DNA of 64,000 nt. It comes from Amphiscolops sp. MND2022 (Eukaryota). How positions within the stretch are numbered: the first letter of the stretch is position 1; every line of letters begins with the position of its first letter. Below the pieces are notes generated by a model. That model saw only the letters and a program-made list of their open reading frames with translations, ran no database searches and was not told the DNA's origin. Shown piece after piece: positions 1 to 64,000 of this stretch. The translations under genes and the position numbers were made by a program. The stretch covers positions 50,656,001 to 50,720,000 of the forward strand of contig OZ076409.1 of the NCBI GenBank assembly GCA_964187785.1. The letters run 5' to 3'.

Positions 1-786
1 TAAATCAAAATCTACAGTTTCAAAATGAGAAAAATGAGAGTACACTTTAACTCATTCTTGACCAAAGAATCCAGTTCGCGGCAGACAGTTCGAAAGATTT
101 TAAGGAAATTTTAAGGAAACAGGGAATTAAAAGCCGGATTGCAGCTCAAAAGTTAAACCTAAAGCGCGAACACAAGATTAACCGTCAAAAAAGGTGTAAA
201 TTGATGAAAAATAAGACTTTCAGTTACTGGCAGAATGTGGTCTTTACCGCCGAAACTCGTGTTAAACTAACTAGTAATGGGATCAGGAGAGTTTTAAGAA
301 ACAATGGAATAAGGTACAATGTAGAAAACTTGGAAAAGGACAGCAGAGACAAACGATCGCTTACGTTTTGTGGAGAAATGCGATATTATGGCTGCAAATT
401 GCTAATTAAATGCTCGAACACCATGAACAGTGATGAATATCTGAAAATTTTGCAGAAATACCAAGCAAATCTCCATTTTGATGCCTTAGTTTATCAGAAA
501 GACAATGCCCCTATCCATAAAGCGAGGAAAATTATGGATTACGTTGCTGACAACATTTCGAAAACCTTGGATTGGCCCGCATATAGCCCTGAACCCTATT
601 GAGATCTTATGGGCCAATTTAAAAGAACGATTGCGCAAACAGATGTTTTCTTGGAAAAATTTAGAAGAAAAATTACTAGAAATTTGGAACAATATTGATG
701 AAGAAACTGTAGCAAATCTGTATGAATCTATGAAAAATAGAATCGGAAAGGTGTCCCAGGTGAGAGGCGCACCAATTGGATACTAA
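1..786 (+). pseudogene. Decayed Tc1/mariner (IS630-Tc1) transposase, cut by window start
   Basis: ORFs 201..602 and 505..786 carry WQNVVFTAETR (first catalytic D mutated), QKDNAPIH and WPAYSP / LNPIE split by a frameshift near 590. Ends in PIGY*, like the intact copy at 47907..48461. Confidence 0.85.
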
Positions 787-1049
787 ACTGCTAATATAAA
801 CGTATAAAATTAATGTTTTCTGTTGAAAATGTTTCTTTCTAAAAAATTCTCCATTGGAATCTAACTTTTCATAGCTTTGTGCAGGAAGTTTCATCTTGTG
901 CGAGAAACTGACATATAAAAAATTTGATTGTTTTCTTGGATATGATTACAAAGAAAAACCTCAACAACAAAAAATTAAGGTGCTCAGTTCAACTTCAGCC
1001 TTTTCGATTTGATTGATGAACCTTGGATCTTAGAATTTGCCTTGACCTA

Positions 1050-1605
1050 TTTCGGTCAAAATTACGTCTAAATTCTGCGCTTCATTTACGGTTCAGAAAG
1101 CGCAAAGTTTTGAAAATTGTAAAAAGGGGGACCCTTCGGTTTGTAGCAAAATATCCTCCTAAACTTTAGGGAGATATTTGGAGACATTTAAAAAAATCAA
1201 AAAACTTTTTGAAAAAAAGTTCGAGAAAAAACGCAAAATAAGAATTTGAAACTTATAGTGCTAAGAAAGTTGAAGGGGAGACCCTTTGGGCTGTTTGAAA
1301 TTTCAGTTGGCTGCAAAAAGTCAAAAAGTTGAAGGGGGACCCTTTGGCGACAAAAAATTTGGAAAAATAAAGTCGAATAGTGCCAAACAAAGGTCGAAGG
1401 GGGCCCTAGAGTCTTGCCCGAATTTGTATCTTACGTTAAAAAGGGAGTAAATGAAAAAGAGGACCCTTTGCACTAACTTAGATGCGTTTGCGTAGTTTAA
1501 TAGTTCTGTAAAAAAAGTCTACTACGCATACATTTTGTTATCTGACGAAAAAAAAACTTGCGACTGTAGTAGTAGGGGTCTTTTTGTTAATTGCGCTGCC
1601 TAGTA
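1050..1605 (-). repeat. Dispersed Helentron/DINE-1-like non-autonomous repeat, diverged copy
   Basis: Repeated AAGGGGGACCCTTT motifs and a terminal segment resembling those at 8500..8928 and 47660..47705. Boundaries are approximate. Confidence 0.45.
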
Positions 1606-3979
1606 AAGACGATTTTTAAATTATATGAACGAAGACAGTTAGAAATAGCGTTTCTAGTTGTTGTTGGTCCTTCAAAAACAGTGGTTAACACGTCTGATAA
1701 AACTCCGTTCGTTTCAATTCGTTTCAATCCTGGAGTTGAAGCATCCTCGTTTCTGACAAATTTTTGACATTTTACACATTTTATTGTCAATCAATTGTCG
1801 ATCTTCCTAGAGATGTCTTCAATGTCTTGTTCTGACAAAAAACGACATCTGCTACTGAACTGGTGGTCTCTGGTTCATGCTGATTATCTGGGGGTCTTTC
1901 CTCAACTTCTTTTGCTGGGTCTTTTCAGGCATGACCTTAGGCGAAAAGTAGTGTTGCACCGAAATGATTCAATTAGTCCGCTGATATTACTCACCTCCAG
2001 ATGCGGCTCCTGCTAATCTGCCAATTCTTGTTTTCAATAGTAATAAACAAATGGCGAAACGCTACTAAGGCAACCAATGAAATGAGATGAAACTTCAAAT
2101 GAACAAATTAAATGAAGTTTGCAAATCAGGTTTGTGCAAAAAAGTCAAAATTTTGAGAATTCGGTTTATTACTTACTACTATAACGTAAACAAAATTTGA
2201 TGGCCTTTCCTAATCCCGCATCAAGTATGTGTATTTTGCGGTAGACACGCGACATAAATCTCGGGCAGGAACTTAAACACCTTGTTTAGCGCGGCGTCCT
2301 TCCAAAGCAAAGAAATTCAGAATAAAGTAGGCTTCTTTGGGACTCGGCTCTCAGTATCATCCACTTCCAGAAATTTGAGATTAAACTTCCTGCTGGAATC
2401 CAAGTCCGCGAACATTTCTTCTTCATTCCCGGCAAATTCAGGACGCCGAACCAAAGTTAGGACAGGAATCCATCCTAGCTACTGATGTGGAAAAGGAATG
2501 AATTTTCCATCGAAACTGTAAACAAATCGATACAAATCTAACTGAGGGAAAAAATGAGATATCAACTCAACCAGACGATATAAATAACACAAGAGATTAA
2601 TTCTTTCTTTTATAGGGCTTTTAGAAATAAATTCGGGATTGGCAACAAGTTATTTACGCCCAAACTGGCTCCCCGGGCTGAATTAAATCAACCACATTAA
2701 TCAGTTCAAGCACTTTAATCACGTGGTATCTAAGAATTAGTACTTAGGGCATATGTCGTTGCTTGAATTATTAGTAAATATGTTGCTAAAATACTGCATT
2801 TCATTATCGGAATGCTTAAAGAAAACAACAGTTCTAGTATTGCGTCCTGGGGACAACGTACTCAGTTACTTGAGGCGAGTACGCCGCTTGAAGAGCTGCC
2901 TCCGAAGTTTTTTTGACTGCACCAGTGACTATGTTCGGTTGGTTGGCAACATGGTAATTTAAACTTTTAAAATTTACATCAATATTACGAAATTGCACTC
3001 ACACAAAATATGGCTTTGGACGGTTTCTTGTGGACGTCTATTTGGGAGTATACTGCCTGGGCAGTTGGCTCGATAAATAAATCATAACATAATCTTTGGA
3101 AGCACTAATTTAACACCGGTTCGAATGACTCTTTTGTAGTGTTTACCATTATTTCTCGATTGTTTCATTTGCTAGGACATTCTATCGTTTATTGGCCGGT
3201 TCATCAATTATTTTGAATTGGTAGGACAGTCGACTGAGCTGCTGCCTCAGCTTCCGTCGACTAGCGTGCAGCCTGGTCGTGTTGCTGGTGTTTATTCACT
3301 GCTCCTCCTTTGCTCAATTTTGATTAGTTGATAGCACAGCTGAATTGGTAAATTCTGAAGCAGCGTCCCAGGCAGCTTACTGGTCACAGATAAATCATAT
3401 CCTGGTCAGCGTACCAGGCGTGCTGTTCGCTTCTCAAGTGGGTGTGCTGTCCATTCTATTGTTTGTTTTCATTTCAGGTGCGTTGATGTTTAGATTCATA
3501 ATATATAAATTATTTCCATGGATACTTATAAATAGTTTCAGTTTGAGCTTGAATGGATGTAGTTTGATTTTTTGGCTTCTGCCATTCGTCCTTTCCGGCG
3601 CTTCCACTAAGTTTCGTTCGTCACAACGCTGAGGGTTGGTTTCACACCAAGCCATTCTAACATAAAGTTGTTAGTAAACAATAATAGACCTTTAGCAACA
3701 GGATCAGTTTCGTCGATCAAAGCTTCGTGGCAGTTTCCACGTTAAGTTTGTTCCAGTTGACACCGTATAAAAGGCCAGATGCTTCATAGCTCCTCGAAAC
3801 AATGGCTGACTTTTTTGAATGTATGGTCTTTTCAAGTTGAACGGATTTAAATGTTCATATTTTGGCCCCATGCTTTCGCTCGGTTTTCAGAGACGAATAA
3901 AACATAATTTCCAGCACCGAAGGTACCAATAGAAAATAATTGCCTTTCCCTCTTACATTTCAAAGCCGCATCCCCCATC

Positions 3980-4441
3980 CAGGGGTGTTCAATGAATAAT
4001 TATGGGTAAGAACAATTATAATAAAAACAATAAAATAATTTATTTTTACACTCAAATCATTAAAAATAAATATTTTTGGACCTGTTGAAATAAAAATAAT
4101 TAATCTTGAGATAACTAAAACTGAGAGCGTTTAATTCAACATATCGTCAGCCAATTAAATTCGAAAATACAGAAATCTTGAGCAAATTTTTAGAAATACC
4201 TTTGTCAAGTACCCTGGGCTACTGACTCAAAAGGTCGAAGAGTCCTTTAAAAACGTCCTGTACCCGCGTTTTGACCTGATTATGGATGGCTAATTCAAGT
4301 TTTTGTTCATATCCGTTTTCCTCTGAGAAAATAATTACTTTTGCAAAAAAAATAAAAATATTTATTTTCTTTACCCTGAAAATAAAATAAAATTAATTTT
4401 TAGGCAATAATATTATTCGAATAAAATATTGAACACCCCTG
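3980..4441. mobile_element. hAT-type MITE
   Basis: TIRs CAGGGGTGTTCAAT / ATTGAACACCCCTG. 8-bp flanks CCCCCATC and CCCCCACC form a TSD with one mismatch. No ORF. Confidence 0.75.
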
Positions 4442-7400
4442 CCCCCACCTAACTTTAGCCTTGCTGAAACTTTATTTTCAAACTACTTTGAAGTTTTGCA
4501 GAGTTTTTTGGAGATTTCAACGACGTTCGTAGCATATATTTTTGTTGGAAAAAAAGTTGAAACTTTTGAAAAAACCCTATAAATGACCAAGTTTCTGTTT
4601 TAAGGTGATGTTTCCAGATGGTTGTAGTTCCAGTTAGCAATTCGATCAAATTAGTTAACATGTAATCCTTGAATGACTACGGAGTTTTAGCCTCATTTAT
4701 AAGCCTAGAGAACAGAATTTTCATTGGCACATGAAAACTCTCGATTAAACAACATAATTCAAACGTTTCATGCTCATTTTTTTGTTTTTCAGTCAATTCG
4801 AACCGTGAATTGCATGTACAAAAACTTTTTGCGACGGAAACTAAATAGGATATAGTACATTTACGGAACCTACTATAAACCTCTTTTTCGACTCATGCAA
4901 CCAGCAAAAAGTGAATCATGAATCGCCTAAAGCAGTGTCAATCATGACTTTGTCACTAGGTTGTTTAATGACATCCTAGAGATTAATTGTGTTTGAAAAC
5001 ATTTCCGTGGGCGAAAAAAGAGCGCTAATTAGACTTGGCCAGACAAACGTCTGCCTAAATTCTATTAAAATTGATTCGAGAGAATACAGAAAAACGTCTT
5101 TCCGCGTTCCGTCATGTTTAACGTCATGGTGATTGCTGCCAATAAGATATACAGAAATTGAATATTTTTGCTCATCATAGTCTTACTTTGTGTCATGTCT
5201 CATTTGCTTGAGAGAGTAATTTTCCCCGGAACAAATCGGAAAAAAAATATAACGGATGACAGAAAAATGAAAGTTTGTGTCGCAAAGCGGTTTGTGTAAA
5301 AATTTGCTTCAAACACTTGTTCAATTCAGGTCATCTTTTTCTTGAAATGGTTATATCCAACTATATTTTAGAAACAGCTGATAGACTTCCAACTGATCAA
5401 TCGGTTAGTTGAGCGGTCGTCTAATTGAGCTAGACCCACACTCCCTATCACCAAAATACCAGTAGATTACATAAGAGTATATTTGAATTCTCTCTCCACC
5501 AACTTCAATTTGCGCATACAAAAATTAAGGGCCCTGTATTAAGAAACATATACAACTAATTACAACTCGATCAGTAAACAACAAGGAAGTTAGACAATCC
5601 GCAAAGTCCATATCAGCCTGCAATGAGTTAATAAACTCGCCAGTAACAGAATAGTCTGAGACTTTCGTGATACTAACTAGCAGATGAGAAAATATTTAGA
5701 ATCTTTTGAAAATCTGCCAAGGTCAAATCAACTTTGTCAGATAATTGTTTTGAAACGCCTGTGAAATAGAATGCAAATCACCACTTTTGTTACAAAATGA
5801 TAGCAAGGGAAAAAAGACAACCCGCTTGGAGTGGCTATGGGCAGAGCTAATAAGAAAACGGCCGCTGCACACTTCGAAGAATTACCCTTCATCTTATTCA
5901 AAAATAAAAGTCAAAACCAGTTTCGTGAAAGACGGAAAGAAAAAGCAACAAACAGTTTTCAGCATTCGACAGCTCATCCAAAGGAACACCTAAGTTGAAA
6001 TATTGAGTTTTTCAAACTAAGCTTTCAAAGTAAGTTCTTTTGAAATTTTGACGATTCTCCAGAAAGGAGTTTCCTTTCAGAATTTTGTGTGATCGCTACG
6101 GTTGTCAGAATTTATTCGGATAATGCCCGAAGTAAGATAAAAGCATTTGGTAGCTTGAGTTAATCAGGAATTTATTAATATTCAATATTTCCTGAGAATT
6201 GAACCAGCAGCTTAAAATGTCATCAAACTGCCCAAAGTTCTGTTTTTACCGTGTCATCGCTTAGTACTAACAGTATAAGCGCACAATACCCGCCTCCTTT
6301 GCAGCGTATTTGAAACAAGAAGTGGATAAAGGAGCGAGTTAGAAAATATAGTGCTGCGGCGCACTAGCCAAGAACCCGCAGGGATTGAAAGTTGTGATTT
6401 CTTTTTGACATTAGCAAAGTTGACCTACCAAAATGCTAACCACCCGCACATTTTGGGCGATATCATACAAAAATGTTTAGATAAACGCACAAGAGTATGG
6501 CGCACATCGCTCAAGGGGAGCGGTTTTGGGACAAACAACCTGGAAATGAGATTTTGACTTCTGAAGTTGGAGGTCAGGTCACCAAAATTGTGGAAAATGA
6601 CCGTTTTCAAAAAAAGCGCCACCAAACTTTGTTGAGACAACATATGGACCTCATCTAGAGTGCAAAAAATTTCCTATGATTTTGTCTATAATGTATATAA
6701 GCTACACGGTATACCTTTCAAATTGAATGAGTACAAGCTCTCCAAAATTAAGATTTTTGCTGAAATGGAAAACTGATTTATGATGATAAGCTTTAGGGGC
6801 GTTTTCCACCGTTAAGAATTGGAAATAGAAAGTTGATAGTAATGTAATTTCTTGTAGCCCTTTGATTGTCCGTGTAGATACTATACTTCGTTTTTGCCCA
6901 GTATTTTGAACACCGAGGTACTGCCCCTAAAATGTTAAACCAAAAATTGAACTTTTGTGAAGTAAACTTGTTTTTTAGGTGCTTGTAAATTGCTGAGATT
7001 TGTTTTCTTCAGTCAGTTTTTGCTGACGAGAACTGTCATGAGTCGTGTAAAAAAAGGACCTGACAAAAAAGTGCAAATGTTAGTCGCTAAGCCGAATTAG
7101 AAGTTGTGTTTGCAAAGGTGGGACTCAGTAGGACCTTCCTCCAATCCTTTTGGAAAAGAAGTGAAACTACTAGTCATGATTGAGAAGGATGACAAGTGAT
7201 GACCGACAAGTGATGACAAAATGTACATTTCATCAACCTTTTGTACCGAAGAAGAAAACTCACCTCACTCAACACTTAGCCATGCCCCAAAAAAGGAAAT
7301 CATCGATGATGACACGTTACGGATACCTAACTGACTAAACTGCCGAATAGAAAATTTTGGCCGAGAAGTGTGCCACTTCGAAGACACAAAAAGTGATTCC

Positions 7401-8499
7401 AACTGTAGACGACGGTTTGCAGTTTTTCGTAGTCTTTACGTTCTCAATTAGGCACCGGATTATCAAAATGGCAGATTTATTTCGATTGGCCGTGACGCTC
7501 GTGCTTCAACTCTAAAACAATGGTGGACTGTTGGTCTACTGACTAGTAAAAACGCGAGTTTGAATCTAGAGACCGGGTTGCCGCTTTGCGTCGTCGATAC
7601 GTTTCGGAACAGGCACCGGTATATCAGAACTGCATACTTACTTTGATTGGCTCTGACAACTGTGCTTTCAGTATGAAACTAGAAGTGCCAGAACGATAGC
7701 TGATTCGCCATCCCTTAGTGAGCATTTGGACCCAGCAGCAGGATTGACAGTTGACCTATCATCTCTCACATGTAATACGGGTTACATGGCCCTAGTATAC
7801 ACGATTTTTTTTCACTCCAAGACCGATAGGGGAGATTTGCGGAGAGTTGTTCCATTCGATATCTCAATGATATCACATCCCATCCTCACGAATAAGTAAG
7901 TCGATCTTGCTGAAACCCATGTTCGTTGATTTTTTATGTTATTTGCCACTTAAAATATTCCGTATTGTCCCCATATATTATCACTGTATACATTCCTTTA
8001 TTCGTGGTTGTGAAAAAGTGTTTGTGTCTAATAATCGCCTTTTATTTTTGATGTGTAAAGTTCAATTTTCAAACTGCTCTTTTCATCCTTGGAAAGAACC
8101 TTCGAATAGCCTAAGAGTAGCGAGACAAACCCCTGATGAAGGCTAATGTTCAAAGTGAAAAATTCATGATTTCTTTGTCACACTTACCCAACCATCGCTT
8201 TCGATTGTGTTGAATAGTTTTTCTCTCAGAGTTAATAAAATTTTATGTATATACTCAGTCAGTCTTTGTCTCGCGCATGGTACCCAAGGGTTTAATTGAG
8301 TTGTATTGGAGCAATTCTCAAAAAAATTTAAAATTTGTGAAAACCAATAATCTCACAGAAATGATTATTACTTTTTTCACACACTTTGTTTTCAAAGTGT
8401 TTCTGTTAAAAAAACGTTTTCCGAGTCCTAATAGTGACCCTTTTGGTTGTTTTCTAATCATGTGGGTGGGATTCACGAGAGTAATCTCAATCTTTGAGG

Positions 8500-8928
8500 C
8501 AAAAAGCACGGTTTTCTTTTTAAGGAAAAATGCCCGACTATTACAGTGACCTTTCGTTTTCCAGATGACAGACCTCACACTGATCGGTCCACTTTTTATG
8601 CAGAAACTACTAAAACTACGCAGACTGAGGCCATATCCGGCCAAAGCAAACTTAGTGCAAAGGGCCCACTTTCATTTTTTAAAACTTTTTTAACGTAACC
8701 TACAAAACCGGACAAGACTAAAGGGTCCCCCTTTCGAGGTTTTTGATATTTTGCAACTGAAAGTATGTTGAAAAATCCCAAAGGGTCCACTCTTCTACAT
8801 TTTTTGGCACTATGTGACATTTTCCGAAAGAAAAAAAATTTCGAAAATTTCAAGTTTTTTTCAAAAAAAATGTTCTGCACCTTTTGAGCCTCAGATATAG
8901 CGCCGACTTTAGACGTTCTCGTCTTGTT
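8500..8928 (+). mobile_element. Helentron-associated (HINE/DINE-1-like) non-autonomous element
   Basis: Ends GCGCCGACT - hairpin AGACG-TTCT-CGTCT - TGTT. The same end structure recurs at 44990..45017 and, inverted, at 51659..51700. Confidence 0.55.
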
Positions 8929-9422
8929 GTAGCCTAAAGTGTCACACAAGGGTAATTTCTACTTTTTGCAACATCTTTCGAACAAAAATGTACTATTTCG
9001 GGTTATTGTGGTATTTTCAGTCATTAAAAACACTCAAAAAGGCACTGACATTACCATAATTCATGAAATTTCGTTTTGTGGGACATCAATTGAATAAATC
9101 AGGTCATATTTGTAAAAATACCGGATAGCGCTTCCCTTCTCCTCTCAGGATTCAATTGTTTTGCGAAATAGTTCTTTGAGAGTAGTTTTGTCCCAATTTG
9201 GATATAACCATTCTGTTGTTCATTCAAGGAACCCAATATTTTGATTCCAAATCTGTTCGAGAACTCTCAGTTGTTAGCATTTAAATTCTTATTTAAAATT
9301 AGTCTCCATCGTAAGCTGGGAAGCTGGCAAACTGAGAGACTCTTACCATGATATTCTGGCAAACTGCCTGTTTTAGTCTCTACTCATGCTTCTCTTGTTT
9401 TACTACTTTTCGGAACACAGCC

Positions 9423-9504
9423 AGCTGATTTTAGATCCCGAAAACGTCAGTTAGCATGCTACTGGTAGCATGCTCAATGAAGTTTTCTGGATCTAAAATC
9501 AGCT
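9423..9504. repeat. Imperfect palindrome / hairpin
   Basis: AGCTGATTTTAGATCC...AGCATGCTAC-TG-GTAGCATGCT...GGATCTAAAATCAGCT. Confidence 0.8.
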
Positions 9505-11764
9505 TGTTGACTTCCGACGTCACCATCAGACATCAGGTTTCAAAATCTTGCAAAATTTTTAGGATACTGCGAGAACTTAATTCACAATGAAAGATCCACG
9601 TACTTCAAGGTTCTTCCTAGAGTGTCAGCAAGTATATGAGAAAATAGAAATTGGGAAGCACCTAAACCAATTGGGGCCCATGGAAAAATTGTAGCACTCA
9701 TTTTACTTGTTCGCGATAATTTTTTTTGTCTCCCGAATTGATGAAATTCGCTACCTCTAAAAGGAATTGTTTGCAGGTACTCAAAAAAATTTGGTTAAGC
9801 TTTCCAATAAATTTTTCATTATCGCAATCTGCAAAATTGCAATTGCACAAATAGGAGAAACTGGCGAAAAATTTCGCAATTGTTTCTCCATCAACATACC
9901 TAACCGAAAAGGAGTGCTATAAATTTTTAACAGAAATTACATATTCAATTGGGATTACTTTATGATTTCACATGAAAATCTCCCGATTATAGGAAGCGAA
10001 TTTATGCTAGTTTGAATTCCATTCACGGAAAACTTTTCCTTTTGATGAAAATGTGGGAAAATACGTTCTTCTCAGTCTCATGGGAGAAGGTGGGATCCCC
10101 TGTTTGAATTGCTAGAACTTTTCGTACGTTCCTTAAAGGTTCCACCAGCTTTTAGTATCATTTTCTAAATTTCTTACGGAAACTTTCATGCAAACAGTTT
10201 TCTGTTCTGTTCGACTTTAAAGAAGCTGCTTGAAAGAAGCATCCTAAATTTGGCGGCACATTTAAGCCTTGAAGTTTTGCAAAATCCAATAAAAAGCGGT
10301 TCCATTTTTGAATGCATCTAAGATTCCATCATTTTCACCACTATTTTAATGCGAAATGACTTCATTCATAAAGTAAACAGCAAACAGCGTCATCTTGAGC
10401 AAGCTAATTGAGAAGCGGTAATCGCATCAGATGAAGTAGTTAAGAAATCAAAGCGGGAATACAACATGATTGTGGCCGTAACGAAGAGGGAAATATTTTC
10501 ATTTCACTTTGAATACTGGAAATTGCCGTGTAATTCTGTTCAAGATTTAACCTAAAGATTTAACACCAGAAGCTAACTGATTGTTTTAGATTCTATAGAA
10601 AATTACCCTGCATGCAGTCAGCAGCAAGTACAAAGCAAAGTTCTAAAGTTCTAGCAGTCTCGACTAGGGAAGATAATTACTATAAAAACAACTTTTTCAG
10701 ATACCAATAGTTTGTTCCAGTCGGAAAATTTTAGAGTAATCAATCATTTCTCACTACATTATTAGAAAAACACAATTCTATGTTGTTCGCAAAGGCAAAG
10801 GCTTGCGGTTTTTGGGGTGATGGAATGACAGTGAAAGTAATCAATTCTCCATTTGACTTTTCAATAATTAGCCCTTATTTTACTTTGATATCAAATTTTT
10901 TATTCCGAGAAAGTAACTAACTCTCACCAATAATATGTTAGGAGCAAGCTGCAAACAAATCTGATTTCAAACGTTAGATAGTTCACAAACACTGGATGCT
11001 GAATCTATAATGTGTCAATTCTTGTTCATTCTCACACGTTTTTCCTGACTTTAGACTTTAGTTGAAATTGCTCCAATACTTTGCATGAACTTTATTGTTG
11101 CCTACTACTTTTAGTAGGGTTTTCTTAAACTGTTTCGGAAAATTTTGGGTGAAAAAATGTCCCTGTTGTATTCAACTTTTACCAAGCTGTTTGAAAGAGT
11201 CATCTCTTTATCGCGCCAATTTTAAGCATTTGCAGTTTTGCAGGCTTCACTAAGAAACAGTTCTAATTTTAAATGCAACTGTTGTTACCCATTTTATCGC
11301 CATTTTAATTATTATCAGGCGCGTATCCCAAAAATATGCATGCAATGTTTTCGTGCCAATCCACAACTAGTCAGCTTTTTAAAATGCTTAGTCCACTTAG
11401 TTACCAGAAAGACAAAATTGAGACCAGATGCGATTGAAAAATTGAGTAAATCATCGTTATTGCAACCCAAATTGACAGAAGAGATGTCATAAATATAAAT
11501 TTCTATCTCGAGGTAAATTGATTTGAAGCAGAATTGAGCTTAGATAAAAGTTATGACAACCTTATTTTTTAGGCTGGGTAGGTATAAATAAACTGGGAAC
11601 GACATGAATTGGCCGTGCCCAAGGCTCAAAATTATCTAACAGGGATATGGTTTGAAGGGGGATGAACATATTATGGGGGGATGAAAATCATAACTTGTGG
11701 TTCGTTTTTTTCCAAATTCAGCCAAATCTCCACTTTATTACACCATTTAATAAGTAAATTCTAG

Positions 11765-11835
11765 TCACCATGGCGCCGTTGGTAGTGCGTCTGCCTGGCA
11801 GACACTAGATCGTGGGTTCGAACCCGTGCTGATGC
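11765..11835 (+). repeat. tRNA-derived (SINE-like) segment with Pol III A/B boxes
   Basis: A box TGGCGCCGTTGG (11771) and B box GGTTCGAACCC (11815). No convincing acceptor stem. Followed by a ...CTTGTT repeat-type end at ~11883. Confidence 0.55.
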
Positions 11836-13421
11836 GTTACATGTTTAGCGGAAAATATCCCGGTGCTTAGCGAGCGACTTGTTCATAATGTAACGTTAAA
11901 GAAGAGGCGTACAAACTAGAGCTGGGGCAATGTCTAGGTTGATTTGACAAGAGCCTATAGTGATCAAGGACTAAAAACGATTCCTAGGGTTCCTGCGAGT
12001 TCCTACATACTCCCGAGGTCCAAAAAAGCCATAATCTGAAATACATTATTTTGGGTATAACCGATAACACATTGAAATCTAGCAGATCACACATTATACA
12101 ATTACCTGAAAACTCGTCAAAAATACTACAAAAGGTTGAGGAGACATCAAGATACCGTCTCAGCGAATCTTAGACTTGCGAGATGGCTCATGTAACTTTT
12201 GTAGATTTCTTCTGTCGAGTTTTCTCATCTCCGGGGCAGTTCTTCGGGTTATACTCTTAACTGGGACGTTTTTGGTGTAGGAAGGAACAACACGGTGATT
12301 CCGGAGATGCATCCGTGTCTTTTTCAATTTTCGGGGTGTCCTCTCTCTGTGTTTCTCGTGAACCGTCTTCTTGATTGATGTTGGGACCAGCCAGGTTGGC
12401 CATGCCACAATTAGAATTTTTCAAAAATTTCTTACAGGTGTCCTGTCGCAAGGCTAGTGAGGCTAGTGAACGTTACATAAAATTGTAACTTTTTCGTTTG
12501 AGACACTATGGGAGATTTTTCAGAACAAATATATATTCCAAAACAATTTTACCCGCTCCGTTTAATTACTTCATTATCTCTACATATTAAACCCTTAGCG
12601 AGTGGGTCAAAATAAAATTTATGAACGTTATCGTTTCATTTCAAAAACATCGATGACAAAGCTTGGAGAACAGTGTTTCTGCCTGCCCAGTTTTTCACAC
12701 AACAAATAAGTAAAAACTAGGGGATTATTGATAGTATCTTGAAATCGAAATATTTTCAGTCCACAATGTGAACACTTGCTATTTCGGTGAAAAAGTCCTC
12801 TAAGCAATTCAGCAGCTGTACAATTGGGGTCACGTAACGACAAACGAAGTCAATTAAGCTATAAGCCGATAATCCCGTCAATACAGTCTCTTGATCACCG
12901 AAAAACGAAAGCGAATGATATAGATTTGCATAATTTATTCCTTATCCTATACACCCGTAGTACTTATTCCATTAGCTCTCTCCAATCAACATGAACTTTA
13001 ATTTGAGCGTAATTTATTATCGGAGAGTGATTTTTAAAGTGAAAAGTTGCTAAATATATTTGGCGCATCTCATTAAAACACTTGAAATGCAAATTTCAGA
13101 CCTTTGTGAAAAAACCTTTTCGAACCCACAAAATTTGCGCAATTTGATGGCAGGGCTGAACGGAAAACTATCGGTTGAAATTAAAATCAACGACATAATG
13201 ACTTTGAAGTTGATTATATTGCCCAAGTTTGTAGTTTCACAAATTACAATGATTAGGGTTCACATTGAAGACTAATTGCATAAAAGATATAAGTTGAGTT
13301 TAATTTAGAGGTTTGAGGAGCCAACTTGGAACAAATCACTTGCATTTTTAGGATCTTCTATTCCAACTAGGGTGGCCGAGGTTCGAATCTTATCTGTATT
13401 TGTGTTTCATTTCCTTCCAAG

Positions 13422-14021
13422 TCAACAAAAGCACGTGTCATGAACGTTATGATTAGATATTCCACCCCTTTGGCGTACATCATGTCGTTCATTCCTGCAG
13501 TTAGTCCTAGCGTTCGAGTTGCGCTGTTCTTCGGCATCCGTTTCCGGTCTCTCAGCCGGGACTTCCCATCCTCTTCTAGTCTCATGGACCGATCCGGCCA
13601 TCATGGCGTTTTGAATTTGAGGCAACACTTGACTATTTATAGCCTCATTGATGGCCCTTTGGATCTGTGAACTAACATTATTAAGCATATCGTCCATCTC
13701 TCTCGAGATCCTAGAATTTAATTCGCTTGACAACCTGTTTATCTCTGCAAGTGAGTTTGCTTCAGCTGAGTTTTGGCCCAAGTCGGCGCTTGTCCTGGGT
13801 TCATTGTTCCTACAATTAGAATATAGGCTTTCGTCCTCATTCTCTTGGTTGTCGCTTACAACACTATTCCTCCTCCTAGCTGAATTACTATCTAAACTCC
13901 TTTCTCTTTCAATCCCGTTAAAGTGATTGTTTCCTAGCATTATATCTAGGTTTTCAATATCCGAAAGGATCTCTAATCCTCTAGACTTTCTAGTCTTCTT
14001 CTGCTTTCTCGTTGTAGGCAT
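13422..14021 (-). CDS. Copy of Gag N-terminal 195 aa carried in the 3' LTR, ending in flanking DNA
   Basis: Identical to residues 1-195 of ORF 26806..28515, followed by TCFC* from host flank. Expression unknown. Confidence 0.5.
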   Translation of the reverse strand: MPTTRKQKKTRKSRGLEILSDIENLDIMLGNNHFNGIERERSLDSNSARRRNSVVSDNQENEDESLYSNCRNNEPRTSADLGQNSAEANSLAEINRLSSELNSRISREMDDMLNNVSSQIQRAINEAINSQVLPQIQNAMMAGSVHETRRGWEVPAERPETDAEEQRNSNARTNCRNERHDVRQRGGISNHNVHDTCFC

Positions 14022-15360
14022 TGAGACTAAACCGGGTTGAAGAATTAAATTAATCAGGTCCGGAAAACAGTAATTGTTAACAGATTGTTATCAAGTTGAT
14101 TGTGAGGAGCTTTTCGAAATTGTGTCTACTCAAAGGAAGTAGCTCCTATATATACTCCCTTGGGTGGGAAAAGCATGGTAGTAACTTTAAAAAATGTCAT
14201 AACTACATTCCTAAAGCACCTGATCAGATCATATACATTCAAACATCAAAGTGCCGCTGAATTGTAGTAGCAAGGTCACGCGGCCGTTTAAATTCCTGCT
14301 TTGATAGGATTGAGAGGCATTCAAATAGCACGCGTTACTTCAAACAACATCTACTATAATATTTGCACTGCTGGTATTTGGGGAATGTCAGCTATCCCGT
14401 GCCGGCACGTGCCCCAGTAGTAAGCTAAACAAACTTACATCAAATAACGTTACATGCATAATACATCTACAAATTGCATGTGTTAATTGACAAATGAGAC
14501 CGGACTGGTCTTTCGGGCAAGTATTTGAAGCACCAACACACAACTGGTGTTAATCATATCAACCGATCTGGAGGACTACATAACTGTTTGTAACACACTC
14601 ATTACTGTACATGTCATTTAGAATGCACAAAACAATCATATTGACCATCTGAGTAATAAATTGAATGGGTGGCCTAAATCGGCCATTATCCGGATAGGTA
14701 TAGCATCAGGGGAGGGAAATTAGGCAAATGGCCTTATTTGGCTAAGCATCAGGGGAAATGAAACAAAACACTAATTATCCAACGTGATCATTTAACAAAC
14801 ACAGAAACGTAATTAAGCTACTTATTAATACAGTATAGCAGCGTCCACATCATTATCTTTTCATTAGCAACTTATGGCCGAAACCGGCCGTTTGACTCAA
14901 GTCCCGTTTAACAAAGGCGGAATTCAGTCATGTGGCCTTAACCGGCCATTAATTAAATACAGCACAAGTATTGTTCAAATGGATGAATGTGATTGGTTAG
15001 CACGACTGCAGTAAGTTATATCGCCGAGAAGGGACGTTTTCGCACTTGAACACGTTTCCTTCTCGCGATTAACTTGCTCTCTTATTGTTTGCTATAGCAT
15101 CAATACAACTTCGCAATTTAATTCAGCTATTACAACAACGAACTGATTTGGCTAATCCCAAATCGTAATATTAACAGACTAATTTGAACATCCAATATAA
15201 GTGATCAAATAAAATAAATACAAACAAAATACATGATGTAAACGGTTTCTAAAGTTTTAGCAGTTTTATTCTTAAAAAGTTGGCAGTGTTCCGGGTATGA
15301 CTTCTTGGTTGTTGCTTGTTGTCGTAATCATAGTGCCGTCACAGGCGGCAGCCTGCGACA
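13436..15360 (-). repeat. 3' LTR (1925 bp)
   Basis: Direct repeat of 27930..29854. No differences seen in spot checks, and ORF-track translations in the two copies match. Confidence 0.96.
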
Positions 15361-16057
15361 CTGCGGGTGTAAGGAAAAGAAACGAACCTGCATTCAACCC
15401 GTTTTCGTAGGCTTCCCTTCTCAGCTTTGTTATGAATTCTGGCTCATCTCTCGGTGTAGATCTGTCCATGTACCAATCCACTCGCTGTTTCTTGATCGCA
15501 TCTACTGAGCGGCCACAGACCATACATCCGGTATAACGTGTTTCGCTCACATTCTCGTACGGCTTCGTGTTTTGAATGTGATATGACGCCCTGAATGCAG
15601 AGTCAGCTACTACTAGCGGGGTATCCATAGACGGTCCTCTCTCGTGAGGGGGCGGTGATAGAGGTGACTCCACGACAGGAAGTAGAGTTTTGCAGAGCTC
15701 TATCCGAGATTTCCCTATCTTCCTCGGGGGAGCATAACACATTTCTCTATCAAAATATTTGTGATCCAACTTCGGGGTCACGCCCATCTGCGTCTGCCTG
15801 GAACTTGGGCCAGCTTCTGTATCTTCTTCTTCTTCTTCGGGTAATTCTACAGTCATAATGCGGCCCCCTATTAGCATGGGGCTGGATATTACCTCTTTCT
15901 CGATCCTGGCCACCAGTTGTTCCGTATCAGTGGAATAGTCGGTTTCCCAATCCGAGGCTTCGCTCTCACTACTAGATATGTAGATGACAGATTCGTTAGA
16001 TTCGTCAGAATCATAATCCATGTCGAATAATTTCCTTGCCAGGTTGTACTTGCTCAT
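15272..16057 (-). CDS. Accessory sense ORF of unknown function (261 aa) overlapping the 3' LTR
   Basis: ATG start, acidic/Ser-rich N-terminus, CMVC motif. Last 89 nt lie in the LTR. AATAAA directly after the stop (15265..15270). C-terminal peptide conserved in the diverged LTR at 63368. Confidence 0.75.
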   Translation of the reverse strand: MSKYNLARKLFDMDYDSDESNESVIYISSSESEASDWETDYSTDTEQLVARIEKEVISSPMLIGGRIMTVELPEEEEEDTEAGPSSRQTQMGVTPKLDHKYFDREMCYAPPRKIGKSRIELCKTLLPVVESPLSPPPHERGPSMDTPLVVADSAFRASYHIQNTKPYENVSETRYTGCMVCGRSVDAIKKQRVDWYMDRSTPRDEPEFITKLRREAYENGLNAGSFLFLTPAVSQAAACDGTMITTTSNNQEVIPGTLPTF

Positions 16058-17133
16058 AATGAGTTTTTTAGCTATTTTGAAGCTTGGGGAGGCAACTAGT
16101 CAGAATCAAAGCTTGAGAAAGAATGAATTCAACAAATTTGAGAATTTAGCCGACTCGGGCCTTTTCCCGACAATTCGTTTTTGGCGGTTGAATCTTCGGT
16201 AAATTACCCTAATCCGACATAAACATTCCTGAATGGAATTTCATAATTAGTCGGCCACCTTTGATATACCGATGTTTACCCGTCATCAACACCATCAGCT
16301 TAAGAGGTGTGAACGACGCTTGAGCTGCTAGCCTCAATTCTCTCCATCTCAAGTGGGTAATTAACGGGTCGCTTGAAGGCTATTAACGACACGCGCCGTT
16401 AAATTCTTTCAACATGGCTTCAGCCAATCAGAGTTAAGCTCTGATAAAATGAAAAATTAAGTAATAAAATGGCGAAAATAATAAATCAAAATAATTCAAA
16501 ATGGCGGAAATAACAATTTGAGTAACTATAATAACGGAAGTCCTAATTAGGCTAACAAACAAAACGGAACGAGGTAATACAGTGAAATGGGGTAAACGGC
16601 CGTAATTGGCCAATAATTCCATGAGTTGTAAATAATGAAATGATCTTAGTACATTTCGCTGGCAGACTCCATGTACAGAATAAATATGTAAATAATCCCA
16701 TAATATTAGTCTGGTAATAATCTTCAGCCACGAACTCCAATCCTTCAATTCTTTATTTTGAATTCCAATTCAATTCCTTTTATTTTAATTGCACTTTCTC
16801 TTCCATATTCATTCGATCGGTCTCCATCTACAAACTACCCTTTCTGTCTCTAATCTCTCCCGTCAGTCATCTCTTCCGAGTATCCCTGTTTCTCCCTTTA
16901 AGCTGGGTCCGGCCAATTTCCTTCGCGGCAGCAACCCGATTGGAACACTTCCCTTTTAGTCTCAGCTCAGAATGTCTTCAACTGAAGGTTGGTTTGTTTC
17001 TTTTTGAACTCAAATTTAACTTGATCAGGGCTAAATTCGTTCACAAAATGCTTCCTGTTTTCATCAATAAACGTGTGATAACACGTTTCGTTCAAATTTT
17101 CAAACACTTCCGGAAGTTTTCTAATGCGGTAAA

Positions 17134-20100
17134 ATGGATTTTTTCCAAGGAAGCTCACCGCCAAATTTCATCTCATTCTGTTTAGAAAACCAGAATAATG
17201 ACGAATCACAGATTCGAAACACCACTTCTTCAAACAATCTTGCCGAAGTTCCTCAACGCCCGCTCCCGATTACCATGCCAAGGCCTAGATCCGATCTAAT
17301 TGCTCCGTCTTCTCTACCTTCATCCAACATCCTTGCTATGTCAACAGCAGCGGTAACAGGAGGAGCCCAAGATACAGCCACTCCCTCTCCTTTCAGTGTC
17401 GACAGTGATTTTGATGTCACGGCGTACGCTGATGAGAAAGTTTTGCTTCTCGAACGGGCCCAGGGACAGGAAGAGAGACAAATTGCCAAAAGTTCTGAAC
17501 TCGGGGAACAGGAGGTTGAAGAGAGTGTCCCAGAAGGTTCACTCACGGTTGGGAACGAAATCCGATCTTCTACCTTGCCCTTCCAAACAAGCACTCCAAC
17601 CAAAGATTTGCCCAGTGAGTCTGCAAGGCTGGATTTATCGCAACTAGAAGCCGGTCTCACAGTTGCTCCATCTACCCAGACGGAATTGCCAGAATTGTTG
17701 ACAACTCGCGGAAATACTACCAACATGTCAGCAGCATCATTCCTCCACCATGAGACTGACGAAAGTTCGTCTATATGTGATGCCCCCAAATTGCCGACTG
17801 GAGTCGCGGACATAGTATATTTAGACGACATAACAGGGACTGAGGAAGCTGGTGACACATCCAGTCAGGCAAGTGGACCAGCTCTATACAGTTTCCAACC
17901 AGTGGGAGGCGCAGCAGAAACTGCAGGGGAGTCATCAGTTGACACTCCTATTCCTCATCCGGATAACTTGCGTCCGTCAACATCAACGTCTGCAGAGCAA
18001 GGTTCTGGCATCAGGGAGCTCTCTGGTCGCAGCCGGGCTATTTTAAAACAATACTTCGATCAGGATGCTACTACCATCAACTTCCCCCTTGGCCATAGAA
18101 CGGTGGCTTTCACTGAGCCGCAAGTGTACCATCTTTTGAGGGTCCTTACAGATGAAACCTTGAAGATGTCTTTCACTGCCATGGAACAGATGGTGATCGG
18201 GGCAGTTCGTGGAGCGCCGGTTACTTCCAGTTCTCGAACTGGTCATTTCCGAAACAGGCCAAGAGCCCAAACTCCCGGACCTGGACTTCATAGTGATTCC
18301 GAGGGCAGTTCGCATTCTGAAAATTTCCCTGAGTCAGGAACTGATACGTCTGCCGGGTCAAGTTCGGAACAAGAAGATAGAGGACTGGACTCTTCCAACA
18401 ACACTGATAGCTCTGGGGAGATGGCTCTAATTTCACAGGCTTTTAAGGAGCCTTTCAGACCTGCTTCAACTTCCTGTGGGACTACTCAAGATGATCCCCC
18501 TCAAGCAGGTTTCGAATCAGCAGATCAGTCTAGTCTTGATGCTACCCTTTCCGAGTTACGAACTCAAACTTCTCCTGCTCCGCCCTTAGCTTCGAGTTCG
18601 GGTAAAGCGCCAAAACGTAAGCAACGGAAACAGACTCGAGGTGTCCCTATGAAAGAGGAGTTCTTCTCTAAAATCGGATGGACACGCTCGTTCATTTCTG
18701 GACCAGCAGACCCGCTCCATAATCCTTATATGGTATGGTGCCATATATGTAAAAAGAATCTTTCTGTGAAGACGAAGGGCACTTTGGAAATTCTGCGGCA
18801 CCACAGGACGGAGAAGCACCCCCGAAAAGATCAAAGATGGCGTTACGAGCACCTCAAGAGTGTTCACCCCGTGTCCGGAAAGGTGCAACATCGAGTGAGA
18901 GGCCGCAATGGGAAGATTCTCTCAGAGATTGAGTTGGCCAAGGAGATGCGCCACTTTATGCACGTTGAGTTGGTGGACATCGGAGAACGTTTCCCTTTCT
19001 ATGACGATTTCATAAAAGGAACAACCACCACACTCGTCACCCCTGAATCAAGAGCTAAGACACAGATCCAACTTATTGGGAACTTCATACAGCAGCACGG
19101 GGATATTGGAATGCTCCGCAAATTGTGGTCCCAAATAGGCTCTTTGACTAACTATCAGTCCAGCTACTGTGACTTCGATTGGGGTGAAGAAAGAATTTCG
19201 GTAAGTTCTCTATTGGGTTTGTACACTGCTTGTGGTAGGCCAAAACCTTCCAAACATTTCGTAATTCTCCTTTTCCTTTTCAGGCCATCTTCCAGCACAT
19301 CTTCAATTGTGCAATGAACGATTTAGCAAACCAGATTGCTACCACACAGCACTTTGCCATCGAATTTGAGGATCAGGGTGTGAACAGACTCATGTCTGTC
19401 AAATTCTGGAAAGACAACACCCTCTGCCGAGTCTACGTGTGTCGAAGTGGGCTTCCTTCCTCTGACCTTACTGGAGAGTTGGGGTCCCTCTCTCGACTCC
19501 TCTCAGTAGTATCCACTAAAGCCGATATAGTCGCCTGTTCCGGATGTCCTGTCGAGCTGATTCAGACTATCGACAACAATGTTTTCTTCCCCCGGGCTGT
19601 CCAGAGTTGCTTTCGCTTCGAGCATCTGCAGCTCCAGAAGATGATGCACAAGCCCACTTTCAGTGTGTTTGGCAGAATAGACTTCTTCTCTGTTCTGAAG
19701 TGCCTCGTAGTTTCACTTGGAGCAGCTTCCAGTGAGGATTGGGCCCTGCAATCCCCTGAACTGGCACGAGTTAGTATATTAAGTTCAAACATGAAGCGTA
19801 AAGGGTTAGGGGGTAGGTTCGGGCAAAAGACAATTCGGGTTCATTTAGGCTATCGATACCTGCAAACTGGACTTGCCGAGTTTACCCAACCTCTGTCGGG
19901 AACTTGTAAAACATTGGAAGGCGATCCGGCAGTACCTGACGTCCCATACTCCACACCAGGGAATGCAGGGGGTCCACAATCAAGTGCAGAGCTTCGAGTG
20001 GTCTCTCATCTGCGACTCCTTCTTCACCGTCAAGTTGGAGTTCTTCCAACGCATAATCAGTGATTGTGAGTATACCGCTACATATCCATATTGGTACTAT

Positions 20101-21378
20101 AAGACATTATCAGAATGATCCTTGATCCTTGATTCCTCGGGCCACTAGCGCAGTAGGCATATCGGTATGGGTTTATGTAGACGTTTTGTTCTTTTCATGG
20201 TCTTGTCCTTTGTATTTCCAGATGTCGCCAGTTTCGTTGTCAATCTGTTGGGCCGACGAGATGCAACATTTTTCCTCTGTGGAGAAGTCTGCCGATTCAT
20301 CTCCAAGTTATGTGCCAGATGTTACTTGCCGGAAACCATCCCTCTCGAGAATTCGTGGTTCCTGCTCCTCAATTTCAACGTGAGCGACGGGAAGTTCATC
20401 AGCGAGGAGGAGTTCCTTGTCCGACACCGGCTGACAACTCGGATAGCTACTGCCAGCAAACAGTGTGCCGATGTTGTCCATTTGAACAAGAAATCGGAGA
20501 AAGCCGCCATTGAGAAGACAGCTGCAGAGACAACCAGCAGTTTCGTCAAAGAAGGACTGCAGTTTATTCAGTACTTGGTCAAGCAGGTCCTCAACCAAGC
20601 CGGTCTGAGCTCCGAGGTGATCAAGGGGTTGGCCGCCTTTGATCCTTCCGTCCTCTTCAAGAGGCCGAGTGAGGTCGGACTTCGTCATTTCGAGGTATTG
20701 TACTCGACCTTCCAGCTTCGCTCCTGGGTCTCCGGTGAGAATGAGAACATCTGTCGAGATGAGTATTTGGCTTTGTTAGATCACCTGCGAGTCAATTATC
20801 CTCCAGATTTCGATTTCAATGAAAATTCCCCCGACCTGATAGACTTTCTGATGCAACTCGAGTTTTTTCAAACTCATGAGCACATTTTCCATCTTTTCAA
20901 GCTGTGCTGCTTGTGTTTGACAGAACGAAGTCTCCAATATCCCCCAGTATCTTTCGGGAGTGTTAACACTTCTGGACACCGAGGCCGTTTTGCTGACCTT
21001 ATAGAGCCCTGTCAGAGTTACCTTTCTTGCGTGCCTGACTCCATTCTACATTGTTGTTCTGACGCTAATTTAGAAAAGCTTTCAGCCCTCAGTTCTTCCT
21101 TCGAGCGTTCCGCTTTCTCCCCCGACTATGATCCATGGACCTTTGTGGATGAGTTCGGGAGGTCCAAAATTTACAAGAGCCTTCTTGCCTCCTATAAGGT
21201 CGTCACTGCTGTTTCTCCCCCTCGGGCTGTTCATCTGGCGACAGGAATTGCCTCCTCCGTGCCGGACGATTCTGCCGTAAAGGTGCCCTCCAAGAAGCAA
21301 AGGAAGCGAGCAGGTAGCAGCAGTTCTACAATTTCGTCCACTTCCAAGAAGGCTGTTCAAGGGTCCTCTAAAGACTAA
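17134..21378 (+). CDS. Antisense four-exon accessory gene (~1308 aa): disordered N-terminus, BED/hAT-type zinc finger, decayed hAT-transposase-like region
   Basis: Exons 17134..19200, 19284..19769, 19849..20065, 20222..21378. Introns GTAAGT..TTTTCAG, GTTAGT..CATTTAG and GTGAGT..TTTCCAG (phases 0, 0, 1) join four ORFs into one 3927-nt frame. Motif VWCHICKKNLSVKTKGTLEILRHHRTEKH. Confidence 0.85.
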
Positions 21379-21610
21379 ATGTACATATGTATTTATGTAC
21401 TTTCAGACTGTAAACTTTGTTCATTTCTCTGTTTCATATTTATTTTCATTTTGTTCTCTGTTGTCTTGATTTTCTGATCCCGTATTTATTTCCTTGTAAG
21501 GGATCATTCAAATGTCCCATTATTTATTCAAGAAATACTGCTGCATGGGACCGAAAAGATAAAAAGAATGAAAAGAAGAGAATTCCCATTTTCGGGAAGA
21601 AATTCAATTC

Positions 21611-24600
21611 TTAGTATCTGAAGTCTTCTGAGTAGTTTGGATTTGGATTAGGCCTGAGATTATATTTCCCTCCTCTAGGGCTCAGACTTTCATTTCTAGC
21701 ATCTTTTTCAGATATTTCGGGCACGATAATATAATCCCCTCTTTTCGGAGAATTTTGTGCATCGTTGTCATTCGATGAATTTCTTTCTGGAGAATTTTCA
21801 TTCCCGTTTGGTCCATTTGCCATATCCGGCAAAGATTTTTCTTGGGTTTTTGGGGAAACGGCCGGATTCGGCCAATCAAATTCTTCGTTTCTAATAGCTC
21901 CAGTAGCTTCATTTCTTTTAGTGACGTCATCATTTAAGCGGTCATTCCGGCTGTGTGCCGTATTGTCATTATTCGTTTCTCGCGTGATTATATAATCCGC
22001 GTCACTCTCGTTTGCGTCATTGTTGATTTGTTCCGTACTCGGCTGTTCGCCGTTCGGTGAGTTGGCCGGAATAGGCTCGCTGCCTCGTGTGTCTATCTGT
22101 TCACCAAAGTTTGTTTCCCACGTTATTACATACAAGTCGTCTTGCGGAATGATTATTTCGTCATCCGGCTGTAGACGCTGTTCTCGGAAATTGTCCTCAA
22201 GTGGCTGATTTGGAACAAACTTTTTGAGACGAATTCGATGCAATATCTGCGTTTTATTTGTATTAAGCCTGCGGACAATGTAATTCTCGTTAGGTAAGGT
22301 CTTCTGGACTATAAATGGTCCAACCCAACGATAATCTTTGAATGGAATTTTTGATCCTTGATGATCCGCTTTCGGCTGTAATACAAAACAGTAATCGCCC
22401 TCTTTGAGTGGGGCGGCTTTTGCTTTTCGGTCATAATACTCCTTATATTTGATATATGACTGCATGATGTTCTGCTTAGTTTTGTCAATAAGGAGTTTTG
22501 TCCGGTTTTGGATTTCTTCTGCGAATTCAGTAGTCGGATGGATTTGCTCGTTTGGATTTGTTCCAAGCTTATGATCCAAGATGTTGTATGGGATTCTTCC
22601 ATGGAACACTCTTGTCGGTTCACATCCGATACTGGCATGGTAACTAGTATTGTGATTCAGAACTGCTAATGGCAAATATTTGTGCCATTGTCGGCGATAT
22701 TCTCCACATGCCATTTTCAAGTTTGTTTTCAATGAGGCATGTGTGCGCTCCAATTTCCCGATAGTTTGCGGGTGCTTTGTCGTTGCACATTTTAGGGTGA
22801 TTCCTAAAATTTGGGTAATTTCTGCAATAATCGTGGAAGTGAAGGCAGTTCCTTTGTCTGTAATGAGCGTTGTCGGTAAGTAGGAATGTTTGGTCATAAT
22901 GTCAATGAGTGCTTTGGCTACATTGATCGCTGATGCGTCCGTGAGAGGGTAAGCGAATAAATATCTAGAGAAAACATCAATTGCCGTTAGGACATTTTCA
23001 TACCCTCCGCTTGGGGGAAGATTCGGCAATAGGTCAATTTGCATGGCGTCTTCAGGTCCAAGGTCCCATTCGGGCAAATTTAGTAGTTCAGGCGTGATCG
23101 TTGCATTAGGGACTCTTTTGTCTCTGGCGCATTGCTCACACCCTTCTACCCACTTTTTGACATGTTTTGCCATGTTGGGATAATAATACCTTTGTCTGAT
23201 TTCCTGCAACATTTTTGAAATCCCGGGATGTTTATGCGCTGTCCCGTGAAGGGAGTGGAGCAGTTCCCGAAGTAGGTGTTGCGGGAGCAAAATTTGATGG
23301 TATTTAACATTCCCTGTTTCATCAAAATATTGCCGTGTTAGGATTTCGTCCTTTAGTACAATTCGTTCCAGATTATTTGCATAGTGTCTATATCGAGCGT
23401 CCTGTTGCAGTATGTTTTCTGAGTAGTCTTCGTGAAGGAGTTTTGCCTTCAATTGTTGTAATACTGCATCCTTGGATTGCTCGATAATTATCTGGTTTGT
23501 TTTCCTCAATCGGTCTTGTATTTCAGGTTGTTGTTTGGTTAAGTTGGTGGAAAGAGTTTGTATTGTAACTGTAGGGTCTTCGATTACAGGATTGTTCCTG
23601 ATTGCTTCTTTCCTCGCCCAATATTGTTCTTCGGTCTCGTCGTCGTCATTGGTGTAGAAGATTTGTTCTTCCTGTGAGACTCCTGCTGATTGGACGTTTA
23701 TTTCTATTGGTAGCGTTTGTACATCTTCTCGGATTTTCATTACTAATTTGTCCTTTGGGTCTGCTTCCAGTCGGGACAAGTAATCCGCTGCCGTATTCTG
23801 TGCTCCTGGGATGTGTGCAATGACAAAATTGAACTGAATTACATAGTCGCATGCGTTCCACAGAGCTGGGGGTACGATTTTCGTCTGAAAGAATCTCGTT
23901 ACGGCTTTGTTGTCGGTTAGAATTATGACCGGTTTCGGTGCTCCCCAAAAAATATGCCCAAATTCTTTGAATGCGAAATAAATCGCACGAAATTCTTTTG
24001 CATAAATTGACATTTTTATCTGGGCTGGGGTGAAGGTTTTTGAACCATAAGCGACCGGTGCATATGATTTGCGGATTGACGTGAATTTCTGACTCGGATC
24101 ATCTTCAATGAGTACTGCGTATCCTGCAGCTCCAAAGCTTGCATCTGTCATGAGTGCAATCTGCTTGTTGGGAATGGGTTGTTGTAAGGCTAAGTCGCAA
24201 CATTTGTCCAGAGCTCGGTTGATTTCCTCAAATTGCTGTACCAATTCTTTTGATACTAGGACTTTTTCGTCACTTTTCAGCATCTTGTAGAATGGGGCAA
24301 GGCGTTCGGACAGTCTTGGAACGTAGTTTCGGTAGTAGTTCAGGAAACCCAAATATCTTTGCAATGCCTTTTTCGACTTTGGAAATTTGGTTTTTTCTAG
24401 AAAATTCTGAACGTTCTGTCGTTGAGGTTTGACGCCTTGTGGAGTAATCGTTCGTCCAAGGAAATCAATTTCACGGGCACCAAAATGACACTTGTGCATC
24501 GTCAATTTAAGGCCTGCTTTCTGAATGCATTTGAAAGTTGCTCTTAGGTTAGCAATGAGATGGTCGGCGTCGTTGGCGGCGATGCCGATATCGTCCACAT

Positions 24601-26815
24601 ACTGGGCGCACTGATCCGCTTTGATGACTTTGTCGAGGTATTCCCTCATGAAACTCGAGAATGCGGATAGTGACCGGCTAAGGCCTTGTGCCAAGCGTCT
24701 GTAGGCGAATGTGCGACTGGCAAAATTGAAAGCCAACATTTCGATTGAGCGTTGGTCGGCCATTGGTAGGCAGTGGTATGCCTGCGAACAGTCTAATTTG
24801 CAGAACAGTTTTTTGCCTGCCAGGTGTTGGGCAGCATCAACTAGTGTGCTGACAGGATGATTATTGTTTATATAATCATCAGAAATCAGGTTGTTGATTT
24901 TTCTCAGGTCGACTAAAAGTCGCAGTTTCCCATTTGGTTTCTTTTGGGCGAATATTGGGCTTGCATACTTTGAGAACGGTAGAGTGGTGATGATGCCATA
25001 TTTGTGTAACATGGCTAATTCGACGAGGATGTCCTCCTTTAGATTGATAGGAGCTGGGAGACTTTGACTATAGGCTGGGGAATCGTCCTTAGGCGTCAGT
25101 TTCACCTTAAATTCCTCATTCATGCCTATATCGAATCGGTGTCTTGCGAAGATATCGTGGAATTCCACTAACAGTTCCTCTATTTTCTCCTTCTCTTCAG
25201 GAGTAAGGGTGGAATCTTTCCAATCGAAGTTTTCCAAGAATTTTGCACGTGATTCTTCATCTTTGGTGGGGTCGAGTGTCTCCAGTTCCTGTAAGGCCTG
25301 TAATTCTCGGAGGATTCGTTTCTGTATCGGTGTGTGTTCCTCAGGGTTTCCAGGATTTTCTGGAGTTGGGAACCAATAGTTTTCAGAATCTTGTAGATTT
25401 TTGTTGGTCTTGATGAGACTGCTGACGTAATGGGCCGCCTGCTCTTGGTCGTTTTGCAAAAGATGCCAGGTTGATGCCGGGTCTACCGGTTTAACATGTT
25501 TCATTTGTTCTGGCGTCATGACTGAGAAATTGGCAATATGGAGTCCCTTTTTGAGTTTGTAAGGGTGGTCTGTGAAATTGTTCACTGGTATCAATATATT
25601 GCCCTCATTCAGAGTGACCAAAGCTGGGCAAAATGTGATGTCGCCTTCTTCGTGTAGGAGGTCGCTCGGTTGCAAGATTCCGGTGACAGCATTCTCAGGG
25701 TACAACAGGGAATTGGTCCTAATTAGGACTTTATCATTTGGCGGAATGGTTATCTCGGTAGGGTTGAGAATTGGTTCTAACACGTTTGAGTATTTGTGAT
25801 CAGCTGTTTTGAGCTGCATTGAGAAGAACGGGAAATTCAGTATGCCTTGTCTCATGTCCAGAACTGTGTGGTTTCGTTGAAGGAACATTAGGCCGATAAT
25901 CGGACCTGTCAGGTGTTCCATGACTATAAAAATCTCATGAAACTCAATGTCGCCAACTTCAAATTTAAGTTCTATTGTGCTTTTGGGCGTTTCCAGTTGC
26001 CCATTAGCGACCATGATTTGGAAATTCGGAGGCGGACCTTCCCGGATAACAGATTGTGGAGATAAGAGTCGAATTTTCCGGAGGTCCATTTCTGGAATTG
26101 CACTGGACAATGCTCCAGTGTCAATGAGTCCATCTATGGTCAGCTCCCCAAAGTCCATGGGGAAGTACAACATGCGCTTCTTGCATTTGAGATTGATGTT
26201 GGTCGACAAGGGTATACAGTCTGGTTCACCGTCTCTGGTGATTAGGACGTTCTGGAATTGCTTCTCGTCTAATAGTGATTGTGGTGTAGGTTCGGAGTTG
26301 TCCTCATGGGCCTCGGTCCCCAATGGGTTCGGGAACACTGGGTGGTTCGTACCATCATTCATCTGCCAGTTTTCAACTAGTGCTCTGGTCTTTTTATTGT
26401 GGGTAATTGGAGGGTTCTCATGGACTGTTCTATTGTAGTGCTCGATGTCATCTAGGACATATTGGAATTGTAGTAGTTCCTGGTTGTAGATCTCTGTGTC
26501 CCAATAGGGATCTCTGCCGTAATCTGGATCTATGTAGGTAGGATTGTAATTGTCAACCAGGGGAATGGGCCTGAATCGGCTATTGAAAGCAGATGTATAG
26601 TCAGGGTCCCATACAGGAATTGGTTTTTGGAACAAATGAGTGTTATTGTATGTAATGATGGTAGCTTTTTCCATTTGTTGCTGCCAGACAACAGAGGGAT
26701 AGCCCATCAATTGTTGATTGTATTGGTGGAAAGTTTGCGTTGGAGGGTCCGATCTGATGTATTGTCGGACAGATATCAGTTCGTTGTATTGGAGTCGTGG
26801 CGAAGTTAGTTTTTT
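21611..26815 (-). CDS. pol: Pol polyprotein: protease, dUTPase-like segment, RT, RNase H, integrase
   Basis: LIDTGA (protease); QYVDD (RT); TDAS..E..TDN..ADYLSR (RNase H); H-H-CEQC zinc finger; IDL / TDKG / LER (DDE); VGPF motif. Frame is open up to 26818 and overlaps the end of gag in the -1 frame. Confidence 0.96.
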   Translation of the reverse strand, partial: KKLTSPRLQYNELISVRQYIRSDPPTQTFHQYNQQLMGYPSVVWQQQMEKATIITYNNTHLFQKPIPVWDPDYTSAFNSRFRPIPLVDNYNPTYIDPDYGRDPYWDTEIYNQELLQFQYVLDDIEHYNRTVHENPPITHNKKTRALVENWQMNDGTNHPVFPNPLGTEAHEDNSEPTPQSLLDEKQFQNVLITRDGEPDCIPLSTNINLKCKKRMLYFPMDFGELTIDGLIDTGALSSAIPEMDLRKIRLLSPQSVIREGPPPNFQIMVANGQLETPKSTIELKFEVGDIEFHEIFIVMEHLTGPIIGLMFLQRNHTVLDMRQGILNFPFFSMQLKTADHKYSNVLEPILNPTEITIPPNDKVLIRTNSLLYPENAVTGILQPSDLLHEEGDITFCPALVTLNEGNILIPVNNFTDHPYKLKKGLHIANFSVMTPEQMKHVKPVDPASTWHLLQNDQEQAAHYVSSLIKTNKNLQDSENYWFPTPENPGNPEEHTPIQKRILRELQALQELETLDPTKDEESRAKFLENFDWKDSTLTPEEKEKIEELLVEFHDIFARHRFDIGMNEEFKVKLTPKDDSPAYSQSLPAPINLKEDILVELAMLHKYGIITTLPFSKYASPIFAQKKPNGKLRLLVDLRKINNLISDDYINNNHPVSTLVDAAQHLAGKKLFCKLDCSQAYHCLPMADQRSIEMLAFNFASRTFAYRRLAQGLSRSLSAFSSFMREYLDKVIKADQCAQYVDDIGIAANDADHLIANLRATFKCIQKAGLKLTMHKCHFGAREIDFLGRTITPQGVKPQRQNVQNFLEKTKFPKSKKALQRYLGFLNYYRNYVPRLSERLAPFYKMLKSDEKVLVSKELVQQFEEINRALDKCCDLALQQPIPNKQIALMTDASFGAAGYAVLIEDDPSQKFTSIRKSYAPVAYGSKTFTPAQIKMSIYAKEFRAIYFAFKEFGHIFWGAPKPVIILTDNKAVTRFFQTKIVPPALWNACDYVIQFNFVIAHIPGAQNTAADYLSRLEADPKDKLVMKIREDVQTLPIEINVQSAGVSQEEQIFYTNDDDETEEQYWARKEAIRNNPVIEDPTVTIQTLSTNLTKQQPEIQDRLRKTNQIIIEQSKDAVLQQLKAKLLHEDYSENILQQDARYRHYANNLERIVLKDEILTRQYFDETGNVKYHQILLPQHLLRELLHSLHGTAHKHPGISKMLQEIRQRYYYPNMAKHVKKWVEGCEQCARDKRVPNATITPELLNLPEWDLGPEDAMQIDLLPNLPPSGGYENVLTAIDVFSRYLFAYPLTDASAINVAKALIDIMTKHSYLPTTLITDKGTAFTSTIIAEITQILGITLKCATTKHPQTIGKLERTHASLKTNLKMACGEYRRQWHKYLPLAVLNHNTSYHASIGCEPTRVFHGRIPYNILDHKLGTNPNEQIHPTTEFAEEIQNRTKLLIDKTKQNIMQSYIKYKEYYDRKAKAAPLKEGDYCFVLQPKADHQGSKIPFKDYRWVGPFIVQKTLPNENYIVRRLNTNKTQILHRIRLKKFVPNQPLEDNFREQRLQPDDEIIIPQDDLYVITWETNFGEQIDTRGSEPIPANSPNGEQPSTEQINNDANESDADYIITRETNNDNTAHSRNDRLNDDVTKRNEATGAIRNEEFDWPNPAVSPKTQEKSLPDMANGPNGNENSPERNSSNDNDAQNSPKRGDYIIVPEISEKDARNESLSPRGGKYNLRPNPNPNYSEDFRY

Positions 26816-28515
26816 GACTCATCGTTGGAAGATGAGGCCTGTGAGTTGGAAGATGTTGACTTATGTTGTGGTTTCTGCGCTTTTGAATTGGGTTTTCCGT
26901 CATTAGCGTCGTCTGGTCTGGTGCGTTTGGGTTTGAGATGCGCACCAGCGCCTTGCCAGCATCTTTCTTCCGGGTGGTTCTTTTTACCACAAGTGCCACA
27001 CTCCGGATACGTCTTTTTCTGAGTCTGTTTGCCTTGTTGGGCATCTTTTTCCTTTTTCTTCTTCAACTTTTCGCAGTCCTTGACCATATGGCCCTTTTCC
27101 TTGCAATAGTTGCAGGTTATATCTGACATTTGCCCAGTAGTTAGAGGAGTCTTGGATTTTGTCGAGGAGGTCATTGTGGCCATTGGTAGGTCGTCTGATT
27201 CCTCTAGTGCATTGAGTTCTAATTCTCTCTCCAAATGAGCAACTATTTCGTCATAAGAGCCATTTTCGAGTCTGGCCATGTTGACAGACCGCTTCAGTTT
27301 TGGTGGCAGCTTTGCGTAGAGCAAGCTGTCAATCATTTTCTGGGCGTGATCCCCAAATGCTTTTTCTGCCCCTTGATTTAGTTCTTCAAGGAAATCTGGT
27401 AATTTCATCGTATTGGGATCAAAGACCAGGCGGTGCCATTTATGCTTGGCAGTCGCCTGTGATTCGGGCTTGACGTATTTTCGTCTGAAGATGATTAATA
27501 CGTCTTCTAAAGTTTGTCTGTTGCTGGAGCTGATGTTTCTGAAGGTTTGAAGAGCATTCTTTCTCAATAAAGAGTGGAAGTGATTGATCTTCATTTGCTC
27601 AGTCATCTCTGGCTGCATCTTGATCATCGTATGGAACAGGTCCTCAAACAGCTCGAATTTTTCACTCTTGCCATCAAAAGTCATTGTGTTTGAGTTGACC
27701 GGGCGTATAGTGAGTTGTTGGGCTGTCGGCCTATTCTGCATCGTTGTCAAGACGTCTGCCAATCGAGTAATAGGGTCGGTTTGGGCAGCCGGAGCATTTC
27801 TCTCTTGCGCTGGGATCGTCGTGTCAAGGTTGATGTCCTCATAGGACCTGTCGAGATGGTTTCTGGATGAGACTCGTCCCGTGAGAAACTCGGGAACTTG
27901 AGGTGGAGATTCGTTGTCTCCTGTCACCATGTCATGAACGTTATGATTAGATATTCCACCCCTTTGGCGTACATCATGTCGTTCATTCCTGCAGTTAGTC
28001 CTAGCGTTCGAGTTGCGCTGTTCTTCGGCATCCGTTTCCGGTCTCTCAGCCGGGACTTCCCATCCTCTTCTAGTCTCATGGACCGATCCGGCCATCATGG
28101 CGTTTTGAATTTGAGGCAACACTTGACTATTTATAGCCTCATTGATGGCCCTTTGGATCTGTGAACTAACATTATTAAGCATATCGTCCATCTCTCTCGA
28201 GATCCTAGAATTTAATTCGCTTGACAACCTGTTTATCTCTGCAAGTGAGTTTGCTTCAGCTGAGTTTTGGCCCAAGTCGGCGCTTGTCCTGGGTTCATTG
28301 TTCCTACAATTAGAATATAGGCTTTCGTCCTCATTCTCTTGGTTGTCGCTTACAACACTATTCCTCCTCCTAGCTGAATTACTATCTAAACTCCTTTCTC
28401 TTTCAATCCCGTTAAAGTGATTGTTTCCTAGCATTATATCTAGGTTTTCAATATCCGAAAGGATCTCTAATCCTCTAGACTTTCTAGTCTTCTTCTGCTT
28501 TCTCGTTGTAGGCAT
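26806..28515 (-). CDS. gag: Gag (569 aa) with two CCHC zinc knuckles, starting inside the 5' LTR
   Basis: CNYCKEKGHMVKDC and CGTCGKKNHPEERC. Capsid-like FDGKSEKFELFEDLF region. Confidence 0.93.
   Translation of the reverse strand: MPTTRKQKKTRKSRGLEILSDIENLDIMLGNNHFNGIERERSLDSNSARRRNSVVSDNQENEDESLYSNCRNNEPRTSADLGQNSAEANSLAEINRLSSELNSRISREMDDMLNNVSSQIQRAINEAINSQVLPQIQNAMMAGSVHETRRGWEVPAERPETDAEEQRNSNARTNCRNERHDVRQRGGISNHNVHDMVTGDNESPPQVPEFLTGRVSSRNHLDRSYEDINLDTTIPAQERNAPAAQTDPITRLADVLTTMQNRPTAQQLTIRPVNSNTMTFDGKSEKFELFEDLFHTMIKMQPEMTEQMKINHFHSLLRKNALQTFRNISSSNRQTLEDVLIIFRRKYVKPESQATAKHKWHRLVFDPNTMKLPDFLEELNQGAEKAFGDHAQKMIDSLLYAKLPPKLKRSVNMARLENGSYDEIVAHLERELELNALEESDDLPMATMTSSTKSKTPLTTGQMSDITCNYCKEKGHMVKDCEKLKKKKEKDAQQGKQTQKKTYPECGTCGKKNHPEERCWQGAGAHLKPKRTRPDDANDGKPNSKAQKPQHKSTSSNSQASSSNDESKN
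26809..26815 (-). promoter_or_regulatory. -1 ribosomal frameshift slippery heptamer A_AAA_AAC
   Basis: Minus strand reads TCA AAA AAC TAA at the gag stop. The pol frame GTC AAA AAA CTA is -1 relative to gag. Confidence 0.85.
27912..27929 (-). promoter_or_regulatory. Primer-binding site, tRNA identity uncertain
   Basis: TGGTGACAGGAGACAACG directly after the LTR-terminal CA. Confidence 0.7.
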
Positions 28516-29854
28516 TGAGACTAAACCGGGTTGAAGAATTAAATTAATCAGGTCCGGAAAACAGTAATTGTTAACAGATTGTTATCAAGTTGATTGTGAG
28601 GAGCTTTTCGAAATTGTGTCTACTCAAAGGAAGTAGCTCCTATATATACTCCCTTGGGTGGGAAAAGCATGGTAGTAACTTTAAAAAATGTCATAACTAC
28701 ATTCCTAAAGCACCTGATCAGATCATATACATTCAAACATCAAAGTGCCGCTGAATTGTAGTAGCAAGGTCACGCGGCCGTTTAAATTCCTGCTTTGATA
28801 GGATTGAGAGGCATTCAAATAGCACGCGTTACTTCAAACAACATCTACTATAATATTTGCACTGCTGGTATTTGGGGAATGTCAGCTATCCCGTGCCGGC
28901 ACGTGCCCCAGTAGTAAGCTAAACAAACTTACATCAAATAACGTTACATGCATAATACATCTACAAATTGCATGTGTTAATTGACAAATGAGACCGGACT
29001 GGTCTTTCGGGCAAGTATTTGAAGCACCAACACACAACTGGTGTTAATCATATCAACCGATCTGGAGGACTACATAACTGTTTGTAACACACTCATTACT
29101 GTACATGTCATTTAGAATGCACAAAACAATCATATTGACCATCTGAGTAATAAATTGAATGGGTGGCCTAAATCGGCCATTATCCGGATAGGTATAGCAT
29201 CAGGGGAGGGAAATTAGGCAAATGGCCTTATTTGGCTAAGCATCAGGGGAAATGAAACAAAACACTAATTATCCAACGTGATCATTTAACAAACACAGAA
29301 ACGTAATTAAGCTACTTATTAATACAGTATAGCAGCGTCCACATCATTATCTTTTCATTAGCAACTTATGGCCGAAACCGGCCGTTTGACTCAAGTCCCG
29401 TTTAACAAAGGCGGAATTCAGTCATGTGGCCTTAACCGGCCATTAATTAAATACAGCACAAGTATTGTTCAAATGGATGAATGTGATTGGTTAGCACGAC
29501 TGCAGTAAGTTATATCGCCGAGAAGGGACGTTTTCGCACTTGAACACGTTTCCTTCTCGCGATTAACTTGCTCTCTTATTGTTTGCTATAGCATCAATAC
29601 AACTTCGCAATTTAATTCAGCTATTACAACAACGAACTGATTTGGCTAATCCCAAATCGTAATATTAACAGACTAATTTGAACATCCAATATAAGTGATC
29701 AAATAAAATAAATACAAACAAAATACATGATGTAAACGGTTTCTAAAGTTTTAGCAGTTTTATTCTTAAAAAGTTGGCAGTGTTCCGGGTATGACTTCTT
29801 GGTTGTTGCTTGTTGTCGTAATCATAGTGCCGTCACAGGCGGCAGCCTGCGACA
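27930..29854 (-). repeat. 5' LTR (1925 bp)
   Basis: Minus strand reads TGTCGCAGG...CATGACA and is followed by the PBS. Confidence 0.96.
28641..28648 (-). promoter_or_regulatory. Putative LTR TATA box
   Basis: GGGAG-TATATATA-GGAG about 125 nt upstream of the gag ATG. Confidence 0.5.
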
Positions 29855-30915
29855 GCACGGTACATCCGAATTTTGGACGTTGACTCCGAAGTGATTTGCA
29901 TTATACTACGGAAGAAGCTGCAGCTTCTTGCTGACGATCGAAATTATTCACGACGATCGAAATTATTACGACGATCGAAATTATTACGACACATACGAAT
30001 TTCGTCATTATATCCGAAGTAAAATTCGGATTTTATTTATGTCTGCAAATTGGGGGAGACCAAATGGTCCCCACTTTAAGATTTTTCCTCAGTATGCGAC
30101 GTTTTTCAAACGATTATTTAATCAAAGTGCCCCTTTTGATTTTTAGGAGGAATAAAGCATTATGTGAGAATAGAGGGCCACGTTCGGTTTTTTCGGCACA
30201 ATGAGACTAACCGAAGATCTAAAAAAAGTTGGTGGAAAAATTTTCCCAATTTCTGGTTTTTGAGTAAAACACTTTCGAAGTTCAAAGAGCGGCTTCATTG
30301 ATTAGTTTCCGGTCCTGTGGAACGGACGAAAGTTTTCGGAGAAATTGTGGAAATGATTTACGGTATTTTACGGCTCTGTGAGATTTTCCTTCAAAATATA
30401 TTCATTCGGTCGAAGTTAAATGTTTTCGGCTCGAAAAAAAAAACGTTTTGCGAGCTTGAAGTTCCAAATTTGGCACAATAAGATTTTTTTCTAGGAAAAA
30501 ACGTTCCGAAAAAAATAAGTACCAGAAAAAGTTTTTTTTTGTTGTTTCCATTGGAGAAAAAGTAAAGTGGTTTTCGAGTTTTATGCGTATTCCTTCGGGT
30601 ATTTTACGGCACTGAGAAAGTGATAAACTTATAACAATGGTGTCCTTTGCATTTTTAAGAAACTTGGTTTTTGGAATTTTGAGCGGGGCCCGGCTTCTTT
30701 GTTCAAATCGCAACAGAGGAATTGTATTAAATGCAATTAGCTGAAAGTCTTATCCATGAGCAAGTCCCATGGTCATTGAACAAGACGAGATGAAATACTG
30801 AACTTCGGGACGTGATAATTTGGTCGGTAGCGTGAACGCCAGTGGTATAATGGGTATGCTGATCGAGGCCCAACTGGCCACTGTTTTTGCTTGTTTTCAT
30901 TCACATTCAAGTATT

Positions 30916-31080
30916 TATTCTTTAGATTGATAGTTGGGCATTTCCACATTTTCATCAACTTTTGCATTTAAACCATTTTCGATGCATTTCACAATTATAT
31001 ATTTTCACAATCATTTGAAATGGTTCAAATGCAAAAATTGATGAAAACGTGGAAATGCCCAACAATCAATCTAAAGAATA
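30916..31080. repeat. Fold-back element, ~60-bp inverted arms
   Basis: TATTCTTTAGATTGATAGTTGGGCATTTCCAC... / ...GTGGAAATGCCCAACAATCAATCTAAAGAATA. Confidence 0.8.
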
Positions 31081-31264
31081 TATTCCTTATTCTAATATAT
31101 TCCTTATTCAGAACGATTATCGTCCAGTGAATTCTCATTTTTGTTCATTTGATTTGTATACTACATGATCACAAAGTAATTCAAGTTTTCAAATCAAATC
31201 ATTCACATTTGTTAGTTTTTCCTCTGAAACTCTTGGCAAGATTGCAACATTTTAAAAAAAAACA

Positions 31265-31770
31265 ATTCAATGTAGCAACCTCAACAAGTTTATGGTCCAT
31301 TGAACAGTGGGGATCAGCTGTATATACTACATTTTCAATGACACTCAATTTTCTGATAGTCATCGTGTTAAAATAGCATTAAATGTGATCATTATTACGT
31401 CATGTCTGAACAGGGTTGAAAATAGCATCAGTATTGACTTCAAAAGGAAAGGTCTGCAAAAGCCAGAAGGGGGAAAGGCGACGCGCCTTGGGTACTTTAG
31501 ACTGACAGTACTGATTTGTTTACTTTTTATCTAGTGGATGAGACATCAAACAGTGAACTAAAACAGCACAATGGACCGATGGTCCGCTGGACTCCAGAAG
31601 TAATACTAGCAGCGCTGTGATTGTTCAATAGTTTGGTTGGACCACGCGTCAACCAGACTACAGCGCTGTACTAGTTGAAAGCATTTCGTTTATCTCTCTA
31701 GTACTGTACTTGTTTAATTGCAGTTCATGGTAGTTCAAACTGCATAAAATATCACAAGTAGTACAGTTCC
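31265..31770 (+). repeat. ~500-bp dispersed repeat, copy 1
   Basis: Clearly similar to 36005..36510 and more distantly to 62925..63090. Internal CTAGCAGCGCTG...CAGCGCTGTACTAG inverted repeat. Confidence 0.8.
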
Positions 31771-33249
31771 GCTTAAATGCACTTATAGTTATGCTAATTG
31801 TGTGTAATTCATATAAATACGAAATATTAAGCACGTATGATAGTAAAGTTCAATTTCGGTAATAAGTATTTTGCTGTAGTCAGTTGGACCGAAAATCCAA
31901 TTAGATAAATATCGCAGGAGGCAGCATGCGACAGTCCCAGTCCCCCTGGTTCAAATAGAAACGTACCAGTCTGCTTTCAAGTTATAGCTACTTTTAAATG
32001 TCGATTCGCACTCTACGCACTAAGGTAATAGGGACTGCAGGTCAGTTCGATACCAGTAATTGTTCTCCTCCAATGACAATGCAGCGTTGATATGAAAGTG
32101 AGAATTCTTCTGTTGAAACTGATAAATAACTGAAAGAAATGATAATAGGAAATAACAGAAATGGCGAGGTAAGTTGGTGAACTATGAATTACTGGAGAGA
32201 ACTAATTGCCAAAAGATGCCAACTGAGATGAGCACAAATTGCGCCTTTAGTTGGCGAGACTTATGTACGTATAACGCCAAATGTACGTAATATCCAAATT
32301 AATCCAATTACATTTAGATATTTAGTAACAACCATGTTTGTCTTTTCTGGTTCATTTAGATGCTGAGTAAATGAATTCTTCCCTGAGGATCACTCAAGTT
32401 TTCTAATAACAACTTGAAGGTTGTTAAATTACCAACACTAACTTTCGTCAACAAACTGCTTCAAAGACCGTCGATCCGCTTGACTACAGTGATTGTATTA
32501 ACGAATCAGATTTGAACGATAAAGTAAAGAAGAAAATAACAAAAATTCAGAAATGAAAGAAAATTATTGAATAAAAAAATTTGCGCTAAATATAGAAATG
32601 AGATGAATGCTAACTTTTGTGTGCTTCACTGGCACACTAAATAACAATTGTACATAGTACTAGAGAAGGGGTATGACATAATTAATAATCGTATTTACAT
32701 GTAGGCAAAGACATCTGTCTCAAAAGGTCTATTTGGTTCAGCATACAAAAATTTAGTGTAGTGTAGTCTAAGGTACTTTTGGTCGAATAGGTCAATGATT
32801 GTACGCAAGTAACTGAGTGTAGTCATTTGTACTTATGGTCCATTATTTAACAATATAAGTACGCTAATAACTGAGTGTAGTCTAGAGTACTCGTGGTCCT
32901 TTAATATTGATCACAGGCAGTTGCGCTACGTGTATTAAAGTGTGTAGAGCATGGTGAGCCAGTTTGTATTGTAGTTTCCAGTCATTTCACCTCTTCAAGA
33001 CATTCATATATCATTATTAAAATACGATAAAAAATGAAAACATCTTGTAGACAAATGAATAAATATGGCACAAAATGACGAAATTCGATAGTTGACGGCG
33101 GATGAAGTGCAGGATAATGGAGTAACTTAATACTTTTCTGTATATCGATGACAGGCTCCATGACAATAGAAAGGGATTATAATTAAGTAATACTGAAGCA
33201 CTATAGTGGAATACTACATGTAGCTAAGTCTGAAATGAGGTGGAACCTT

Positions 33250-35920
33250 AAGTCCATTTGGCTTCAGCCTTTCCGAAGAATGGTCATCAATCACAATTCA
33301 ATTTCTTCTTGCACGTGATCAGTGTTCATGCAACTAGTCTCCTTCTACGCCCTGAGGCGCTTCATTTGAATAGTCAATCAACGGTTTTTCTTAAACCAGA
33401 TCCAATGATTGTCATACTTGTGACGTACAATCATCTGGGCGACAACAGCTTTTTATATTTTTTTCTTTCCACTCGCCCACACATTGAGACCTCCTGTCCA
33501 ACAGACGTCCGTATGGCTTTCTTCCTTCAGCAATTACTCTTTAGAGCTTTTCCACAACCAACTAATACCATATAAAACTTTGAAGCACTATTGGCACCCA
33601 GTTTTTATCGTCAGAGGTTTTTGAATTGCGTTCTTCCGTCTTGGAAGTAACGTCAGGATGGTTCTTTAAGGTGCCAATTTCGAACTTGATCAGGGCTTCC
33701 CATTGACTAATGTACTTCCTCCATCGTGAAATATTTTACCTACGTGTGAACATGGTGTTAGAACTTGCTGTCGAATGTCTCTAAATTGCGGTAAGATGGA
33801 TTCTTTTAAGAAGTGAGCCGCGTGTTTCCATTTCTTTCCCTTCAGAAAAAAGAATCAACGGCCAACCAACTTCTGAGATTAGAAAGAAAGTGATAATTGA
33901 TCTCTGGTAGCAATAGTTTCTGTAAGCATTTCTGACAATAAGCTGATTTTTGTTATATAGACGTTACGTCCATTGAGCCTCAGCACTTGCTTGGTCCTTC
34001 TTTGGGGCACTGAAAGTGGTGGATCCGCACAGAGTGGTGTTTTTACGGACTTGTTTTACTTGAAAGAAACATACTCTTCGTTGATGTCAATTCGACTCAG
34101 GGTCACGACTGACCAAATTTAATTGCATCTGTTTGATTGGAGTTACTGAATTCTGAATTTTCTCAATTTTAAGAAAGATGAAGTTGTTTTTGTGTGATGC
34201 AGATATCGATAGTTCCAGATGAGCTGCTGATTCTACGGGCACGATAGTATCTCTCCCAATGTATAGTGAAAATTTTTACGCGGGGTTTAGTAGCTCTTGA
34301 GGTAGTTTATTCAATAATTTCAGAATCAGTATTTTGCTCAAGTCGAGTGAACGTTTCTGTGTCGACGTCGAACATTTCTTGATGCTGTTGCTCAGTAGCG
34401 GTGTCAGTTATTTTTCTTAGTCGAGTGGACCTAAGATCCACGTCGGTAATTTCTTGATGCTGCTCCTGAGTAGCAGTGTCAGTATTTTGCTCTAGCCGAG
34501 TGGACCAATGGTCCACGTCGGTCGTATCTTGATCATGCTGGTCAGTAGCAGTGTCAATCTTTTGATCTAGTTGAGTGGACCTAAGTGGTCCAATATCAGC
34601 AGTAAAGTTCTCAGAAACATCTGCATACTCAGAGAATGTGTCGGAATTGGCTCATTTTGGTTGCGTTTGGAAATTCAATAACAATTTCGTGTGTTTGTAA
34701 CATAAGGTCGCTACTGCTTAATAAGTCAATAATATGAGTAATTTGCACAATTAGACTACTTTCCAACTAATCTCAGGATCATTGATGTACGGCGTAACGC
34801 AATGTCCCCGAAGGGCTAAAGAATGAGTTTAGCACAAGTGTGAATTGTTGGATTGTTTTGTTGTAGTCCGAAGGTTTACTTTACCCATGGTATACTTTTA
34901 GCTTTTGTTGAAGTGACAAAAAAGTCCGATTCAATCCAAATTCATCAAAGTTAGGAGCAAGAACAATTTGTTTTGTCATGTTGATGTATGCGTCCATTCC
35001 ACCACTGACAGCAAACAAAATAGTATTAAGATTGTTCGATTTCGGTTGCTTGACGTTTCAGTCCATTTTTAGAGACGGATCATTCATGATGAAGTGTTGG
35101 TTAGTGAAATGAATCGATTTTTTTAATAGGGAATTCACTGCTAAGTATGAGTCCGCACTTTTTCACGCTGGGGACTTGCGGGATTGAGTGGGCCGTTCAG
35201 GAACTCAGGAACCATGTGAGGGGTAAGTTTGGCTCCTGTAACCATGTCGTAACTCAAGTCAGTAATTTGGGAGTCTATTGAACTCTCTCTGCCATAGTGA
35301 TTGCTGTTACAAACTTTAGAATCCCATTTTGAAATGATTTTTTTTGCATTTTGCGGCTAATTTCATCTTCGGGGTTCCGTTGCAATCCGTCTGACCGAAG
35401 GTCCATTTTTGGATTTAACTCAACTTCGTGAATCCAGTGCAGTCCCGCGGACCGAAGGTCCACTTTTGCGCTAAATTCCCCTTTGAGCGCTCCCAGGCTA
35501 ACGTGAGTCAGCTGACTGATTTTCTCTTCAGATGAAGGGTTTGGTTCTCTCACAATTGGAGTATATCATGTTTTGTAGCGTTCTTGTACATTTTTGTACT
35601 TCTAGATTTAATGTTTGAACTAATTTTGTCCGTTTTAAAAAATCTGTTTTGTGTCGCCAATTGGACAATAGGTCCGTTTCTGGATCTTTCGCTTCTTCCT
35701 CTACAATTCGATTTGGATAACGATCGAAATTCATATCCACTTGGGTTTACGTCTTCGTGTAGTCCATTGGTCGTTATGTCCACATCTAGTTCTCTTGATT
35801 CTAAGTTATAAAAATGACCACTTGGTTTCCGAGTATTTCATCTAAGTCGGACAACAAGTTTGATCATCAAGAACGCTTCTGTTTGCTTTCTGAATTATAG
35901 TTTACGACTCTTACACGAAA
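33250..35920 (-). pseudogene. Decayed relative of the 16.4-kb Gypsy element
   Basis: 35185..35250 (minus) encodes D|MVTGAKLTPHMVPEFLNG versus Gag D|MVTGDNESPPQVPEFLTG. ~35820..35890 resembles the Gag N-terminus (RKQ..LLSDLD..ILGN). Left boundary uncertain. Confidence 0.6.
34325..34590. repeat. Tandem repeat, ~75-bp unit, about 3.5 copies
   Basis: Recurring TCAGTATTTTGCTCTAGCCGAGTGGACC. Minus translation repeats STRLEQNTDTATQEQHQE. Confidence 0.75.
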
Positions 35921-36004
35921 TCAGTATTTTTTTAAGAGTATATTGTTCAGAACAATAGGTGCAACAACTCGTCAGAACTTCGGCAAAAATGGTTGAAATC
36001 AAAT

Positions 36005-36510
36005 AAATGTAGCAACCTCATTAAGATTATGGTGCATTGAACAATGAGGATCGTTTTTAACATTTGTTTATACTACATTTTCCATGACACTCAATTTCTT
36101 GATAGTCATCGTTTCATAAAAGCATTAATATGTCGTCATTATTACGTCATGTCTGAATAGGTTTAAAAATAGCATCAGTATGAACTTCAAAAGGAAAGGT
36201 CTGGAAACTACAGAAGGTGGGAAAGCAGTGCCTTGTTACTTTAGACTGACAGTACTGTTTTTTACCTTTTATCTAGTGAATGTGACATCAAACAGCGAAA
36301 TAAAACAGCATAGGTGACCGACGGTCCGTTTGATTACAGCAGTAGTACTAGCAGCGCTGTGATTGTTCAATAGTTTGGTTTGACCACGCGTTAACCAGAC
36401 TTCAGCGCTGTACTGGTTGAACGCGTTTCCTTTATCTCGCTAGTACTGTACTTGTTTAATTGCAGTTCATTGTTGTTTAAACTGCATAAAATAGCACAAG
36501 TAGTTCAGTT
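36005..36510 (+). repeat. ~500-bp dispersed repeat, copy 2
   Basis: Direct, diverged copy of 31265..31770. Confidence 0.8.
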
Positions 36511-37720
36511 CCATAAAAGACCAGATAGTGACCTTATTTAGGTTCAAAATATTCAAGTAGTTGTTTTACTTATAGTACCAGCGCCAAAATTTTTCAATGT
36601 GTCTATAGTGTCACCACTTCATTTTTTGACATTTTGCAACAGAAAGGATGTTCAAATGTTTCCAAAGGTCCCCTTCGATATTTTTCGACACAATGAGGCT
36701 TAAAAATTCTCATTTTTCGTCTGATACTAGGTTTTCTCAATAGATATGCACCTATAATTCTTGTTCAATACTATCAAATTTTTGGCGTAAAGCGCTATAT
36801 CCGAGTTTTTGACGTTCTACTTCTATCCGAACTGTATTGCGTTTTACTAGGGAGGAAGTTCGTGATCAAGCGCTCCCATTTGTTCCAGCACGCTATATCG
36901 AACCTTTGACGTTATATCCGAAGTAATTTGCGTTCTACTGAGAAGGAGGCGTATGATCAAAGAAAGCTCTTGCGTTTATCTCAGCACGCTATATCTGAAC
37001 TTCTAAAGCGTTTTCCGAGCACGAAATGCAAACTGTTTTCTGAATGTTTCATTAAAAACGTTTCTTTAAAAACGTCTTAGTTGTGTGCTGTTTTCGGTCT
37101 CAAGAAAGTATTGGAAAAACCTAGCATAATTCTTCCGAATCGAGGTACTAAAACTTGAAACATTTTGACCCTATTCGATACCACGCTGTCAACAACTAAA
37201 GCAAATTATGAAATAAATCACCTTTTTGTATTAATTTCCAAACTCTGAAATCATTTTAATATTGAGTTTGAGTCTGAAAACCAATTAAGAGATACAATTA
37301 TGTTCGGACAATGTTATCTACCCCCCCAGGTACACCTTGTTGAGAATTTCCAACAAACCCCCCCCTCTTAACACGAAAGCACATTTTGTTCTTGCATAAA
37401 ATTATTTCACTAATGACAGAGTTTTATATGAATGTAAATACTTAGAGGATTGTCTCTACAACTGTTTCGACCCTTGAGGCAAAAAATACCATGATGTTTT
37501 GATAATATTGTCCAAAATAGCAAAAATTCGCGTTTTGAACAAGATAAATTGTATAAAAAGGCCCCTATTTCAACGCAAATCGTCTCCGTGATAAAATCTA
37601 ATGAGCAACTTTTAACTGACAGTCAATGTAATGGATAGGATTATGTCGACATCAATTGGTTTATTGGACCAAAATTTTAACGCAAACGACGTTGAGATAA
37701 TGGTATTTGAACTTTGGGTG

Positions 37721-38485
37721 CCCGGGTCGACCCTCCATGGATATCTCATTAAGATCTTGGCAAGATCTTGCCAAGATCTTGGAAAAATCTTAGCTAAGAT
37801 CGTGACAAGATATTGCCAAGAATTGCAAGATGCCATGGTAAGATCTTATCAAGAGAGCCATGTTTCCAAGAAAAATCTTACTAAGAAGCCCAATATGGCA
37901 AGAAAAATCTAACTAAGAAGCCGAATATGGCAGGAAAGAAATTGCTACGAACTGCTCGATATCGAGAAAAAGTAGAATCAGAAAACCATTAAATAAGGAG
38001 TTATGGAAAAATAATCTACAAGTTAAAATAAAAAGAAAATAAATTACAAGTTTCGGAAAGCCCTTGAAATGACCTTTCATTTGGTACATTCGCATTTCTC
38101 AGTCCTAAACAGGTGAGCAGTTATTAGGATTCTCGTCAAAATTTTGGAAGCCAGAATACGTTATCGTAATTTTTCACGCATTTTTGCATGCAAAATTTTT
38201 TCAGCATGTTGGAGCATTTTGATTATGAAAACGAGTAGAAATAGTCGCTGTTGGGTGAAATGAACCTTTAGATTGAGTCTCGGGTGCTTGTACCGAAGGT
38301 ATAGTAATTTTTTTATAATCTTAAAGTTTTGTCCATCGTGATAAGATACGATCTTGGAATAAGTATTATCTTAGTAAGATCTTAATAAGAATCTTGCCAT
38401 GTGATCCATGGTTGCCAAGATGTAGTAAGAATTTGGCAAGATCTTGCCAAGACAGCCAAGATGCTAGTAAGAGGGTCAACCCGGG
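37721..38485. mobile_element. MITE with CCC...GGG termini and 2-bp TSD (TG)
   Basis: TIRs CCCGGGTCGACCCTC / GAGGGTCAACCCGGG. Subterminal CAAGATCTTG arrays at both ends. Confidence 0.75.
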
Positions 38486-40702
38486 TGGTCATTTGAACAC
38501 ATGTTCCGTGTGGCCTTATCATACCTCTAGCCTGAGCGCCAGTATTGTCAACAGCCTTTGTTATAGCCTACAAAACATTCTTCACTCATACTGCAGTCAA
38601 GGGTGTTAAAAGAACAATTGTCGGGAAAATAATTGGTAATAAATAAACTGCAATTATTTGTTTTTGAGCAAAAGCAATACAAATTATTTATTTTTGAAGG
38701 CGATTAATTATTGCTGCAAAATTATTTTTTGTGTAGCCTAGGTGTATACGTAGAAATGCTAGTTTGAATCTCACTATACCCAGGAATGGAACTGGTCAAG
38801 GCACTAACACGTGCGTGTTCGTCTCTTTCAGGGCACTGGCCAATGAGAATAGTCCACTCAACAAGGATTGAATTTTTTTACAATGACGAGCTGATGATGA
38901 AACTCACAACTTTAAAAAAAGTCGGCAAAACTCCGAAAAAAGATACCCTTGCGCCCGGTTTTCAAAATGACACCAGATGTTTTTGGTTTGACAATAATTG
39001 AATCATTGGTTGAATAATTTATTGTTTCTCCTGAGCAGTAGGAATCATTTATTTTTGCCGGCAATAATATTGCAATAAAATATTTAACACCCTCGGTTGC
39101 AAATCCACACATAATAAAACAAACGTCCGATTTTCAGATTTTTAAAATTAATTAATTGCCTAGTCTGCCTTCAAACGTTCCGGGTATTTTTAATCCGTTC
39201 CGAGGAAAAATTTAATGTTTTGCAAGGATCAGTTTTCATTTACAATTGGCTTGGAGCATAATATCTAACGTGAAATTTTCCGTGATTTTTCAGTTGTCAT
39301 GTCCGTGTAATATTACCGCCCCTGGAGCATATGCAATATTGCTTAAGAGCAAATATACAAAACCTTTCATTCCCTACTGGTTAAAGCAAAACCATGCAAT
39401 GATTTACGATGGAAAATTTAATTAGTAAAAAAATTTATTCGAAGCAAAACTCCTGCTTGAAAAAATAATTAGCTGTAAAAAATTCAGTTCGAAACTCAAT
39501 CATTTAATTTAGTTTCTTTCGTAAAGCTAATGAATTACTTGACATTTATAGAAAGCTGTGGTAAAATTCAATCGTCATCAATTATTCATTTATTTGCAGA
39601 GATGAAGACGAATAGAATATTATAACCGCTCTTAGCTTTTACGCAGAAGAAAGGATTTCTCCAAAGATGGTTTTGCGAAAATGTGAGGGAAAAATTTTAT
39701 CATAGAGATTAAATGTAGTTTGATGTGATGTTTTGAATGAAACAACCAACTTTGAAATTCAAGTTATTTTGTTATTTCAATTGAAGTCGAACATATGTAA
39801 CTGGAAAACATATTTGCCAATCCACAAATGCCACTAAAATATTAACGGTCAAGTTTGATATTTTCTAATATTTGTCCGTTTGTAGTGAGCATCAATGTAC
39901 ACGCCGGAAAAGCTGAAGAGCTAAACGCCATTATCGGTCAAAAACTATGGAAGAGATTGGTAAATAATATGTTAACTGGAACCAGTTTATTAGTGCTTAA
40001 TTATACTTTCAAAATTTCACTTGCCAAATTATACTTTCAGGCTAATTTCTTTAGCTAATGATTTCACTAAAAATTTGTGCCGCTTGAGCGAACCAAGGGC
40101 TATAATACTGAATTTCAGCCACATTACTTTCCCCGAGGCTCATATTTTTTTTCTAATTTTTAAGCACTGGGGCGTTTTACATTTGTGGCGTTCTCTTTTT
40201 AGGTCACCTATTAAGAAAGTGGAATGAATTAGAATTACTTATTATCCGAATAACCGCAATTCAATTTTGAGTAACCTTTTTTTTCAGAACGTGACTGAAT
40301 TCGTCCCAATATAGGTGCTTTGTCAAATATCTCCCCGATAATTTGGTCTTTGAATTACGCCGATAGATCAACTCTCTAAGCTTCCGTATACATTGAGATT
40401 TCCACGTTGTTCTCAATAATCCTTCCACTGACCATAGGTAAACTGAGAGCATTGAGATTTATGGTGTTGGTTGCTTATCTTTTTACATGAAACATCCAGA
40501 CGACTTCAAATTATTGTCTGATTCTTCAGTGGAGTGCTTTTTGATGTTTTCACCTTGCTGTCCACCTTGTTTCTTATCGAAAAAAATTTCCGAGAAAATT
40601 TTCGCTTTTCCCTAATTGAAAACAACGAAATCCCAAATAAAGGAAAAATAAAAGTCACACAGTGCCGAAAAAAAACACTAAGGGTGACCCTCTGACTCAA
40701 AG

Positions 40703-40855
40703 TAGCTTTGCTAAAATCCGTTTTGGTGTTGTGCGAGAATTGACCATGGCTCCTTATGCTTGCAAAACAAACGCCGTATACGGCGAGTGCTTTGCAAGCA
40801 TAAGGAACCATGTTCAATTCTCGCACAACACTATAACGGATTTGAGCACTAGCTA
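40703..40855. repeat. ~150-bp loopless palindrome
   Basis: Centred on CGCCGTATACGGCG, with arms GTGTTGTGCGAGAATTGA..CCTTATGCTTGCAAA / TTTGCAAGCATAAGG..TCAATTCTCGCACAACAC. Confidence 0.85.
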
Positions 40856-41078
40856 TAGCCACTAGGTCGTGGAAAGACATCATAATGAAGAAATTTATGG
40901 ATTGTGTTATATCGAGTAGTCTTATAAAAAAGCCTCTACTATACTTTTCTATCGAAAGCGCTGACAAAAGAACCCGCAACAAAACTTGTTATCAAGTCCT
41001 TTTAGCTGGTTGCTTTTCCCAAAAAAACAATCTTAATCCAATCTCTGTCTCCGATGACTGTAAAATTTTCAACAGTCG

Positions 41079-41757
41079 CCCGGGCTGGCGACCATTCGCA
41101 GTCTACCGGTGGACACCGGTAGACTGTGATAAATACACCACTGGCCACCAATGGCTTCATCGGTAATAAATCAGTATCAATCCCAGATAGGCATCCTTCC
41201 AGTGTGATTTTGGAACTTATTCCATCAAAATATAGTGATTTTAGATCTTATTCTACCAGAAAAATGACTGTAGGCCTTTTTCCACCAAAATACATTGATT
41301 TTGCAGCTTACTATATCAGAAAAACAATTTTGGGCCCTATTCCACCAAACAAGCGATTTTAGGCCTTATTCCAGGAAAATACACTGTTTTTAGATCTTAT
41401 TCCATGAAAATACAGTATTTTTAGATATTCTATCAATAAAACGATTTTGGGCCATATTTCACCAAAGTACAGTGATTAGGTCTGCGATCTTCCAAATCTG
41501 GAACTGGAGGGTAGAATAATTTAAATCGTATTCTGTAGATCTTACTCTCCCTCCCATCTAGACCATTTTCATCTGAAATTCATGACAATCTAACCCATGC
41601 TCGAGTGCGTGATTAGAATATTCAAATATCGTCTGAGAATTTTTGAAAAATTTTCCACCGGTGGTCACCGGTGGAAACGAAATTAGTAGCCCTGAAGTTT
41701 ATCCACTAGTCGTCACCGGTGGTCCACTGTAGGGCACCGGTGGGGTGCCAGTATGGG
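41079..41757. mobile_element. MITE with CCC...GGG termini and 2-bp TSD (CG), internal ~31-bp tandem repeats
   Basis: CCCGGGCTGGC...GCCAGTATGGG. Subterminal CACCGGTGG motifs at both ends. Tandem GATTTTAGATCTTATTCCA..AAAAT at 41200..41480. Confidence 0.6.
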
Positions 41758-41970
41758 CGACCTCTCATTTCTGAACGCTGTAGTTAGAGATTAAGATGGC
41801 CTTTCTAGAGCCTAATAATATAAATGAAAACAAGATGGGAACTGTCTAGGTCAATGCGTACGTATTCATATTTTAAAAGGGATATTTCTTATGGAATATT
41901 TCTGCTCTATGTAACTAGTTTGTCAAAGAATAGAATTCCGTTCTAAAAACAACCTGTACCGAGGATAAAA

Positions 41971-42175
41971 AATGTTTTAGTCATAATGGTGGTGTGGAAA
42001 CGGAAGCTGCACTCCTCGACTGATGTGTACTTCCTGAACTTCGCAGTGGCCGACCAGATGATATGTCTCTCGGTCATGCTCAAAGTATTGCCCTTCTTCT
42101 CATCGGCAGCTATCGTGGTCAAGGTCACTTCAGGCGACGCGTGGGCAGTCTGGGTGGACGGGTTCATGCAGTCAA
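41971..42175 (+). CDS. Probable host exon: class A (rhodopsin-like) GPCR, TM1-ICL1-TM2
   Basis: NVLVIMVVWKRKLHSSTDVYFLNFAVADQMICL fits the N..VI..V....L....YxxNLAxAD pattern. GC-richer than flanks. Donor GTTAGT at 42176; acceptor uncertain. Confidence 0.7.
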
Positions 42176-42381
42176 GTTAGTAACCCAGTTGAGCCACAGT
42201 TTCGCAGGTCATTCGCATAAGTCAGTATGATAGTATCTGGAGAAAACGTCACTTTTAAACTTTGGTTGGTGTCATTACTCTTTGTTGATTGAGAGAGGTT
42301 TGAATTATCGAATTATTATTGCTATTATAAAAGCTTAGTGGATACGCGAGGCGCTTACGTATTTGAAGTAGGAGTTTACAA

Positions 42382-43231
42382 CCCGGGTTTCCCTCCCATA
42401 CAAAAACAGGTCAATCATACTCTGCCATCATACTCACAGTATGAATACAGGCTGATCATACGCTGGACCATGAAGGTTTATGGTTCCAGGCTGACCATAC
42501 TCTGGACATATATGGTCCAGTCTATGATACGCCATGTTCCATTAAAAAAGCAAAGTTTATGGTTCCAGCCTGACCATATTCTGGGCCATATATGGTTCAG
42601 TCTATGATCAGCCTGGAACCATAAAACTTTATGGCCCAGAGTATGGTGAGCCTGGAGCCATAAAAAGAAAATTAGGATAATGTAGTCAATTAACGCATAT
42701 ACTGATGAAATTACAAGATGTTTCTCGACCGAAAGTCCAGTACAATCACCAAATTGAAAACAAGATAGCAATCATCAATTTTTGGCAGTTTTTGCTGAAT
42801 TATTGGTAATATTTCTCGAAATAATCAAAAATCACACTGCAAAGTGAGTACTGCTATAACAAAAGAGTTAGTTATTAACTAAGGAGTGGCTGAGAACAAA
42901 GTGAGTGACTATAGTTTGTCTTTGACTCTGCTTAGAGCTTAACGGAGTTCTGACCTGCAATGTATCATTCGCAGAAACAAAAGGTCGAAGGTGGCTCCAT
43001 TGCCCTCAGCCTATAAAGCTGGCTGTTCTCAATATTTGAAAATTTTTGTTTTGGGTTGCATGTCACGTCAACCCGCGTTTGGAACAAAAACTTATGATTC
43101 CAGGCTGATCATACTCTGGACCATATATGATTCCAGGCCGATCATGGCGAGATCATAGTAAGGAAATTTGTATGATTTGTATGGTGCCATAATATGGTCA
43201 GATTATGATCGTCCTGGTCGGGAAACCCGGG
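42382..43231. mobile_element. MITE with CCC...GGG termini and 2-bp TSD (AA)
   Basis: TIRs CCCGGGTTTCCC / GGGAAACCCGGG. Internal CAGGCTGATCATACTCTGGACCAT repeats in both orientations. Confidence 0.8.
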
Positions 43232-43990
43232 AACGACAAGCTTCTTGAATGCAGACAAAACCCAAGTGCATGGATTGTTATCAACCCAGTAATTATTACC
43301 AAAGTTCAACATCAGTTTTAAGGCTTGAAACAGTCTATATGTTGCTAGGTAACATTGATTCTGAAATCAGCTCGGTATTTAAACGTTAGGACGTTGTTTT
43401 TCAGATCTCCTGGTTGGCAAAACCCGCATTTGTCGACCGTCCGGGCTCGATCTCTTAATAATTTTTCGAGTGACCTGCGAAATGATCCGTGATGATATTG
43501 CTTTACAGAATAAAAATTGAAGAATTTTGAAATTCAATTTTTAACTTAGAATGTGGGGAAAAACGACTGTGAAATATATAAAACTCTTCTTTTATTGAAA
43601 CAAGTGTGCTTTAGCAAGTATTATTAGGGACCCCAAATTATCAGTTCCTGTTGGGGAAAACGCTGCAGGATTAACAATGCATAGTCAACTGATTCGATCG
43701 AAACTGAAAATAATTCTACTTTTTAACTGTCTTGATTACTTTGTTTTCACACTTTAGTTTCTCAAACACTCAAACGACAACTAATGTTATTACTGTTAGT
43801 CAAATTGCACGGTGAAGATTACGCTACTTTGCAACCTGTGAAGTGGCCGAAGTTGATTAACATCAAAATGACGACAAATTTGATGAATGTATCAGCGACA
43901 TTTTAGAACAAATCTTCTGCATATTGAAGTTTGCGCAACTTCTTGGGACCGAACTGTCTCCATTTTTTACTAATACAGCTTCCAGATTGC

Positions 43991-44758
43991 AGGTTTTCGA
44001 CCTTTGCAAATCTGTGCAAGTCTGCAGGGTTGCACTGAATCTTAAAGAACCATACAGATCTGCAGAATCTTTGCAGAAGTGTGCAGATTTTCTCTAAAAA
44101 TTTTTACAGAAAAATGTATTTCTGCAGCTTCTTACTCAAGAACCAATGTATTGCGTTTTTGGACTTCTTCAATTACTTTAATCAAGTATTTTAGCTGACC
44201 AAGCTATATGAAAGTATTTGAAACTCTCCATCACTCAAAATTCGCGAGAAGGAAAACCCAAGTTGAGCTTTCCTTGAGAATCTGTACAGATCTCTGAGCC
44301 TTTTCCCCTTGAGGATCAGTAAAGTTCGTGCCACTGCTACGTAAGGACAACTGCAGATCTGCAAGGATCTTTACAGATGTTCAAAGGTTTTCTGTACAAA
44401 ATTTGGACCTACTGGGTACACAATGTTATGTATTTTTGCTTCTTCAACTATTTTAACAATTATTTTACCTGACCAAGGCTCAGTCAGTTGAAACTCTCCA
44501 TTCAAAATTCTCGTACAAGAAAGCTTGTCCCATAACGGTAAATTTGCTGTCTGGGGAATGATTGCTGCAGAAAAATGTTTCATCATTTTGACATAAATGA
44601 CTCTTCTCTCCGGTTTTAATCATTTTATTGTTCATTTGATATCGCTGTGTTGTTTTTATTGTGTTTCTGAGTAGGCCATTTTTTTCGAAGCTGAACATGT
44701 CTGCAACGTTCTGCAAAAATCCTGCAGATCTGCACAGATTCGCAAAGATCGAAAACCT
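43991..44758. mobile_element. MITE-like element with ~38-bp imperfect TIRs
   Basis: AGGTTTTCGACCTTTGCAAATCTGTGCAAGTCTGCAGG / CCTGCAGATCTGCACAGATTCGCAAAGATCGAAAACCT. No TSD identified. Confidence 0.65.
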
Positions 44759-44759
44759 T

Positions 44760-45017
44760 TAAAAAATCCCCCCTTTCAGTTTTTTCGGCATTGTGAGTCT
44801 TTTTTTCAATGACTTCAAAGGGTCCACCTTCAATTTTGTTGATGTTTTGCGACAGAAATGTTGAAAAATTCCAAAGGGTCCCCCATTTTAGCGCGCCAAT
44901 TCGGTCCAACTTTTGGGTTTTTCGGGTACTGTAAAAGAGAAAACTTGACACTTTAAAGTCCTTTTGCTATTTTTGAGCCTTAGATATGGCGCCGACATAT
45001 GCCGTTCCCGGCTTGTT
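44760..45017 (+). mobile_element. Helentron/DINE-1-like element, 3' part
   Basis: TTTGAGCCTTAGATATGGCGCCGAC - hairpin GCCG-TTCC-CGGC - TTGTT. Confidence 0.55.
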
Positions 45018-46554
45018 TCATAAATCATTTGATACTACGCATTAAATATTCGGACCGGGATAGATTTCCAAAAGCATTTGCATGTTTACATATTGAACAT
45101 TCCTTTCCTTTGAAATAATTGTAACACTTTCGAAGTAACTGAATATTTACCTTGAGCATTTATTTAGCAGTTTCTGAGCTTCCAAACTAAAATGCTCATT
45201 AACATGTTCCCTTCGTGTTTCTTTGAATTAACAAACATCCCAGTGGCGCTACAAATGTTTTCTAAATTCAACATCTTGAATTTTGTTTTCCAATATTATA
45301 TGTGCAATTCTCAGGTATGACGTAACAATCATAAAGCAATCACATTGGAGATTTCTTATATTGCATGCTTTCTGCACTTTCATACCTCTTGTCTTTTATG
45401 GGATTGAAAAACATTGTCGCAATTATATTCAACGCTTGGATTGTTGTGCTTGCTTCTCGGCTATTTTTGATTATTTAGATGATACTAAAACCATAGCATC
45501 TGACCAATTTTAGAGGTTTTATATTAATTTTGCATGACAGAAACTATTCTCAGTGGAATTTTGAAAGGTTAGGAATCTTGTAGGTAAATTATTGACATTC
45601 AAGCAACAAAAGTGAAACATTTTTTGACCTTGATGAAACTAACCAACTTTTATGAAAAGGGAAAACACAGTTGCAACACGTATATGATCAAAATTTCGAG
45701 AAGAGAATCCGATAACTCTGTTGTCAGAAATCTTGACGCCAAAATTTTGTCGTGTTTTCTAAAATTAACAGCTTCCAATCAATAGATACAACTCTATCTT
45801 AATAACAACAAGCTTCAATTTGACACCTCCATCAAGTCCAGAATCAAATGTGTCAATTTTTTGTCCTGTGTTGCAAGTTGGTATTTAATTGTGTACGTTC
45901 GAGCATTAAGAATACGTCGTTGCTAACATAGTTCTGGCGGAAATACCCGCTACTCAGCCAGAGACTTGTTGAGAGATTTTTCTGCTAGGACCATGATTGT
46001 GAAAAATGGGGGGTTAGCGTTTTCATGATTTTCTTTGTGTCCTGGGAGAAAAATTTTCTGACAACTTGACAGACTCACAACTGAATTAAAAGTTTCCCTG
46101 TCAGAGGGTACCGTTATATCTAGACTAATAACAAAAAATGTCTTTCAGAATGATTTTTACGCAAGCAATCCTCCAGTTATCCGACAAACTTTAACAACTA
46201 CGTATTAACGTGATAACTACATGTGATAACTGCCATATATAACGTGTGATAATGCTTCTTAGGAAGGCGACTGGTTTCAAACAGAACTCCAAAAAGAAAA
46301 GTGAAAATGATTGATTAGCATTCAAATGAAATTTCGCATTTGAAAATTGAGTAATGAGCGGAACCTTCAAACACAAGTAGTCTCCGTGACAACCTTAATT
46401 ATTCCATTTTCTCACTTTTAAAAAAAAAACCCAATATACACTATGGTACCAAAAAGCTAAGTACAGCTGAATTTTTTGAATTTTTTTCAAGTCAAAAAAA
46501 AATGAAAACATTTGTGAACAATTTCAATCAGTTACCGGAAGTTGTGCTTCGAAA

Positions 46555-48461
46555 ATGGTTAAACCGCTTGATTCATTTTTGGTTTGCAAAATTGTTACTC
46601 TTCGCGAGATTGGGTTATCTTACAATCAAATCAAAGAGAAATTGGGTTTGAAGTCACGATCAACAGCACAGTCAGCTTACAAGCGCTTTTTGAAAACCAG
46701 TTCTTATTCTCCAAAAAAACCACCAGGAAGACCGGAAAAACTTAGCAAAAAAGACAAAAGATTAATTATAAGAAGCGTCAAAAACGATCCCAAAACTACA
46801 TTACAAAGAATCAGGGTAAAGTATAATTCTTTTGCAACCTCAAAAAGTGTCTCAAGATCTACAATTCGGCGAGTTCTGAAGAAGTATGGGCTAGTTTCTA
46901 GAGTGGCGGCTAAAAAATTTCAGCTCAATAAAAAACAACGAACAACGAGGAAAAAATGGTGCTTGCGAATGTCCAAGAAGCCGCTCGGTTTTTTGTCCAG
47001 CCTTGCACTCACTGAAAAAAGTACATAGTAAAAAATTTTCAATTTTGGGAAGGAAAATCATACACAGAGTCATACACAGAGTCCGCAAATAGACGAAAAT
47101 TTTCAGCAAAAAAATCGGAAATTTTCGAAAAAAATCTTAAAGTTTCGGAATTTTCCTAATTTTTTTATCGCAACACCAAACGGCCCCTCCTACAAACTTT
47201 TCGGCACTGTGAGACAATTTTTTCTCAACACCAAAGGGTCTCCCTTCGAAATTTTTCGGCACTGTGAGACAAAAAAATCAAAAATTTAGAAAAAAAATCG
47301 AAATTTTCGAAAAAAATCTTCGAAATTTTCCCAATTTTTTTCACAACATTTCACAATAAGAATGCATTCTTTTATTTTTGAAACCTTCCAATTACGGCCT
47401 TGAACTGAAACAAAATCCATGCATGAATTTTGGAATTTTTTTCAAAATTTCGATTTTTCGAATATTTCATTTTTTTTGTTTCACAGGGCCGAAAAAAATT
47501 CACAGGGTGACCCTTTTCTTCTGTTTGCGAAATCGTCTAAAAACACGGGACAGCCCTGGGGTGGAACCCACAATCTTTGGTGTCAAAAGTGAGAATTCAA
47601 CCGGCTGCGCCAAATCTACTTGAATTCGAACAGTTAAAAGCGGCGACTAAAAAAAATAAATGTCATTGTAATAGTCGGGCACTTTTTGATATAAGCGCCG
47701 ACTAAGAACCGTAAACAATCGGGGAACAGCGTAAGTCGGTGACCTGCTTAAGCCTCAAATTTATCGACAAAGTGTTTCAATTTTTCTGACTTTTTCTTTT
47801 GTTTTTTATTATCGCAGATTTTTGTAGTACTCTACTTTTGCTATTCTTTTTCTCATGAAGTTTTACATAATAATCTTGGCTGGATGGAAAAGGATTCTGG
47901 GAAAATGTGGTTTTCACTGATGAAACTCGTGTGCGTCTGAACAGTGACGGTATTGTAAGAGTTTTCCGAGAAAAAGGATCGCGTTTCCACTCAAAAAATA
48001 TTCAAGGGCAGAACACTGATAAACGCTCGCTTATGTTCTGGGGAGCTATTCGATCGGATGGCAGGAAGATGCTAATTAGATGCCCGGCAACACTCAATAG
48101 CAGCGGCTATGTCGAAATTCTTGAAAAGTATGACAGAAATTTGCACCTACCGGACATTGTTTTCCAGCACGATAATGCCCCAATTCACAGAAGCAGAGAG
48201 GTTTCCAACTATCTAAGTGAAAAGAAGTGGGATGTGCTCGAATGGCCTCCGTATAGTCCTGATTTGAACCCCATGGAAAATATTTGGGCTATACTGAAGA
48301 AATCCCTGCAAGGACAAACTCTAACGTGGGAAAATTTGGAAGAAACAGTGATTGATATTTGGAACAATATCAGTCCCGAAATTATCCGAAATATGTACGC
48401 ATCTTATGAGAGTCGCCTCGTAAAAACTATAAAAAACGATGGAAATATGATTGGTTATTAG
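46555..48461 (+). CDS. Tc1 transposase (DD34E), 333 aa once insert 46988..47892 is removed
   Basis: 46555..46987 gives the HTH region (PGRPEKLS). 47893..48461 gives FTDE, QHDNAP and SPDLNPME, with 34 residues between D and E. The joined frame reads KPLGFWENVVFTDE. Confidence 0.85.
46988..47892. mobile_element. 905-bp insertion or intron in the Tc1 transposase
   Basis: Begins GT and ends AG. Short inverted ends TCCAGCC / GGCTGGA. Contains repeat-family motifs and a minus-strand tRNA-like A/B box segment at 47549..47613. Confidence 0.75.
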
Positions 48462-49149
48462 TGTGTTTGTCTCCTAATTTGATTATATTTTTTTTCTGTT
48501 TAAATTTCAAATTTTCCTCTCAGTTTTTAAAAATTCAACAGGTGTACGTAGCTTTCTGGTACCATAGTGTATATACTAATGAGAGTTCCCATGTGATTTA
48601 TTTCGATTACCGAATATGAAAAGGTCACTGAATAAAATCGTGTTCCCTATAACAAATAGTGGCTTCGCCAATTAATAACATGTCAGAATTTTCAGCTGAA
48701 TTAACTGCCTAAAAAAGTCAAATTTTTGAATACATGAGCTGGAACATAAATGTACAATACTAAATCAATAATTCCGAAAGATAAAAAAAAGTACGATGGA
48801 GTAAAGTTCAGAAACCATGTCTTTATTTGAAAAAAGTGAAAAAAATAGCTAAATTAAATTGTATCTTGAAAAGCTGTAAAGGAAAAAAAATCTGACGTTT
48901 GATAAATATGTTTCCCACAGGAATGAAAACATTATTTGTAGATCTCAAGATATAATTTGTTCAATCAGTCTTCAAACATTTAGCTACGCAATTAGACCTT
49001 AATATTCTTTGTTTTCATTTTTTTTGAAAAGAAAATTAATCATCAGTTTCTCTGTTTTCTACTTTTTTAAAAACTACCAGACTACCTGAACTGGATGAGG
49101 ACAGATAAACTTCTACGCAGAAGCACGCATACAAGCTTCAGGTTTTTGT

Positions 49150-50330
49150 TCGTAAAAACTAAAACCTTCCTTCCACATGAAACTTTTTCTCATCTCTGGG
49201 AATAAACAAGCTGTGAACGCCAACCAACTGGCCAATTAGGCTCCCGGTTCGAAACTCAAAGAGCGCATGGAAACTATTTCTGAAACCTTCCGGGTGTAAA
49301 ATGGACAACCTCTTGAACCGAATATCTGCCCAACTATCGAGTAGGAAACTGGCCGTATGTGGATATCAAAAGTAGATCTCCACTATGAGTAGGGACAAAT
49401 GCTACTTGCACATCAAACCAATAAACACAGCAACTTTGCACTTGCTGGAATAAAACATCAAAAGGATTTAACCGATGTCTCAATGGTTATTACATACCAG
49501 CCGACTTACCTACAATCTTTCTGGTTTCTGGAGAAAGTTGACCGACCATTCGTTCACGAAACTCTCTTATGGTTAACTGATATCATCATCGTGACAGCGG
49601 AACCAGAATGCAAAAACATACCAGAAACTTAGAAACGGTACTGAAGCACTTTAAACAATAGAGACACAAAGGCAGCAAAAAGGAATCAAAACTCTACCAA
49701 AACACCCCGTGTCTTGGACACACGAAAAATGAAAACGAAAAAAGACCAAACAAGGGAAAAACCGATGCAATAAGAAAATTAGAACAACCAGCAAACTAAG
49801 AAATCTCTGGAGTTCTACTTTCGCGCTATCCAATGCTTCGCAAAGTTCATACCAAGCCTTTTAGAAAAGACGTGTAACACGAGAAGACTTGATAAAAGGA
49901 ACAAAATGGGATTGGACATAACAAAAAACGGACATCAACAATATACAAAGAGAATGGACAACATTACAATGTCTTGCACATTACAGCAGGAAACAGACAA
50001 CTGAGAATAACTCGTGGCAAAAAAGATCAAACGGAGATGTGAACCAGTCGAAGACACCAGCTGCTATCTGAATGATACAGAAACGAAACCGCCGGTGGGC
50101 AAACTGGACCTTTTAGCAGTAGTTTGGGGTCTCGAACGATTTATATTTTATCTATTTGGATAGCAAGCTCAACAACCAAGCACATGAACCGTTACTGAAG
50201 AGAAACAAAACCAAGAAACAGTAGAGCGCCCGCCTGAAACAATGACTGAACCCCTTCGACATTGCCATGAAATCCACAGTTGGGAAAACACCCGAATCCA
50301 GAGATTTCATTAACCGCAATTGATTTTTTA
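49150..50330 (+). pseudogene. Decayed Gypsy RT/RNase H related to the 54.8-60.6 kb element
   Basis: SKVDLHYE*GQM..FALAG, EKVDR..WLTDIIIVT and LLAVVWGLERF align with SKIDLDYAYVQM..FALTG, EKIDR..WLDDIIIVT and LLAVVWGLEKF. Confidence 0.75.
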
Positions 50331-51749
50331 AACCGCATTAATAACAGAATCAGATCAAAACAAATAATAGTTTATCAACGATATCGCGAAACTAGTAACA
50401 TTGAATAGCCACATTGGACTTGTTTTCAACATCTCAAAATGCACCCACACGGCCAAGATGATTGACGTGCATGATACGCATCAGCACGAAGAACCGGTCG
50501 CAACACATGAATCGGAGGTATACACACCAATCCCCGTGTCCGAATATCGAGACAGTGTCCCAATTGAAAAAATCGCGGTGCAATACGTGCAAAATTAATC
50601 GTATTGTGAAAAAAGTAGCCGAAATAAAAAATATCAAGAGTATCAAATCTCTGAGAAAACTTTAAGAGCCAAGGTACAGGCGAGGAATTACTTTTTCGGA
50701 AAGACTTGAACAAGAAAACGGTAAGCACCAACAAACAATTCAGTTATTCGTTTGTTTATTTAAAACCTACAAATAAAATGAAATGAAAAACAAAATGAAA
50801 TATGACAGAGGTCAATTCACATCCCCCGGAAAGTTTGCAGAAAAGCCGATCGACTTTGATATCAACATGGTGTCCGATAACGAGTTCAACTGTTTTGATA
50901 AAAGTCACGGCATGCCAGTGCACAGGAACATCGAAGACGAGTTACTACTACATCCCCAAAAAAGCATCAACCTGACTCTAGACTCGTGTACACATAATGT
51001 TATCATAGAAAATGAACCAATTCAACCGGTCGGAAAATTGAAAAAGGCAGCTGTTTTCTAAACAAACTGAGAAACTGGGCGGGGCACGGTACTATACGGG
51101 TTTTACAAAAGAAACTAGTTGATAACCATGTTCTGCTACATGGAAATCCAAGAAGTTATACAACGACCAAGGAGAAACCGGAGAACCGTAATATACGAAT
51201 TGAAAAGCTACGCATTAGTTAAATACGACATAACAATAAACTAACCAATCCATTCGCTTTATCCGTGGAGGGGTAATGCGGGAACCAGATACCTGGTTAG
51301 TGAAGGAGATGCATTATATAACTTATTTTCTACTATGAGATGTCTCACAATGTCAAAAGTTGTTGCATAAGGTAAATGAAAATCCCAGGGCTTCTTCTTC
51401 CTTCTATTCATAATGTTTTCAAGCTAGTTGGGTAAAATTGAAGTCCTTAATTCGTCTAGAAACAAAACTTGCTTTCTCAAAATTATCATTTTTCAAAATT
51501 CCGTCGCAGAAAAAACTTCGAAAAACATTCTAAAGACAACAATAACTTGTTCAATTGCAATCTTGCGAAGTTTTTTCAAAAACAATAGAACGCTCCGATT
51601 AAAGCGAACCGAAACCCAACATTGAGGGATGTCACAATTCCAGACGGAAAGATTTGAAAACAAGTCGGGGACGCTCCAAGTGGGCGCTATATCTGAGGCC
51701 CAGAAATAGCGAAAGACTTCAAAGTGTCAAGAAAACGGAAAACGTTGTA

Positions 51750-53535
51750 TCCGATCTTTCAAAACGTTATATCTGAACATTGAAAACGTTACATGCGAAC
51801 TTTGAAAACGTTACATCCGAACTTTAAAAACGTTAATTCCGAACTATGAAAACGTTACACCCGTACTTTGAAAACGTTATACCCGAACTCTAACATTGTT
51901 ATATCCGAACATTAAGAACGGTATAACCGAACTTTGAAAACGTTATATCCGAACATTGAAAACGTTAAATCCGAATTTTGAAAACATTAAATCCGAACTT
52001 TGAAAACGGTATATCCGTACTTTGAAAACGCTATATCCGAACTTTGAAAACATTACATCCGAACTTTGAAAACGTTACATCGGAACTTTGAAAACGTTAT
52101 TTCCGAACTTTGAAAACGGTATAACCGAACTTTGAAAACGTTATACCCGAAGATTGAAAACGATAAATCCGAATTTTGAAAACATTAAATCCGAACTTTG
52201 AAAACGTTACATCCGAACTTTGAAAACGGTATATCCGTACTTTGAAAACGCTATATCCGAACTTTGAAAACATTACATCCGAACTTTGAAAACGTTACAT
52301 CGGAACTTTGAAAACGTTATTTCCGAACTTTGAAAACGGTATAACCGAACTTTGAAAACGTTATACCCGAAGATTGAAAACGATAAATCCGAATTTTGAA
52401 AACATTAAATCCGAACTTTGAAAACGTTACATCCGAACTTTGAAAACGTTACATCCGGAATTTCAAAACGTTCTATCCGAACATTGAAAACGTTACATCC
52501 GAGCTTTGAAAACTTTACACCTGAACTTTCAAAACGTTACAACGGAACTTTGAAAACCTTATTTCCGAACTTTGAAAACGGTATACCTGTACTTTGAAAA
52601 TGTTATATCCCAACTCTAACAATGTTATATCCGAACATTGAAAACGGTATAACCGAACTTTGAAATCGTTATACCCGAACTTTGAAAACGTTAAATCCGA
52701 GTTTGGAAAACATTAAATCCGAACTTTGAAAACGGTATTTCCGAACTTTGAAAACGTTATATCCGTACTTTGAAAACGCTATATCCGAACTTTGAAAACG
52801 TTACATCCGAACTTTGAAAACGTTACATCTGAACTTTGAAAACGTTACATCCGAACTTTGAAAACGTTATTTCCGAACTTTGAAAACGGTATACCCGTAC
52901 TTTTAAAACGTTATATCCGTACTTTGAAAACGTTATAGCCGAGCTTTGAAAACGTTATATCCGAACTTTGAAAACGTTACATTCGATCTTTGAAAACGTT
53001 ACATCTGAACTTTGAAAACGTTCAATCCGAATTTTGAAAACATTAAATCCGAACTTTGAAAACGTTACATCCGAACTTTGAAAACGTTACATCCGAACTT
53101 TCAAAACGTTATATCCGAACATCGAAAACCTTACATGCGAACATTGGAAACGTTACATCCGAACTTTGAAAACGGTATTTCCGAACTTTGAAAACGTTAT
53201 ATCCGTACTTTGAAAACGTTATAGCCGAGCTTTGAAAACGTTATATCCGAACTTTGAAAACGTTACATTCGATCTTTGAAAACGTTACATCTGAACTTTG
53301 AAAACGTTACATCCGGAATTTCAAAACGTTATATCCGAAAATTGAAAACGTTACATCCGAGCTTTGAAAACGTTACACCTGAACTTTGAAACGTTACATC
53401 GGAACTTTGAAAACCTTATTTCCGAACATTGAAAACGTTACATCCGAGCTTTGAAAACGTTACACCTGAACTTTGAAAACCTTATTTCCGAACTTTGAAA
53501 ACGGTATACCCGAATGTTGAAAATATTATATCCGA
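51750..53535. repeat. 22-bp tandem satellite (~80 units), consensus CCGAACTTTGAAAACGTTACAT
   Basis: Head-to-tail units with no spacers. A 220-bp (10-unit) higher-order duplication is visible at ~52011 and ~52231. Confidence 0.95.
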
Positions 53536-55013
53536 AGCGCGTGAACTAATGAACAAAAAAGTGGACCATTCAGAGTGAACTGAAAAAACTACACTATGTA
53601 ATGATCGCTTTTTTTTCCTTGAGGGAAAAGGCCCAGACTAAAAACAGTCAGTTCGTTCAAATTTCAGTGCGAATCATGGCAAAATGTTTCAATCCGCTTA
53701 CGCTACGGTCGCCTAAAATGATCAAAAGTGGACCATTCGGGCATTAAATAAGCTTTTTCTCGCGTCTACATAATTCAATAATATTCAGACGACGCCAGTC
53801 GTGTGTCAATTTTGAATTTTCACTGAAAATATAGAATAATTGAAGGATGATCTTTTAAACAGTAGACGAAAAAATTGTATCATTCAGCTACATTGTCTCA
53901 ATAGACGACAAAACCACTCATTCTGATAATCAGGTAAATTGGAAAATGCACAGACTAAAAAAATAATTGTCCTAATAGTTTGCTCCTCTACTCCAAAAGA
54001 CGCCACCAAAAAATCACAAGGTAACTATTGCTGTTGTTGTTTTATGTTGTGGTGGACCCATTTCACTTATTTGAGGTATTTTGAGGAGGAAAACTTTTCA
54101 AATTGACCATATTATCAGTTTAATTCGCTTGAATTCGGAACAAACGGATGCAATAGCGTTGTGTATATCTCAGAAGTACGTGATCAAATTGTTCGTTTAC
54201 CAGAAGCCCATGGACTCCGCAAGTCGTATGCCCTTCCGTTCTGCATCGGGTTTCAATGGAGATGCAGCGATATTTTTTGTAGCAATGTGAGCCAAGTGCT
54301 TTGTTTCAACAAACATTAAAAACCAAGTCCCAAAACGTTAAGACTCTGAGGCGCTCAACGGGCGCTTTTTATTCCTTTTTGACGATTTTAGTCGGTGCAT
54401 TTCATAAAAATGTGCCAAAATTCTACTGTATATGTTTATAATTACTCTTCGTTGAAAAAAAACTTTGTCTACAGCTCAACTTCTTTTTCGTAACGTAAAC
54501 AAGAAATACGCGATTGCCAAACGTTGGCCTAATTAATTTTTGGGCGTTAGTTCTCATTTGTTCAATAATCCGATACTACTACATGACGCAAATCCGTTTT
54601 CCCCAGAACCTACTGTGACTTTGTTTGAAGAGGGATATTGCGTTTATCTGAAAATGTTTACATATTTCCCCAAAATTTTATTTTTTTTTGGAAGTACGCA
54701 TGGAAAAAGCAACATGAATTGTAACGGCAAGCTCTGGTACAGCAATATCAACCGATTTTGCAACTTTGACATGTTCAGAAATTTTGTCAAAAATTCTAAT
54801 CCGATGTGTTGTAATGCGGTTGATTCCGAATGACCTTTACCGAGCTCCGGTCTAGACTCTTTAGACAACCATACAAGTTGTTTACATACAAACTTGAAAA
54901 TAGAATACAATTTATATACATTTAGTATATACTTTGGTTACAAAATAGTCGTGCTGAATACACATTATATTTTATCATCTTGTCCTATATTAACCTAGCT
55001 TAGAAATAAAACA

Positions 55014-55028
55014 TGGCGCAGTCAGCCA
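55014..55028 (+). promoter_or_regulatory. Primer-binding site, probably tRNA-Ser
   Basis: TGGCGCAGTCAGCC directly after the 5' LTR. Confidence 0.7.
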
Positions 55029-55064
55029 ATTTTTAACAAAAAATTACAACGAACTTCCAACAAG

Positions 55065-58000
55065 ATGGCAGAACGAAACACAGTACCAAACCTAGAAGCA
55101 AAAGCTACCGACGGAAACCCGGTTTTCACACCGAAACAATGGCTAGAACGATTCCGGCAATTTTGCAAACGGGAACATAAAATAGACATCGCACCATTAC
55201 TAAAAGGTGAAGAGATCACGGACACCGGATGGACCGGAAAAGAACAAGCCATACAAGAAGACTTCATATGGGGTGTGGGACCGGAAGCACTCTATCAGAT
55301 AACAAGGGCCGAATATAAAACGGAACCCGACAGCATAAAAATAAAAGACCTAATCCGGTTATTTACCGAGTTCTACATGCCAAAAAGGAACACTTACCAC
55401 AACCGAGGAGATTTCTTCTGGGCAAAACAGACAGAAGAAGAAACACCGGAAGAATTCTGGAGACGGCTAATTGAAATTGAAAAAGAATGTAACTTCAACA
55501 CGATCTCGGCTGAAGAATTACTAATATCGAAATACATGACAGCAATCACCGATAAAAAATTACGGGACAAAATAATGAAGGAAAAAACTCTGGAAATGAA
55601 GAAGATAATCGAATTGATAAAACAGAACACGTATGAAAAGAAATACAAAAAGAACACAATTCCGGAAGCCTTGATATCAACGAAAGAGAAACACATAATA
55701 AAAGAAGAACCAATACAAAGAATGGAAAGATTCGGAACAAGACCGAAAAACAGAATCTTCAGTAACCGACCGTGCAGATTTTGTAATGCCCCAAACTGGA
55801 CACCGTTACACAAATGTCCCGCAACAGACGCGAACTGCAACAAATGCGGAAAGAAAGGACACTACGCGAAAGCATGCAGACAGAAATTCAACAACAACCG
55901 AACAGTGAAAAGACTAACCGAAGATGAAATGAACGAACCGAACGAATCATCATGCGAGTCAGAAGAAAGCATACACCACATAAAAGAAATAAAGAAAATC
56001 GAAGAAACGAACAAACACTACACCGCGAACGTGAAAATCAACGGAGTAATAAAAGAATTCATAATCGACACCGGGTCACCAATATCAATAATGCCTCCGG
56101 ACAAACGAATAATGAAAACAACCGAATTACAAAAAGTATCTAACCGATACCAAGATGTCAACAAGAACGAAGTAAAATTCCGGGGAAAAATTCCGGTAAA
56201 TATCGAATACGAAAAAAACAAACAGAAAATGGAAATTTTAATAACCGAAAGAACCGACATCACACCTTTATTAGGCATGGACTGGATGAAAACTTTCAAA
56301 CTAACTATCGGAAGAATACAATTGGCCGAAAGCAACCAATCAGAAAGAGAGAAAATATTCGGAAAATTCCAAGGCCTATTTGAAAACAACGAAACAACAA
56401 AAGACACCGAAATAAATATCCAGCTCAAACCGGGACACTACCCGATTAAACAAAAAGCAAGACCGGTACCACTACATCTACAAGAAGATGTCGAAAGAGA
56501 ATTGAAGAAACTAATCCGAACCGGACATCTAGAAAAAATAAATGATGTAGACGAAGACTGTTTCGTATCACCGGTAGTGATCACAGTGAAAAGCGACAAA
56601 TCGGTAAAGATAGCACTTGATTCACGAAAACTAAACGACAGCTGCATAAAAATGAGACCCCATATGCCGAACATGGAAGAACTGTTAAACCAAATTTCGG
56701 TGGAAATCACACGCGACCGGACAGCACAATTATTCATGTCAAAGATTGACTTAGATTACGCATACGTACAAATGAAATTATCAGAAGAGACAAGCCGACA
56801 ATGCGTATTTGCACTAACCGGAGGAAATTTTAGCGGATACTACCGATTTAAAAAAGGGTTTTACGGTCTCGTCGACATACCCACAATTTTCCAGGAAAAA
56901 ATAGACCGAACCCTTGAATACTGTACACCGGCGTGGCTAGACGACATAATAATAGTAACACGGGGAAGTAAACAAGACCACGAAAAGAAACTATTCGACG
57001 TCCTGGATAAACTAGAAAAGGCTGGATACCGGGCAAGCAAAAAGAAATCCGAATTCTTCATGAAGGAAACAAAATGGCTCGGACACGAAATAAATGAGAA
57101 CGGAATAAAACCGTACGACGAGAAAGTGGAAGCAATATTAAAACTAAAACCACCGGAAAACACAAAAGATCTGAAATCATTTCTCGGTGCTATACAATAT
57201 ATGTCAAAATTTCTACCGAAACTTTCGGAACAAACAGACCGACTGAGAAAATTATTGAAAAAGAACGGACCATGGATATGGGGACCGGAACAAGAGACGG
57301 ATTTCAACCGAATAAAACAAATGTTAACCGAAGGTCCATGTTTAGCGCACTATGCAAAAGACAAAGATAACATGGTGACAACCGATGCCAGCAAAACCGG
57401 ACCCGGTATAACATTATGGCAGAAACAAGACGACGGAAATATAAAACCGATTGCATACGGAAGCAGATATTTAAACGATACCGAAAAAAATTACTCAATC
57501 GGTGAATTGGAACTACTAGCAGTAGTTTGGGGATTAGAAAAATTCCGATTCCACCTTTACGGAAAGAAAGTGTATTTATACACAGACCACCAAGCACTGG
57601 AACCATTAATAAAACGAAATCGGTGCAATAAACAATACAGTGCAAGATTAACTCGGTGGTTAGACCGACTAGCACACTTTGACATCGCAATACAAGACAT
57701 CGCGGGAAGCAATTTGAAATTCACGGACTTCCTCAGTAGAAATCCGGTAGAGGGAGCTACACCGGAAGATAATTACGATGAGGAATATGTAATTAACATA
57801 TTATCCGAACAAGCGAAACTAAACGCAAAATACGGACAATTATTCGCCGACCAATCAGATACCAGCAAACGCGTAACCGAAATAGAAAACGGTAGATCGG
57901 AAAACAAAACTGAGCAACAAAACAACCAATCACAAGCGAGTAGAATATTCGAGAACAAAAATGGCGTGAACAAAATAAACCGAAACGAGAAAAGCACATC

Positions 58001-60272
58001 CGGGCAGTCCGATATTAGCGCGTCAAAACTAAGCTGCTCTTTGAACCATCAAAACGTTATCCAAAAGAAGAATTTAAATACGGAAATTACCGAAATGGAC
58101 AGAGACAATTTTTACCATTGGGGCGCAACAAGAGAGATTATGGAGATAATCCGGAGGAGAAGTAAAAGCCCGGAGACACGCAGACTTGTCGATTTGAGAA
58201 ACAACTTATCAAAGCCAGGAACACTGAGAAGGAGATACGATCCGCACACACAACGGACAATATTCGCACCAACCCGTCCAAATAAGCGTAGCCGAGAAGA
58301 AATCGCGGAGATAGACGCGGAACTGATACAGCGAACAAATCGACTTGGAGGAGGCTATCACCCACTTACCGAAGAAACAGGAGAACCCCAGAATACAGAA
58401 GAAGGCGAAATCGAACCCGAACAGCCAGAAACAGAGGAAGACAGTCTAATCCTGAGAGGAGATAACTTGCCAATAGTGGACTTGAGCAAGTTCAACACAG
58501 AGGGAAAAGAGGCCCACTATATTCAGATAAATCATATTGTGGGAAAGTTATCCGGAAACAAAAAGATACCCGAAGACACAATAAAGAAGGCCGAATTCGA
58601 ATTCATGATGGACCTGAAGACCCTCATAGCAAGAACAGCCATCGATCCCGAACTCACAAGTGTTAGAATCAGCATGAGACGGGAAGACAGAGAAGCAACT
58701 CCCGAAGGCTACAAACAAGTATTCGGAAAACTCTCAATCCGATGGGGACTCATTTTTATGGACGACCAGATCGTAGTTCCGGTGGATCTCCGAAGACGAC
58801 TACTCGACATTCTACATTTCGGCCATGCCGGCTTAACGAAGATGACAGCCGAAGCCAAAATCTTCTGGTGGCCAAACATTACTCGGGACATTGAAAATAA
58901 GGCCAAAGACTGCACTGCCTGCCTTGCTTCAGGTAAAAATTTAAAATATCAATTACCGAAAAATTATTACGGAAACTTGAAAACATTAACCGAACCGGGC
59001 CAAGAAATACAAATCGACTTTATCGGAAAACTTCATAACAAAAAAATAAACCGAGACGTACAAATCTTGATATCAATAGACCGCTTCAGCAAATGGCCTA
59101 CGGTCAAAATTTGCAAAACCGCCGAAACGAAAGAAGTTATTAACTTTCGAACGAATAACTTTAATTTATACGGGTTACCGGAAAAAATTAAATCCGATAA
59201 AGGGGGAGCTTTTATCTCAAAAGAGTATAGAGAATTTTGTAAAAGCCGAAATATAGAAATTGAATATTGTACACCCCGACTACATACGGGAAACGGAGCT
59301 GTCGAACGGGCGATACAAACTTTAAAAAACCTTATGCTAACCAACCTGGAAGAAGGAATCGAATTGAATGAAAGCATAAACCGGGTGCTCCGAGTAATGC
59401 GTTTCACAATACATACCGGACTAAAAAGAACACCATTTGAATTACACCACGGTAGAAAACCGAGAACCGAATTAACTAACATAGTTAAAGACGGGAAAAC
59501 GTTTTTATCGGATTGGTCAGAAATGTCTATTTCAGCACCAAATAAACCGAAGATTCCCATCTATGTGGGTCGGGATGCCGATGGTGAAATCACAAATCAC
59601 ATAATCATGGCAAAGACCAAGGCAGACGAAAAACAGGCAAACGAAGGCCCAAAATCACCGAAGAAGAAAAATTCGGTTAGCTATCCTTTTAAATTTGTAG
59701 AAAAAAACCACAACAAAAAATCACTTGAAGGGAGATTTCAAAAGAAAATACAAACCGCAATTGACGAAACCGAGAATACCGTAAAAACAGATACGGGAAA
59801 AATAATACACCGAAAATTCATTTCAGGACCACTGTTTCAGACCGAGAAGAAAAACGCGAGAGACACGGCACTAACCAATGCCGAAATAACACCGAAAAAC
59901 CGACACTGCTTGAGAGGTTTGGACGGAAAGTACGGCCGATGGGATGAGATACTGCGCGACATCCAAAACGGCAAACTCAAAATTGTCCAGAACCGGAAAG
60001 TCAGTGTATCAGAAACGGAAGATGAGGACGATGATGATGACAAAGAAATGCCGGAAGAAATCGGTAGCCGAACATATGACACGTCAGAACGAAATGGTCG
60101 GTACCAGCCGATTCAAACCAACCCCGAGGAGGACGCAATCCAAATCCACACGGATGGCGACGAAATCCCACAGGGTGAGAACACTGATAATAAAATACGG
60201 CGATCTAGCCGAAACATAAATAAACCGAATAGATACGGTAGCATACCTTATACTGGTAATTTTTGGGGATAA
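55065..60272 (+). CDS. Gag-Pol polyprotein (1735 aa)
   Basis: CNKCGKKGHYAKAC knuckle; IDTGS protease; AWLDD RT; TDAS..ELELLA..TDH RNase H; HFGH..CTAC plus IDF / SDKG / VER integrase. Confidence 0.95.
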   Translation: MAERNTVPNLEAKATDGNPVFTPKQWLERFRQFCKREHKIDIAPLLKGEEITDTGWTGKEQAIQEDFIWGVGPEALYQITRAEYKTEPDSIKIKDLIRLFTEFYMPKRNTYHNRGDFFWAKQTEEETPEEFWRRLIEIEKECNFNTISAEELLISKYMTAITDKKLRDKIMKEKTLEMKKIIELIKQNTYEKKYKKNTIPEALISTKEKHIIKEEPIQRMERFGTRPKNRIFSNRPCRFCNAPNWTPLHKCPATDANCNKCGKKGHYAKACRQKFNNNRTVKRLTEDEMNEPNESSCESEESIHHIKEIKKIEETNKHYTANVKINGVIKEFIIDTGSPISIMPPDKRIMKTTELQKVSNRYQDVNKNEVKFRGKIPVNIEYEKNKQKMEILITERTDITPLLGMDWMKTFKLTIGRIQLAESNQSEREKIFGKFQGLFENNETTKDTEINIQLKPGHYPIKQKARPVPLHLQEDVERELKKLIRTGHLEKINDVDEDCFVSPVVITVKSDKSVKIALDSRKLNDSCIKMRPHMPNMEELLNQISVEITRDRTAQLFMSKIDLDYAYVQMKLSEETSRQCVFALTGGNFSGYYRFKKGFYGLVDIPTIFQEKIDRTLEYCTPAWLDDIIIVTRGSKQDHEKKLFDVLDKLEKAGYRASKKKSEFFMKETKWLGHEINENGIKPYDEKVEAILKLKPPENTKDLKSFLGAIQYMSKFLPKLSEQTDRLRKLLKKNGPWIWGPEQETDFNRIKQMLTEGPCLAHYAKDKDNMVTTDASKTGPGITLWQKQDDGNIKPIAYGSRYLNDTEKNYSIGELELLAVVWGLEKFRFHLYGKKVYLYTDHQALEPLIKRNRCNKQYSARLTRWLDRLAHFDIAIQDIAGSNLKFTDFLSRNPVEGATPEDNYDEEYVINILSEQAKLNAKYGQLFADQSDTSKRVTEIENGRSENKTEQQNNQSQASRIFENKNGVNKINRNEKSTSGQSDISASKLSCSLNHQNVIQKKNLNTEITEMDRDNFYHWGATREIMEIIRRRSKSPETRRLVDLRNNLSKPGTLRRRYDPHTQRTIFAPTRPNKRSREEIAEIDAELIQRTNRLGGGYHPLTEETGEPQNTEEGEIEPEQPETEEDSLILRGDNLPIVDLSKFNTEGKEAHYIQINHIVGKLSGNKKIPEDTIKKAEFEFMMDLKTLIARTAIDPELTSVRISMRREDREATPEGYKQVFGKLSIRWGLIFMDDQIVVPVDLRRRLLDILHFGHAGLTKMTAEAKIFWWPNITRDIENKAKDCTACLASGKNLKYQLPKNYYGNLKTLTEPGQEIQIDFIGKLHNKKINRDVQILISIDRFSKWPTVKICKTAETKEVINFRTNNFNLYGLPEKIKSDKGGAFISKEYREFCKSRNIEIEYCTPRLHTGNGAVERAIQTLKNLMLTNLEEGIELNESINRVLRVMRFTIHTGLKRTPFELHHGRKPRTELTNIVKDGKTFLSDWSEMSISAPNKPKIPIYVGRDADGEITNHIIMAKTKADEKQANEGPKSPKKKNSVSYPFKFVEKNHNKKSLEGRFQKKIQTAIDETENTVKTDTGKIIHRKFISGPLFQTEKKNARDTALTNAEITPKNRHCLRGLDGKYGRWDEILRDIQNGKLKIVQNRKVSVSETEDEDDDDDKEMPEEIGSRTYDTSERNGRYQPIQTNPEEDAIQIHTDGDEIPQGENTDNKIRRSSRNINKPNRYGSIPYTGNFWG

Positions 60273-60418
60273 AAATAAAAATGTTCATGTTGTTACAGGC
60301 TCAAATTGGATCTCTCGAAAGGGAACACCAGTGCCACAAACGACGCACAAACCAGCCGACTTCATGCCCGAGGACATAACCCCCCCAGGAACCTCAGCAA
60401 CAAACTAAAGAAAACCCG

Positions 60419-60434
60419 AAGAGAGAGGGGGAAA
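60419..60434 (+). promoter_or_regulatory. Polypurine tract
   Basis: AAGAGAGAGGGGGAAA abutting the 3' LTR. Confidence 0.9.
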
Positions 60435-63367
60435 TGTAATACGGTTGATTCCGAATGACCTTTACCGAGCTCCGGTCTAGACTCTTTAGACAACCATACA
60501 AGTTGTTTACATACAAACTTGAGAATAGAATACAATTTATATACATTTAGTATATACTTTGGTTACAAAATAGTCGTGCTGAATACACATTATATTTTAT
60601 CATCTTGTCCTATATTAACCTAGCTTAGAAATAGAACATGTGTGACGTGGCACTGAGCATGTGATTGCTCTTTTCGCTGTTTCCACGAAATTGGCAGGTA
60701 CTTCGACAACAAAGAGCAAGAACGAGCAAAAACACGGGCGCTCCGCCATGACAGAAGCCAGAGACGGCAAGAACATCCGAAAATAGACTCTTTTTGAGGT
60801 GCTAACACCGGTTTTATCGATTTTCAGCATTATGCTACCCTATGTAGCGGAAACCGTAAAAATGAGTCTTTTCGCCTAAAGATCCTTGTTTGGTGCTTGG
60901 AGCCCCTGCGCCCCAGCTTGTAGCTGTGTGGTTTGCCATATTCGTGCCTGTTTTCATGTATTTTCAGTGATTTTGGCTGTATTCAGTAGCGCTAGCGCTA
61001 GTTTAGATCTCATTCCCCAATTTTAGATCTTATTCACATGTCACCCTGGAACTGGAAATTTACTTTATTCTTGGCATTGTTTTTATATGCTAGTTAAGCG
61101 GTGGTCTTTAGAGAGCCAGAAAGATGCCCGTTACTATTAGCAATCAAAGACTAGGACCGGTTGGACAGTATTCGTCGAAGCACCCGCGGCCCCGGGACGT
61201 ATTTCACCCCTGGAGGCAAAATGGATCTGTGGCGATGGGCGCCTGTCCCGAGCGATTTACCCATTCCTGCAGGTTCCTCCACCTCTGTTAACGCGTTAAG
61301 CGACCGATAACTGCTTGCCGTTTTAAATATTGTGAATTTCAAACCGTCCAATTTAGTTCGATTTCCCAGATAATCGCAAAAACCTAATTGAATCGCAAAA
61401 GCACCGGCGACTTTACAAATTTATCTATCGAGCACCAAAAACGACGGAAAGGATATACACATTCAATTTTATTGCAGACAGTATTTTTAGAAAATTTAGA
61501 CAGAATGTTCACGAACATTTACACTGATGCATTTAGCTTTTTTGCTACTTCAATCGAAGAAATTATCAATCACCAAATTTGCCGTCAAAAAAGTTCATTT
61601 AAAATACAAACCCGAGTACTCTTTGAAAAATCAAATGCATTATGTATAAGCTTATAAGACTGAGCAATATAAAATTCTCAGACTTTTTGGCGCGCTGCAA
61701 GATTGATGCATTTATTGAAATGCTTCTTGGGTTTTCATCTTTAAGCCTCGGGTCATTTTATCTCGACAATTTTGCAGCATTTTCATATGTCGAACACAAA
61801 TTTGGTCCATTGGTGAGCGGAGAATTTTAAAGTTCCACGTTCTCGCTTCTTTCGGAACCTTTCTGCATGTGCTCAGAGTCATGTATGATTGAGCAATTGA
61901 CCATCGATCATCGGCTTAAAATTGTTTTGGTTTTTCTCCCTTACCAAAAATTTGCTCAATGCCGTGAAACGGTTAATATAGAGAACATGATACGTTCTGA
62001 ATAAAAGTCGAAATCTCTAATTCTACGCCAGAAATGATCCTTCACTTTTTCGTATTACCATAAAACCTTGTGTATCTCAAGGAAGAAAATTATTCGGATT
62101 TAAAAAATATTGCTTTCATCATTTTCTTTCTTGAATCGAAACCTTTCTGTTGGGGATCAGTTGTAAAAAATTCATGAAACTGGGTTTTGAAATTTTCAGT
62201 TTTGTAACGAGCGAACCCCCTACGCAAAAATTACTTGTAATCAATGATTAGAGGTGTGCATTTATCAGAGAAATTGGCATGTTTTGAAAATAAATTTCAT
62301 CATCCTAGACTTGAGACCCATTTGGAGACCATTTTATTTACCGTGTTTCAAGGGTCCAACTAAATTGAAGGGAGATAGTCTCAGAGTGTCTGACGAAATA
62401 TTCAAATATACATTTAGGCAAATTTGTGCGCATTTAAAAACACGAACCCATTATGTGGGATCAAATTTATCCATTGTTTTTCGTAAATTTTTCGCAGACT
62501 CTCAGCAACAAACTGACGTTTCGGTGTGACGTTATATTTCTCGTGACATCAATGCACATTAATGTAGGTTGTATTACGTGTAACTGACGTAGAGAGAAGG
62601 TGAGCGGATGAGATCCGTTTAGGTTCTACTTATGGTGGATTTTTTCAACTGCTGAAAAGTTTATTTGGTTTTTAAACGTTTTCAGATATAAGCATGTTTG
62701 GCTCTCAATTGAAGCTCAAGCAATTTATATATAAACCATACGTCATAATAAACAACCTTTAACGTTTCCTACAAATAGCAACTTGCGTGACGCGCAGTAT
62801 AAGTTACGGGTGGTAGAAAGAATAACAATTCACATGACAAATCTTTACATGCATCAAACTAATGCATCTAATCAAATAATATTATATTTGAAAGTGGACT
62901 TTGAGCCCTTCTGACTGCAGCATGGGTAACAACATTCTAGCGCTGTGATTGGATGATTTTACTACGGACAACGCGTCAACTGGACTGCATCGTGGTACCA
63001 GTTGAACGCGTCCTTTAACACCTGCAGTAGCACAGCTGTTTCAAATTACTATAAGCACTTTCAACTCAACATTTCAACGAATTGCAGTTATACACATCCG
63101 AGTAATAAACTAGTTCATAAAATGTATTTTTCTATACGAAAAAGACTTATAAAAAACAATAAAATTTCAGTAGTTTGTTGCGTTTGTAAGGAAGCACGGT
63201 CCGTTCGTTTTAAATAGGAAGTACGCCAGACAGAGGAACCTAACTGTAATCTTGGGGACTGCTTTGATACCAGTTGCCGTCACAGGCGATACATGGCCAG
63301 CTTGCATTGAAATCGATGAGCTGCTCCAAGTCGGAACTGTTCATATCCATCAGGTCCTATTCCCTTG

Positions 63368-64000
63368 TGTCGCAGGCTCCGCCTGCGATGGGAACCAGTA
63401 CTCAATATCGTATAACTACCATCAGGCCTTGCCGAGGACAATTCCCCTAGATTGAATGGAAACCTGCCATTCACAAACTCAAAACTAAAGTTCCAATTTC
63501 ATTTTGTGCTAAAGGTGTTGCTGATGTTTTGATAGTAATCGGACAAAATGTCGAAATGAGTTCATTCCGACTAAAATTAGTGGTACTCGACTAGTGCTTT
63601 ACTGCTTTTGTAAAATTACACGTGTAATTGAACCATGCAGAGTTAAAATTGGACACCAAGGCGTGAGGCAAAAGAAACGTGTTCAAATGTTTTCTTGGCT
63701 GTCGCCGCAGACAGTGAGTCCAAATTATTAACAGCCAATTAGATGCGAGTATTTGTTACTATAATGCGCTGTTCTGTTTGTTTGTGCTCTCAATTAAAGA
63801 CCGTTTACGACCACTCAGCTAATTGGATTGTATTAAGAAGGCTAGTGAAGAGCTAGTTCCATTTTGGATTGACATAGAGGCGCTGTCTACAGTGGAGCAA
63901 AATATTGTCATGTACTTGATAAAAAGAGAACCCCCTTCTATTACCTCGCTAATACCAACCCTAAGATTCCTTGCGTGCAGTAGCAGTAACATTTTAAGAG
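63368..64000 (+). repeat. Diverged LTR (U3 end) related to the 1925-bp LTR
   Basis: Starts TGTCGCAGGCTCCGCCTGCGA versus TGTCGCAGGCTGCCGCCTGTGA. Encodes ACDGNQYSISYNYHQALPRTIP versus ACDGTMITTTSNNQEVIPGTLP. Further patchy match ~420 nt in (AATTAAAGACCGTTTACGACCAC versus AATTAATGGCCGGTTAAGGCCAC). Right end uncertain. Confidence 0.65.

Follow-up and report, generated by a model that had tools for sequence, protein, structure and literature searches.

The locus described here raises the question of what two non-env genes, one of them antisense and spliced, do inside an animal LTR retrotransposon. The element lies in a 64,000-nucleotide stretch of Amphiscolops sp. MND2022 DNA (the window), to which all coordinates refer. 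Its retroelement features are as follows.

13431..13435, no strand: left copy of the target-site duplication (TSD) GCACG
13436..15360, minus: 3' LTR, 1925 bp, TG...CA, including U3 palindromes
15361..15384, minus: PPT position, pyrimidine-rich and orf3-coding, without a canonical PPT
21611..26818, minus: pol, with protease, RT, RNase H, H2C2 finger, integrase core and integrase C-terminal domain
26806..28515, minus: gag, with a CCHC knuckle, beginning within the 5' LTR and reading through the PBS
26809..26815, minus: A-AAA-AAC heptamer where gag and pol overlap, a candidate for -1 frameshifting
27918..27929, minus: putative PBS, starting TGG, directly 3' of the 5' LTR
27930..29854, minus: 5' LTR, 1925 bp, same sequence as the 3' LTR
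29855..29859, no strand: right copy of GCACG

Identical 1925-bp LTRs within a GCACG duplication, uninterrupted gag and pol, coding LTR/internal junctions and two non-env genes between pol and the 3' LTR had all been claimed in the original prediction, and all were borne out. The LTRs matched at 1925 of 1925 aligned positions, with TG and CA ends and GCACG on both sides. The gag frame (26806-28581, ATG at 28515) is open, and pol is open from stop to stop over 1735 codons. The two overlap by 13 nt in the -1 frame, and the heptamer, which we take to be of the -1 frameshift type, sits immediately before the gag stop. Both junctions are coding, orf3 running 89 nt into the 3' LTR and gag opening at LTR position 1340; the 3' LTR holds the last 29 codons of orf3 plus a duplicate of the first 195 codons of gag. 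A TATA-like box lies at LTR position 1207 (about 28640-28648 in the 5' LTR). On the Kyte-Doolittle scale, no hydrophobic stretch of 19 residues in either extra protein exceeds 1.54. In orf3 no transmembrane segment was found (top 19-residue hydropathy, 1.17) and no Pfam family, env included, reached threshold; a sense env ORF is thus absent.

The element belongs to Ty3/Gypsy (Metaviridae) by its pol order (PR-RT-RH-INT), by RNase H and integrase domains of the Gypsy type, and by its LTRs, whose TG...CA ends go with a target duplication in the 4-6-bp range. Pfam matches in pol were PF13975, PF00078, PF17917/17919, PF17921, PF00665 and, weakly, PF22938, with no match to the Pao peptidase A17; the sole Pfam signal in gag was a sub-threshold DUF1759. 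Among the 120 pol relatives listed, none of which carries a name, identity was 69–98%, save for one at 49%. The TGG-starting putative PBS is conserved, with a core of 9-12 nt that is the same in divergent families. None of the 30 main-clade copies scored has a purine tract before the 3' LTR, where all are pyrimidine-rich; a short purine run of 7 nt is found there in four divergent copies bearing the same antisense gene. The absence of a PPT is an oddity and no reason to exclude the element from Ty3/Gypsy (Metaviridae).

The piece encoding the BED-like finger of the antisense gene was matched at 99% by 16 other copies, and LTR pairs within 20 fetched copies were 95.5–100% identical, which supports the recent activity originally predicted. 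First-look searches of the 1.07-Gb genome gave 7316 and 21306 candidates, 150 of each being scored, and the clade comprises at least hundreds of copies, probably thousands. The layout with both extra genes was found in 20/20 copies picked by cargo, and both genes were present in all 18 copies picked by RT, so the cargo is no nested accident. The layout also occurs in seven of eight divergent copies, and it is retained in families whose pol is only 66–70% identical. Trees of RT, INT, exon 2 and exon 4 each gave the same three groups, the cargo having diverged together with pol. A metagenome scan returned 178 pattern matches, 0 of them confirmed. No description of such an element was found in the papers searched.

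The two extra genes are arranged as follows.

15272..16057, minus: orf3, 261 aa, sense relative to gag-pol, entering the 3' LTR
17134..19200, plus: exon 1, 689 codons
19201..19283, plus: intron 1, 83 nt, GT-AG
19284..19769, plus: exon 2, 162 codons, predicted RNase-H-like fold
19770..19848, plus: intron 2, 79 nt, GT-AG
19849..20065, plus: exon 3, 217 nt
20066..20221, plus: intron 3, 156 nt, GT-AG
20222..21378, plus: exon 4, 385 codons including the stop

The plus-strand unit 17134-21378, one of the four coding units of the original prediction, is real, but rather than one ORF it is one gene of four exons and three GT-AG introns whose product has 1308 aa. Exon 1 encodes a long acidic low-complexity N-terminus, a basic stretch, a BED-like finger and then a conserved region; exon 4 encodes a helical region like the hAT C-terminal dimerisation region, followed by a basic tail. 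GT-AG borders are kept in 38, 36 and 38 of 39 copies for introns 1, 2 and 3, respectively, and the borders of introns 1 and 2 were found again in divergent groups. Exon 3 carries an additional intron in 23/39 copies, the window copy not among them. Once spliced, the frame spans 1230 aa or more in 24 of the 39 and is broken or unresolved in 15. A candidate upstream exon (17049-17129) was rejected because neither its ATG nor its frame is conserved, whereas the ATG at 17134 is conserved in 16/16.

Both genes are under purifying selection, in support of the predicted multi-copy lineage with true accessory genes. For the antisense gene dN/dS was mostly 0.02-0.2, and 0.01-0.24 in most measurable pairs, and selection spans the entire transposase length, beyond the BED part; dS is saturated and dN low, and splice sites are kept though the introns have diverged. 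For orf3, with its acidic N-terminus and conserved H and CxxC, dN/dS was 0.07-0.11. AATAAA directly follows the orf3 stop only in the window's subfamily and one sister subfamily, and for that reason no polyadenylation model is based on it.

The antisense protein is likely to derive from a hAT transposase. Three hAT signals, each weak by itself, are arranged in hAT domain order: a BED-like finger, a predicted RNase-H-like core and C-terminal helices of hAT-dimerisation type. Across 22 copies, W11, C31, C34 and H51 of the BED-like finger (W, CxxC, H, H; about 18679-18819) do not vary, and H57 is kept in at least 90%; the Atlas neighbours of the finger are CGGBP1-like/zf-BED (0.86-0.88), with no match to Pfam zf-BED. 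The hAT-derived CGGBPs are reported to favour CGG/CGC motifs (PMC8097297). A two-copy complex prediction for the BED region scored 0.00, its fold being uncertain. The structure models of exons 2 and 4 are of low confidence (mean pLDDT 44-45). Foldseek ranked Hermes 1-4 for the exon-2 model (prob 0.87-0.96, E 0.03-0.07, model pLDDT 44), and VIA aligned 104 residues with Hermes at Z 5.8, retroviral integrases and actin-like folds scoring above or level. The Atlas features of exon 4 fell in Dimer_Tnp_hAT clusters (0.93-0.94), with nine of the ten best family matches in one clan.

Direct searches returned little. No Pfam family reached threshold on any part of the antisense gene, PF05699 gave no Pfam or fold match on exon 4, the fold search with the exon-4 model matched nothing useful, and a PDB sequence search with the protein gave nothing significant. 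Searches with hmmsearch/hhalign against nine hAT ORFs of the same genome did no better than reversed controls, save for a spurious 12-column match. A word-based search with exon 4 turned up no relatives of greater length, and a genome search for DUF4371 was silent, as was its control. CxxH was not seen in the protein, nor was an ERxFS-type motif visible in exon 4. In the inferred alignment register, strand 4 ends in S/T-G rather than aspartate in 44/44 sequences, and the DDE triad, and catalysis with it, seems lost; the strand-1 glutamate is invariant (43/44), so some metal-binding role is possible. No inverted match of at least 11 bp was found between the gene flanks, and the combination of TIRs with an 8-bp duplication that marks an active hAT is absent.

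The non-coding parts of the element hold a further set of features.

14671..14684, no strand: GGCC-N6-GGCC in U3 of the 3' LTR, with others at 14876 and 14934
16058..17133, no strand: divergent internal promoter region, 1.08 kb
16598-16611, no strand: GGCC-N6-GGCC in the internal promoter, midway between the start codons, 541 and 536 nt away

The same three U3 palindromes recur in the 5' LTR (29165, 29370 and 29428); the TATA-like box is 520-780 nt downstream of them. Two motifs at 16466 and 16498 in the internal promoter region are presumably YY1-like, and a 12-bp palindrome there (17106-17117) presumably ETS-like. GGCC-N6-GGCC is present in 39/39 main-clade copies, U3 and the internal promoter holding 2-5 copies of the palindrome. 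The window's non-coding parts hold 4 sites against 0.01 expected, and the background one match in 118 kb. In the 39 copies, spacer 6 gave 149 matches and other spacers 0-11, with 30 different spacers. The divergent copies carry instead GGAC-N5-GTCC-type sites (in 11/11, 49 sites in the divergent groups) and no GGCC-N6-GGCC, a result confirmed in four copies outside the discovery set. This GGCC-N6-GGCC / GGAC-N5-GTCC set is newly found here, and family-specific repeated motifs in non-coding regions, a mark of a self-encoded regulator, are thus present.

Our preferred explanation, which we regard as evenly poised, is that a domesticated class II transposase serves as the retroelement's own sequence-specific regulator. 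The captured transposase would have lost its cutting chemistry and kept the BED finger and an oligomerisation scaffold. Produced from the internal divergent promoter common to orf3, it would bind the fixed-spacing palindromes in U3 and that promoter, and would maintain element transcription by transactivation or anti-silencing. Expression, palindrome binding, an activating effect and catalytic loss are what we infer from these patterns.

Alternatively, recognition of the palindromes could fall to orf3, either in DNA or once they form short hairpins in the genomic RNA, with the transposase-like protein acting as a partner or having another role. We consider this fairly unlikely. The gene is equally universal and selected, has an acidic, activation-domain-like part and shares the promoter region; GGCC-N6-GGCC could fold as a 4-5-bp stem; and the foamy-virus bel and lentiviral nef genes likewise border U3. 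However, orf3 is as divergent between the two groups that share the second motif (34–38% identity) as between groups with different motifs (24–36% to the main group), whereas the BED core is 68–73% identical between the former and 47–58% to the main group. The motif switch therefore appears to follow the BED finger better than orf3, a correlation that covers only three lineages and could reflect shared ancestry, because the RT tree also separates those two groups from the main one. Nor did orf3 match any DNA-binding family (best, zf-C2H2_12, E 0.14, in 2/13 sequences).

Unlikely, too, is a reading in which the palindromes are host transcription factor sites and the transposase-derived protein acts post-transcriptionally, in chromatin tethering of the pre-integration complex, nuclear import or cDNA end protection. 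Such roles have been proposed for plant antisense ORFs (PMC7264820), the basic stretches of the protein could be localisation signals, and other conserved promoter motifs resemble host-factor sites. Yet the palindrome is rare in the background and was switched wholesale between groups, which would be unexpected for a fixed host factor, and the TSDs of the fetched copies, judged by eye, show no evident site preference.

It is improbable that the protein, its active site altered, still works as a nuclease or transposase in cDNA end processing, second-strand priming or copy excision. Selection over the whole transposase length, the strand-1 glutamate and the 30/30 main-clade copies without a purine tract would fit; against it stand a strand 4 that does not end in an acidic residue (44/44), the lack of TIRs of at least 11 bp, the purine run in the four divergent copies, and the integrase-typical insertions, with duplications of 5 bp and TG...CA ends. 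Finally, a one-off or hitch-hiking nested DNA-transposon insertion without function for the retroelement, named beforehand as the refuting case, could draw on the class II origin of the gene and the 15/39 broken or unresolved frames, but is excluded by selection (low dN with saturated dS, kept splice sites) and distribution (all RT-selected copies and three deeply diverged groups), along with the lack of inverted repeats.

Counting against the self-encoded regulator, cassettes only 55–67% identical occur within elements otherwise 90–100% identical, with the same motif. A wider proposal, for which we would claim slightly less than even confidence, is that a clade of animal LTR retrotransposons domesticated a hAT transposase as a spliced antisense self-regulator, which co-evolved with palindromic operators in LTR and internal promoter and moved between elements as a cassette. 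If true, an animal element would be encoding its own sequence-specific means of self-activation or counter-silencing, and this may explain the expansion of the clade in this genome. The three natural protein/motif pairs offer a directly testable case for the role of antisense ORFs in LTR elements.

Hermes and other hAT transposases, and the domesticated CGGBP1, ZBED and GTF2IRD2, resemble the antisense protein, whose BED-like finger, predicted RNase-H-like core and hAT-like helical C-terminus follow the same order. It differs from hAT proteins in an N-terminal low-complexity extension of about 500 aa, the lack of TIRs and the apparent loss of catalytic residues, and from the domesticated ones in being carried by a retrotransposon, not a cellular genome. 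Foamy-virus Tas, which keeps its element transcribed, is analogous to the proposed regulator, as are VANC and TnpA, which do so for plant DNA transposons. Transposases and their catalytically dead derivatives are reported to act as sequence-specific regulators, and TnpA to derive from a transposase (bioRxiv 10.64898/2026.08.24.746577); VANC proteins evolve together with their targets (PMC5735166). In the anti-silencing systems VANC/VANDAL and TnpA/Spm, as here, an element-encoded protein is paired with family-specific repeats in non-coding DNA (PMC5735166), but those are plant DNA transposons, and binding in our element is predicted. The text of the preprint mentions neither LTR nor retrotransposon (bioRxiv 10.64898/2026.08.24.746577). 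Domestication of transposases is thus familiar from hosts and lately plant DNA transposons; here the domesticator is apparently a retrotransposon, across classes.

Plant Retand/Tat elements (Grande, RIRE2, Retand) are Gypsy elements with antisense ORFs in a 3-6.5-kb region between pol and the 3' LTR; the Grande antisense gene has its own promoter and a nuclear product, and DNA binding is predicted for the TRP28 domain of this lineage (PMC11963269, PMC7264820). They are confined to plants, whereas ours is an animal element, and neither PF04195 (TRP28/Transposase_28; E up to 1) nor SMC-like domains matched its antisense gene. The Retand paper does not mention introns, whereas our gene is spliced; in the parts of that literature covered no matching cis motif is described, and the plant antisense ORFs are reviewed as lacking similarity to other TEs (PMC11963269, PMC7264820). 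Animal Gypsy elements with extra ORFs include rotifer Juno/Vesta, with the non-env accessory genes DEDDy and GDSL (PMC5408684), planarian Burro, among giant multi-domain elements (PMC6431247), and Oikopleura Tor, with an internal promoter for its third gene (PMC4402516). In the accessible portions of these sources none has an extra gene described as antisense, opposite-strand spliced or transposase-derived (PMC5408684, PMC6431247, PMC4402516), whereas ours is antisense, spliced and probably transposase-derived. Tor and Burro carry env, which the window element lacks.

Complex retroviruses share with the window element 3' accessory genes, an internal promoter, a U3-overlapping gene and an antisense gene. 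Foamy virus has an internal promoter, and HTLV-1 the antisense spliced HBZ. Unlike them, the window element has no env, a Gypsy-type pol and unrelated accessory proteins; if our reading is true, it would have arrived at self-regulation of the complex-retrovirus kind by taking over the enzyme of another transposon.

The Gypsy element lies on the minus strand and holds two genes besides gag and pol: orf3, in the sense of gag-pol, and a gene running opposite to them (the antisense gene), together called the cargo.

13436-29854, minus strand: Gypsy element
28515-26806, minus strand: gag, starting at LTR position 1340 and crossing the primer-binding site
15272-16057, minus strand: orf3, terminating 89 nt inside the 3' LTR
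17134-19200, plus strand: antisense gene, exon 1
19284-19769, plus strand: antisense gene, exon 2
19849-20065, plus strand: antisense gene, exon 3
20222-21378, plus strand: antisense gene, exon 4

As originally predicted, the LTRs are the same at 1925/1925 bases (termini TG...CA), GCACG is duplicated on both flanks and pol is uninterrupted. Pol, open for 1735 codons, has PR, RT, RNase H, H2C2 and integrase in Gypsy order; its frame is -1 relative to gag, the two sharing 13 nt at an A-AAA-AAC heptamer. The predicted coding LTR/internal junctions were also found, gag beginning in the 5' LTR and orf3 running into the 3' LTR. Ty1 is a precedent for a gag start within the LTR; 195 codons is a long stretch for such a start.

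Elsewhere in the window lie a second, unrelated Gypsy element (54999-60272, minus strand; gag and pol in one frame of 1757 codons, with 24% identity to the main element's pol), a tandem array of about 70 copies of a 22-bp unit (about 51650-53500), related to 8882-8928 on the opposite strand, and Tc1/mariner-like transposase remnants at 51-602 and 46480-48461 (translations judged by eye). Long imperfect hairpins (9410-9517, 30913-31083, 40709-40848 and 42440-42662) are possibly small non-autonomous elements.

The 1.07-Gb genome was searched with the BED-like finger region of exon 1, giving 7316 first-look candidates; the 150 that were scored all matched at 81% identity or more, 16 besides the window at 99%. 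With RT, 21306 first-look candidates were obtained, and each of the 150 scored reached at least 98%. In all twenty copies taken from the 150 scored cargo matches, spread over identity bands, the plus-strand gene accompanies gag, pol and orf3 in constant order; their LTR pairs share 95.5-100% identity, and the 5-bp duplications are for the most part clear. For an unbiased sample, 18 of the 150 RT matches were taken from outside the cargo list (16 inspected on the cargo side only). All 18 contained both extra genes, upholding the claim of true accessory genes, not a one-off insertion; the plus-strand gene was 45-68% identical, and pol 93-94% in the two examined whole. Eight divergent copies (pol 66-70% and exon 4 28-37% identical) gave the complete gene order in seven, the remaining one being interrupted upstream. 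Four further divergent copies all had LTR-gag, orf3 and the antisense gene; in one of these, pol was not found within the next 10 kb.

Some matches recur at spacings of 14.1 kb (G000 contig C5: 3368637, 3382739, 3396841) or 14.5 kb (contig C12: 14840119, 14854585, 14869050), as expected for tandem elements with common LTRs. No polypurine tract precedes the 3' LTR in the window, where 15361-15384 is pyrimidine-rich and codes for orf3, nor in 30 copies of the main clade (39 copies including the window's lineage), a very active one; in four divergent copies a purine run of 7 nt lies there. At the LTR start, which resembles a short hairpin, the sequence hardly varies across all groups. One to four AATAAA signals in gag-pol sense follow the pol stop directly in 39/39 main-clade copies (window 21379-21610, an AT-rich region) and in 5/8 divergent copies; they may terminate a gag-pol mRNA ahead of the antisense gene.

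Conservation of its borders indicates that the antisense gene is spliced. The joined exons form 1308 stop-free codons, and a spliced frame of at least 1230 aa persists in 24 of the 39 main-clade copies. GT-AG is retained in 38/39, 36/39 and 38/39 of them (introns 1, 2 and 3), even as intron bodies diverge to 25-60% identity and shift in length by non-multiples of three; the borders of introns 1 and 2 reappear in the divergent groups where alignment anchors located them. A fourth intron, present in 23/39 copies, is missing precisely in 16/39, including the window (site 19983/19984). Since precise loss would need recombination with reverse-transcribed spliced antisense mRNA, it is an indirect hint that this mRNA is expressed and spliced.

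The same three groups emerge whether the tree is built from RT, integrase, exon 2 or exon 4 (18-19 copies), subject to long-branch warnings, and this congruence argues that capture of the antisense gene was old and single. Two main-group copies are 90-100% identical throughout but 55-67% across the antisense gene, which is exchanged as a cassette within that group. Mosaic elements were also seen, in which orf3, the LTR and the antisense cassette have been reshuffled independently of one another against a nearly identical pol (loci L051/L052 versus L053/L054; L056, L059, L064, L066, L069).

By sequence, the antisense protein matched nothing in Pfam or the PDB. In its BED-like finger W, CxxC and H are invariant and a further H near-invariant; Atlas neighbours are CGGBP1-like and zf-BED (0.86-0.88), a lead only. 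The exon 2 model (pLDDT 44) reads helix, three strands, helix, strand, helix; Foldseek ranks 1-4 among 350,542 chains are all Hermes, a hAT transposase, and VIA gave Z 5.8 for Hermes and 6.0-6.6 for integrases. Exon 4 falls with Atlas clusters of Dimer_Tnp_hAT (0.93-0.94), and a fold search with its model matched nothing. Three independent weak signals, arranged in hAT order, thus indicate hAT, and we regard a hAT origin as probable. Several hAT transposases of conventional type also occur in the genome (loci L083-L091; open frames up to about 700 codons), none detectably the donor; profile comparison of nine hAT ORFs of this genome with the antisense protein was negative, and no inverted repeats of at least 11 bp flank the gene.

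GGCC-N6-GGCC sites occur in U3 and in the 1.08-kb stretch between the head-to-head genes, one of them midway between the start codons (4 observed against 0.01 expected in the window's non-coding parts). All 39 main-clade copies have 2-5, their LTRs being only about 60-65% identical between subfamilies; a spacer of 6 gave 149 matches (30 distinct spacer sequences), other lengths 0-11, and the background is 1 per 118 kb. The second Gypsy element has no such site. Eleven divergent copies have none in U3 or between the genes, and carry GGAC-N5-GTCC instead (49 matches; discovered on seven copies, confirmed on the four others), a looser form of which occurs 6-10 times per divergent copy (background 0.085 per kb).

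The most likely reading, to which we give about even credence, is that an LTR promoter would produce gag-pol and genomic RNA, and an internal promoter orf3 and the spliced antisense mRNA; the transposase-derived protein would bind the palindromes, giving sustained transcription or resistance to silencing, and feed back on its own promoter. Alternatively orf3 might read the palindromes, which is possible but rather doubtful. The two groups sharing GGAC-N5-GTCC have BED cores 68-73% identical mutually and 47-58% to the main group, and orf3 C-halves 34-38% and 24-36%, respectively. As the BED core, unlike orf3, tracks motif sharing, the BED protein is favoured as reader, on three lineages only and with ancestry as a confounder. 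Recognition of the motifs by host factors, with the antisense protein acting at integration or import, is unlikely. The internal region also carries YY1-like motifs in 39/39 copies (0.04 expected in shuffles) and an ETS-like palindrome in 32/39 (0.0005 expected), in line with a bidirectional promoter. Retained nuclease activity is very unlikely: one strand 1 glutamate is invariant and a second present in 38/44 copies, but CxxH is missing and strand 4 ends in S/T-G in 44/44, where hATs place the second aspartate, so that catalysis was probably lost, in a residue register itself inferred. That the antisense gene is a passenger is scarcely credible; dN/dS is 0.07-0.11 for orf3 and 0.01-0.24 for all antisense exons in most measurable pairwise comparisons, consistent with the predicted accessory genes, with 0.33-0.71 in a few close pairs with little change and dS saturated between subfamilies.

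Searching 1.84 billion representatives with a profile brought up 644 exon 4 relatives. Ten clusters examined are ENA records; two divergent ones were found in this genome at 97-100%, and four others had no close match here, so the gene is probably present in at least one other genome, known there from the gene alone. For two related pol records, P0202 and P0215 (86% identity across RT-RH), the precomputed annotation includes a dUTPase domain (PF00692).

In the literature searched, mostly outside subscription papers, no account was found of an LTR retrotransposon whose antisense gene is spliced and hAT-derived; the comparison included PMC11963269, PMC6431247, PMC5408684, PMC8220671, PMC4402516, PMC7264820, PMC8097297 and PMC5735166. 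The main text of bioRxiv 10.64898/2026.08.24.746577 lacks the words 'LTR' and 'retrotransposon', and Repbase, Dfam or GyDB may hold an entry for the family. Palindrome binding, if demonstrated, would possibly be a new principle. Antisense ORFs are already known in plant Gypsy elements (PMC11963269, PMC7264820), and non-env extra ORFs in rotifer (PMC5408684) and planarian elements.

Follow-up and report, generated by a model that had tools for sequence, protein, structure and literature searches.

The polypurine tract (PPT) is generally regarded, to our knowledge, as a component that all LTR retroelements possess, and annotation software uses it as a filter. Why the tract resists RNase H and yet is precisely cut has been called an open question (PMC3185511, PMC4439019). 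The best-cut motif of HIV-1 RNase H has C or G at position -5, C, G or U at -4, C or G at -2 and A or U at +1 (PMC5728404). For the primer cut of HIV-1 the G at -2 and the A at +1 matter, and cleavage of the U-tract at -17/-19 gives the primer 5′ end (PMC1802577). In several retroviruses, and in Ty1, the T-box that precedes the PPT is of importance too (PMC10085805). Known natural exceptions to the all-purine primer are single pyrimidines in HIV-2 and MPMV (PMC3185511).

Structures near the tract have been described as well. In Sireviruses and Ty1/copia elements a positioned stem–loop lies at the junction of PPT and 3′ LTR and has been proposed to guide RNase H (PMC2829016; PMC3601003), and a systematic search for PPT hairpins has been called for (PMC3601003). 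HIV and SIV have a conserved RNA helix by the RNase H site, for which pausing was proposed as a primer-processing step; the two papers disagree on its function (PMC4439019, PMC3616985). The fungal GalEa elements, which are Copia elements, form a whole clade without a canonical priming signal and carry a Conserved Hairpin Site at an LTR junction (PMC5445492).

Here we describe a Ty3/Gypsy element from Amphiscolops sp. MND2022 whose 3′ LTR follows a pyrimidine-rich sequence and opens with a hairpin. It resembles the retroviral PPT region in having a U-run 15–20 nt before the inferred cut and then a strong-pair box, in the G at -2 and the A (here A/U) at +1, and in the short spacer before TG (PMC1802577). 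The coding overlap of PPT and U3 known from HIV-1 nef recurs here with an open reading frame which we call ORF-X (PMC5893875). The HIV-1 PPT differs by its A-tract, which is lacking here, and by our box being mostly C. With Ty3 and Ty1 priming the element shares the Gypsy-type pol and the upstream T-box and would share short non-retroviral primers and the fit between RT and primer, whereas Ty3 has an all-purine primer and the available text describes no terminal U3 hairpin (PMC5371799, PMC10085805). In Sireviruses the arms flank the PPT, a strict purine octamer exposed in the loop (PMC2829016); here, in contrast, the stem begins with the first bases of U3 and lies within it, and no purine tract is left. 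The helices of HIV and SIV include an intact purine tract (PMC4439019, PMC3616985), and the GalEa hairpin concerns the minus-strand PBS, whereas here the PBS is normal and the hairpin is older than the loss (PMC5445492). In the literature searched, mainly the text of freely accessible articles, we found no account of a pyrimidine-majority junction in any natural LTR element, nor one of a terminal hairpin inside U3.

Results

The window, that is, the whole stretch of 64,000 nucleotides which was analysed (contig OZ076409.1, positions 50,656,001 to 50,720,000), carries on its minus strand a Ty3/Gypsy LTR retrotransposon of 16,419 bp (13436..29854). The 5′ LTR (27930..29854, minus strand) and the 3′ LTR (13436..15360, minus strand) are identical at 1925 of 1925 positions and end in TG..CA. 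A 5-bp target site duplication (TSD), CGTGC, flanks the element on both sides; together these features fix the LTR boundary independently. The pol gene (21611..26818, minus strand) encodes protease, RT, RNase H and integrase in the Gypsy order, which places the element within Ty3/Gypsy, and the best solved-structure matches of the RT include Ty3 RT and foamy RT. The gag gene (26806..28515, minus strand) starts within the 5′ LTR, 195 codons inside it (27930–28515), and its frame runs through the PBS (27918..27929, minus strand), 12 nt complementary to a host tRNA-Leu(CAG). At all 30 PBS loci looked at, the LTR end and the PBS encode x-M-V-T-G. Between pol and the 3′ LTR there are three antisense open frames of 730, 274 and 409 aa (17125..21378, plus strand) in which a BED-finger-like WCHIC motif is seen by eye; an outgroup family at 75% identity also has similar antisense frames. 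With its LTRs ending in TG..CA, TSD, pol order and tRNA PBS, the element is thus an ordinary Gypsy element in structure. Among the homologues listed, none is named.

The left ends are precise. An exact 5-bp TSD adjoins the TG in 11 of 14 elements, another has a one-base mismatch and two could not be resolved; no junction bases are left over between TSD and TG in the elements checked (n = 14).

The 14-mer of LTR end and PBS has 7527 matches across the host genome (G000), and given this number the tRNA-Leu-primed lineage may occupy a large part of the 1.07-Gb genome. A tandem array of tRNA-Leu-like 3′ ends with a spacing of about 296 bp (G000:C8, 35.59–35.64 Mb) accounts for most listed matches of a tRNA-Leu pattern with 895 hits, which shows strong amplification of the primer tRNA-Leu or of a repeat that descends from it. 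At G000:C1:47790865-47797073 and 32614830-32619977 the junction recurs in tandem with spacings of about 1.5 kb and 2.5 kb; these are LTR-derived arrays or tandem LTRs. The window further contains a long 22-bp tandem repeat with more than 70 copies (51650–53500) and short foldback repeats, MITE- or Helitron-like, with arms of 53–83 nt (30913–31083, 40709–40848 and 9410–9517).

The 3′ LTR begins at 15360 (minus strand) and is preceded, as the first-pass annotation had stated, by the pyrimidine-rich sequence TTCGTTTCTTTTCCTTACACCCGCAG/TGTCG (the slash marks the LTR boundary). The contrasting case named there is sound as well: an unrelated second element in the window (54810–60640) has a canonical PPT of 17 purines (60418..60434, plus strand) before its LTR at 60435, and no terminal stem. 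In the clade of our element no purine run adjoins the 3′ LTR. Of 69 distinct junctions of this PPT-less clade, 68 have no run of more than 2 purines in their final 20 nt; the longest such run is 8 in 30 of 38 sister-clade junctions. The junctions of all 30 nearest copies fetched (40 scored) end in CCCGCAG. Genome-wide pattern searches returned 1247 junctions of the PPT-less type CCNGCNG and 1148 junctions with at least 7 purines, a few of which may be host flanks, and the reversed-pattern controls for both searches gave no match.

In the RT tree, from which one frameshifted row was dropped and for which 5 of 26 elements gave no usable RT, the PPT-less elements group together in a single clade (7 rows, support 100/100) with RTs 95–98% identical to the window copy. 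Two sister clades, with RTs at 77–88% to the window copy, have junctions of the type AGGGGGAG/ with a tract of 7–8 purines. The supposition that most family copies might after all have a PPT here is contradicted by the 1247 junctions and the single RT clade; the absence is clade-wide. Among 30 more elements chosen by their PBS, both LTR starts were seen in 21. Their junctions include the canonical AAAAAGGGGGGGAA/ (RT at about 60%) as well as CCCCGGGGAG/, AGAGGGGCCC/, GAGCGGCCC/, GCCGAGGAC/ and AATGCAGGAC/, and two outgroup families fetched by RT have GCRGGAC/ and GCCGGGGAC/. Relatives' junctions read GGG/AC/TG and GGGGGG/AA/TG. Since both sister clades, and the most distant group too, have purine tracts, the loss is likely the derived state in the clade, with a root of the RT tree that is not firm (rooting on the second element is unreliable, branch 4.7). 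The nearest RT outgroup, the P0047 lineage, was not found in the host genome (best match 72%). A metagenome contig (L426, Ga0126343_10227676) shows a C-richer intermediate junction, CCCCCGGGAG/, with P-P-G codons; this metagenome record is a lineage member carrying ORF-X and the hairpin. The other metagenome match, L425, looks like a chance match.

Two further candidates were rejected. An upstream purine run as substitute PPT is not conserved. Base-pairing between junction and primer tRNA, as in the bipartite PBS of Ty3, looks best at this place among the local windows, yet 51–180 of 200 shuffled tRNAs do as well.

The first-pass annotation had no reading frame across the junction. ORF-X (15272..16057, minus strand; 261 aa from its ATG) crosses it and runs 29 codons into U3, and it is the codons of ORF-X that write the pyrimidine run. 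The U-rich run TTTCTTTTCCTT (15371..15382, minus strand) encodes F-L-F-L and lies at the position of the retroviral U-tract; the C/G box (A)CCCGC (15363..15368, minus strand) encodes T-P-A and lies where the sister clades have their G-tract; the AG dinucleotide (15361..15362, minus strand) is the inferred 2-nt spacer from the primer end to TG. This retained retroviral layout of U-tract, strong-pair box, 2-nt spacer and TG had likewise escaped the first-pass annotation. All 69 junctions have 5–9 T at -24 to -13, which the F-L-F codons also demand. The box codons are T/A-P-A in the PPT-less clade and P-G-G in the sisters. Thus, the junction is overprinted by ORF-X, and the G-tract of the sisters is replaced by C/G letters.

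ORF-X is conserved in the PPT-less clade and its sisters, with an invariant CxxC and VSQAxACD. It has an acidic N-terminus, a conserved SPxSPP, the CxxC and a Cys inside the LTR. Its 438 database homologues are unnamed in all 120 cases listed, there is no Pfam match, the best atlas score (0.78) is a lead only, and the fold model is unusable (mean pLDDT 42.5). An RKLF word near its start presumably recalls cyclin-docking motifs.

The stem–loop at the start of the LTR, also noticed at first, is real. LTR nucleotides 1–24 (15337..15360, minus strand; second copy at 29831–29854) form 10 pairs, 1–10 with 15–24, around the loop UGCC, with -16.9 kcal/mol as RNA, and also encode V-S-Q-A-A-A-C-D of ORF-X. 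Its stability is equalled by 2 of 100 shuffles and by none of 95 other LTR windows; the 121-nt region overall has no unusual structure (z -0.16). The hairpin pattern has 5181 matches in the host genome and its control none. Rfam covariance models gave no match in 14800–15800 at E up to 1.

The diverged LTR at 63368 does have the hairpin (63368..63390, plus strand; 3-nt loop), with 3 matches in the window against none in 100 shuffles. This decayed LTR is 78–88% identical to PGG-type LTRs and belongs to that sister clade. The exchange of a G-U for a G-C pair reported for it is present; being one-sided and synonymous, it says little by itself. About 70 bp away and head to head lies a second decayed LTR start of the lineage (63240–63295, minus strand), with an in-frame C-D-G-N-W-Y and, by eye, most of the hairpin 5′ arm missing.

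Conservation of pairing is seen at several depths. When position 8 of the hairpin is G, the partner is C throughout the 5181-match set and another base in 312 matches of a near-identical pattern. When it is A (422 matches), the partner among the first 100 listed, counted by hand, is mostly U (77) and otherwise C (22) or A (1); as codons, CAA goes with GCT in those 77. Both positions of this covarying pair 8–17 are silent. The stem shows a compensatory change from G-C to A-U, perhaps in one or two tree events only. A large part of a set of 1164 matches comes from a family group that carries a C-U mismatch. In the 75% outgroup the residues H-P-P-R replace Q-A-A-A, and pairs 8–17 and 9–16 are swapped along with them; the stem there continues past the junction into the primer box. 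Families at 58–73% RT identity have stems at the same place with other sequence and loop length. Covariation had been proposed as a check on the hairpin; a formal count on 8 sequences is not significant (44 of 500 shuffles), and the stems of the distant families are the stronger evidence.

A stem anchored at the LTR start ranks in the top 5% of local positions in 12 of 20 distant-family LTR starts found without the hairpin pattern and fails to do so in 8; all 23 main-clade starts pass, but most of these were found via the hairpin pattern. The arrangement of Sireviruses, with inverted repeats around the tract, is not what we see: the stem is inside U3, and the 75% outgroup is the one case in which it reaches past the junction. 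An anchored stem at U5 ends is present in 3 of 30, and a mirrored hairpin there was discarded on this count. An alternative minus-strand stem of CCYGC with the hairpin 5′ arm, noticed by eye and post hoc, has just 5 bp and was set aside.

The hairpin recurs in families down to 58% RT identity, some of them with a textbook PPT. It is therefore older than the PPT loss, and the initial description of a hairpin "instead" of a PPT does not hold, since PPT-bearing families have one too. Nor does stem strength track the loss, as several poor-tract families have weak stems (-5 to -9 kcal/mol). Stem defects of both the G-U and the A-C type occur, which do not decide between RNA and a DNA strand; the G-U pair in nearly all stems of the PPT-less clade favours RNA over minus-strand DNA, on few events. 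At LTR nucleotide 11 (15350, minus strand), the first loop base, T is found in 33 of 33 PPT-less representatives and T, G or A in the sisters.

Silent changes were counted on a tree built from upstream codons only, with 33 representatives of 65 sequences. There are 10–16 changes at upstream codons, 9 at Leu -6 and 12 at codon +8, 4–5 at codons -3 to -1, and 0–2 at the hairpin codons 0–5, where the third base of codon 0 is fixed by the search patterns and the remaining silent sites are free. The constraint extends from -8 to +17. Of the 33 representatives, 32 have A or T at -2 (upstream silent sites are about half A/T), all 33 have A or T at -8, and 32 have a pyrimidine at -5. Exceptions among the first 100 CCNGCNG junctions listed are three with a purine at -5 and one with C at -2. 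The C/G letters and the hairpin are thus selected at the nucleotide level, and insertions end exactly at TG. Because silent sites at the junction are constrained, the purine tract is replaced by a new selected signal rather than merely decayed. The objection that codon constraint alone conserves the hairpin fails for the same reason and because pairs are kept despite amino-acid change.

Of 44 junctions, counting that of the second element, 36 have the HIV-1 cut motif, which is that of another enzyme, at offset -2, and 5 others have it right at TG; at other positions its frequency is 7%. This score is to be read with the limits that P-A codons fix three of the four positions, any G-tract meets the motif and the rows are related. 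At the window junction the -2 G and +1 A (here A/T) of HIV-1 are retained, and the U-run sits where the HIV-1 U-tract is cut. In the RT, the PPT-less clade has 9 residues seen in no outgroup, 7 of these in the thumb–RNase H part; the sister clades have 3 and 4 such residues, and the numbers are small.

Discussion

The initial suggestion of non-canonical plus-strand priming or end definition keeps its basis in the clade-wide PPT loss and the hairpin conservation; its splice-acceptor and "instead" parts are to be given up. We consider it probable that priming takes place at the same site from a purine-poor primer. The fuller model, in which the plus strand is primed at the ancestral site from a C/G-ended RNA with the hairpin as landmark for the cut, has in our judgement an even chance of being right. 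That the hairpin takes part in same-site priming seems to us just short of evenly balanced. We regard it as doubtful, and put it forward tentatively, that the hairpin rather than purines sets the end of a pyrimidine-majority primer and that this old hairpin let the PPT erode several times.

We suggest that priming could proceed in the following steps. The U-rich run would serve as U-tract and set the primer 5′ end. RNase H would leave an RNA piece from the U-run to the C/G box, cutting before the A/T at -2. It would read strong pairs at -5, -4 and -2 and A/U at +1, not purines as such, and G-to-C swaps might be tolerated because of this. The hairpin that opens the LTR is the predicted structural landmark for the cut and the best candidate for extra specificity. 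Finally, integrase would trim the 2-nt spacer before TG. The older hairpin, perhaps together with changes in RT thumb and RNase H, could have given the specificity that allowed the purines to erode. Some points count against this model. The G at -4 needed by HIV-1 is C here, and the model explains neither the invariant U11 of the loop nor the A/T at -8. It has also been argued that a primer working within an RNA/DNA hybrid is unlikely to be modulated by RNA structure (PMC3616985), which speaks against a role of the hairpin.

The same site might also be used by sequence fit alone, through a co-evolved RNase H and C/G box, with the hairpin having another job: binding of integrase or Gag, RNA 3′-end handling, protection of displaced plus-strand strong-stop DNA, or a palindromic site for a putative antisense hAT-like protein. 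This is possible, if rather unlikely. It would suit a hairpin that predates the loss and stands by canonical PPTs, the stem defects of both polarities, the co-evolution of PPT and RT in HIV-1 and Ty3 (PMC3185511, PMC5371799) and the 9 clade-only RT residues, 7 in thumb–RNase H, against 3 and 4 in the sisters. However, stems of varying sequence and loop length all begin at a constant distance from the junction, a pattern more in keeping with a structure than with a protein site, and in the 75% outgroup the stem reaches over the junction into the primer box. The U5 ends, with a stem in 3 of 30, argue against a symmetric integrase signal, and a pairing between primer tRNA and junction is rejected.

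If, alternatively, plus strands started from RNA fragments upstream or at scattered sites, integrase would have to set the left end by a cut at CA within a longer overhang, guided by a hairpin extruded in DNA. The junction without purine tract, the CA cut site at the stem foot on the minus strand and an 11-purine run ending 51 nt upstream in the window copy fit such a scheme, but the upstream purine run is at most 6 nt in 21 of 69 clade junctions, and the constrained silent sites at -2, -5 and -8 are not needed by scattered priming. Moreover, no junction bases remain between TSD and TG, and retroviral integration is impaired by ends that are a few bp too long (PMC5893875). We therefore hold such starts to be unlikely.

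Very unlikely, in our view, is that the pyrimidine run with CAG is a splice acceptor, as the first-pass annotation had hinted, and that a spliced RNA, with a purine-rich exon brought up to U3, donates plus-strand strong-stop DNA in trans. The window junction is acceptor-like and Leu codon -6 is pyrimidine-biased; against this, an invariant AG is not found, for junctions also end in GCTG (7 of 30 clade clusters, after 8 of 75 sequences with stops or shifts were dropped), GGAC or GCCC, with a final C in the outgroups. As in-frame F-L-F codons, the run is subject to purifying selection (pS 0.81, pN 0.22 over the 40 codons before the junction in 8 representatives), and none of 69 other LTR flanks matches the interior of the window element. 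That codon constraint of ORF-X and conservation of integrase ends explain everything, without any nucleotide-level signal, is scarcely credible: junction and hairpin do lie within conserved codons and integrase specificity spans the terminal 8–15 bp (PMC3601003), but silent sites are constrained from -8 to +17, amino acids change while stem pairs stay, and distant families have stems of quite different sequence.

A single genome offers a natural series of canonical tract, short G-tracts, broken tracts and C-rich box with one shared hairpin, and this series spans RTs that are 58–98% identical. With it one can test directly whether the primer is defined by purines, by strong pairs or by a structure next to it. 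The lineage further shows that an element may lack a PPT and still be abundant and young, so that PPT-based filters may misjudge such elements. If the proposed role of the hairpin is true, structure-directed RNase H cleavage can stand in for a polypurine tract.

Follow-up and report, generated by a model that had tools for sequence, protein, structure and literature searches.

Complex retroviruses are characterized by accessory genes with regulatory roles. In HIV nef and MMTV sag, the ORF crosses the 3′ LTR boundary into U3, and the nef frame contains the polypurine tract. To our knowledge, few accessory genes have been characterized in invertebrate LTR retrotransposons (CERV, sORF1/2, and the rotifer ORF3s).

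In foamy viruses, accessory ORFs lie between pol/env and the 3′ LTR and are driven by an internal promoter; one of them runs into the LTR, and the Tas protein activates both promoters (PMC3185757). The CERV protein of Cer1, a gypsy-type element of C. elegans, is phosphoregulated, Cys-rich, and predicted to multimerize (PMC10309623). Elements of the Drosophila MDG1 group encode sORF1, which is subnuclear, has a predicted helix-turn-helix, and is expressed from its own short polyadenylated RNA (PMC11952523). In plant elements, conserved additional ORFs are found downstream of pol and ahead of the 3′ LTR (Grande gene23, RIRE2, Retand ORF4, and the env-like ORF of Athila), and some plant 3′ additional ORFs are nuclear, with their own promoter (PMC7264820). 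In HCMV IE2, phosphorylation raises both SUMO affinity and transactivation (10.1101/655282).

The locus analyzed here resembles each of these systems in part. As in the foamy virus accessory region (tas/bel1 and bet; PMC3185757), an accessory ORF lies before, and runs into, the 3′ LTR; the internal promoter is only predicted here. Unlike foamy viruses, the element belongs to Ty3/gypsy and has no env, the searches gave no sequence or fold match, and transactivation would be an analogy. The ORF product and CERV are both non-env accessory proteins of invertebrate LTR elements, but CERV is 517 aa long, is spliced from exons shared with gag, and has a G-like domain, whereas the ORF is a single frame of 261 aa at the 3′ end of its element, with a SIM-like tract (PMC10309623). 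The MDG1-group sORF1 and sORF2 are likewise small accessory ORFs, but they lie upstream of gag (∼110 and ∼70 aa), and sORF2 is transmembrane (PMC11952523); at 261 aa and with no transmembrane segment, our ORF falls outside the sORF2/FAST-like pattern of ∼70 aa, a central transmembrane helix, and a polybasic tail. In plants, the sense ORFs are env-like with transmembrane segments, the nuclear ones are antisense, and no LTR overlap is described in the portions of PMC7264820 available to us. As in HCMV IE2 and other phospho-SIM viral transactivators, a hydrophobic SIM core is followed by CK2-type serines and acidic residues (10.1101/655282); this is a motif-level analogy only, as the protein and the virus are unrelated. 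Relative to HIV nef and MMTV sag, the ORF lacks a myristoylation glycine, a membrane anchor, a family match, and a purine tract. By analogy, then, the layout may tentatively be likened to that of foamy virus accessory genes, rather than to Nef- or Sag-like working, and the motif logic to that of CMV IE2. A full-text literature search, in a collection that omits most subscription papers and Repbase/Dfam entries, returned nothing on this protein family or layout, and term searches of PMC13524379 gave no text about acoels or uncharacterized third ORFs. An acoel host would be compatible with the GC content and LTR abundance in PMC9911081.

An accessory gene in an intact Ty3/gypsy element

The window (the whole stretch of 64,000 nucleotides analyzed, to which all coordinates refer; features are on the minus strand unless stated otherwise) includes a 16.4-kb Ty3/gypsy element that is intact and young, with identical LTRs and a target-site duplication. 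The LTRs (13436..15360 and 27930..29854; 1,925 bp, 100% identity) have TG...CA termini and are bounded by the 5-bp duplication GCACG (13431..13435, plus strand, with the second copy at 29855-29859). The pol gene (21611..26818) is a 1735-aa frame whose best PDB match is Ty3 Gag-Pol (E 2e-47) and whose domains, from Pfam positions, follow the Ty3/gypsy order PR-RT-RH-IN. The gag gene (26806..28515; 569 aa, with a zinc knuckle) starts inside the LTR and its frame reads through a PBS-like TGG... stretch (27918..27929) that adjoins the 5′ LTR. In addition to the first 586 nt of gag, the 5′ LTR contains a GTAAGT donor-like site at 28932 and candidate promoters, one Inr/DPE-like (28989) and one TATA-like (LTR offset ∼1207). 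Because gag-pol is on the minus strand, the left LTR is the 3′ LTR and the accessory ORF is sense. Head-to-head with this ORF lies an apparently intron-containing antisense gene (17134..21378, plus strand) with a weak BED zinc finger (zf-BED E=0.16, below cut-off).

The accessory ORF (15272..16057) encodes 261 aa from an ATG start, and its 3′ end is inside the 3′ LTR. The preliminary description had reported a 261-aa sense ORF that overlaps the 3′ LTR, and the frame, the LTR pair, and the minus-strand gag-pol all agree with this; the ∼29 codons said to lie in the LTR correspond to 89 nt including the stop (∼29.7 codons). The other five frames across the ORF contain 10-18 stops, and none of 1000 shuffles of the 2.1-kb region yielded such an ORF.

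Homologues are plentiful: 190 from a single-sequence search, 244 among 50%-identity representatives, and 377 from a profile search. Identity to full-length relatives ranges from 25 to 99%, and the closest clusters contain ∼1,700 members. The 68 full-length representatives (<85% identity; 42 close and 26 distant) keep the start region, length, and C-terminal end, and full-length frames persist to 25-36% identity with conserved Cys, His, Gly, and Arg residues (conservation was scored on an alignment of 81 rows). Across homologues, the point in the LTR at which the ORF terminates keeps a fixed register. Comparison at the DNA level and linkage to an element come from one relative (L001), plus the protein-level register; over 56 codons, mismatches to L001 are most frequent at third positions (39), followed by first (32) and second (23). 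Disruption in other young copies, proposed earlier as a test, was checked among the listed cluster members, of which 76/90 are at least 255 aa and 14/90 are short. We considered an N-terminal extension of the ORF, as the start is preceded by an in-frame KIAKK in both close and distant relatives, but regard it as the less likely reading: each lineage keeps its own local Met, with one relative (P0340) intermediate.

We regard it as almost certain that the ORF is a real, selected accessory gene and that it belongs to a large Ty3/gypsy clade. Broken copies are numerous (fragments among the homologues), most homologues may stem from few host assemblies, and constraint on the nucleic acid accounts for the most invariant peptide (see below), all of which would suit a non-functional frame kept by chance, recent copying, or overlap with a cis-element; the full-length frames at 25-36% identity, the codon-position bias, and the shuffles make this very improbable.

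The label of “orphan” was half right, in that no named family matches, although there are hundreds of unnamed homologues. Pfam, which includes Nef, Sag, Tas/Bet, and Rev families, gave nothing above cut-off for the ORF; the query matched no Nef/Sag/Tas/Bet/Rev-type profile at E<=0.5, nor did any of 81 members at E<=0.01. There were no matches in PDB sequences at E<=10 (81-row profile), no relative among 49 candidates from a profile search of viral contigs, and none in phage records. Two piggyBac N-terminal regions from the ESM Atlas (best scores 0.78 and 0.76) were rejected as within the shuffled range. This is a protein family with no named relative that has long been kept (to ∼25% identity) in a very successful clade.

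The position between pol and the 3′ LTR, together with the LTR overlap, might suggest an Env, a sORF2-type fusogen, or a Nef/Sag-like membrane protein involved in spread or immune modulation. However, the ORF contains no transmembrane segment (best 19-residue Kyte-Doolittle window 1.17; 2/68 relatives reach 1.6), no signal-like segment by the hydropathy test, and a residue 2 that varies among relatives and is not Gly. With these features and the lack of Pfam matches to such families, a membrane role is hardly credible; the earlier judgment that the protein is not env-like stands, and the nef/sag likeness survives in position, not in family match or membrane features.

A disordered acidic half and a Cys/His-helical module

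The ORF combines a disordered, acidic N-terminal half, mostly at pLDDT <50 in the full-length model, with a small C-terminal module of Cys/His residues and helices. The ARKLF, acidic Ser-rich tract, SP sites, and CxxC noted previously are all present. RKLF (residues 8-11, 16025..16036) is similar to the cyclin-docking RxL consensus. The motif [RK]xLF is found in 34/42 close but 1/26 distant relatives (strict RxLF in 23/42 close), and TP[KM] in 41/42 close but 2/26 distant relatives; distant relatives without either still keep the C-terminal domain and the acidic tract. The docking motif is conserved within the close clade only, not family-wide, and is not supported as a core feature. A cell-cycle modulator, with RxL cyclin docking as a CDK substrate or inhibitor like the E1A/E7-type hub proteins, would account for the close-clade motifs, for SP motifs in both groups, and for a disordered, motif-rich layout with a CxxC; the distant relatives and the strict count leave this reading highly doubtful. 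LxCxE was not seen among the relatives by eye.

Residues 24-33 (15959..15988) form a phospho-SIM-like motif, with a VIYI core and then a Ser/acidic tract (phospho-SIM definition and SIM/CK2 logic from PMC12751080). The pattern that we used, a four-residue core with at least three V/I/L and flanking acidic or Ser residues, was set after viewing the alignment. The query carries this SIM-like sequence pattern, and the core occurs in either orientation in 58/68 representatives, compared with 2.1% of shuffles; 10/68 fail the test. It is forward in 38/42 close and 10/26 distant relatives, and another 10/26 distant ones have a reversed, acid-first core instead. Most of the distant lineage without the forward core has the reversed one, and no representative has both together. 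An acidic Ser-rich tract with hydrophobic residues also fits a plain activation domain.

Toward the C-terminus, C122 is followed by a Pro/Ser-Pro motif (residues 122-136, 15650..15694); C122 is kept in 74/81 rows, and [ST]PxS[PL] in 36/42 close and 23/26 distant relatives. Together with H160 (78/81 rows) and the CxxC (C178, 79/81; C181, 78/81; 15515..15526), C122 makes up a candidate zinc site. When homologues were checked for RKLF, CxxC, and ACDG, as had been suggested, it was thus the CxxC that proved to be conserved, with RKLF limited to a clade and ACDG attributable to nucleic-acid constraint.

The module continues into a helical hairpin (residues 185-224, 15386..15505) with R213-R214 and A216-xxx-G220-xxx-G224, the blocks of which have AlphaFold pLDDT 84-96. 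Position 213 is occupied by R or K in 80/81 rows and position 214 in 78/81, within a modest basic patch (mostly 2-4 K/R in 8 residues). A homodimer is predicted with a score of 0.49, versus 0.01 for the best of three controls; chain pLDDT is 44-46, and runs share at least 33% of contacts. The predicted interface, modeled without an alignment, falls on A216 (79/81), G220 (74/81), and G224 (75/81). In calibration, 21/30 solved pairs but 0/23 single chains attained the dimer mark (17/29 and 0/30 for eukaryotes); a zinc ligand falls outside this calibration, and just 1/7 eukaryote pairs without an older solved relative reached it. The C-terminal module is predicted to dimerize, with low fold confidence.

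The structure prediction that had been proposed was informative for these helices but gave no significant fold match: for a low-confidence model (pTM 0.42), Foldseek found nothing at E<=0.001 in PDB or BFVD, there was no match to a known DNA-binding fold, and the best VIA result (Z 5.0 over 46 residues, rmsd 2.6) was to generic helical hairpins. A murine adenovirus E1A row in the fold search (E 2.9) was dismissed as noise.

Candidate transcript signals and the LTR tip

A conserved block upstream of the ORF (16093..16131) contains an Inr-like TCATTC (+1 at 16124, 67 nt before the ATG) and a DPE-like AGTTG at +28. The block is common to the distant relative L001, where the spacing is +29 (2/2 DNA copies with the block). 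The Inr/DPE pattern was chosen after viewing the alignment; the pair has eight exact matches in 128 kb, or 0.009 expected per 150 nt. Alternatively, the block could be a branch point plus a 3′ splice or trans-splice acceptor, as which it is weak (37/151 YAG sites score as well). A YAG at the internal/LTR junction was rejected as a splice acceptor because L001 has GAG at that site. Downstream, AATAAA (15265..15270) begins one base after the stop, confirming the earlier observation, and is followed by a U/GU-rich tract, making it a candidate poly(A) site inside the LTR. L001 has no AATAAA at that place; its contig ends with an ATTAAA ∼15 nt downstream. We infer that the LTR part holding the ORF end is U3, based on candidate promoters at offsets 866 and ∼1207. 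Bracketed by the conserved promoter/acceptor block and the poly(A) signal, the ORF probably has its own transcript. The motif CGGCC, absent from the 554 nt upstream in L001, is enriched in the LTR and intergenic region.

The first 26 nt of the ORF's passage into the LTR (15335..15360), read as VSQAAACDG, can form a sense-strand hairpin that has a 4-nt loop and includes a G-U pair (fold z -2.4 for a 36-nt segment, -0.75 for 81 nt). All 26 are identical in L001, a relative only 31% alike in protein. The nine codons are identical (9/9), versus 4/16 just upstream, where 12/16 shared residues have different codons, and the tip is invariant in register across the family (V/L/M-only test). There were no matches to the motif in viral contigs or in prokaryotic genomes. 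We conclude that the invariance of “ACDG”, previously regarded as a protein motif, is largely a nucleic-acid constraint.

Downstream of pol, three AATAAA signals lie in the path of full-length RNA, as does another at LTR offset 91, and this RNA carries the GTAAGT donor-like site. It is possible, although unlikely, that the protein is a Rev/CERV-like RNA-handling factor, in which the dimeric, Arg-containing helices would recognize RNA of the element, perhaps at the LTR-tip hairpin, and so allow full-length RNA to be exported or to extend past the poly(A) signals before R. The conserved R213/R214, the sense-strand G-U pair, and the precedent of CERV, a multimerizing, Cys-rich nuclear export factor (PMC10309623), are in line with this. 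However, the basic patch is modest, the poly(A) signals are of a kind that AT-rich DNA often contains, Pfam, PDB, and fold searches did not connect the protein to Rev or CERV, and this reading alone leaves the conserved SIM-like tract without explanation.

A polypurine tract abutting the 3′ LTR is absent in both the window element and L001; the last 20 nt before the LTR are pyrimidine-rich in both, and the best purine 12-mer is 62-63 nt away. In contrast, the other gypsy element in the window has a purine tract beside its 3′ LTR. Whatever the function of the protein, PPT-free plus-strand priming becomes testable in an element that is young and intact, lacks a polypurine tract, and has an invariant LTR-tip hairpin. 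The protein could be a cofactor that binds the hairpin for this priming, or that tethers the integration complex to SUMO-rich chromatin, as the missing tract and the family-wide register of the tip might indicate. We consider this quite improbable, because the tip could be conserved as an integrase attachment site or RNase H signal with no extra protein needed, the DNA comparison involves two copies, and it is not evident how a protein made from a transcript of its own would enter particles.

A possible regulator of the element's own transcription

The reading that we favor, tentatively and at somewhat less than even odds, is that the ORF product acts in the nucleus, engages SUMO, and regulates transcription of the element that encodes it. 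A short subgenomic mRNA would start 67 nt ahead of the ATG, at the internal Inr/DPE-type promoter, or be spliced to that block, and would end at the AATAAA in U3. The protein would dimerize via the A-xxx-G-xxx-G helix and might contact nucleic acid via the conserved Arg pair and the putative zinc site. The CK2-type phospho-SIM and acidic tract would engage SUMO-modified chromatin or transcription factors at element promoters, and the protein would therefore transactivate elements of its own family or counter their silencing. In the close clade only, control by cell-cycle kinases may be added through the RxL-like motif and the TPK site. The broader statement, that the gene helps the element to switch on or to escape host silencing, is plausible to a similar, still tentative, degree. 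Of the regulatory accessory protein proposed in the preliminary description, the selected gene, conserved at full length, is retained, and the role of RxL is restricted to one clade. The SIM-like motif, predicted helical dimer module, Inr/DPE-like block, and absent polypurine tract go beyond that description.

If the SUMO reading, leading to activation or de-silencing, is true, the gene offers a direct handle on how animal retrotransposons counter host silencing. A more ambitious and decidedly improbable version is that of a complex gypsy clade, foamy-like without env, in which a SUMO-reading, dimeric zinc/helical protein made from the internal promoter recognizes its own element and lifts SUMO-dependent silencing. 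Recognition would possibly be via the invariant LTR-tip hairpin, which would also stand in for the missing polypurine tract, and the head-to-head, intron-containing antisense gene would be a partner derived from a DNA-transposon protein. If true, this would be an animal retrotransposon-encoded anti-silencing module and would help explain more than 1,000 near-identical pol copies; at 97-98% identity, RT sequences of the clade form clusters that comprise 1,547 and 850 members.

The accessory ORF and its host element

The accessory ORF (16057-15272, minus strand, 261 aa) is a real feature. The other five frames over the same interval contain 10-18 stops, and none of 1000 shuffles produced a comparable frame. 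The ORF belongs to a 16,419-bp gypsy element ending in two 1,925-bp LTRs (27930-29854, 5'; 13436-15360, 3') that are 100% identical and run from TG to CA; a 5-bp duplication flanks them. Because gag (569 aa, with a zinc knuckle) and pol (PR-RT-RH-IN, its best solved relative being Ty3) are both on the minus strand, the accessory ORF is in sense orientation, with its final 89 nt, stop included, inside the 3' LTR. An AATAAA lies one base 3' of the stop and is followed by a U/GU-rich tract. The ORF itself is as first reported in the preliminary description. We infer that the overlapped part of the LTR is U3 from the positions of candidate promoters (LTR offsets 866 and about 1207). The protein has no hydrophobic segment of membrane-anchor length, as the earlier failure to see a TM segment had suggested, and a membrane or env-like role is extremely unlikely.

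Elsewhere in the element, gag starts 586 nt inside the LTR (27930-28515; copy at 13436-14021) and reads across the primer-binding site, so that the 3' LTR also holds a 199-aa gag-start frame. The gag and pol frames differ and overlap by 13 nt (26806-26818), and pol has a long N-terminal stretch ahead of the protease, with Met codons of its own. The pol RT region falls into clusters of 1,547 members (98% identity) and 850 members (97%), indicating a large and recently active family. Clusters of the accessory ORF are much more diverse, which hints that it may be evolving faster than pol, assuming that ORF and pol variants are linked.

Head-to-head with the accessory ORF, 1.08 kb away, is an antisense gene (17134-21378, plus strand) with GT-AG intron-like breaks near 19201-19283, 19770-19848, and 20066-20221, a long Ser/Thr-rich N-terminus, and a weak, below-cut-off match to a BED zinc finger (E 0.16); by eye, it looks hAT-transposase-like. 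Introns antisense to the element would survive reverse transcription.

A protein family under apparent selection

The frame had been called an orphan, but it belongs to a family. Searches found 190 proteins among 620 candidates (single sequence; the best 120 clusters total 1,739 members), 244 (exhaustive), and 377 among 3,418 candidates (profile), and none of the relatives listed has a name or Pfam domain. Among listed members of six sampled clusters (526 members), 76 of 90 are at least 255 aa long; of the 15 listed for the nearest cluster, 13 have 260-262 aa, and two of those are about 99% like the query. The disruption in young copies that the preliminary description held up as counter-evidence was therefore not what we found. 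Broken copies do exist, as many fragments in the exhaustive search, and are under-counted owing to the length filter. The single DNA relative found (L001) is on a 1.3-kb metagenome contig and shares 31% identity. Across 56 gap-free codons preceding the LTR, mismatches fall at third (39), first (32), and second (23) positions, and where a residue is shared the codon is the same in only 4 of 16 cases, which fits selection on the protein. That the ORF lacks any function is scarcely credible.

For motif analyses, 199 of 420 family proteins qualified as full length (235-300 aa). Keeping identity below 85% left 68 representatives, of which 42 are close (at least 45% identity to the query) and 26 distant (26%-35%). 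Residues 1-100 are acidic (24 D/E, 21 S/T) and mostly of low confidence in the model. The RxL cyclin-docking pattern proposed earlier stands only for the close clade ([RK]xLF in 34 of 42 close and one of 26 distant representatives), as does TP[KM] (41/42 and 2/26); a cyclin-docking modulator is very unlikely. Better conserved than the RxL-like motif are residues 24-33, where Ser and acidic residues come after a hydrophobic core, the arrangement of a phospho-SIM (PMC12751080) like the one in the CMV transactivator IE2 (10.1101/655282). The forward form occurs in 38/42 close and 10/26 distant representatives, and in 10 other distant ones the core is reversed, with the acids first. The two forms never occur together in one representative, and 10 of 68 show neither form. 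Shuffles yield the pattern in 2.1% of cases, and a stricter version is found in 54/68 representatives versus 0.2% of shuffles, although both patterns were defined post hoc, once alignments had been seen.

The acidic Ser-rich tract, SP motif, and CxxC (C178/C181) noted previously are all present. C122, H160, C178, and C181 are kept in 74-79 of 81 rows, SPxSP is kept in the C-terminal half, and two confident AlphaFold helices (residues 185-200 and 207-223) span a region carrying Y196, E205, R213-R214, and A216-xxx-G220-xxx-G224. Two copies of residues 109-261 gave a homodimer score of 0.49 (best control, 0.01), with contact agreement between runs of at least 33% and chain pLDDT of only 44-46. 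The score mark is reached by 21/30 solved pairs and 0/23 single chains, and in eukaryotes by 17/29 pairs (but 1/7 of those without an older relative) and 0/30 single chains. The predicted interface is the conserved small-residue helix, even though no alignment was used, which supports a possible homodimer. Fold searches with the model (pTM only 0.42) returned no match.

The product would be rich in motifs and not membrane-bound, combining a SIM-like acidic arm with a small, basic Cys/His module that is probably dimeric and may bind zinc and nucleic acid; it would be translated from a separate mRNA covering the element's 3' end. Its most likely role is nuclear, in regulating the element that encodes it. 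By analogy with CMV IE2 and with the foamy virus layout, in which an internal promoter is combined with an accessory ORF running into the 3' LTR (PMC3185757), we tentatively favor SUMO-linked transactivation or anti-silencing as possible. The main rival, in which the protein controls RNA export or 3'-end read-through in the manner of Rev or CERV (PMC10309623), is somewhat unlikely.

Candidate expression signals and the LTR junction

TCATTC lies 67 nt before the accessory ATG, with AGTTG at +28, an Inr/DPE-like pair. A count over both strands (128 kb) gives eight such pairs, or 0.009 expected per 150 nt. In the comparison of the window with L001, no other noncoding stretch is as well conserved as this block; the L001 spacing is +29. 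The DPE lies at +28 to +32 and is used by insect retrotransposons (PMC4748587). The block can also be read as a putative branch point and acceptor, with a GTAAGT donor-like site at 28932 in the 5' LTR, but this acceptor is a weak one, its score being matched by 37 of 151 YAG sites. If the host employs trans-splicing, which affects 30.2% of the genes of one acoel (PMC9911081), that would make a third route. In each of the three cases the ORF would have a short transcript of its own, for which the U3 AATAAA is a plausible end. Full-length RNA must read through this signal, and L001 has no AATAAA at exactly the equivalent place. An in-frame KIAKK directly ahead of the start Met (16058-16085, minus strand), kept in close and distant relatives having N-terminal read-through, may belong to an A-rich element of the 5' UTR or to an extended N-terminus. 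Three AATAAA soon after the pol stop (21444-21528, minus strand) would also have to be passed by full-length RNA.

CGGCC/ACGGCCG is enriched in the LTR (14022-15270) and the intergenic region (16058-17133); raw, GC-uncorrected CGGCC densities are 5.6 and 3.7/kb versus 0.5/kb in flanking DNA, about ten-fold and seven-fold for a motif picked post hoc. CGGCC is absent upstream of the ORF in L001. The intergenic region also has several GCCAAT boxes.

The first 26 LTR nucleotides are identical between the window and L001, and 9/9 codons match at the LTR tip versus 4/16 directly upstream. The ACDG proposed as a conserved protein motif, within the most invariant peptide, would therefore be mostly a cis-element. 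A predicted hairpin (4-nt loop, G-U pair on the sense strand) has z -2.4 over 36 nt and is not significant over 81 nt, and residues 228-239, leading into this peptide, have pLDDT <50 though conserved. In 235 proteins, the residue preceding SQxAACDG is Val (208), Leu (26), or Met (1), never Ile, which appears 2-27 times in five other Val-rich columns. Codons ending in TG exist for Val, Leu, and Met but not for Ile. Given that the LTR starts with TG, the LTR boundary register is common to the whole family, which ties the unnamed homologs to LTRs.

Polypurine tracts are purine runs with pyrimidines rare at most (PMC3185511), and none lies next to the 3' LTR, either in this element (15361-15380) or in L001 (1170-1189). 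The window's second gypsy element does have such a tract. A role for the protein as a priming or integration cofactor is distinctly unlikely. The element with the tract-less junction is young and its LTRs are identical; the invariant 26-nt hairpin follows the junction.

Extra ORFs are described in LTR retrotransposons of plants (PMC7264820) and rotifers (PMC5408684), and in Drosophila (sORF1/2; PMC11952523), and CERV (PMC10309623) is another case. The literature searched, mostly open-access and at abstract level, contained neither this family nor the combination of an LTR-overlapping ORF, a tract-less invariant-hairpin junction, an LTR-started gag, and a head-to-head antisense gene.

Other features of the window

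The second Ty3/gypsy element (54999-60272, plus strand) has a single 1757-aa gag-pol frame and, at 60418, a canonical purine tract with TG after it; self-comparison, with matches within 54-62 kb filtered out, gave no paired LTR. A tandem array (51651 to about 53500) comprises about 80 copies, about 80% alike, of a 22-nt unit. Tc1/mariner-like transposase pieces were recognized by eye at 51-602, 46480-47028, and 47874-48461. Two repeats of 520 bp, at 31259-31770 and 35996-36512, are 84% identical. They and three short inverted repeats (30913-31083, 40709-40848, and 42440-42662) are possibly old LTRs or MITEs.

Follow-up and report, generated by a model that had tools for sequence, protein, structure and literature searches.

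A three-intron antisense gene, probably derived from a hAT transposase, in a clade of Gypsy retrotransposons

The Gypsy element and the gene on its opposite strand

The window (the whole stretch of 64,000 nucleotides that was analysed) contains a Gypsy element of 16.4 kb on the minus strand, which carries on the plus strand a gene antisense to its own. The element is bounded by two minus-strand LTRs of 1925 bp (3′ LTR, 13436..15360; 5′ LTR, 27930..29854), 100% identical to each other and with TG..CA ends, and is flanked on both sides by the 5-bp target-site duplication GCACG (13431..13435 and 29855..29859). The pol gene (21611..26818, minus strand) encodes PR, RT, RH and INT in this order, as judged by Pfam, and overlaps in the -1 frame, with an AAAAAAC heptamer preceding, the upstream gag gene (26806..28515, minus strand; 569 aa with a CCHC knuckle). 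This domain order, the direct LTRs with TG..CA ends and the short target duplication are those of Ty3/Gypsy elements. The first ~195 codons of gag lie within the 5′ LTR, and a PBS-like TGGTGACAGG with a TGG start (27920..27929, minus strand) abuts this LTR inside gag. A polypurine tract is absent, the 40 nt preceding the 3′ LTR being pyrimidine-rich on the element strand and part of an extra sense ORF (15272..16057, minus strand), which terminates within the 3′ LTR. Its product, of 261 aa with an acidic N-terminus and a CxxC motif, falls in a cluster of 105 members, and in Pfam it gives nothing above the cut-off.

The antisense gene sits between pol and the 3′ LTR and converges on the end of pol. 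An earlier note on this DNA had joined four plus-strand ORFs into a single frame through three canonical introns, with all phases matching, and recomputation returned the same arrangement: exons 17134-19200, 19284-19769, 19849-20065 and 20222-21378 add up to 3927 nt, i.e. 1308 codons with one terminal stop. Exon 1 (689 codons) encodes a low-complexity N-terminus of S, T, P and acidic residues with conserved blocks, a basic NLS-like patch and a zinc finger; exon 2 (162 codons) encodes a putative degenerate RNase-H-like core, as suggested by column conservation; exon 3 comprises 217 nt; and exon 4 (385 codons) encodes a domain that is predicted to be all-helical and is similar to the C-terminal half of hAT transposases, a basic tail and the stop. 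The introns between them are, in order, of 83 nt (19201..19283, phase 0, GTAAGT..TTTCAG), 79 nt (19770..19848, phase 0, GTTAGT..TTTAG) and 156 nt (20066..20221, phase 1, GTGAGT..TTCCAG). When every GT/AG pair within 90 nt that keeps the frame open was ranked by a simple consensus score, the proposed pair came first at each junction (1/14, 1/17 and 1/33).

Two spacers delimit the gene. The spacer on the side of the sense ORF (16058..17133) is divergent and is a likely site of an internal promoter; at both 16466 and 16498 it contains the motif AAAATGGCG, which we take to be YY1-like. That separating the converging stop codons (21379..21610) is conserved, with 91-94% identity in diverged copies, and neither AATAAA nor ATTAAA was found on its plus strand.

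Splice junctions and persistence of the introns

Comparisons at the DNA level cover copies at 90-100% identity. Among 39 copies, GT..AG ends are found in 38 for intron 1 and in 39 of 39 for both intron 2 and intron 3; conservation of these sites among diverged copies had been set beforehand as a test of the spliced model, and the counts agree with it. Shared frame-breaking indels are confined to the introns in these 39 copies (+1/+2 insertions in intron 2 of 14 copies and a +1 insertion in intron 3 of 16), and exon 3 has zero indels. The expectation that introns would be less conserved than exons holds for introns 1 (80-88%) and 3 (85-90%), as compared with 90-93% for exons, but fails for intron 2 (91-97%), which is unusually conserved, at or above the level of the exons.

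The intron 1 donor corresponds to Val in 113 of 117 homologs and the acceptor to Gln (CAG) in 35/39, and donor and acceptor signatures are still present in homologs at ~30-65% identity. Homologs that lack an intron run on from one exon to the next, with the residues expected at the junction: P0445, which lacks intron 2, is continuous at the exact junction 2, and P0051, P0102 and P0185, which lack intron 3, are continuous across junction 3. Furthermore, four homologs read in frame through intron 1 into exon 2. That the four ORFs are instead separate genes or chance frames, never spliced together, is hardly credible in the face of these joined products and read-through frames and of shared frame-breaking indels exclusive to introns. 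Sequence comparison thus supports each of the three splice junctions, and the combination of conserved, phase-compatible GT..AG ends with exons under purifying selection (see below) is that of a spliceosomal multi-exon gene. Judging from the homologs from other sources in which intron 2 or 3 is missing, the introns are not immutable; such homologs could be retroelement-borne or free, and scans of metagenome and viral contigs found no relative. P0412, from this genome, was rejected as a clean loss of intron 2, as it carries a single imprecise, frame-keeping deletion.

The earlier note had also proposed that the introns survive reverse transcription by virtue of their orientation. Indeed, on the genomic (minus) RNA their ends read CT..AC and not GT..AG, and each of 17 copies that are 99-100% identical and lie at different loci retains the three introns and a frame that stays open after splicing, which matches the prediction of retention through reverse transcription and lends support to the proposal. 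Since it is the opposite strand that is packaged as RNA, the introns would persist through replication. By analogy, a precedent for a spliced antisense gene in a retroelement may be seen in HBZ of HTLV-1, a nuclear accessory gene with a spliced antisense isoform, the intron of which persists in the provirus; HBZ differs, however, in belonging to a retrovirus, in encoding a small bZIP protein and in having its promoter in the 3′ LTR, and homology is not implied. The antisense promoter of HBZ is cited in PMC7264820. That a retro-replicated genome can retain a multi-intron gene when it is antisense would make these elements naturally suited to studying how introns are gained and lost.

Selection and fixed position

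Read in the spliced frame, all four exons show purifying selection, with dN/dS values between families in the 0.05-0.20 range: 0.17-0.19 for the first 499 codons of exon 1 and 0.05-0.09 for its last 190, 0.06-0.15 for exon 2, 0.05-0.08 for exon 3 and 0.09-0.11 for the first 330 codons of exon 4. The frame is broken in 8 of 13 diverged copies, as expected after insertion. At least 1019 loci, as opposed to 0 for the control, have the gene facing the pol end; a locus was counted when 460-520 nt separated the YDPW codons of exon 4 from the pol-end motif on the reverse strand. In the P0045 family, with 55% identity to exon 4, 10 of the 12 copies on contig C1 coincide with gene-pol loci. The antisense gene is a fixed feature of the whole Gypsy clade; on comparative grounds, it is a real, selected gene, coding in the spliced frame and holding a fixed position in many families.

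Between L018 and L021, fourfold-site divergence is 0.02 in the antisense gene and 0.24 in INT. By this comparison the gene recombines independently of the integrase, with swaps near the pol end, an incongruence that is easier to reconcile with a partner located in the 3′ module than with a fixed pairing with the integrase.

Likeness to hAT transposases and a possible regulatory role

With moderate support from models and neighbour searches, the encoded protein resembles a hAT transposase that has lost catalysis: it would combine a BED-like finger with a C-terminal half of hAT type. The finger (18736..18819, plus strand), recognized by conserved columns and Atlas neighbours, has the pattern C-x2-C...H-x4/5-H, and its W, C and H columns are invariant or at least 90% conserved in 38 sequences. 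The Atlas neighbours of this region are zf-C2H2_12 and zf-BED (0.84-0.87, all below 0.9), and it adjoins the GTF2IRD2/FAM200 zf-C2H2_12 clusters (0.86); exon 4, in a separate query, neighbours Dimer_Tnp_hAT clusters (0.93, 23/30 hits, with shared-feature counts of 158-159, below the guide value of 170), the two matches being in the correct N-to-C order. The AF2 model of exon 4 (pLDDT 89), the candidate for the insertion domain and C-terminal region of a hAT protein, was compared with Hermes (8edg), a solved hAT structure, which gave Z 5.3 and rmsd 5.2 over 160 aligned residues at rank 10, values within the noise range of helical models; residues 1-276 align to Hermes 367-609, and none of the other matches listed has a longer alignment. 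The finger region was also folded from its sequence alone, but the model (pLDDT 35) was set aside. The DDE triad and CxxH motif are not preserved: in exon 4 no Glu column reaches 80% (105 sequences), and exon 2, at the sites which we take, from hAT motifs, to be those of the first two Asp residues and CxxH, reads E-F-E, S-G and C-F-R-F, without the second Asp and the His on this placement.

Profile methods were silent on this likeness. Pfam returned no hAT or BED family for the window protein and 105 + 38 homologs, and a zinc-ribbon family matched 15 of 38 exon-1 homologs (best E 9e-4). PDB profile searches with alignments A1, A2 and A3 missed Hermes and gave only weak unrelated rows; Foldseek found nothing in the PDB at E ≤ 0.001, and none of its 257 chains reached Z ≥ 5 on structural recheck. 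A weak search for longer full-length homologs including exon 4 found none among 4417 candidates. This silence and the modest structural Z would suit a selected gene of non-hAT origin or with another role (a host-interacting factor, an element-limiting repressor or RNA binding), and the antisense transcript, being complementary to the genomic RNA, could regulate it directly. Such a reading is rather unlikely, since two independent regions indicate the same hAT subgroup in the correct order, and since selection acts at the protein level, which excludes a purely non-coding role. The gene probably derives from a hAT transposase. The likeness could also reflect a nested hAT DNA transposon, a passenger that jumped into the retrotransposon, and ordinary hAT elements do occur in this genome (150/150 scored hits above the PF05699 cut-off). 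However, no terminal inverted repeats surround the gene (the best candidate, 16 nt at 81%, is at chance level), the 8-bp duplication of an active hAT transposon is likewise lacking, its position relative to pol is constant across families 55% identical, and the low dN/dS between families is joined to catalytic motifs that are not retained, so that a nested transposon is largely refuted and very improbable.

A BED finger of the CCHH/CCHC type is found in all hAT transposases (PMC10368747). As in domesticated hAT transposases (FAM200/ZBED5/GTF2IRD2, ZBED1 and DAYSLEEPER), a BED-type finger is followed by a hAT-like body, with a likely role as a DNA-binding regulator; unlike in these, the ‘host’ would be another transposon, with thousands of candidate copies, and the protein is below Pfam detection and has ~500 extra disordered N-terminal residues. 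[quoted passage not shown] An internal promoter of its own in the spacer 16058-17133 would drive transcription, followed by splicing. The protein, having lost DDE chemistry, would retain the finger and the helical transposase scaffold, besides an N-terminus that is long, acidic and disordered and patches of basic, NLS-like sequence, a combination that makes a nuclear DNA-binding accessory factor the most likely product. It would bind specific sequences in the element's own 3′ module or LTR, and is predicted to activate the element or to shield it from silencing. This sequence of capture, internal promotion, loss of catalysis and action on the own element is marginally probable. A transposase-like scaffold with a DNA-binding-type finger and NLS-like patches could also aid integration rather than transcription, by tethering the pre-integration complex to chromatin or by nuclear entry, and a nuclear-import or accessory role has been proposed for plant antisense ORFs (PMC7264820). 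Against this, the histories of gene and integrase are incongruent, with no strict co-inheritance, and the protein would be translated from an mRNA of its own, nothing pointing to its packaging; a helper of integration appears quite unlikely. The best reading, by analogy, remains an element-encoded nuclear regulator in the manner of Retand TRP28 or HTLV-1 HBZ.

Among LTR elements, antisense accessory ORFs have been described mostly in plants. Those of the plant Tat/Retand Gypsy elements (Grande gene23, RIRE2 and Retand TRP28/PF04195), to which the earlier note had pointed, and of the fungal Boty are described in PMC7264820 and PMC11963269; the plant ORFs lie between pol and the 3′ LTR and are retained in most copies, gene23 is driven by a promoter of its own and its product is nuclear, and TRP28 is predicted to bind DNA, with a proposed regulatory role. 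The gene described here shares with them, and with Boty, a conserved antisense frame between pol and the 3′ LTR, but differs from the Tat/Retand ORFs in its three spliceosomal introns, its 1308 codons, its hAT likeness and the lack of PF04195 (no match at E ≤ 0.1 for the window protein and exon-1 homologs, or at 0.05 for the 105 homologs). The main text of PMC11963269 speaks of ORFs and does not contain the word ‘intron’; PMC7264820 calls the origin of the plant ORFs unknown, with no likeness to other transposons, and treats the origin and function of antisense accessory ORFs of LTR elements as open. Captured accessory genes also occur in Gypsy-like animal LTR elements (the ORF3s of bdelloid Vesta/Juno, and planarian Burro), but, unlike here, they are not reported as antisense or intron-bearing in the passages searched of PMC6431247 (‘antisense’, 0 occurrences) and PMC5408684 (‘intron’, 0 occurrences). 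The plant mobile domain is on record as having moved among Gypsy elements, host genes and DNA transposons (PMC5418596). The present case would resemble the Gypsy-encoded plant mobile domain and VANC in inter-element domain traffic and in accessory proteins acting on self chromatin, although those domains are unrelated and restricted to plants. A search of the literature outside subscription papers and Repbase found no multi-intron or hAT-derived antisense gene in Gypsy elements. VANC-type anti-silencing factors are accessory proteins that act on the chromatin of their own element, and the BEL-type Cer elements of C. elegans, with unusual 3′ insertions carrying antisense exons, are a possible precedent.

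Overall, it is fairly probable that a very abundant Gypsy clade domesticated a hAT transposase, which lost its catalysis and became a DNA-binding regulator encoded in antisense by a gene with introns; strong selection would have kept this gene in families that share only 30-55% identity, and in different species, while spliceosomal introns were gained or lost. If so, this would be a rare instance in which one mobile element has tamed another, a domestication across transposon classes that possibly underlies the expansion of the clade. The accessory gene would then have a traceable candidate origin, a DNA transposase, and a testable predicted activity, sequence-specific DNA binding, with more than a thousand natural variants. 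Strong selection (dN/dS ~0.1) on a trans-acting product is a puzzle in a family of thousands, where such a product should be open to cheating, and counts against the regulator reading. On the practical side, the exons may be miscalled in annotation as thousands of host genes or fragments.

A four-exon coding frame antisense to gag-pol

The gene lies on the plus strand at 17134..21378 (exons 17134-19200, 19284-19769, 19849-20065 and 20222-21378), antisense to the gag-pol region of a Gypsy element. The introns proposed in the earlier note (19201-19283, 19770-19848 and 20066-20221) proved exact. All have GT..AG ends, their phases are 0, 0 and 1, and once they are taken out a single frame of 1308 codons remains, as the note had claimed; it closes with one terminal stop. 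When the GT/AG pairs within 90 nt that keep the frame were ranked at each junction, the proposed pair came first (of 14, 17 and 33, respectively).

Copies in the host genome (G000; 1.07 Gb) were collected by a DNA search (40 scored of 1973 candidates, identity 85-100% in all 40) and an exon-4 protein search (121 scored of 7840, identity 80-100% in all 121), giving 39 distinct loci: 30 from the former and nine of 30 from the latter, whose remaining 21 repeat loci already counted. The GT..AG ends, on whose persistence in diverged copies the earlier note had made the gene depend, are retained at 38 of 39 loci for intron 1 (the exception has a 28-nt deletion) and at all 39 for introns 2 and 3. Common frame-breaking insertions are found in intron 2 in 14 copies and in intron 3 in 16; across the 2265 exonic bases between 18631 and 21213 there are just two indels, each single-copy, and in exon 1 the sole shared indel event, +2/-2, compensates itself. 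Of 30 full-length loci, 22 keep the spliced frame open (17/17 near-identical, 5/13 diverged). Between the window gene and seven diverged copies, dN/dS is 0.17-0.19 over the first 499 codons (covered by four copies), 0.05-0.09 over the remainder of exon 1, 0.06-0.15 in exon 2, 0.05-0.08 in exon 3, 0.09-0.11 in exon 4 and 0.12-0.20 in its tail. Other plus-strand frames give 1.1-5.9, and the low value of the minus-strand mirror frame is only a shadow. At the level of sequence, a selected four-exon coding frame travelling with the element is shown; the feature is real, its support exceeds what the earlier note could know, and a reading as separate, unspliced pieces is very improbable.

The expectation that introns would be less conserved than exons fails for intron 2, which at 91-97% conservation does not fall below the exons and exceeds those that flank it; it may harbour a signal on one strand or the other. 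This intron (19770-19848) holds a G-rich run. In P0412, a homologous protein encoded by a single copy at G000:C3:25381230-25381811, it is deleted imprecisely with the frame kept.

The public proteins used are raw ORF calls, which read on into introns. Of 119 exon-1 homologs (65-96% identity), 117 could be anchored at the intron-1 donor, where Val comes next in 113 and Val-Ser in 94, followed by divergence, usually a stop. Among 123 exon-2 homologs examined, 39 extend upstream, 35 of them with Gln (CAG) directly before the exon; at the exon-2 end, Val follows in 101 of 111 anchored homologs. P0445 lacks intron 2 (SPELTR|AISSC, the exon-3 match running from its first residue) and has no host-genome match at E <= 1e-95. 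The 50%-identity representatives include 443 relatives of exon 4; the 32 whose sequence reaches back past the exon start comprise 26 that are acceptor-compatible, two that fit nothing and four that are seemingly intron-less. P0051, P0102 and P0185 clearly run on as exon-3-like sequence plus one junction residue (Phe, Tyr and Val, respectively; Tyr in the window gene). Since the best host-genome matches of P0051 and P0185 reach only 42% and 32%, the family extends to other organisms, and its intron sets differ. These deep homologs confirm the junctions of the window gene.

The host element and the place of the gene

The LTRs (13436-15360 and 27930-29854; 1925 bp) are 100% identical on self-comparison of the window and, together with their TG..CA ends and a GCACG target duplication, indicate a recent 16,419-bp minus-strand insertion. 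Pol (21611..26818, minus strand) spans 1735 codons from stop to stop, its domains following the Gypsy order of protease, RT, RNase H and integrase; behind AAAAAAC it overlaps gag in the -1 frame. Gag, with its CCHC knuckle, includes a PBS-like site and starts ~195 codons inside the 5' LTR, so that a ~200-aa gag-start ORF is present in each 3' or solo LTR (27930-28515, 13436-14021); the gag cluster contains gag-start products of 197-215 aa. A second accessory ORF (15272-16057, minus strand, sense to the element; 261 aa, acidic N-terminus, CxxC) ends inside the 3' LTR; it has no Pfam match and belongs to a cluster of 105 members. No polypurine tract precedes the 3' LTR (15361-15400), where the element strand has a pyrimidine run ending CAG, within this ORF.

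The antisense gene and the 261-aa ORF are divergent, with 1.08 kb between the ORF and the gene's start; at its other end the gene converges on pol, stopping 232 nt short of the pol stop. The spacer between the converging stops, with the last pol codons (21379-21700), is nearly invariant, the sequence on either side varying; no canonical plus-strand poly(A) signal was found in it. Exon-4 YDPW codons joined to a reverse-strand pol-end motif 460-520 nt apart occur at no fewer than, i.e. at least, 1019 host loci (475 + 544), and the reversed control pattern at none; 10 of 12 contig-C1 matches of P0045, a protein 55% identical to exon 4, coincide with the pattern matches listed. A transposon nested in the element is scarcely credible, as the gene lacks flanking terminal inverted repeats and its place by pol is fixed at these loci; it is fixed cargo rather than a passenger. 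Fourfold-site distances for gene/integrase are 0.18/0.55 (window versus the copy L018), 0.02/0.24 (L018 versus L021) and 0.10/0.07 (L021 versus L025), and point to recombination between gene and integrase, with a switch near the pol tail.

Copies also occur in pairs 14.3-14.5 kb apart (G000:C1:79169692/79183997, C1:34576615/34590969, C9:62715298/62729846), approximately the element length minus one LTR, which suggests tandem elements sharing an LTR.

Origin and possible role of the protein

Low-complexity S/T/P/acidic sequence makes up about 500 residues of the protein; after it come a basic patch and a C-x2-C...H...H finger, in which W, C and H are invariant or almost invariant across 38 sequences. 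In Atlas, a protein-cluster neighbour search, the finger region falls beside GTF2IRD2/FAM200 zf-C2H2_12 and zf-BED clusters (0.84-0.87), which is a lead, and exon 4, queried separately, beside Dimer_Tnp_hAT and FAM200 clusters (0.92-0.93, 158-159 shared features). An exon-4 model from 105 sequences folds confidently (pLDDT 89); against 48,161 chains, the C-terminal half of Hermes gives the longest alignment among the matches listed (160 residues, rmsd 5.2, rank 10), with a Z of 5.3 that is within helical noise. Pfam, PDB profiles and Foldseek gave no support for hAT likeness. A hAT origin is probable; some other origin or role is unlikely. No Glu of exon 4 is conserved at 80%, and exon 2 has E-F-E, S-G and C-F-R-F where we take the first two Asp and the CxxH of hAT proteins to fall; thus the protein is most likely catalytically dead. 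An active hAT element was rejected as the identity of the gene. Ordinary hAT elements are present in the host genome and are possible donors.

On the packaged RNA the introns read CT..AC and, by established retro-replication, would not be spliced there, which supports the earlier proposal that they are hidden from splicing. Recombination with cDNA made from the spliced antisense mRNA could explain the rare intron-less forms. An internal promoter within 16058-17133 would drive the gene; this stretch has two motifs that we take to be YY1-like (seven in the window, 1.8 expected). The product would be nuclear and use its finger to bind the LTR or the 3' module of its own element, activating the element or countering silencing, a role we modestly favour; one as integration cofactor is rather improbable.

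HBZ of HTLV-1 is spliced, VANC is an accessory protein acting on the chromatin of its own element, and the Cer elements of C. elegans have possible antisense exons. The window gene would work like known antisense accessory genes and does not belong to the TRP28 family. Passages of PMC7264820 describe, for plants and Botrytis, antisense ORFs situated between pol and the 3' LTR, give their origin as unknown, ascribe to Grande gene23 its own promoter and a nuclear product, and urge a search for antisense spliced transcripts. A literature search found no paper on an LTR-element antisense gene that has several introns or derives from a hAT transposase, and the relevant portions of PMC11963269, PMC9289625, PMC5408684, PMC6431247, PMC5418596, PMC13547354, PMC10368747, PMC7084138, PMC13524379, PMC3315495 and PMC9911081 describe none.

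Other features of the window

A second, unrelated compact Gypsy element (54810-60640, plus strand) has 206-bp LTRs at 98.5% and a single 1757-codon gag-pol frame. Tc1/mariner transposase fragments (HTH_Tnp_Tc3_2, DDE_3) lie at 51-602 and 46480-48461, and a tandem array of a 22-nt unit (>70 copies) at ~51650-53500. A direct repeat of ~515 bp at 85% identity (31259-31770 and 35996-36512) possibly represents the LTRs of an old element, and long imperfect, MITE-like palindromes occur at 9410-9517, 30913-31083, 40703-40855 and 42448-42654.

Follow-up and report, generated by a model that had tools for sequence, protein, structure and literature searches.

The window, the whole stretch of 64,000 nucleotides analysed here, contains an intact Ty3/gypsy-type element on the minus strand at 13436-29854 (16.4 kb), as delimited by self-comparison of its first 50 kb. 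The sole long repeat found in this comparison, 13436-15360/27930-29854, consists of two copies of 1925 bp that are 100% identical and form the 3' LTR (13436..15360, minus strand) and the 5' LTR (27930..29854, minus strand), with TG...CA ends. The target-site duplication GCACG is present at 29855..29859 on the 5' side of the element and at 13431..13435 on the 3' side. The identical LTRs, the TG...CA ends and GCACG on both flanks together point to a recent, intact insertion.

The gag ORF (26806..28515, minus strand) encodes 569 aa and, according to the ORF list, Pfam and the Atlas, includes a leader, a linker, a Ty3-type capsid and two zinc knuckles. Its core matches Ty3_capsid/Retrotrans_gag clusters of the Atlas at 0.93-0.95, while the zinc knuckle is under the Pfam cut-off but has nucleocapsid matches in PDB. 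The pol frame (21611..26818, minus strand) is in the -1 frame relative to gag, and the slippery heptamer A AAA AAC (26809..26815, minus strand), a candidate frameshift site, stands directly before the gag stop. Pfam domains in pol follow the order protease-RT-RNase H-integrase (226-314, 625-790, 859-985 and 1178-1349), which is the gypsy order, and the best of its 34 PDB matches is Ty3-G Gag-Pol (E 2e-47). Judged by its domains, the element is a Ty3/gypsy LTR retrotransposon (Metaviridae). Two other classes were tried and ruled out: Ty1/copia (Pseudoviridae), as integrase is not upstream of RT, and BEL/Pao (Belpaoviridae), as none of the 12 Pfam matches of pol is to a Pao-specific family, judged by the Pfam families that we take to be Pao-type. 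The only BEL/Pao-related trace is a match to DUF1759 in Gag, which is below the Pfam cut-off. A polypurine tract by the 3' LTR is typical of Ty3/gypsy elements and was not treated as defining. In the sequence of this element no such tract adjoins the 3' LTR, and the nearest purine run of at least 8 begins 62 nt upstream; the sense strand at 15361-15385, beside the 3' LTR, is pyrimidine-rich and ends with CAG, like a splice acceptor. Three AATAAA occur after the pol stop (21439-21528, minus strand), which might allow a shorter gag-pol mRNA or might be a by-product of an A-rich stretch.

The element also carries two further candidate coding regions. First, an extra sense ORF of 261 aa (15272..16057, minus strand) spans the boundary of the 3' LTR; its end is 89 nt within the LTR and is immediately followed by an AATAAA. 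It belongs to a cluster of 105 members, of which all 15 listed end inside the LTR, and it has no Pfam match. With this ORF at the 3' LTR and Gag at the 5' LTR, both LTR boundaries of the element would be translated. Second, an antisense gene in pieces separated by GT..AG intron-like gaps (17134..21378, plus strand) is arranged head-to-head with the 261-aa ORF and tail-to-tail with pol. Its first piece, with 727 aa, belongs to a 14-member cluster of 98-100% identity and possesses a Cys/His motif that we take to recall a BED finger; the gene has no notable Pfam match.

A second, conventional gypsy element (54810-60638, plus strand; LTRs at about 54810-55013 and 60435-60638) served as control. 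It has LTRs of ~204 bp with 98.5% identity, a TGTGT duplication, a normal polypurine tract and a single gag-pol frame of 1757 codons. The sequence CA|TGG is also present at 55013 of this element, and the resulting ATG is out of frame with the gag start at 55065.

Start of gag inside the 5' LTR

The gag ATG of the first element is at nt 1340 of the LTR, and 586 nt of the ORF lie inside the 5' LTR. This LTR-encoded leader of Gag (27930..28515, minus strand) comprises 195 codons and the first base of codon 196, and its frame is also open in relatives. Codon 196 (27928..27930, minus strand), which encodes Met, consists of the final base of the LTR together with the two initial bases of the putative primer-binding site (PBS; 27912..27929, minus strand). 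The PBS starts with TGG without a spacer and is translated as (M)VTGDN, so the junction GAC A|TG GTG ACA GGA reads D-M-V-T-G. The initial annotation had placed the gag start 586 nt within the 5' LTR, with 195 codons in the LTR, and this is borne out by the LTR boundaries and the ORF; the sequence equally agrees with its statement that the LTR end and the PBS are translated and form an in-frame ATG in a strong context. No tRNA genes to match the PBS were found in the 64-kb window. On the evidence of its sequence, the element has the LTR-start layout of gag in which LTR end and PBS are translated, as in Ty1. The leader frame extends over 217 codons from stop to LTR end, while the next longest of the six frames has 97, and relatives show this layout too; for these reasons we do not regard the open frame as a product of chance. 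Our preferred reading, to which we assign a probability of about 80%, is that the 195 LTR codons are a real N-terminal domain of Gag.

The TATA box claimed at 28641 corresponds to a TATA-like sequence, TATATATAG, which is present at 28648-28640 (28640..28648, minus strand) and is a candidate promoter element. A CA dinucleotide 31-32 nt downstream of it gives a predicted transcription start at ~28617 and a predicted 5' UTR of 102 nt (28516..28617, minus strand), which is free of ATG. All 33 ATGs of the LTR upstream of the gag start lie above the TATA-like box, the last at 28670, and 133 nt without ATG would have a chance of ~2.5% given the frequency of ATG in the upstream LTR. The start context of M1 is weak (T at -3, C at +4), whereas that of M196 is strong. 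In the preferred reading, RNA polymerase II would start ~30 nt below the TATA-like box, and ribosomes would scan the short AUG-free leader and initiate at 28515. Translation would then proceed across R/U5, the attachment site of the integrase and the PBS before reaching the capsid and nucleocapsid regions, and Gag-Pol would be produced by a -1 shift at the end of gag.

From the TATA-like box to the LTR end, the sole canonical-type poly(A) hexamer is ATTAAA within codons 100-102 (28211..28216, minus strand), a candidate signal. AATAAA occurs once on the sense strand of the LTR, at LTR nt 91, and is followed by a U-rich tract. This textbook signal sits upstream of the TATA-like box, which makes any placing of the borders of U3, R and U5 tentative. 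The genomic RNA might instead start near the 5' end of the LTR, with a very short U3, polyadenylation at nt 91 and a long U5, and the TATA at 28648 would then serve as internal promoter of a distinct gag-pol mRNA; long Gag would still be made, but from RNA other than the packaged one. This arrangement, for which the AATAAA at nt 91 with its U-rich tract and the three more after the pol stop can be adduced, seems rather unlikely to us, since the signal at nt 91 comes directly after the stop of the 261-aa ORF and is explained as its terminator, no TATA-like motif is present near the LTR start, and in any model the full-length RNA passes several AATAAA.

Leader and junction among relatives

A search with the leader (residues 1-215) gave 253 matches among 676 candidates, and the best 120 were listed. 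Among these and the query, the start MPTTRK is present in 114 of 121 proteins, D195 in all 121 and M196 in 120. Since this set had been chosen by the leader, a second search used only the Gag core (residues 245-530), and the best 120 of its 3200 matches were analysed. An M1-type Met start was found in 93 of these 120 core-selected clusters, with leaders of 195 aa (74 clusters), 189 aa (13) or 197 aa (6); another 25 start at a different Met and 2 at M196. The leader frame, whose closure in other copies the initial annotation had named as counting against its reading, is thus open with the same start Met in 93/120 clusters, a count of clusters of gene-caller proteins, which favours diverse leaders. 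Closed leaders collapse into fewer clusters. The two clusters starting at M196 hold 158 of the 1234 members, and the 15 listed members of one of them are mostly fragments. No relatives of Gag at the DNA level were found in viral or metagenome contigs. One metagenome contig (L001, 1-1136) contains a decayed pol fragment that is 80% identical to the RNase H region of the element and has no LTR.

The core-selected clusters have a mean pairwise identity of 96% over the core against 65% over the leader, where it is 91% for residues 1-30, 53% for 31-90, 79% for 91-150 and 46% for 151-192. In a neutral simulation at 60% identity, the frame stayed free of stops in 1.8% of 2000 runs; it was set against 8 leader groups that are 50-79% identical, with indels ignored and pairs that are not independent. 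Substitutions are conservative in block 1-30 (mean BLOSUM62 +0.75 vs -0.36 simulated) and in block 91-150 (+0.40 vs -0.27 simulated), while blocks 31-90 and 151-192 substitute as neutral sequence would. DNA-level constraint from R/U5 signals could add to the conservation of the former two. These data support the view that the leader codes for a conserved portion of Gag, with the LTR end and the PBS within the predicted reading frame.

We also considered a Gag that starts at M196 only, with a leader that is untranslated and open by chance or by DNA-level constraint in R/U5. The strong context of M196 and the neutral appearance of the variable blocks would fit this, as would the lack of a useful homologue of the leader in Pfam (no family of note), PDB sequences and the Atlas. 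Nevertheless, it is highly improbable in view of a frame open at 50-79% identity across 8 leader groups, where 1.8% is expected, a conserved start Met with conservative substitutions, and a second family with an unrelated leader of the same design (see below).

Short products in the clusters mark the position of the LTR end. The 15 listed members of the Gag cluster of the window include 8 of 569 aa and 7 of 197-215 aa, and the latter match up to ...VHD and then continue in unrelated sequence. A break at codon 195 is what would be expected of 3' or solo LTR copies. The 3' LTR of the element itself contains such a copy of the leader ORF (P0176, 199 aa; 13422..14021, minus strand), which runs 4 codons into host DNA. 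As the LTR ends with GAC-A, the residue after codon 195 must have a codon beginning with A, and this holds for 17/17 short products of the element's family, one of them from this window.

We further searched for more distant relatives among representatives and listed the best 150 of 2027 matches. Among these 150, Gags at 33-59% identity have leaders of 114-223 aa and retain the junction behind them. The motif M[VA]TG occurs in 29 of the 150, of which 8 begin there. In the other 21, which are not independent, the preceding residue is always D, H, N or Y (21/21; background 17%). These four residues have the NAC codons and are the ones that an LTR ending in ACA allows. The alternative open phase (H-G-D-R) is represented by 1/150 listed representatives, apparently a frameshifted copy.

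The family of P0247 is 42% identical and has a leader of 189 aa without detectable homology to that of the element (hhalign probability 0.8%). When this leader was searched against short proteins (<305 aa), 642 matches were obtained and 120 listed; 16 of the latter are unaligned at the junction by the rule used, 26 continue into the PBS and 78 enter unrelated sequence. The residue at the break has an A-first codon in 77 of these 78 (background 44%); two of the 78 may be decayed continuing copies. Judged from such breaks and junctions, at least two distant gypsy families have LTRs that encode ~190 residues of Gag, with a shared phase. No short products were found for 10 distant Gags in their clusters, each of which has 1-2 members. 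The distant Gags P0233, P0323 and P0260 contain in-frame tandem series of two or three motifs resembling the junction, which suggests duplicated LTR-end/PBS units within the ORF.

The initial annotation had also proposed two forms of Gag, with 569 and 374 aa. The first would start at M1 and the second at M196, through an internal transcript or ribosome entry, as a capsid-only or regulatory protein like p22 of Ty1. Several observations fit such a second start: M196 is kept in 120/121 listed proteins and has a strong context, unlike M1; 2/120 core-selected clusters and 8/29 representatives with M[VA]TG begin at an M196-type Met; and p22 of Ty1 arises from an internal RNA inside GAG, according to the available part of PMC4599808. 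However, a PBS abutting the terminal CA always spells ATG, so the conservation of M196 is no evidence for a second start. In the preferred reading, Met196 would be conserved since the CA of the LTR end and the TGG of the PBS are fixed, with the phase locked once they are inside an ORF. The second gypsy element of the window has an equal ATG that is out of frame with gag. Moreover, 16 AUGs (5 in-frame and 11 out-of-frame) precede M196 after M1, one AUG five bases upstream of M196 opens a frame of 3 codons, and an internal RNA from U5 is hypothetical. We thus find the short form unsupported and two purposeful isoforms quite unlikely.

Candidate role of the leader and known systems

The leader starts with a basic patch (28474..28515, minus strand), with 7 K/R in its first 15 residues and within the block (residues 1-30) that is 91% identical between relatives; 4-8 K/R were counted at this position in all eight long leaders examined. 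A central helix-prone segment was found, by a crude score, in most of these eight. In the element, AlphaFold2 predicts a long amphipathic helix at residues 83-142 (28090..28269, minus strand), which is confident over residues 91-130 (pLDDT 87-89). Modelling of residues 78-148 in three copies gave a parallel bundle that scored 0.77, compared with 0.02 for the best of 3 controls, on a mark calibrated for pairs, not three copies; contact agreement between runs was at least 95% and partner pLDDT at least 85. Of solved proteins, 21/30 same-chain pairs and 0/23 single chains reached this mark, and among eukaryotes 17/29 pairs (1/7 of those without an older solved relative) and 0/30 single chains did so. 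The model lends support to a predicted self-association of the leader helix. The AlphaFold2 model of whole Gag is poor (mean pLDDT 42), and a fold search with it gave nothing at E<=0.001. Taken with the basic tip, the helix model indicates that the leader is probably a matrix-like oligomerisation or targeting domain. Its basic tip, flexible linker and parallel self-associating helix would stand in for a matrix domain and aid multimerisation or localisation of Gag.

Among known systems, Cer1 (Caenorhabditis elegans, Ty3/gypsy) has a Gag with a predicted coiled coil at the same position as the leader helix here, and a role of this N-terminus in multimerisation or localisation has been proposed (PMC10309623). 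Unlike in the present element, Cer1 Gag starts outside the LTR, as its LTRs measure ~491 bp and the 5' UTR is said to include positions 957 and 1175.

The closest layout is that of Ty1 (Saccharomyces cerevisiae, Ty1/copia), which has the copia domain order, whereas the element here has the gypsy order. The LTR of Ty1 is 334 bp long. Its GAG starts after a 53-nt 5' UTR, and the PBS (RNA nt 95-104) is in the coding region, where PBS changes that preserve the Gag sequence have been described (PMC5454406, in the part available). Combining these numbers with the LTR length, about a dozen codons of Ty1 GAG are in the LTR versus 195 here, in line with the earlier remark that Ty1 gag starts in its LTR over a far shorter stretch. 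The triple use of one sequence as attachment site, PBS and protein, also proposed initially, holds as an overlap in this element, but it is not new in kind, since the PBS of Ty1 likewise lies inside GAG (PMC5454406, same part). What is unusual here is the size, and the presence in Ty3/gypsy families, of an arrangement otherwise known from Ty1.

The bat betaretroviruses MlERV-betaE and group VII also have ORFs that start in the LTR, but these ORFs, with 84-101 aa, end 3 or 26 nt short of the gag start and are unfused, whereas the leader here is fused (PMC3621094, in the portion available). Plant Retand, Grande and RIRE2 and fungal Boty, relevant only to a side observation, have the standard layout with PBS and gag in the internal region, as far as the available parts of their descriptions go. 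The accessible portions of PMC6431247, PMC4599808, PMC3601003, PMC9911081, PMC3095310, PMC5408684, PMC7472051, PMC5006619, PMC2996953 and PMC7264820 contain no such Gag layout. We found no precedent for a Ty3/gypsy element with a long (~190-codon) LTR-encoded N-terminus of Gag in the literature covered, which was mostly outside subscription journals, Repbase reports and supplements, where one may exist.

Textbooks and annotation tools take LTRs to be non-coding, yet in at least two distant gypsy families the LTR here encodes a third of Gag. A Gag read from the PBS onward would be mis-annotated in these families, and hundreds of short host 'genes' would be LTR copies (642 matches <305 aa for the P0247 leader). 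The families provide a natural series for asking how a region of replication signals turns protein-coding. They also raise the questions of how tRNA priming and translation across the PBS compete, and of whether Gag fragments produced from solo LTRs restrain the family to which they belong.

As R/U5 is copied as strong-stop DNA, each 3' and solo LTR would carry a copy of the leader domain. A bolder proposal is that a whole gypsy clade moved the oligomerisation domain of Gag into R/U5. Each 3' or solo LTR would then be a small gene (promoter, start codon and ~190 codons) for a capsid-less Gag N-terminus, which would join Gag via the helix and act as a copy-number-dependent brake. First-strand transfer between co-packaged RNAs would swap N-terminal domains between subfamilies, in frame since the phase of the junction is fixed. 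We regard this proposal as speculative and improbable. With regard to leader swaps at the PBS, 336 pairs have near-identical cores, and 95 of them differ by at least 25% in the leader. The change points fall at residues 190-249, but the core varies very little in any case. Distance correlations are 0.64-0.66 within the leader, modestly above the 0.45-0.54 across the junction.

Other repeats in the window

The window further contains a tandem array of ~82 copies of a 22-bp unit (51738-53536) and Tc1/mariner-like transposase remnants at 51-602 (DDE_3 match) and 46480-48461 (plus strand). A 510-bp direct repeat with 85% identity (31259-31770/35996-36512) possibly represents old LTRs.
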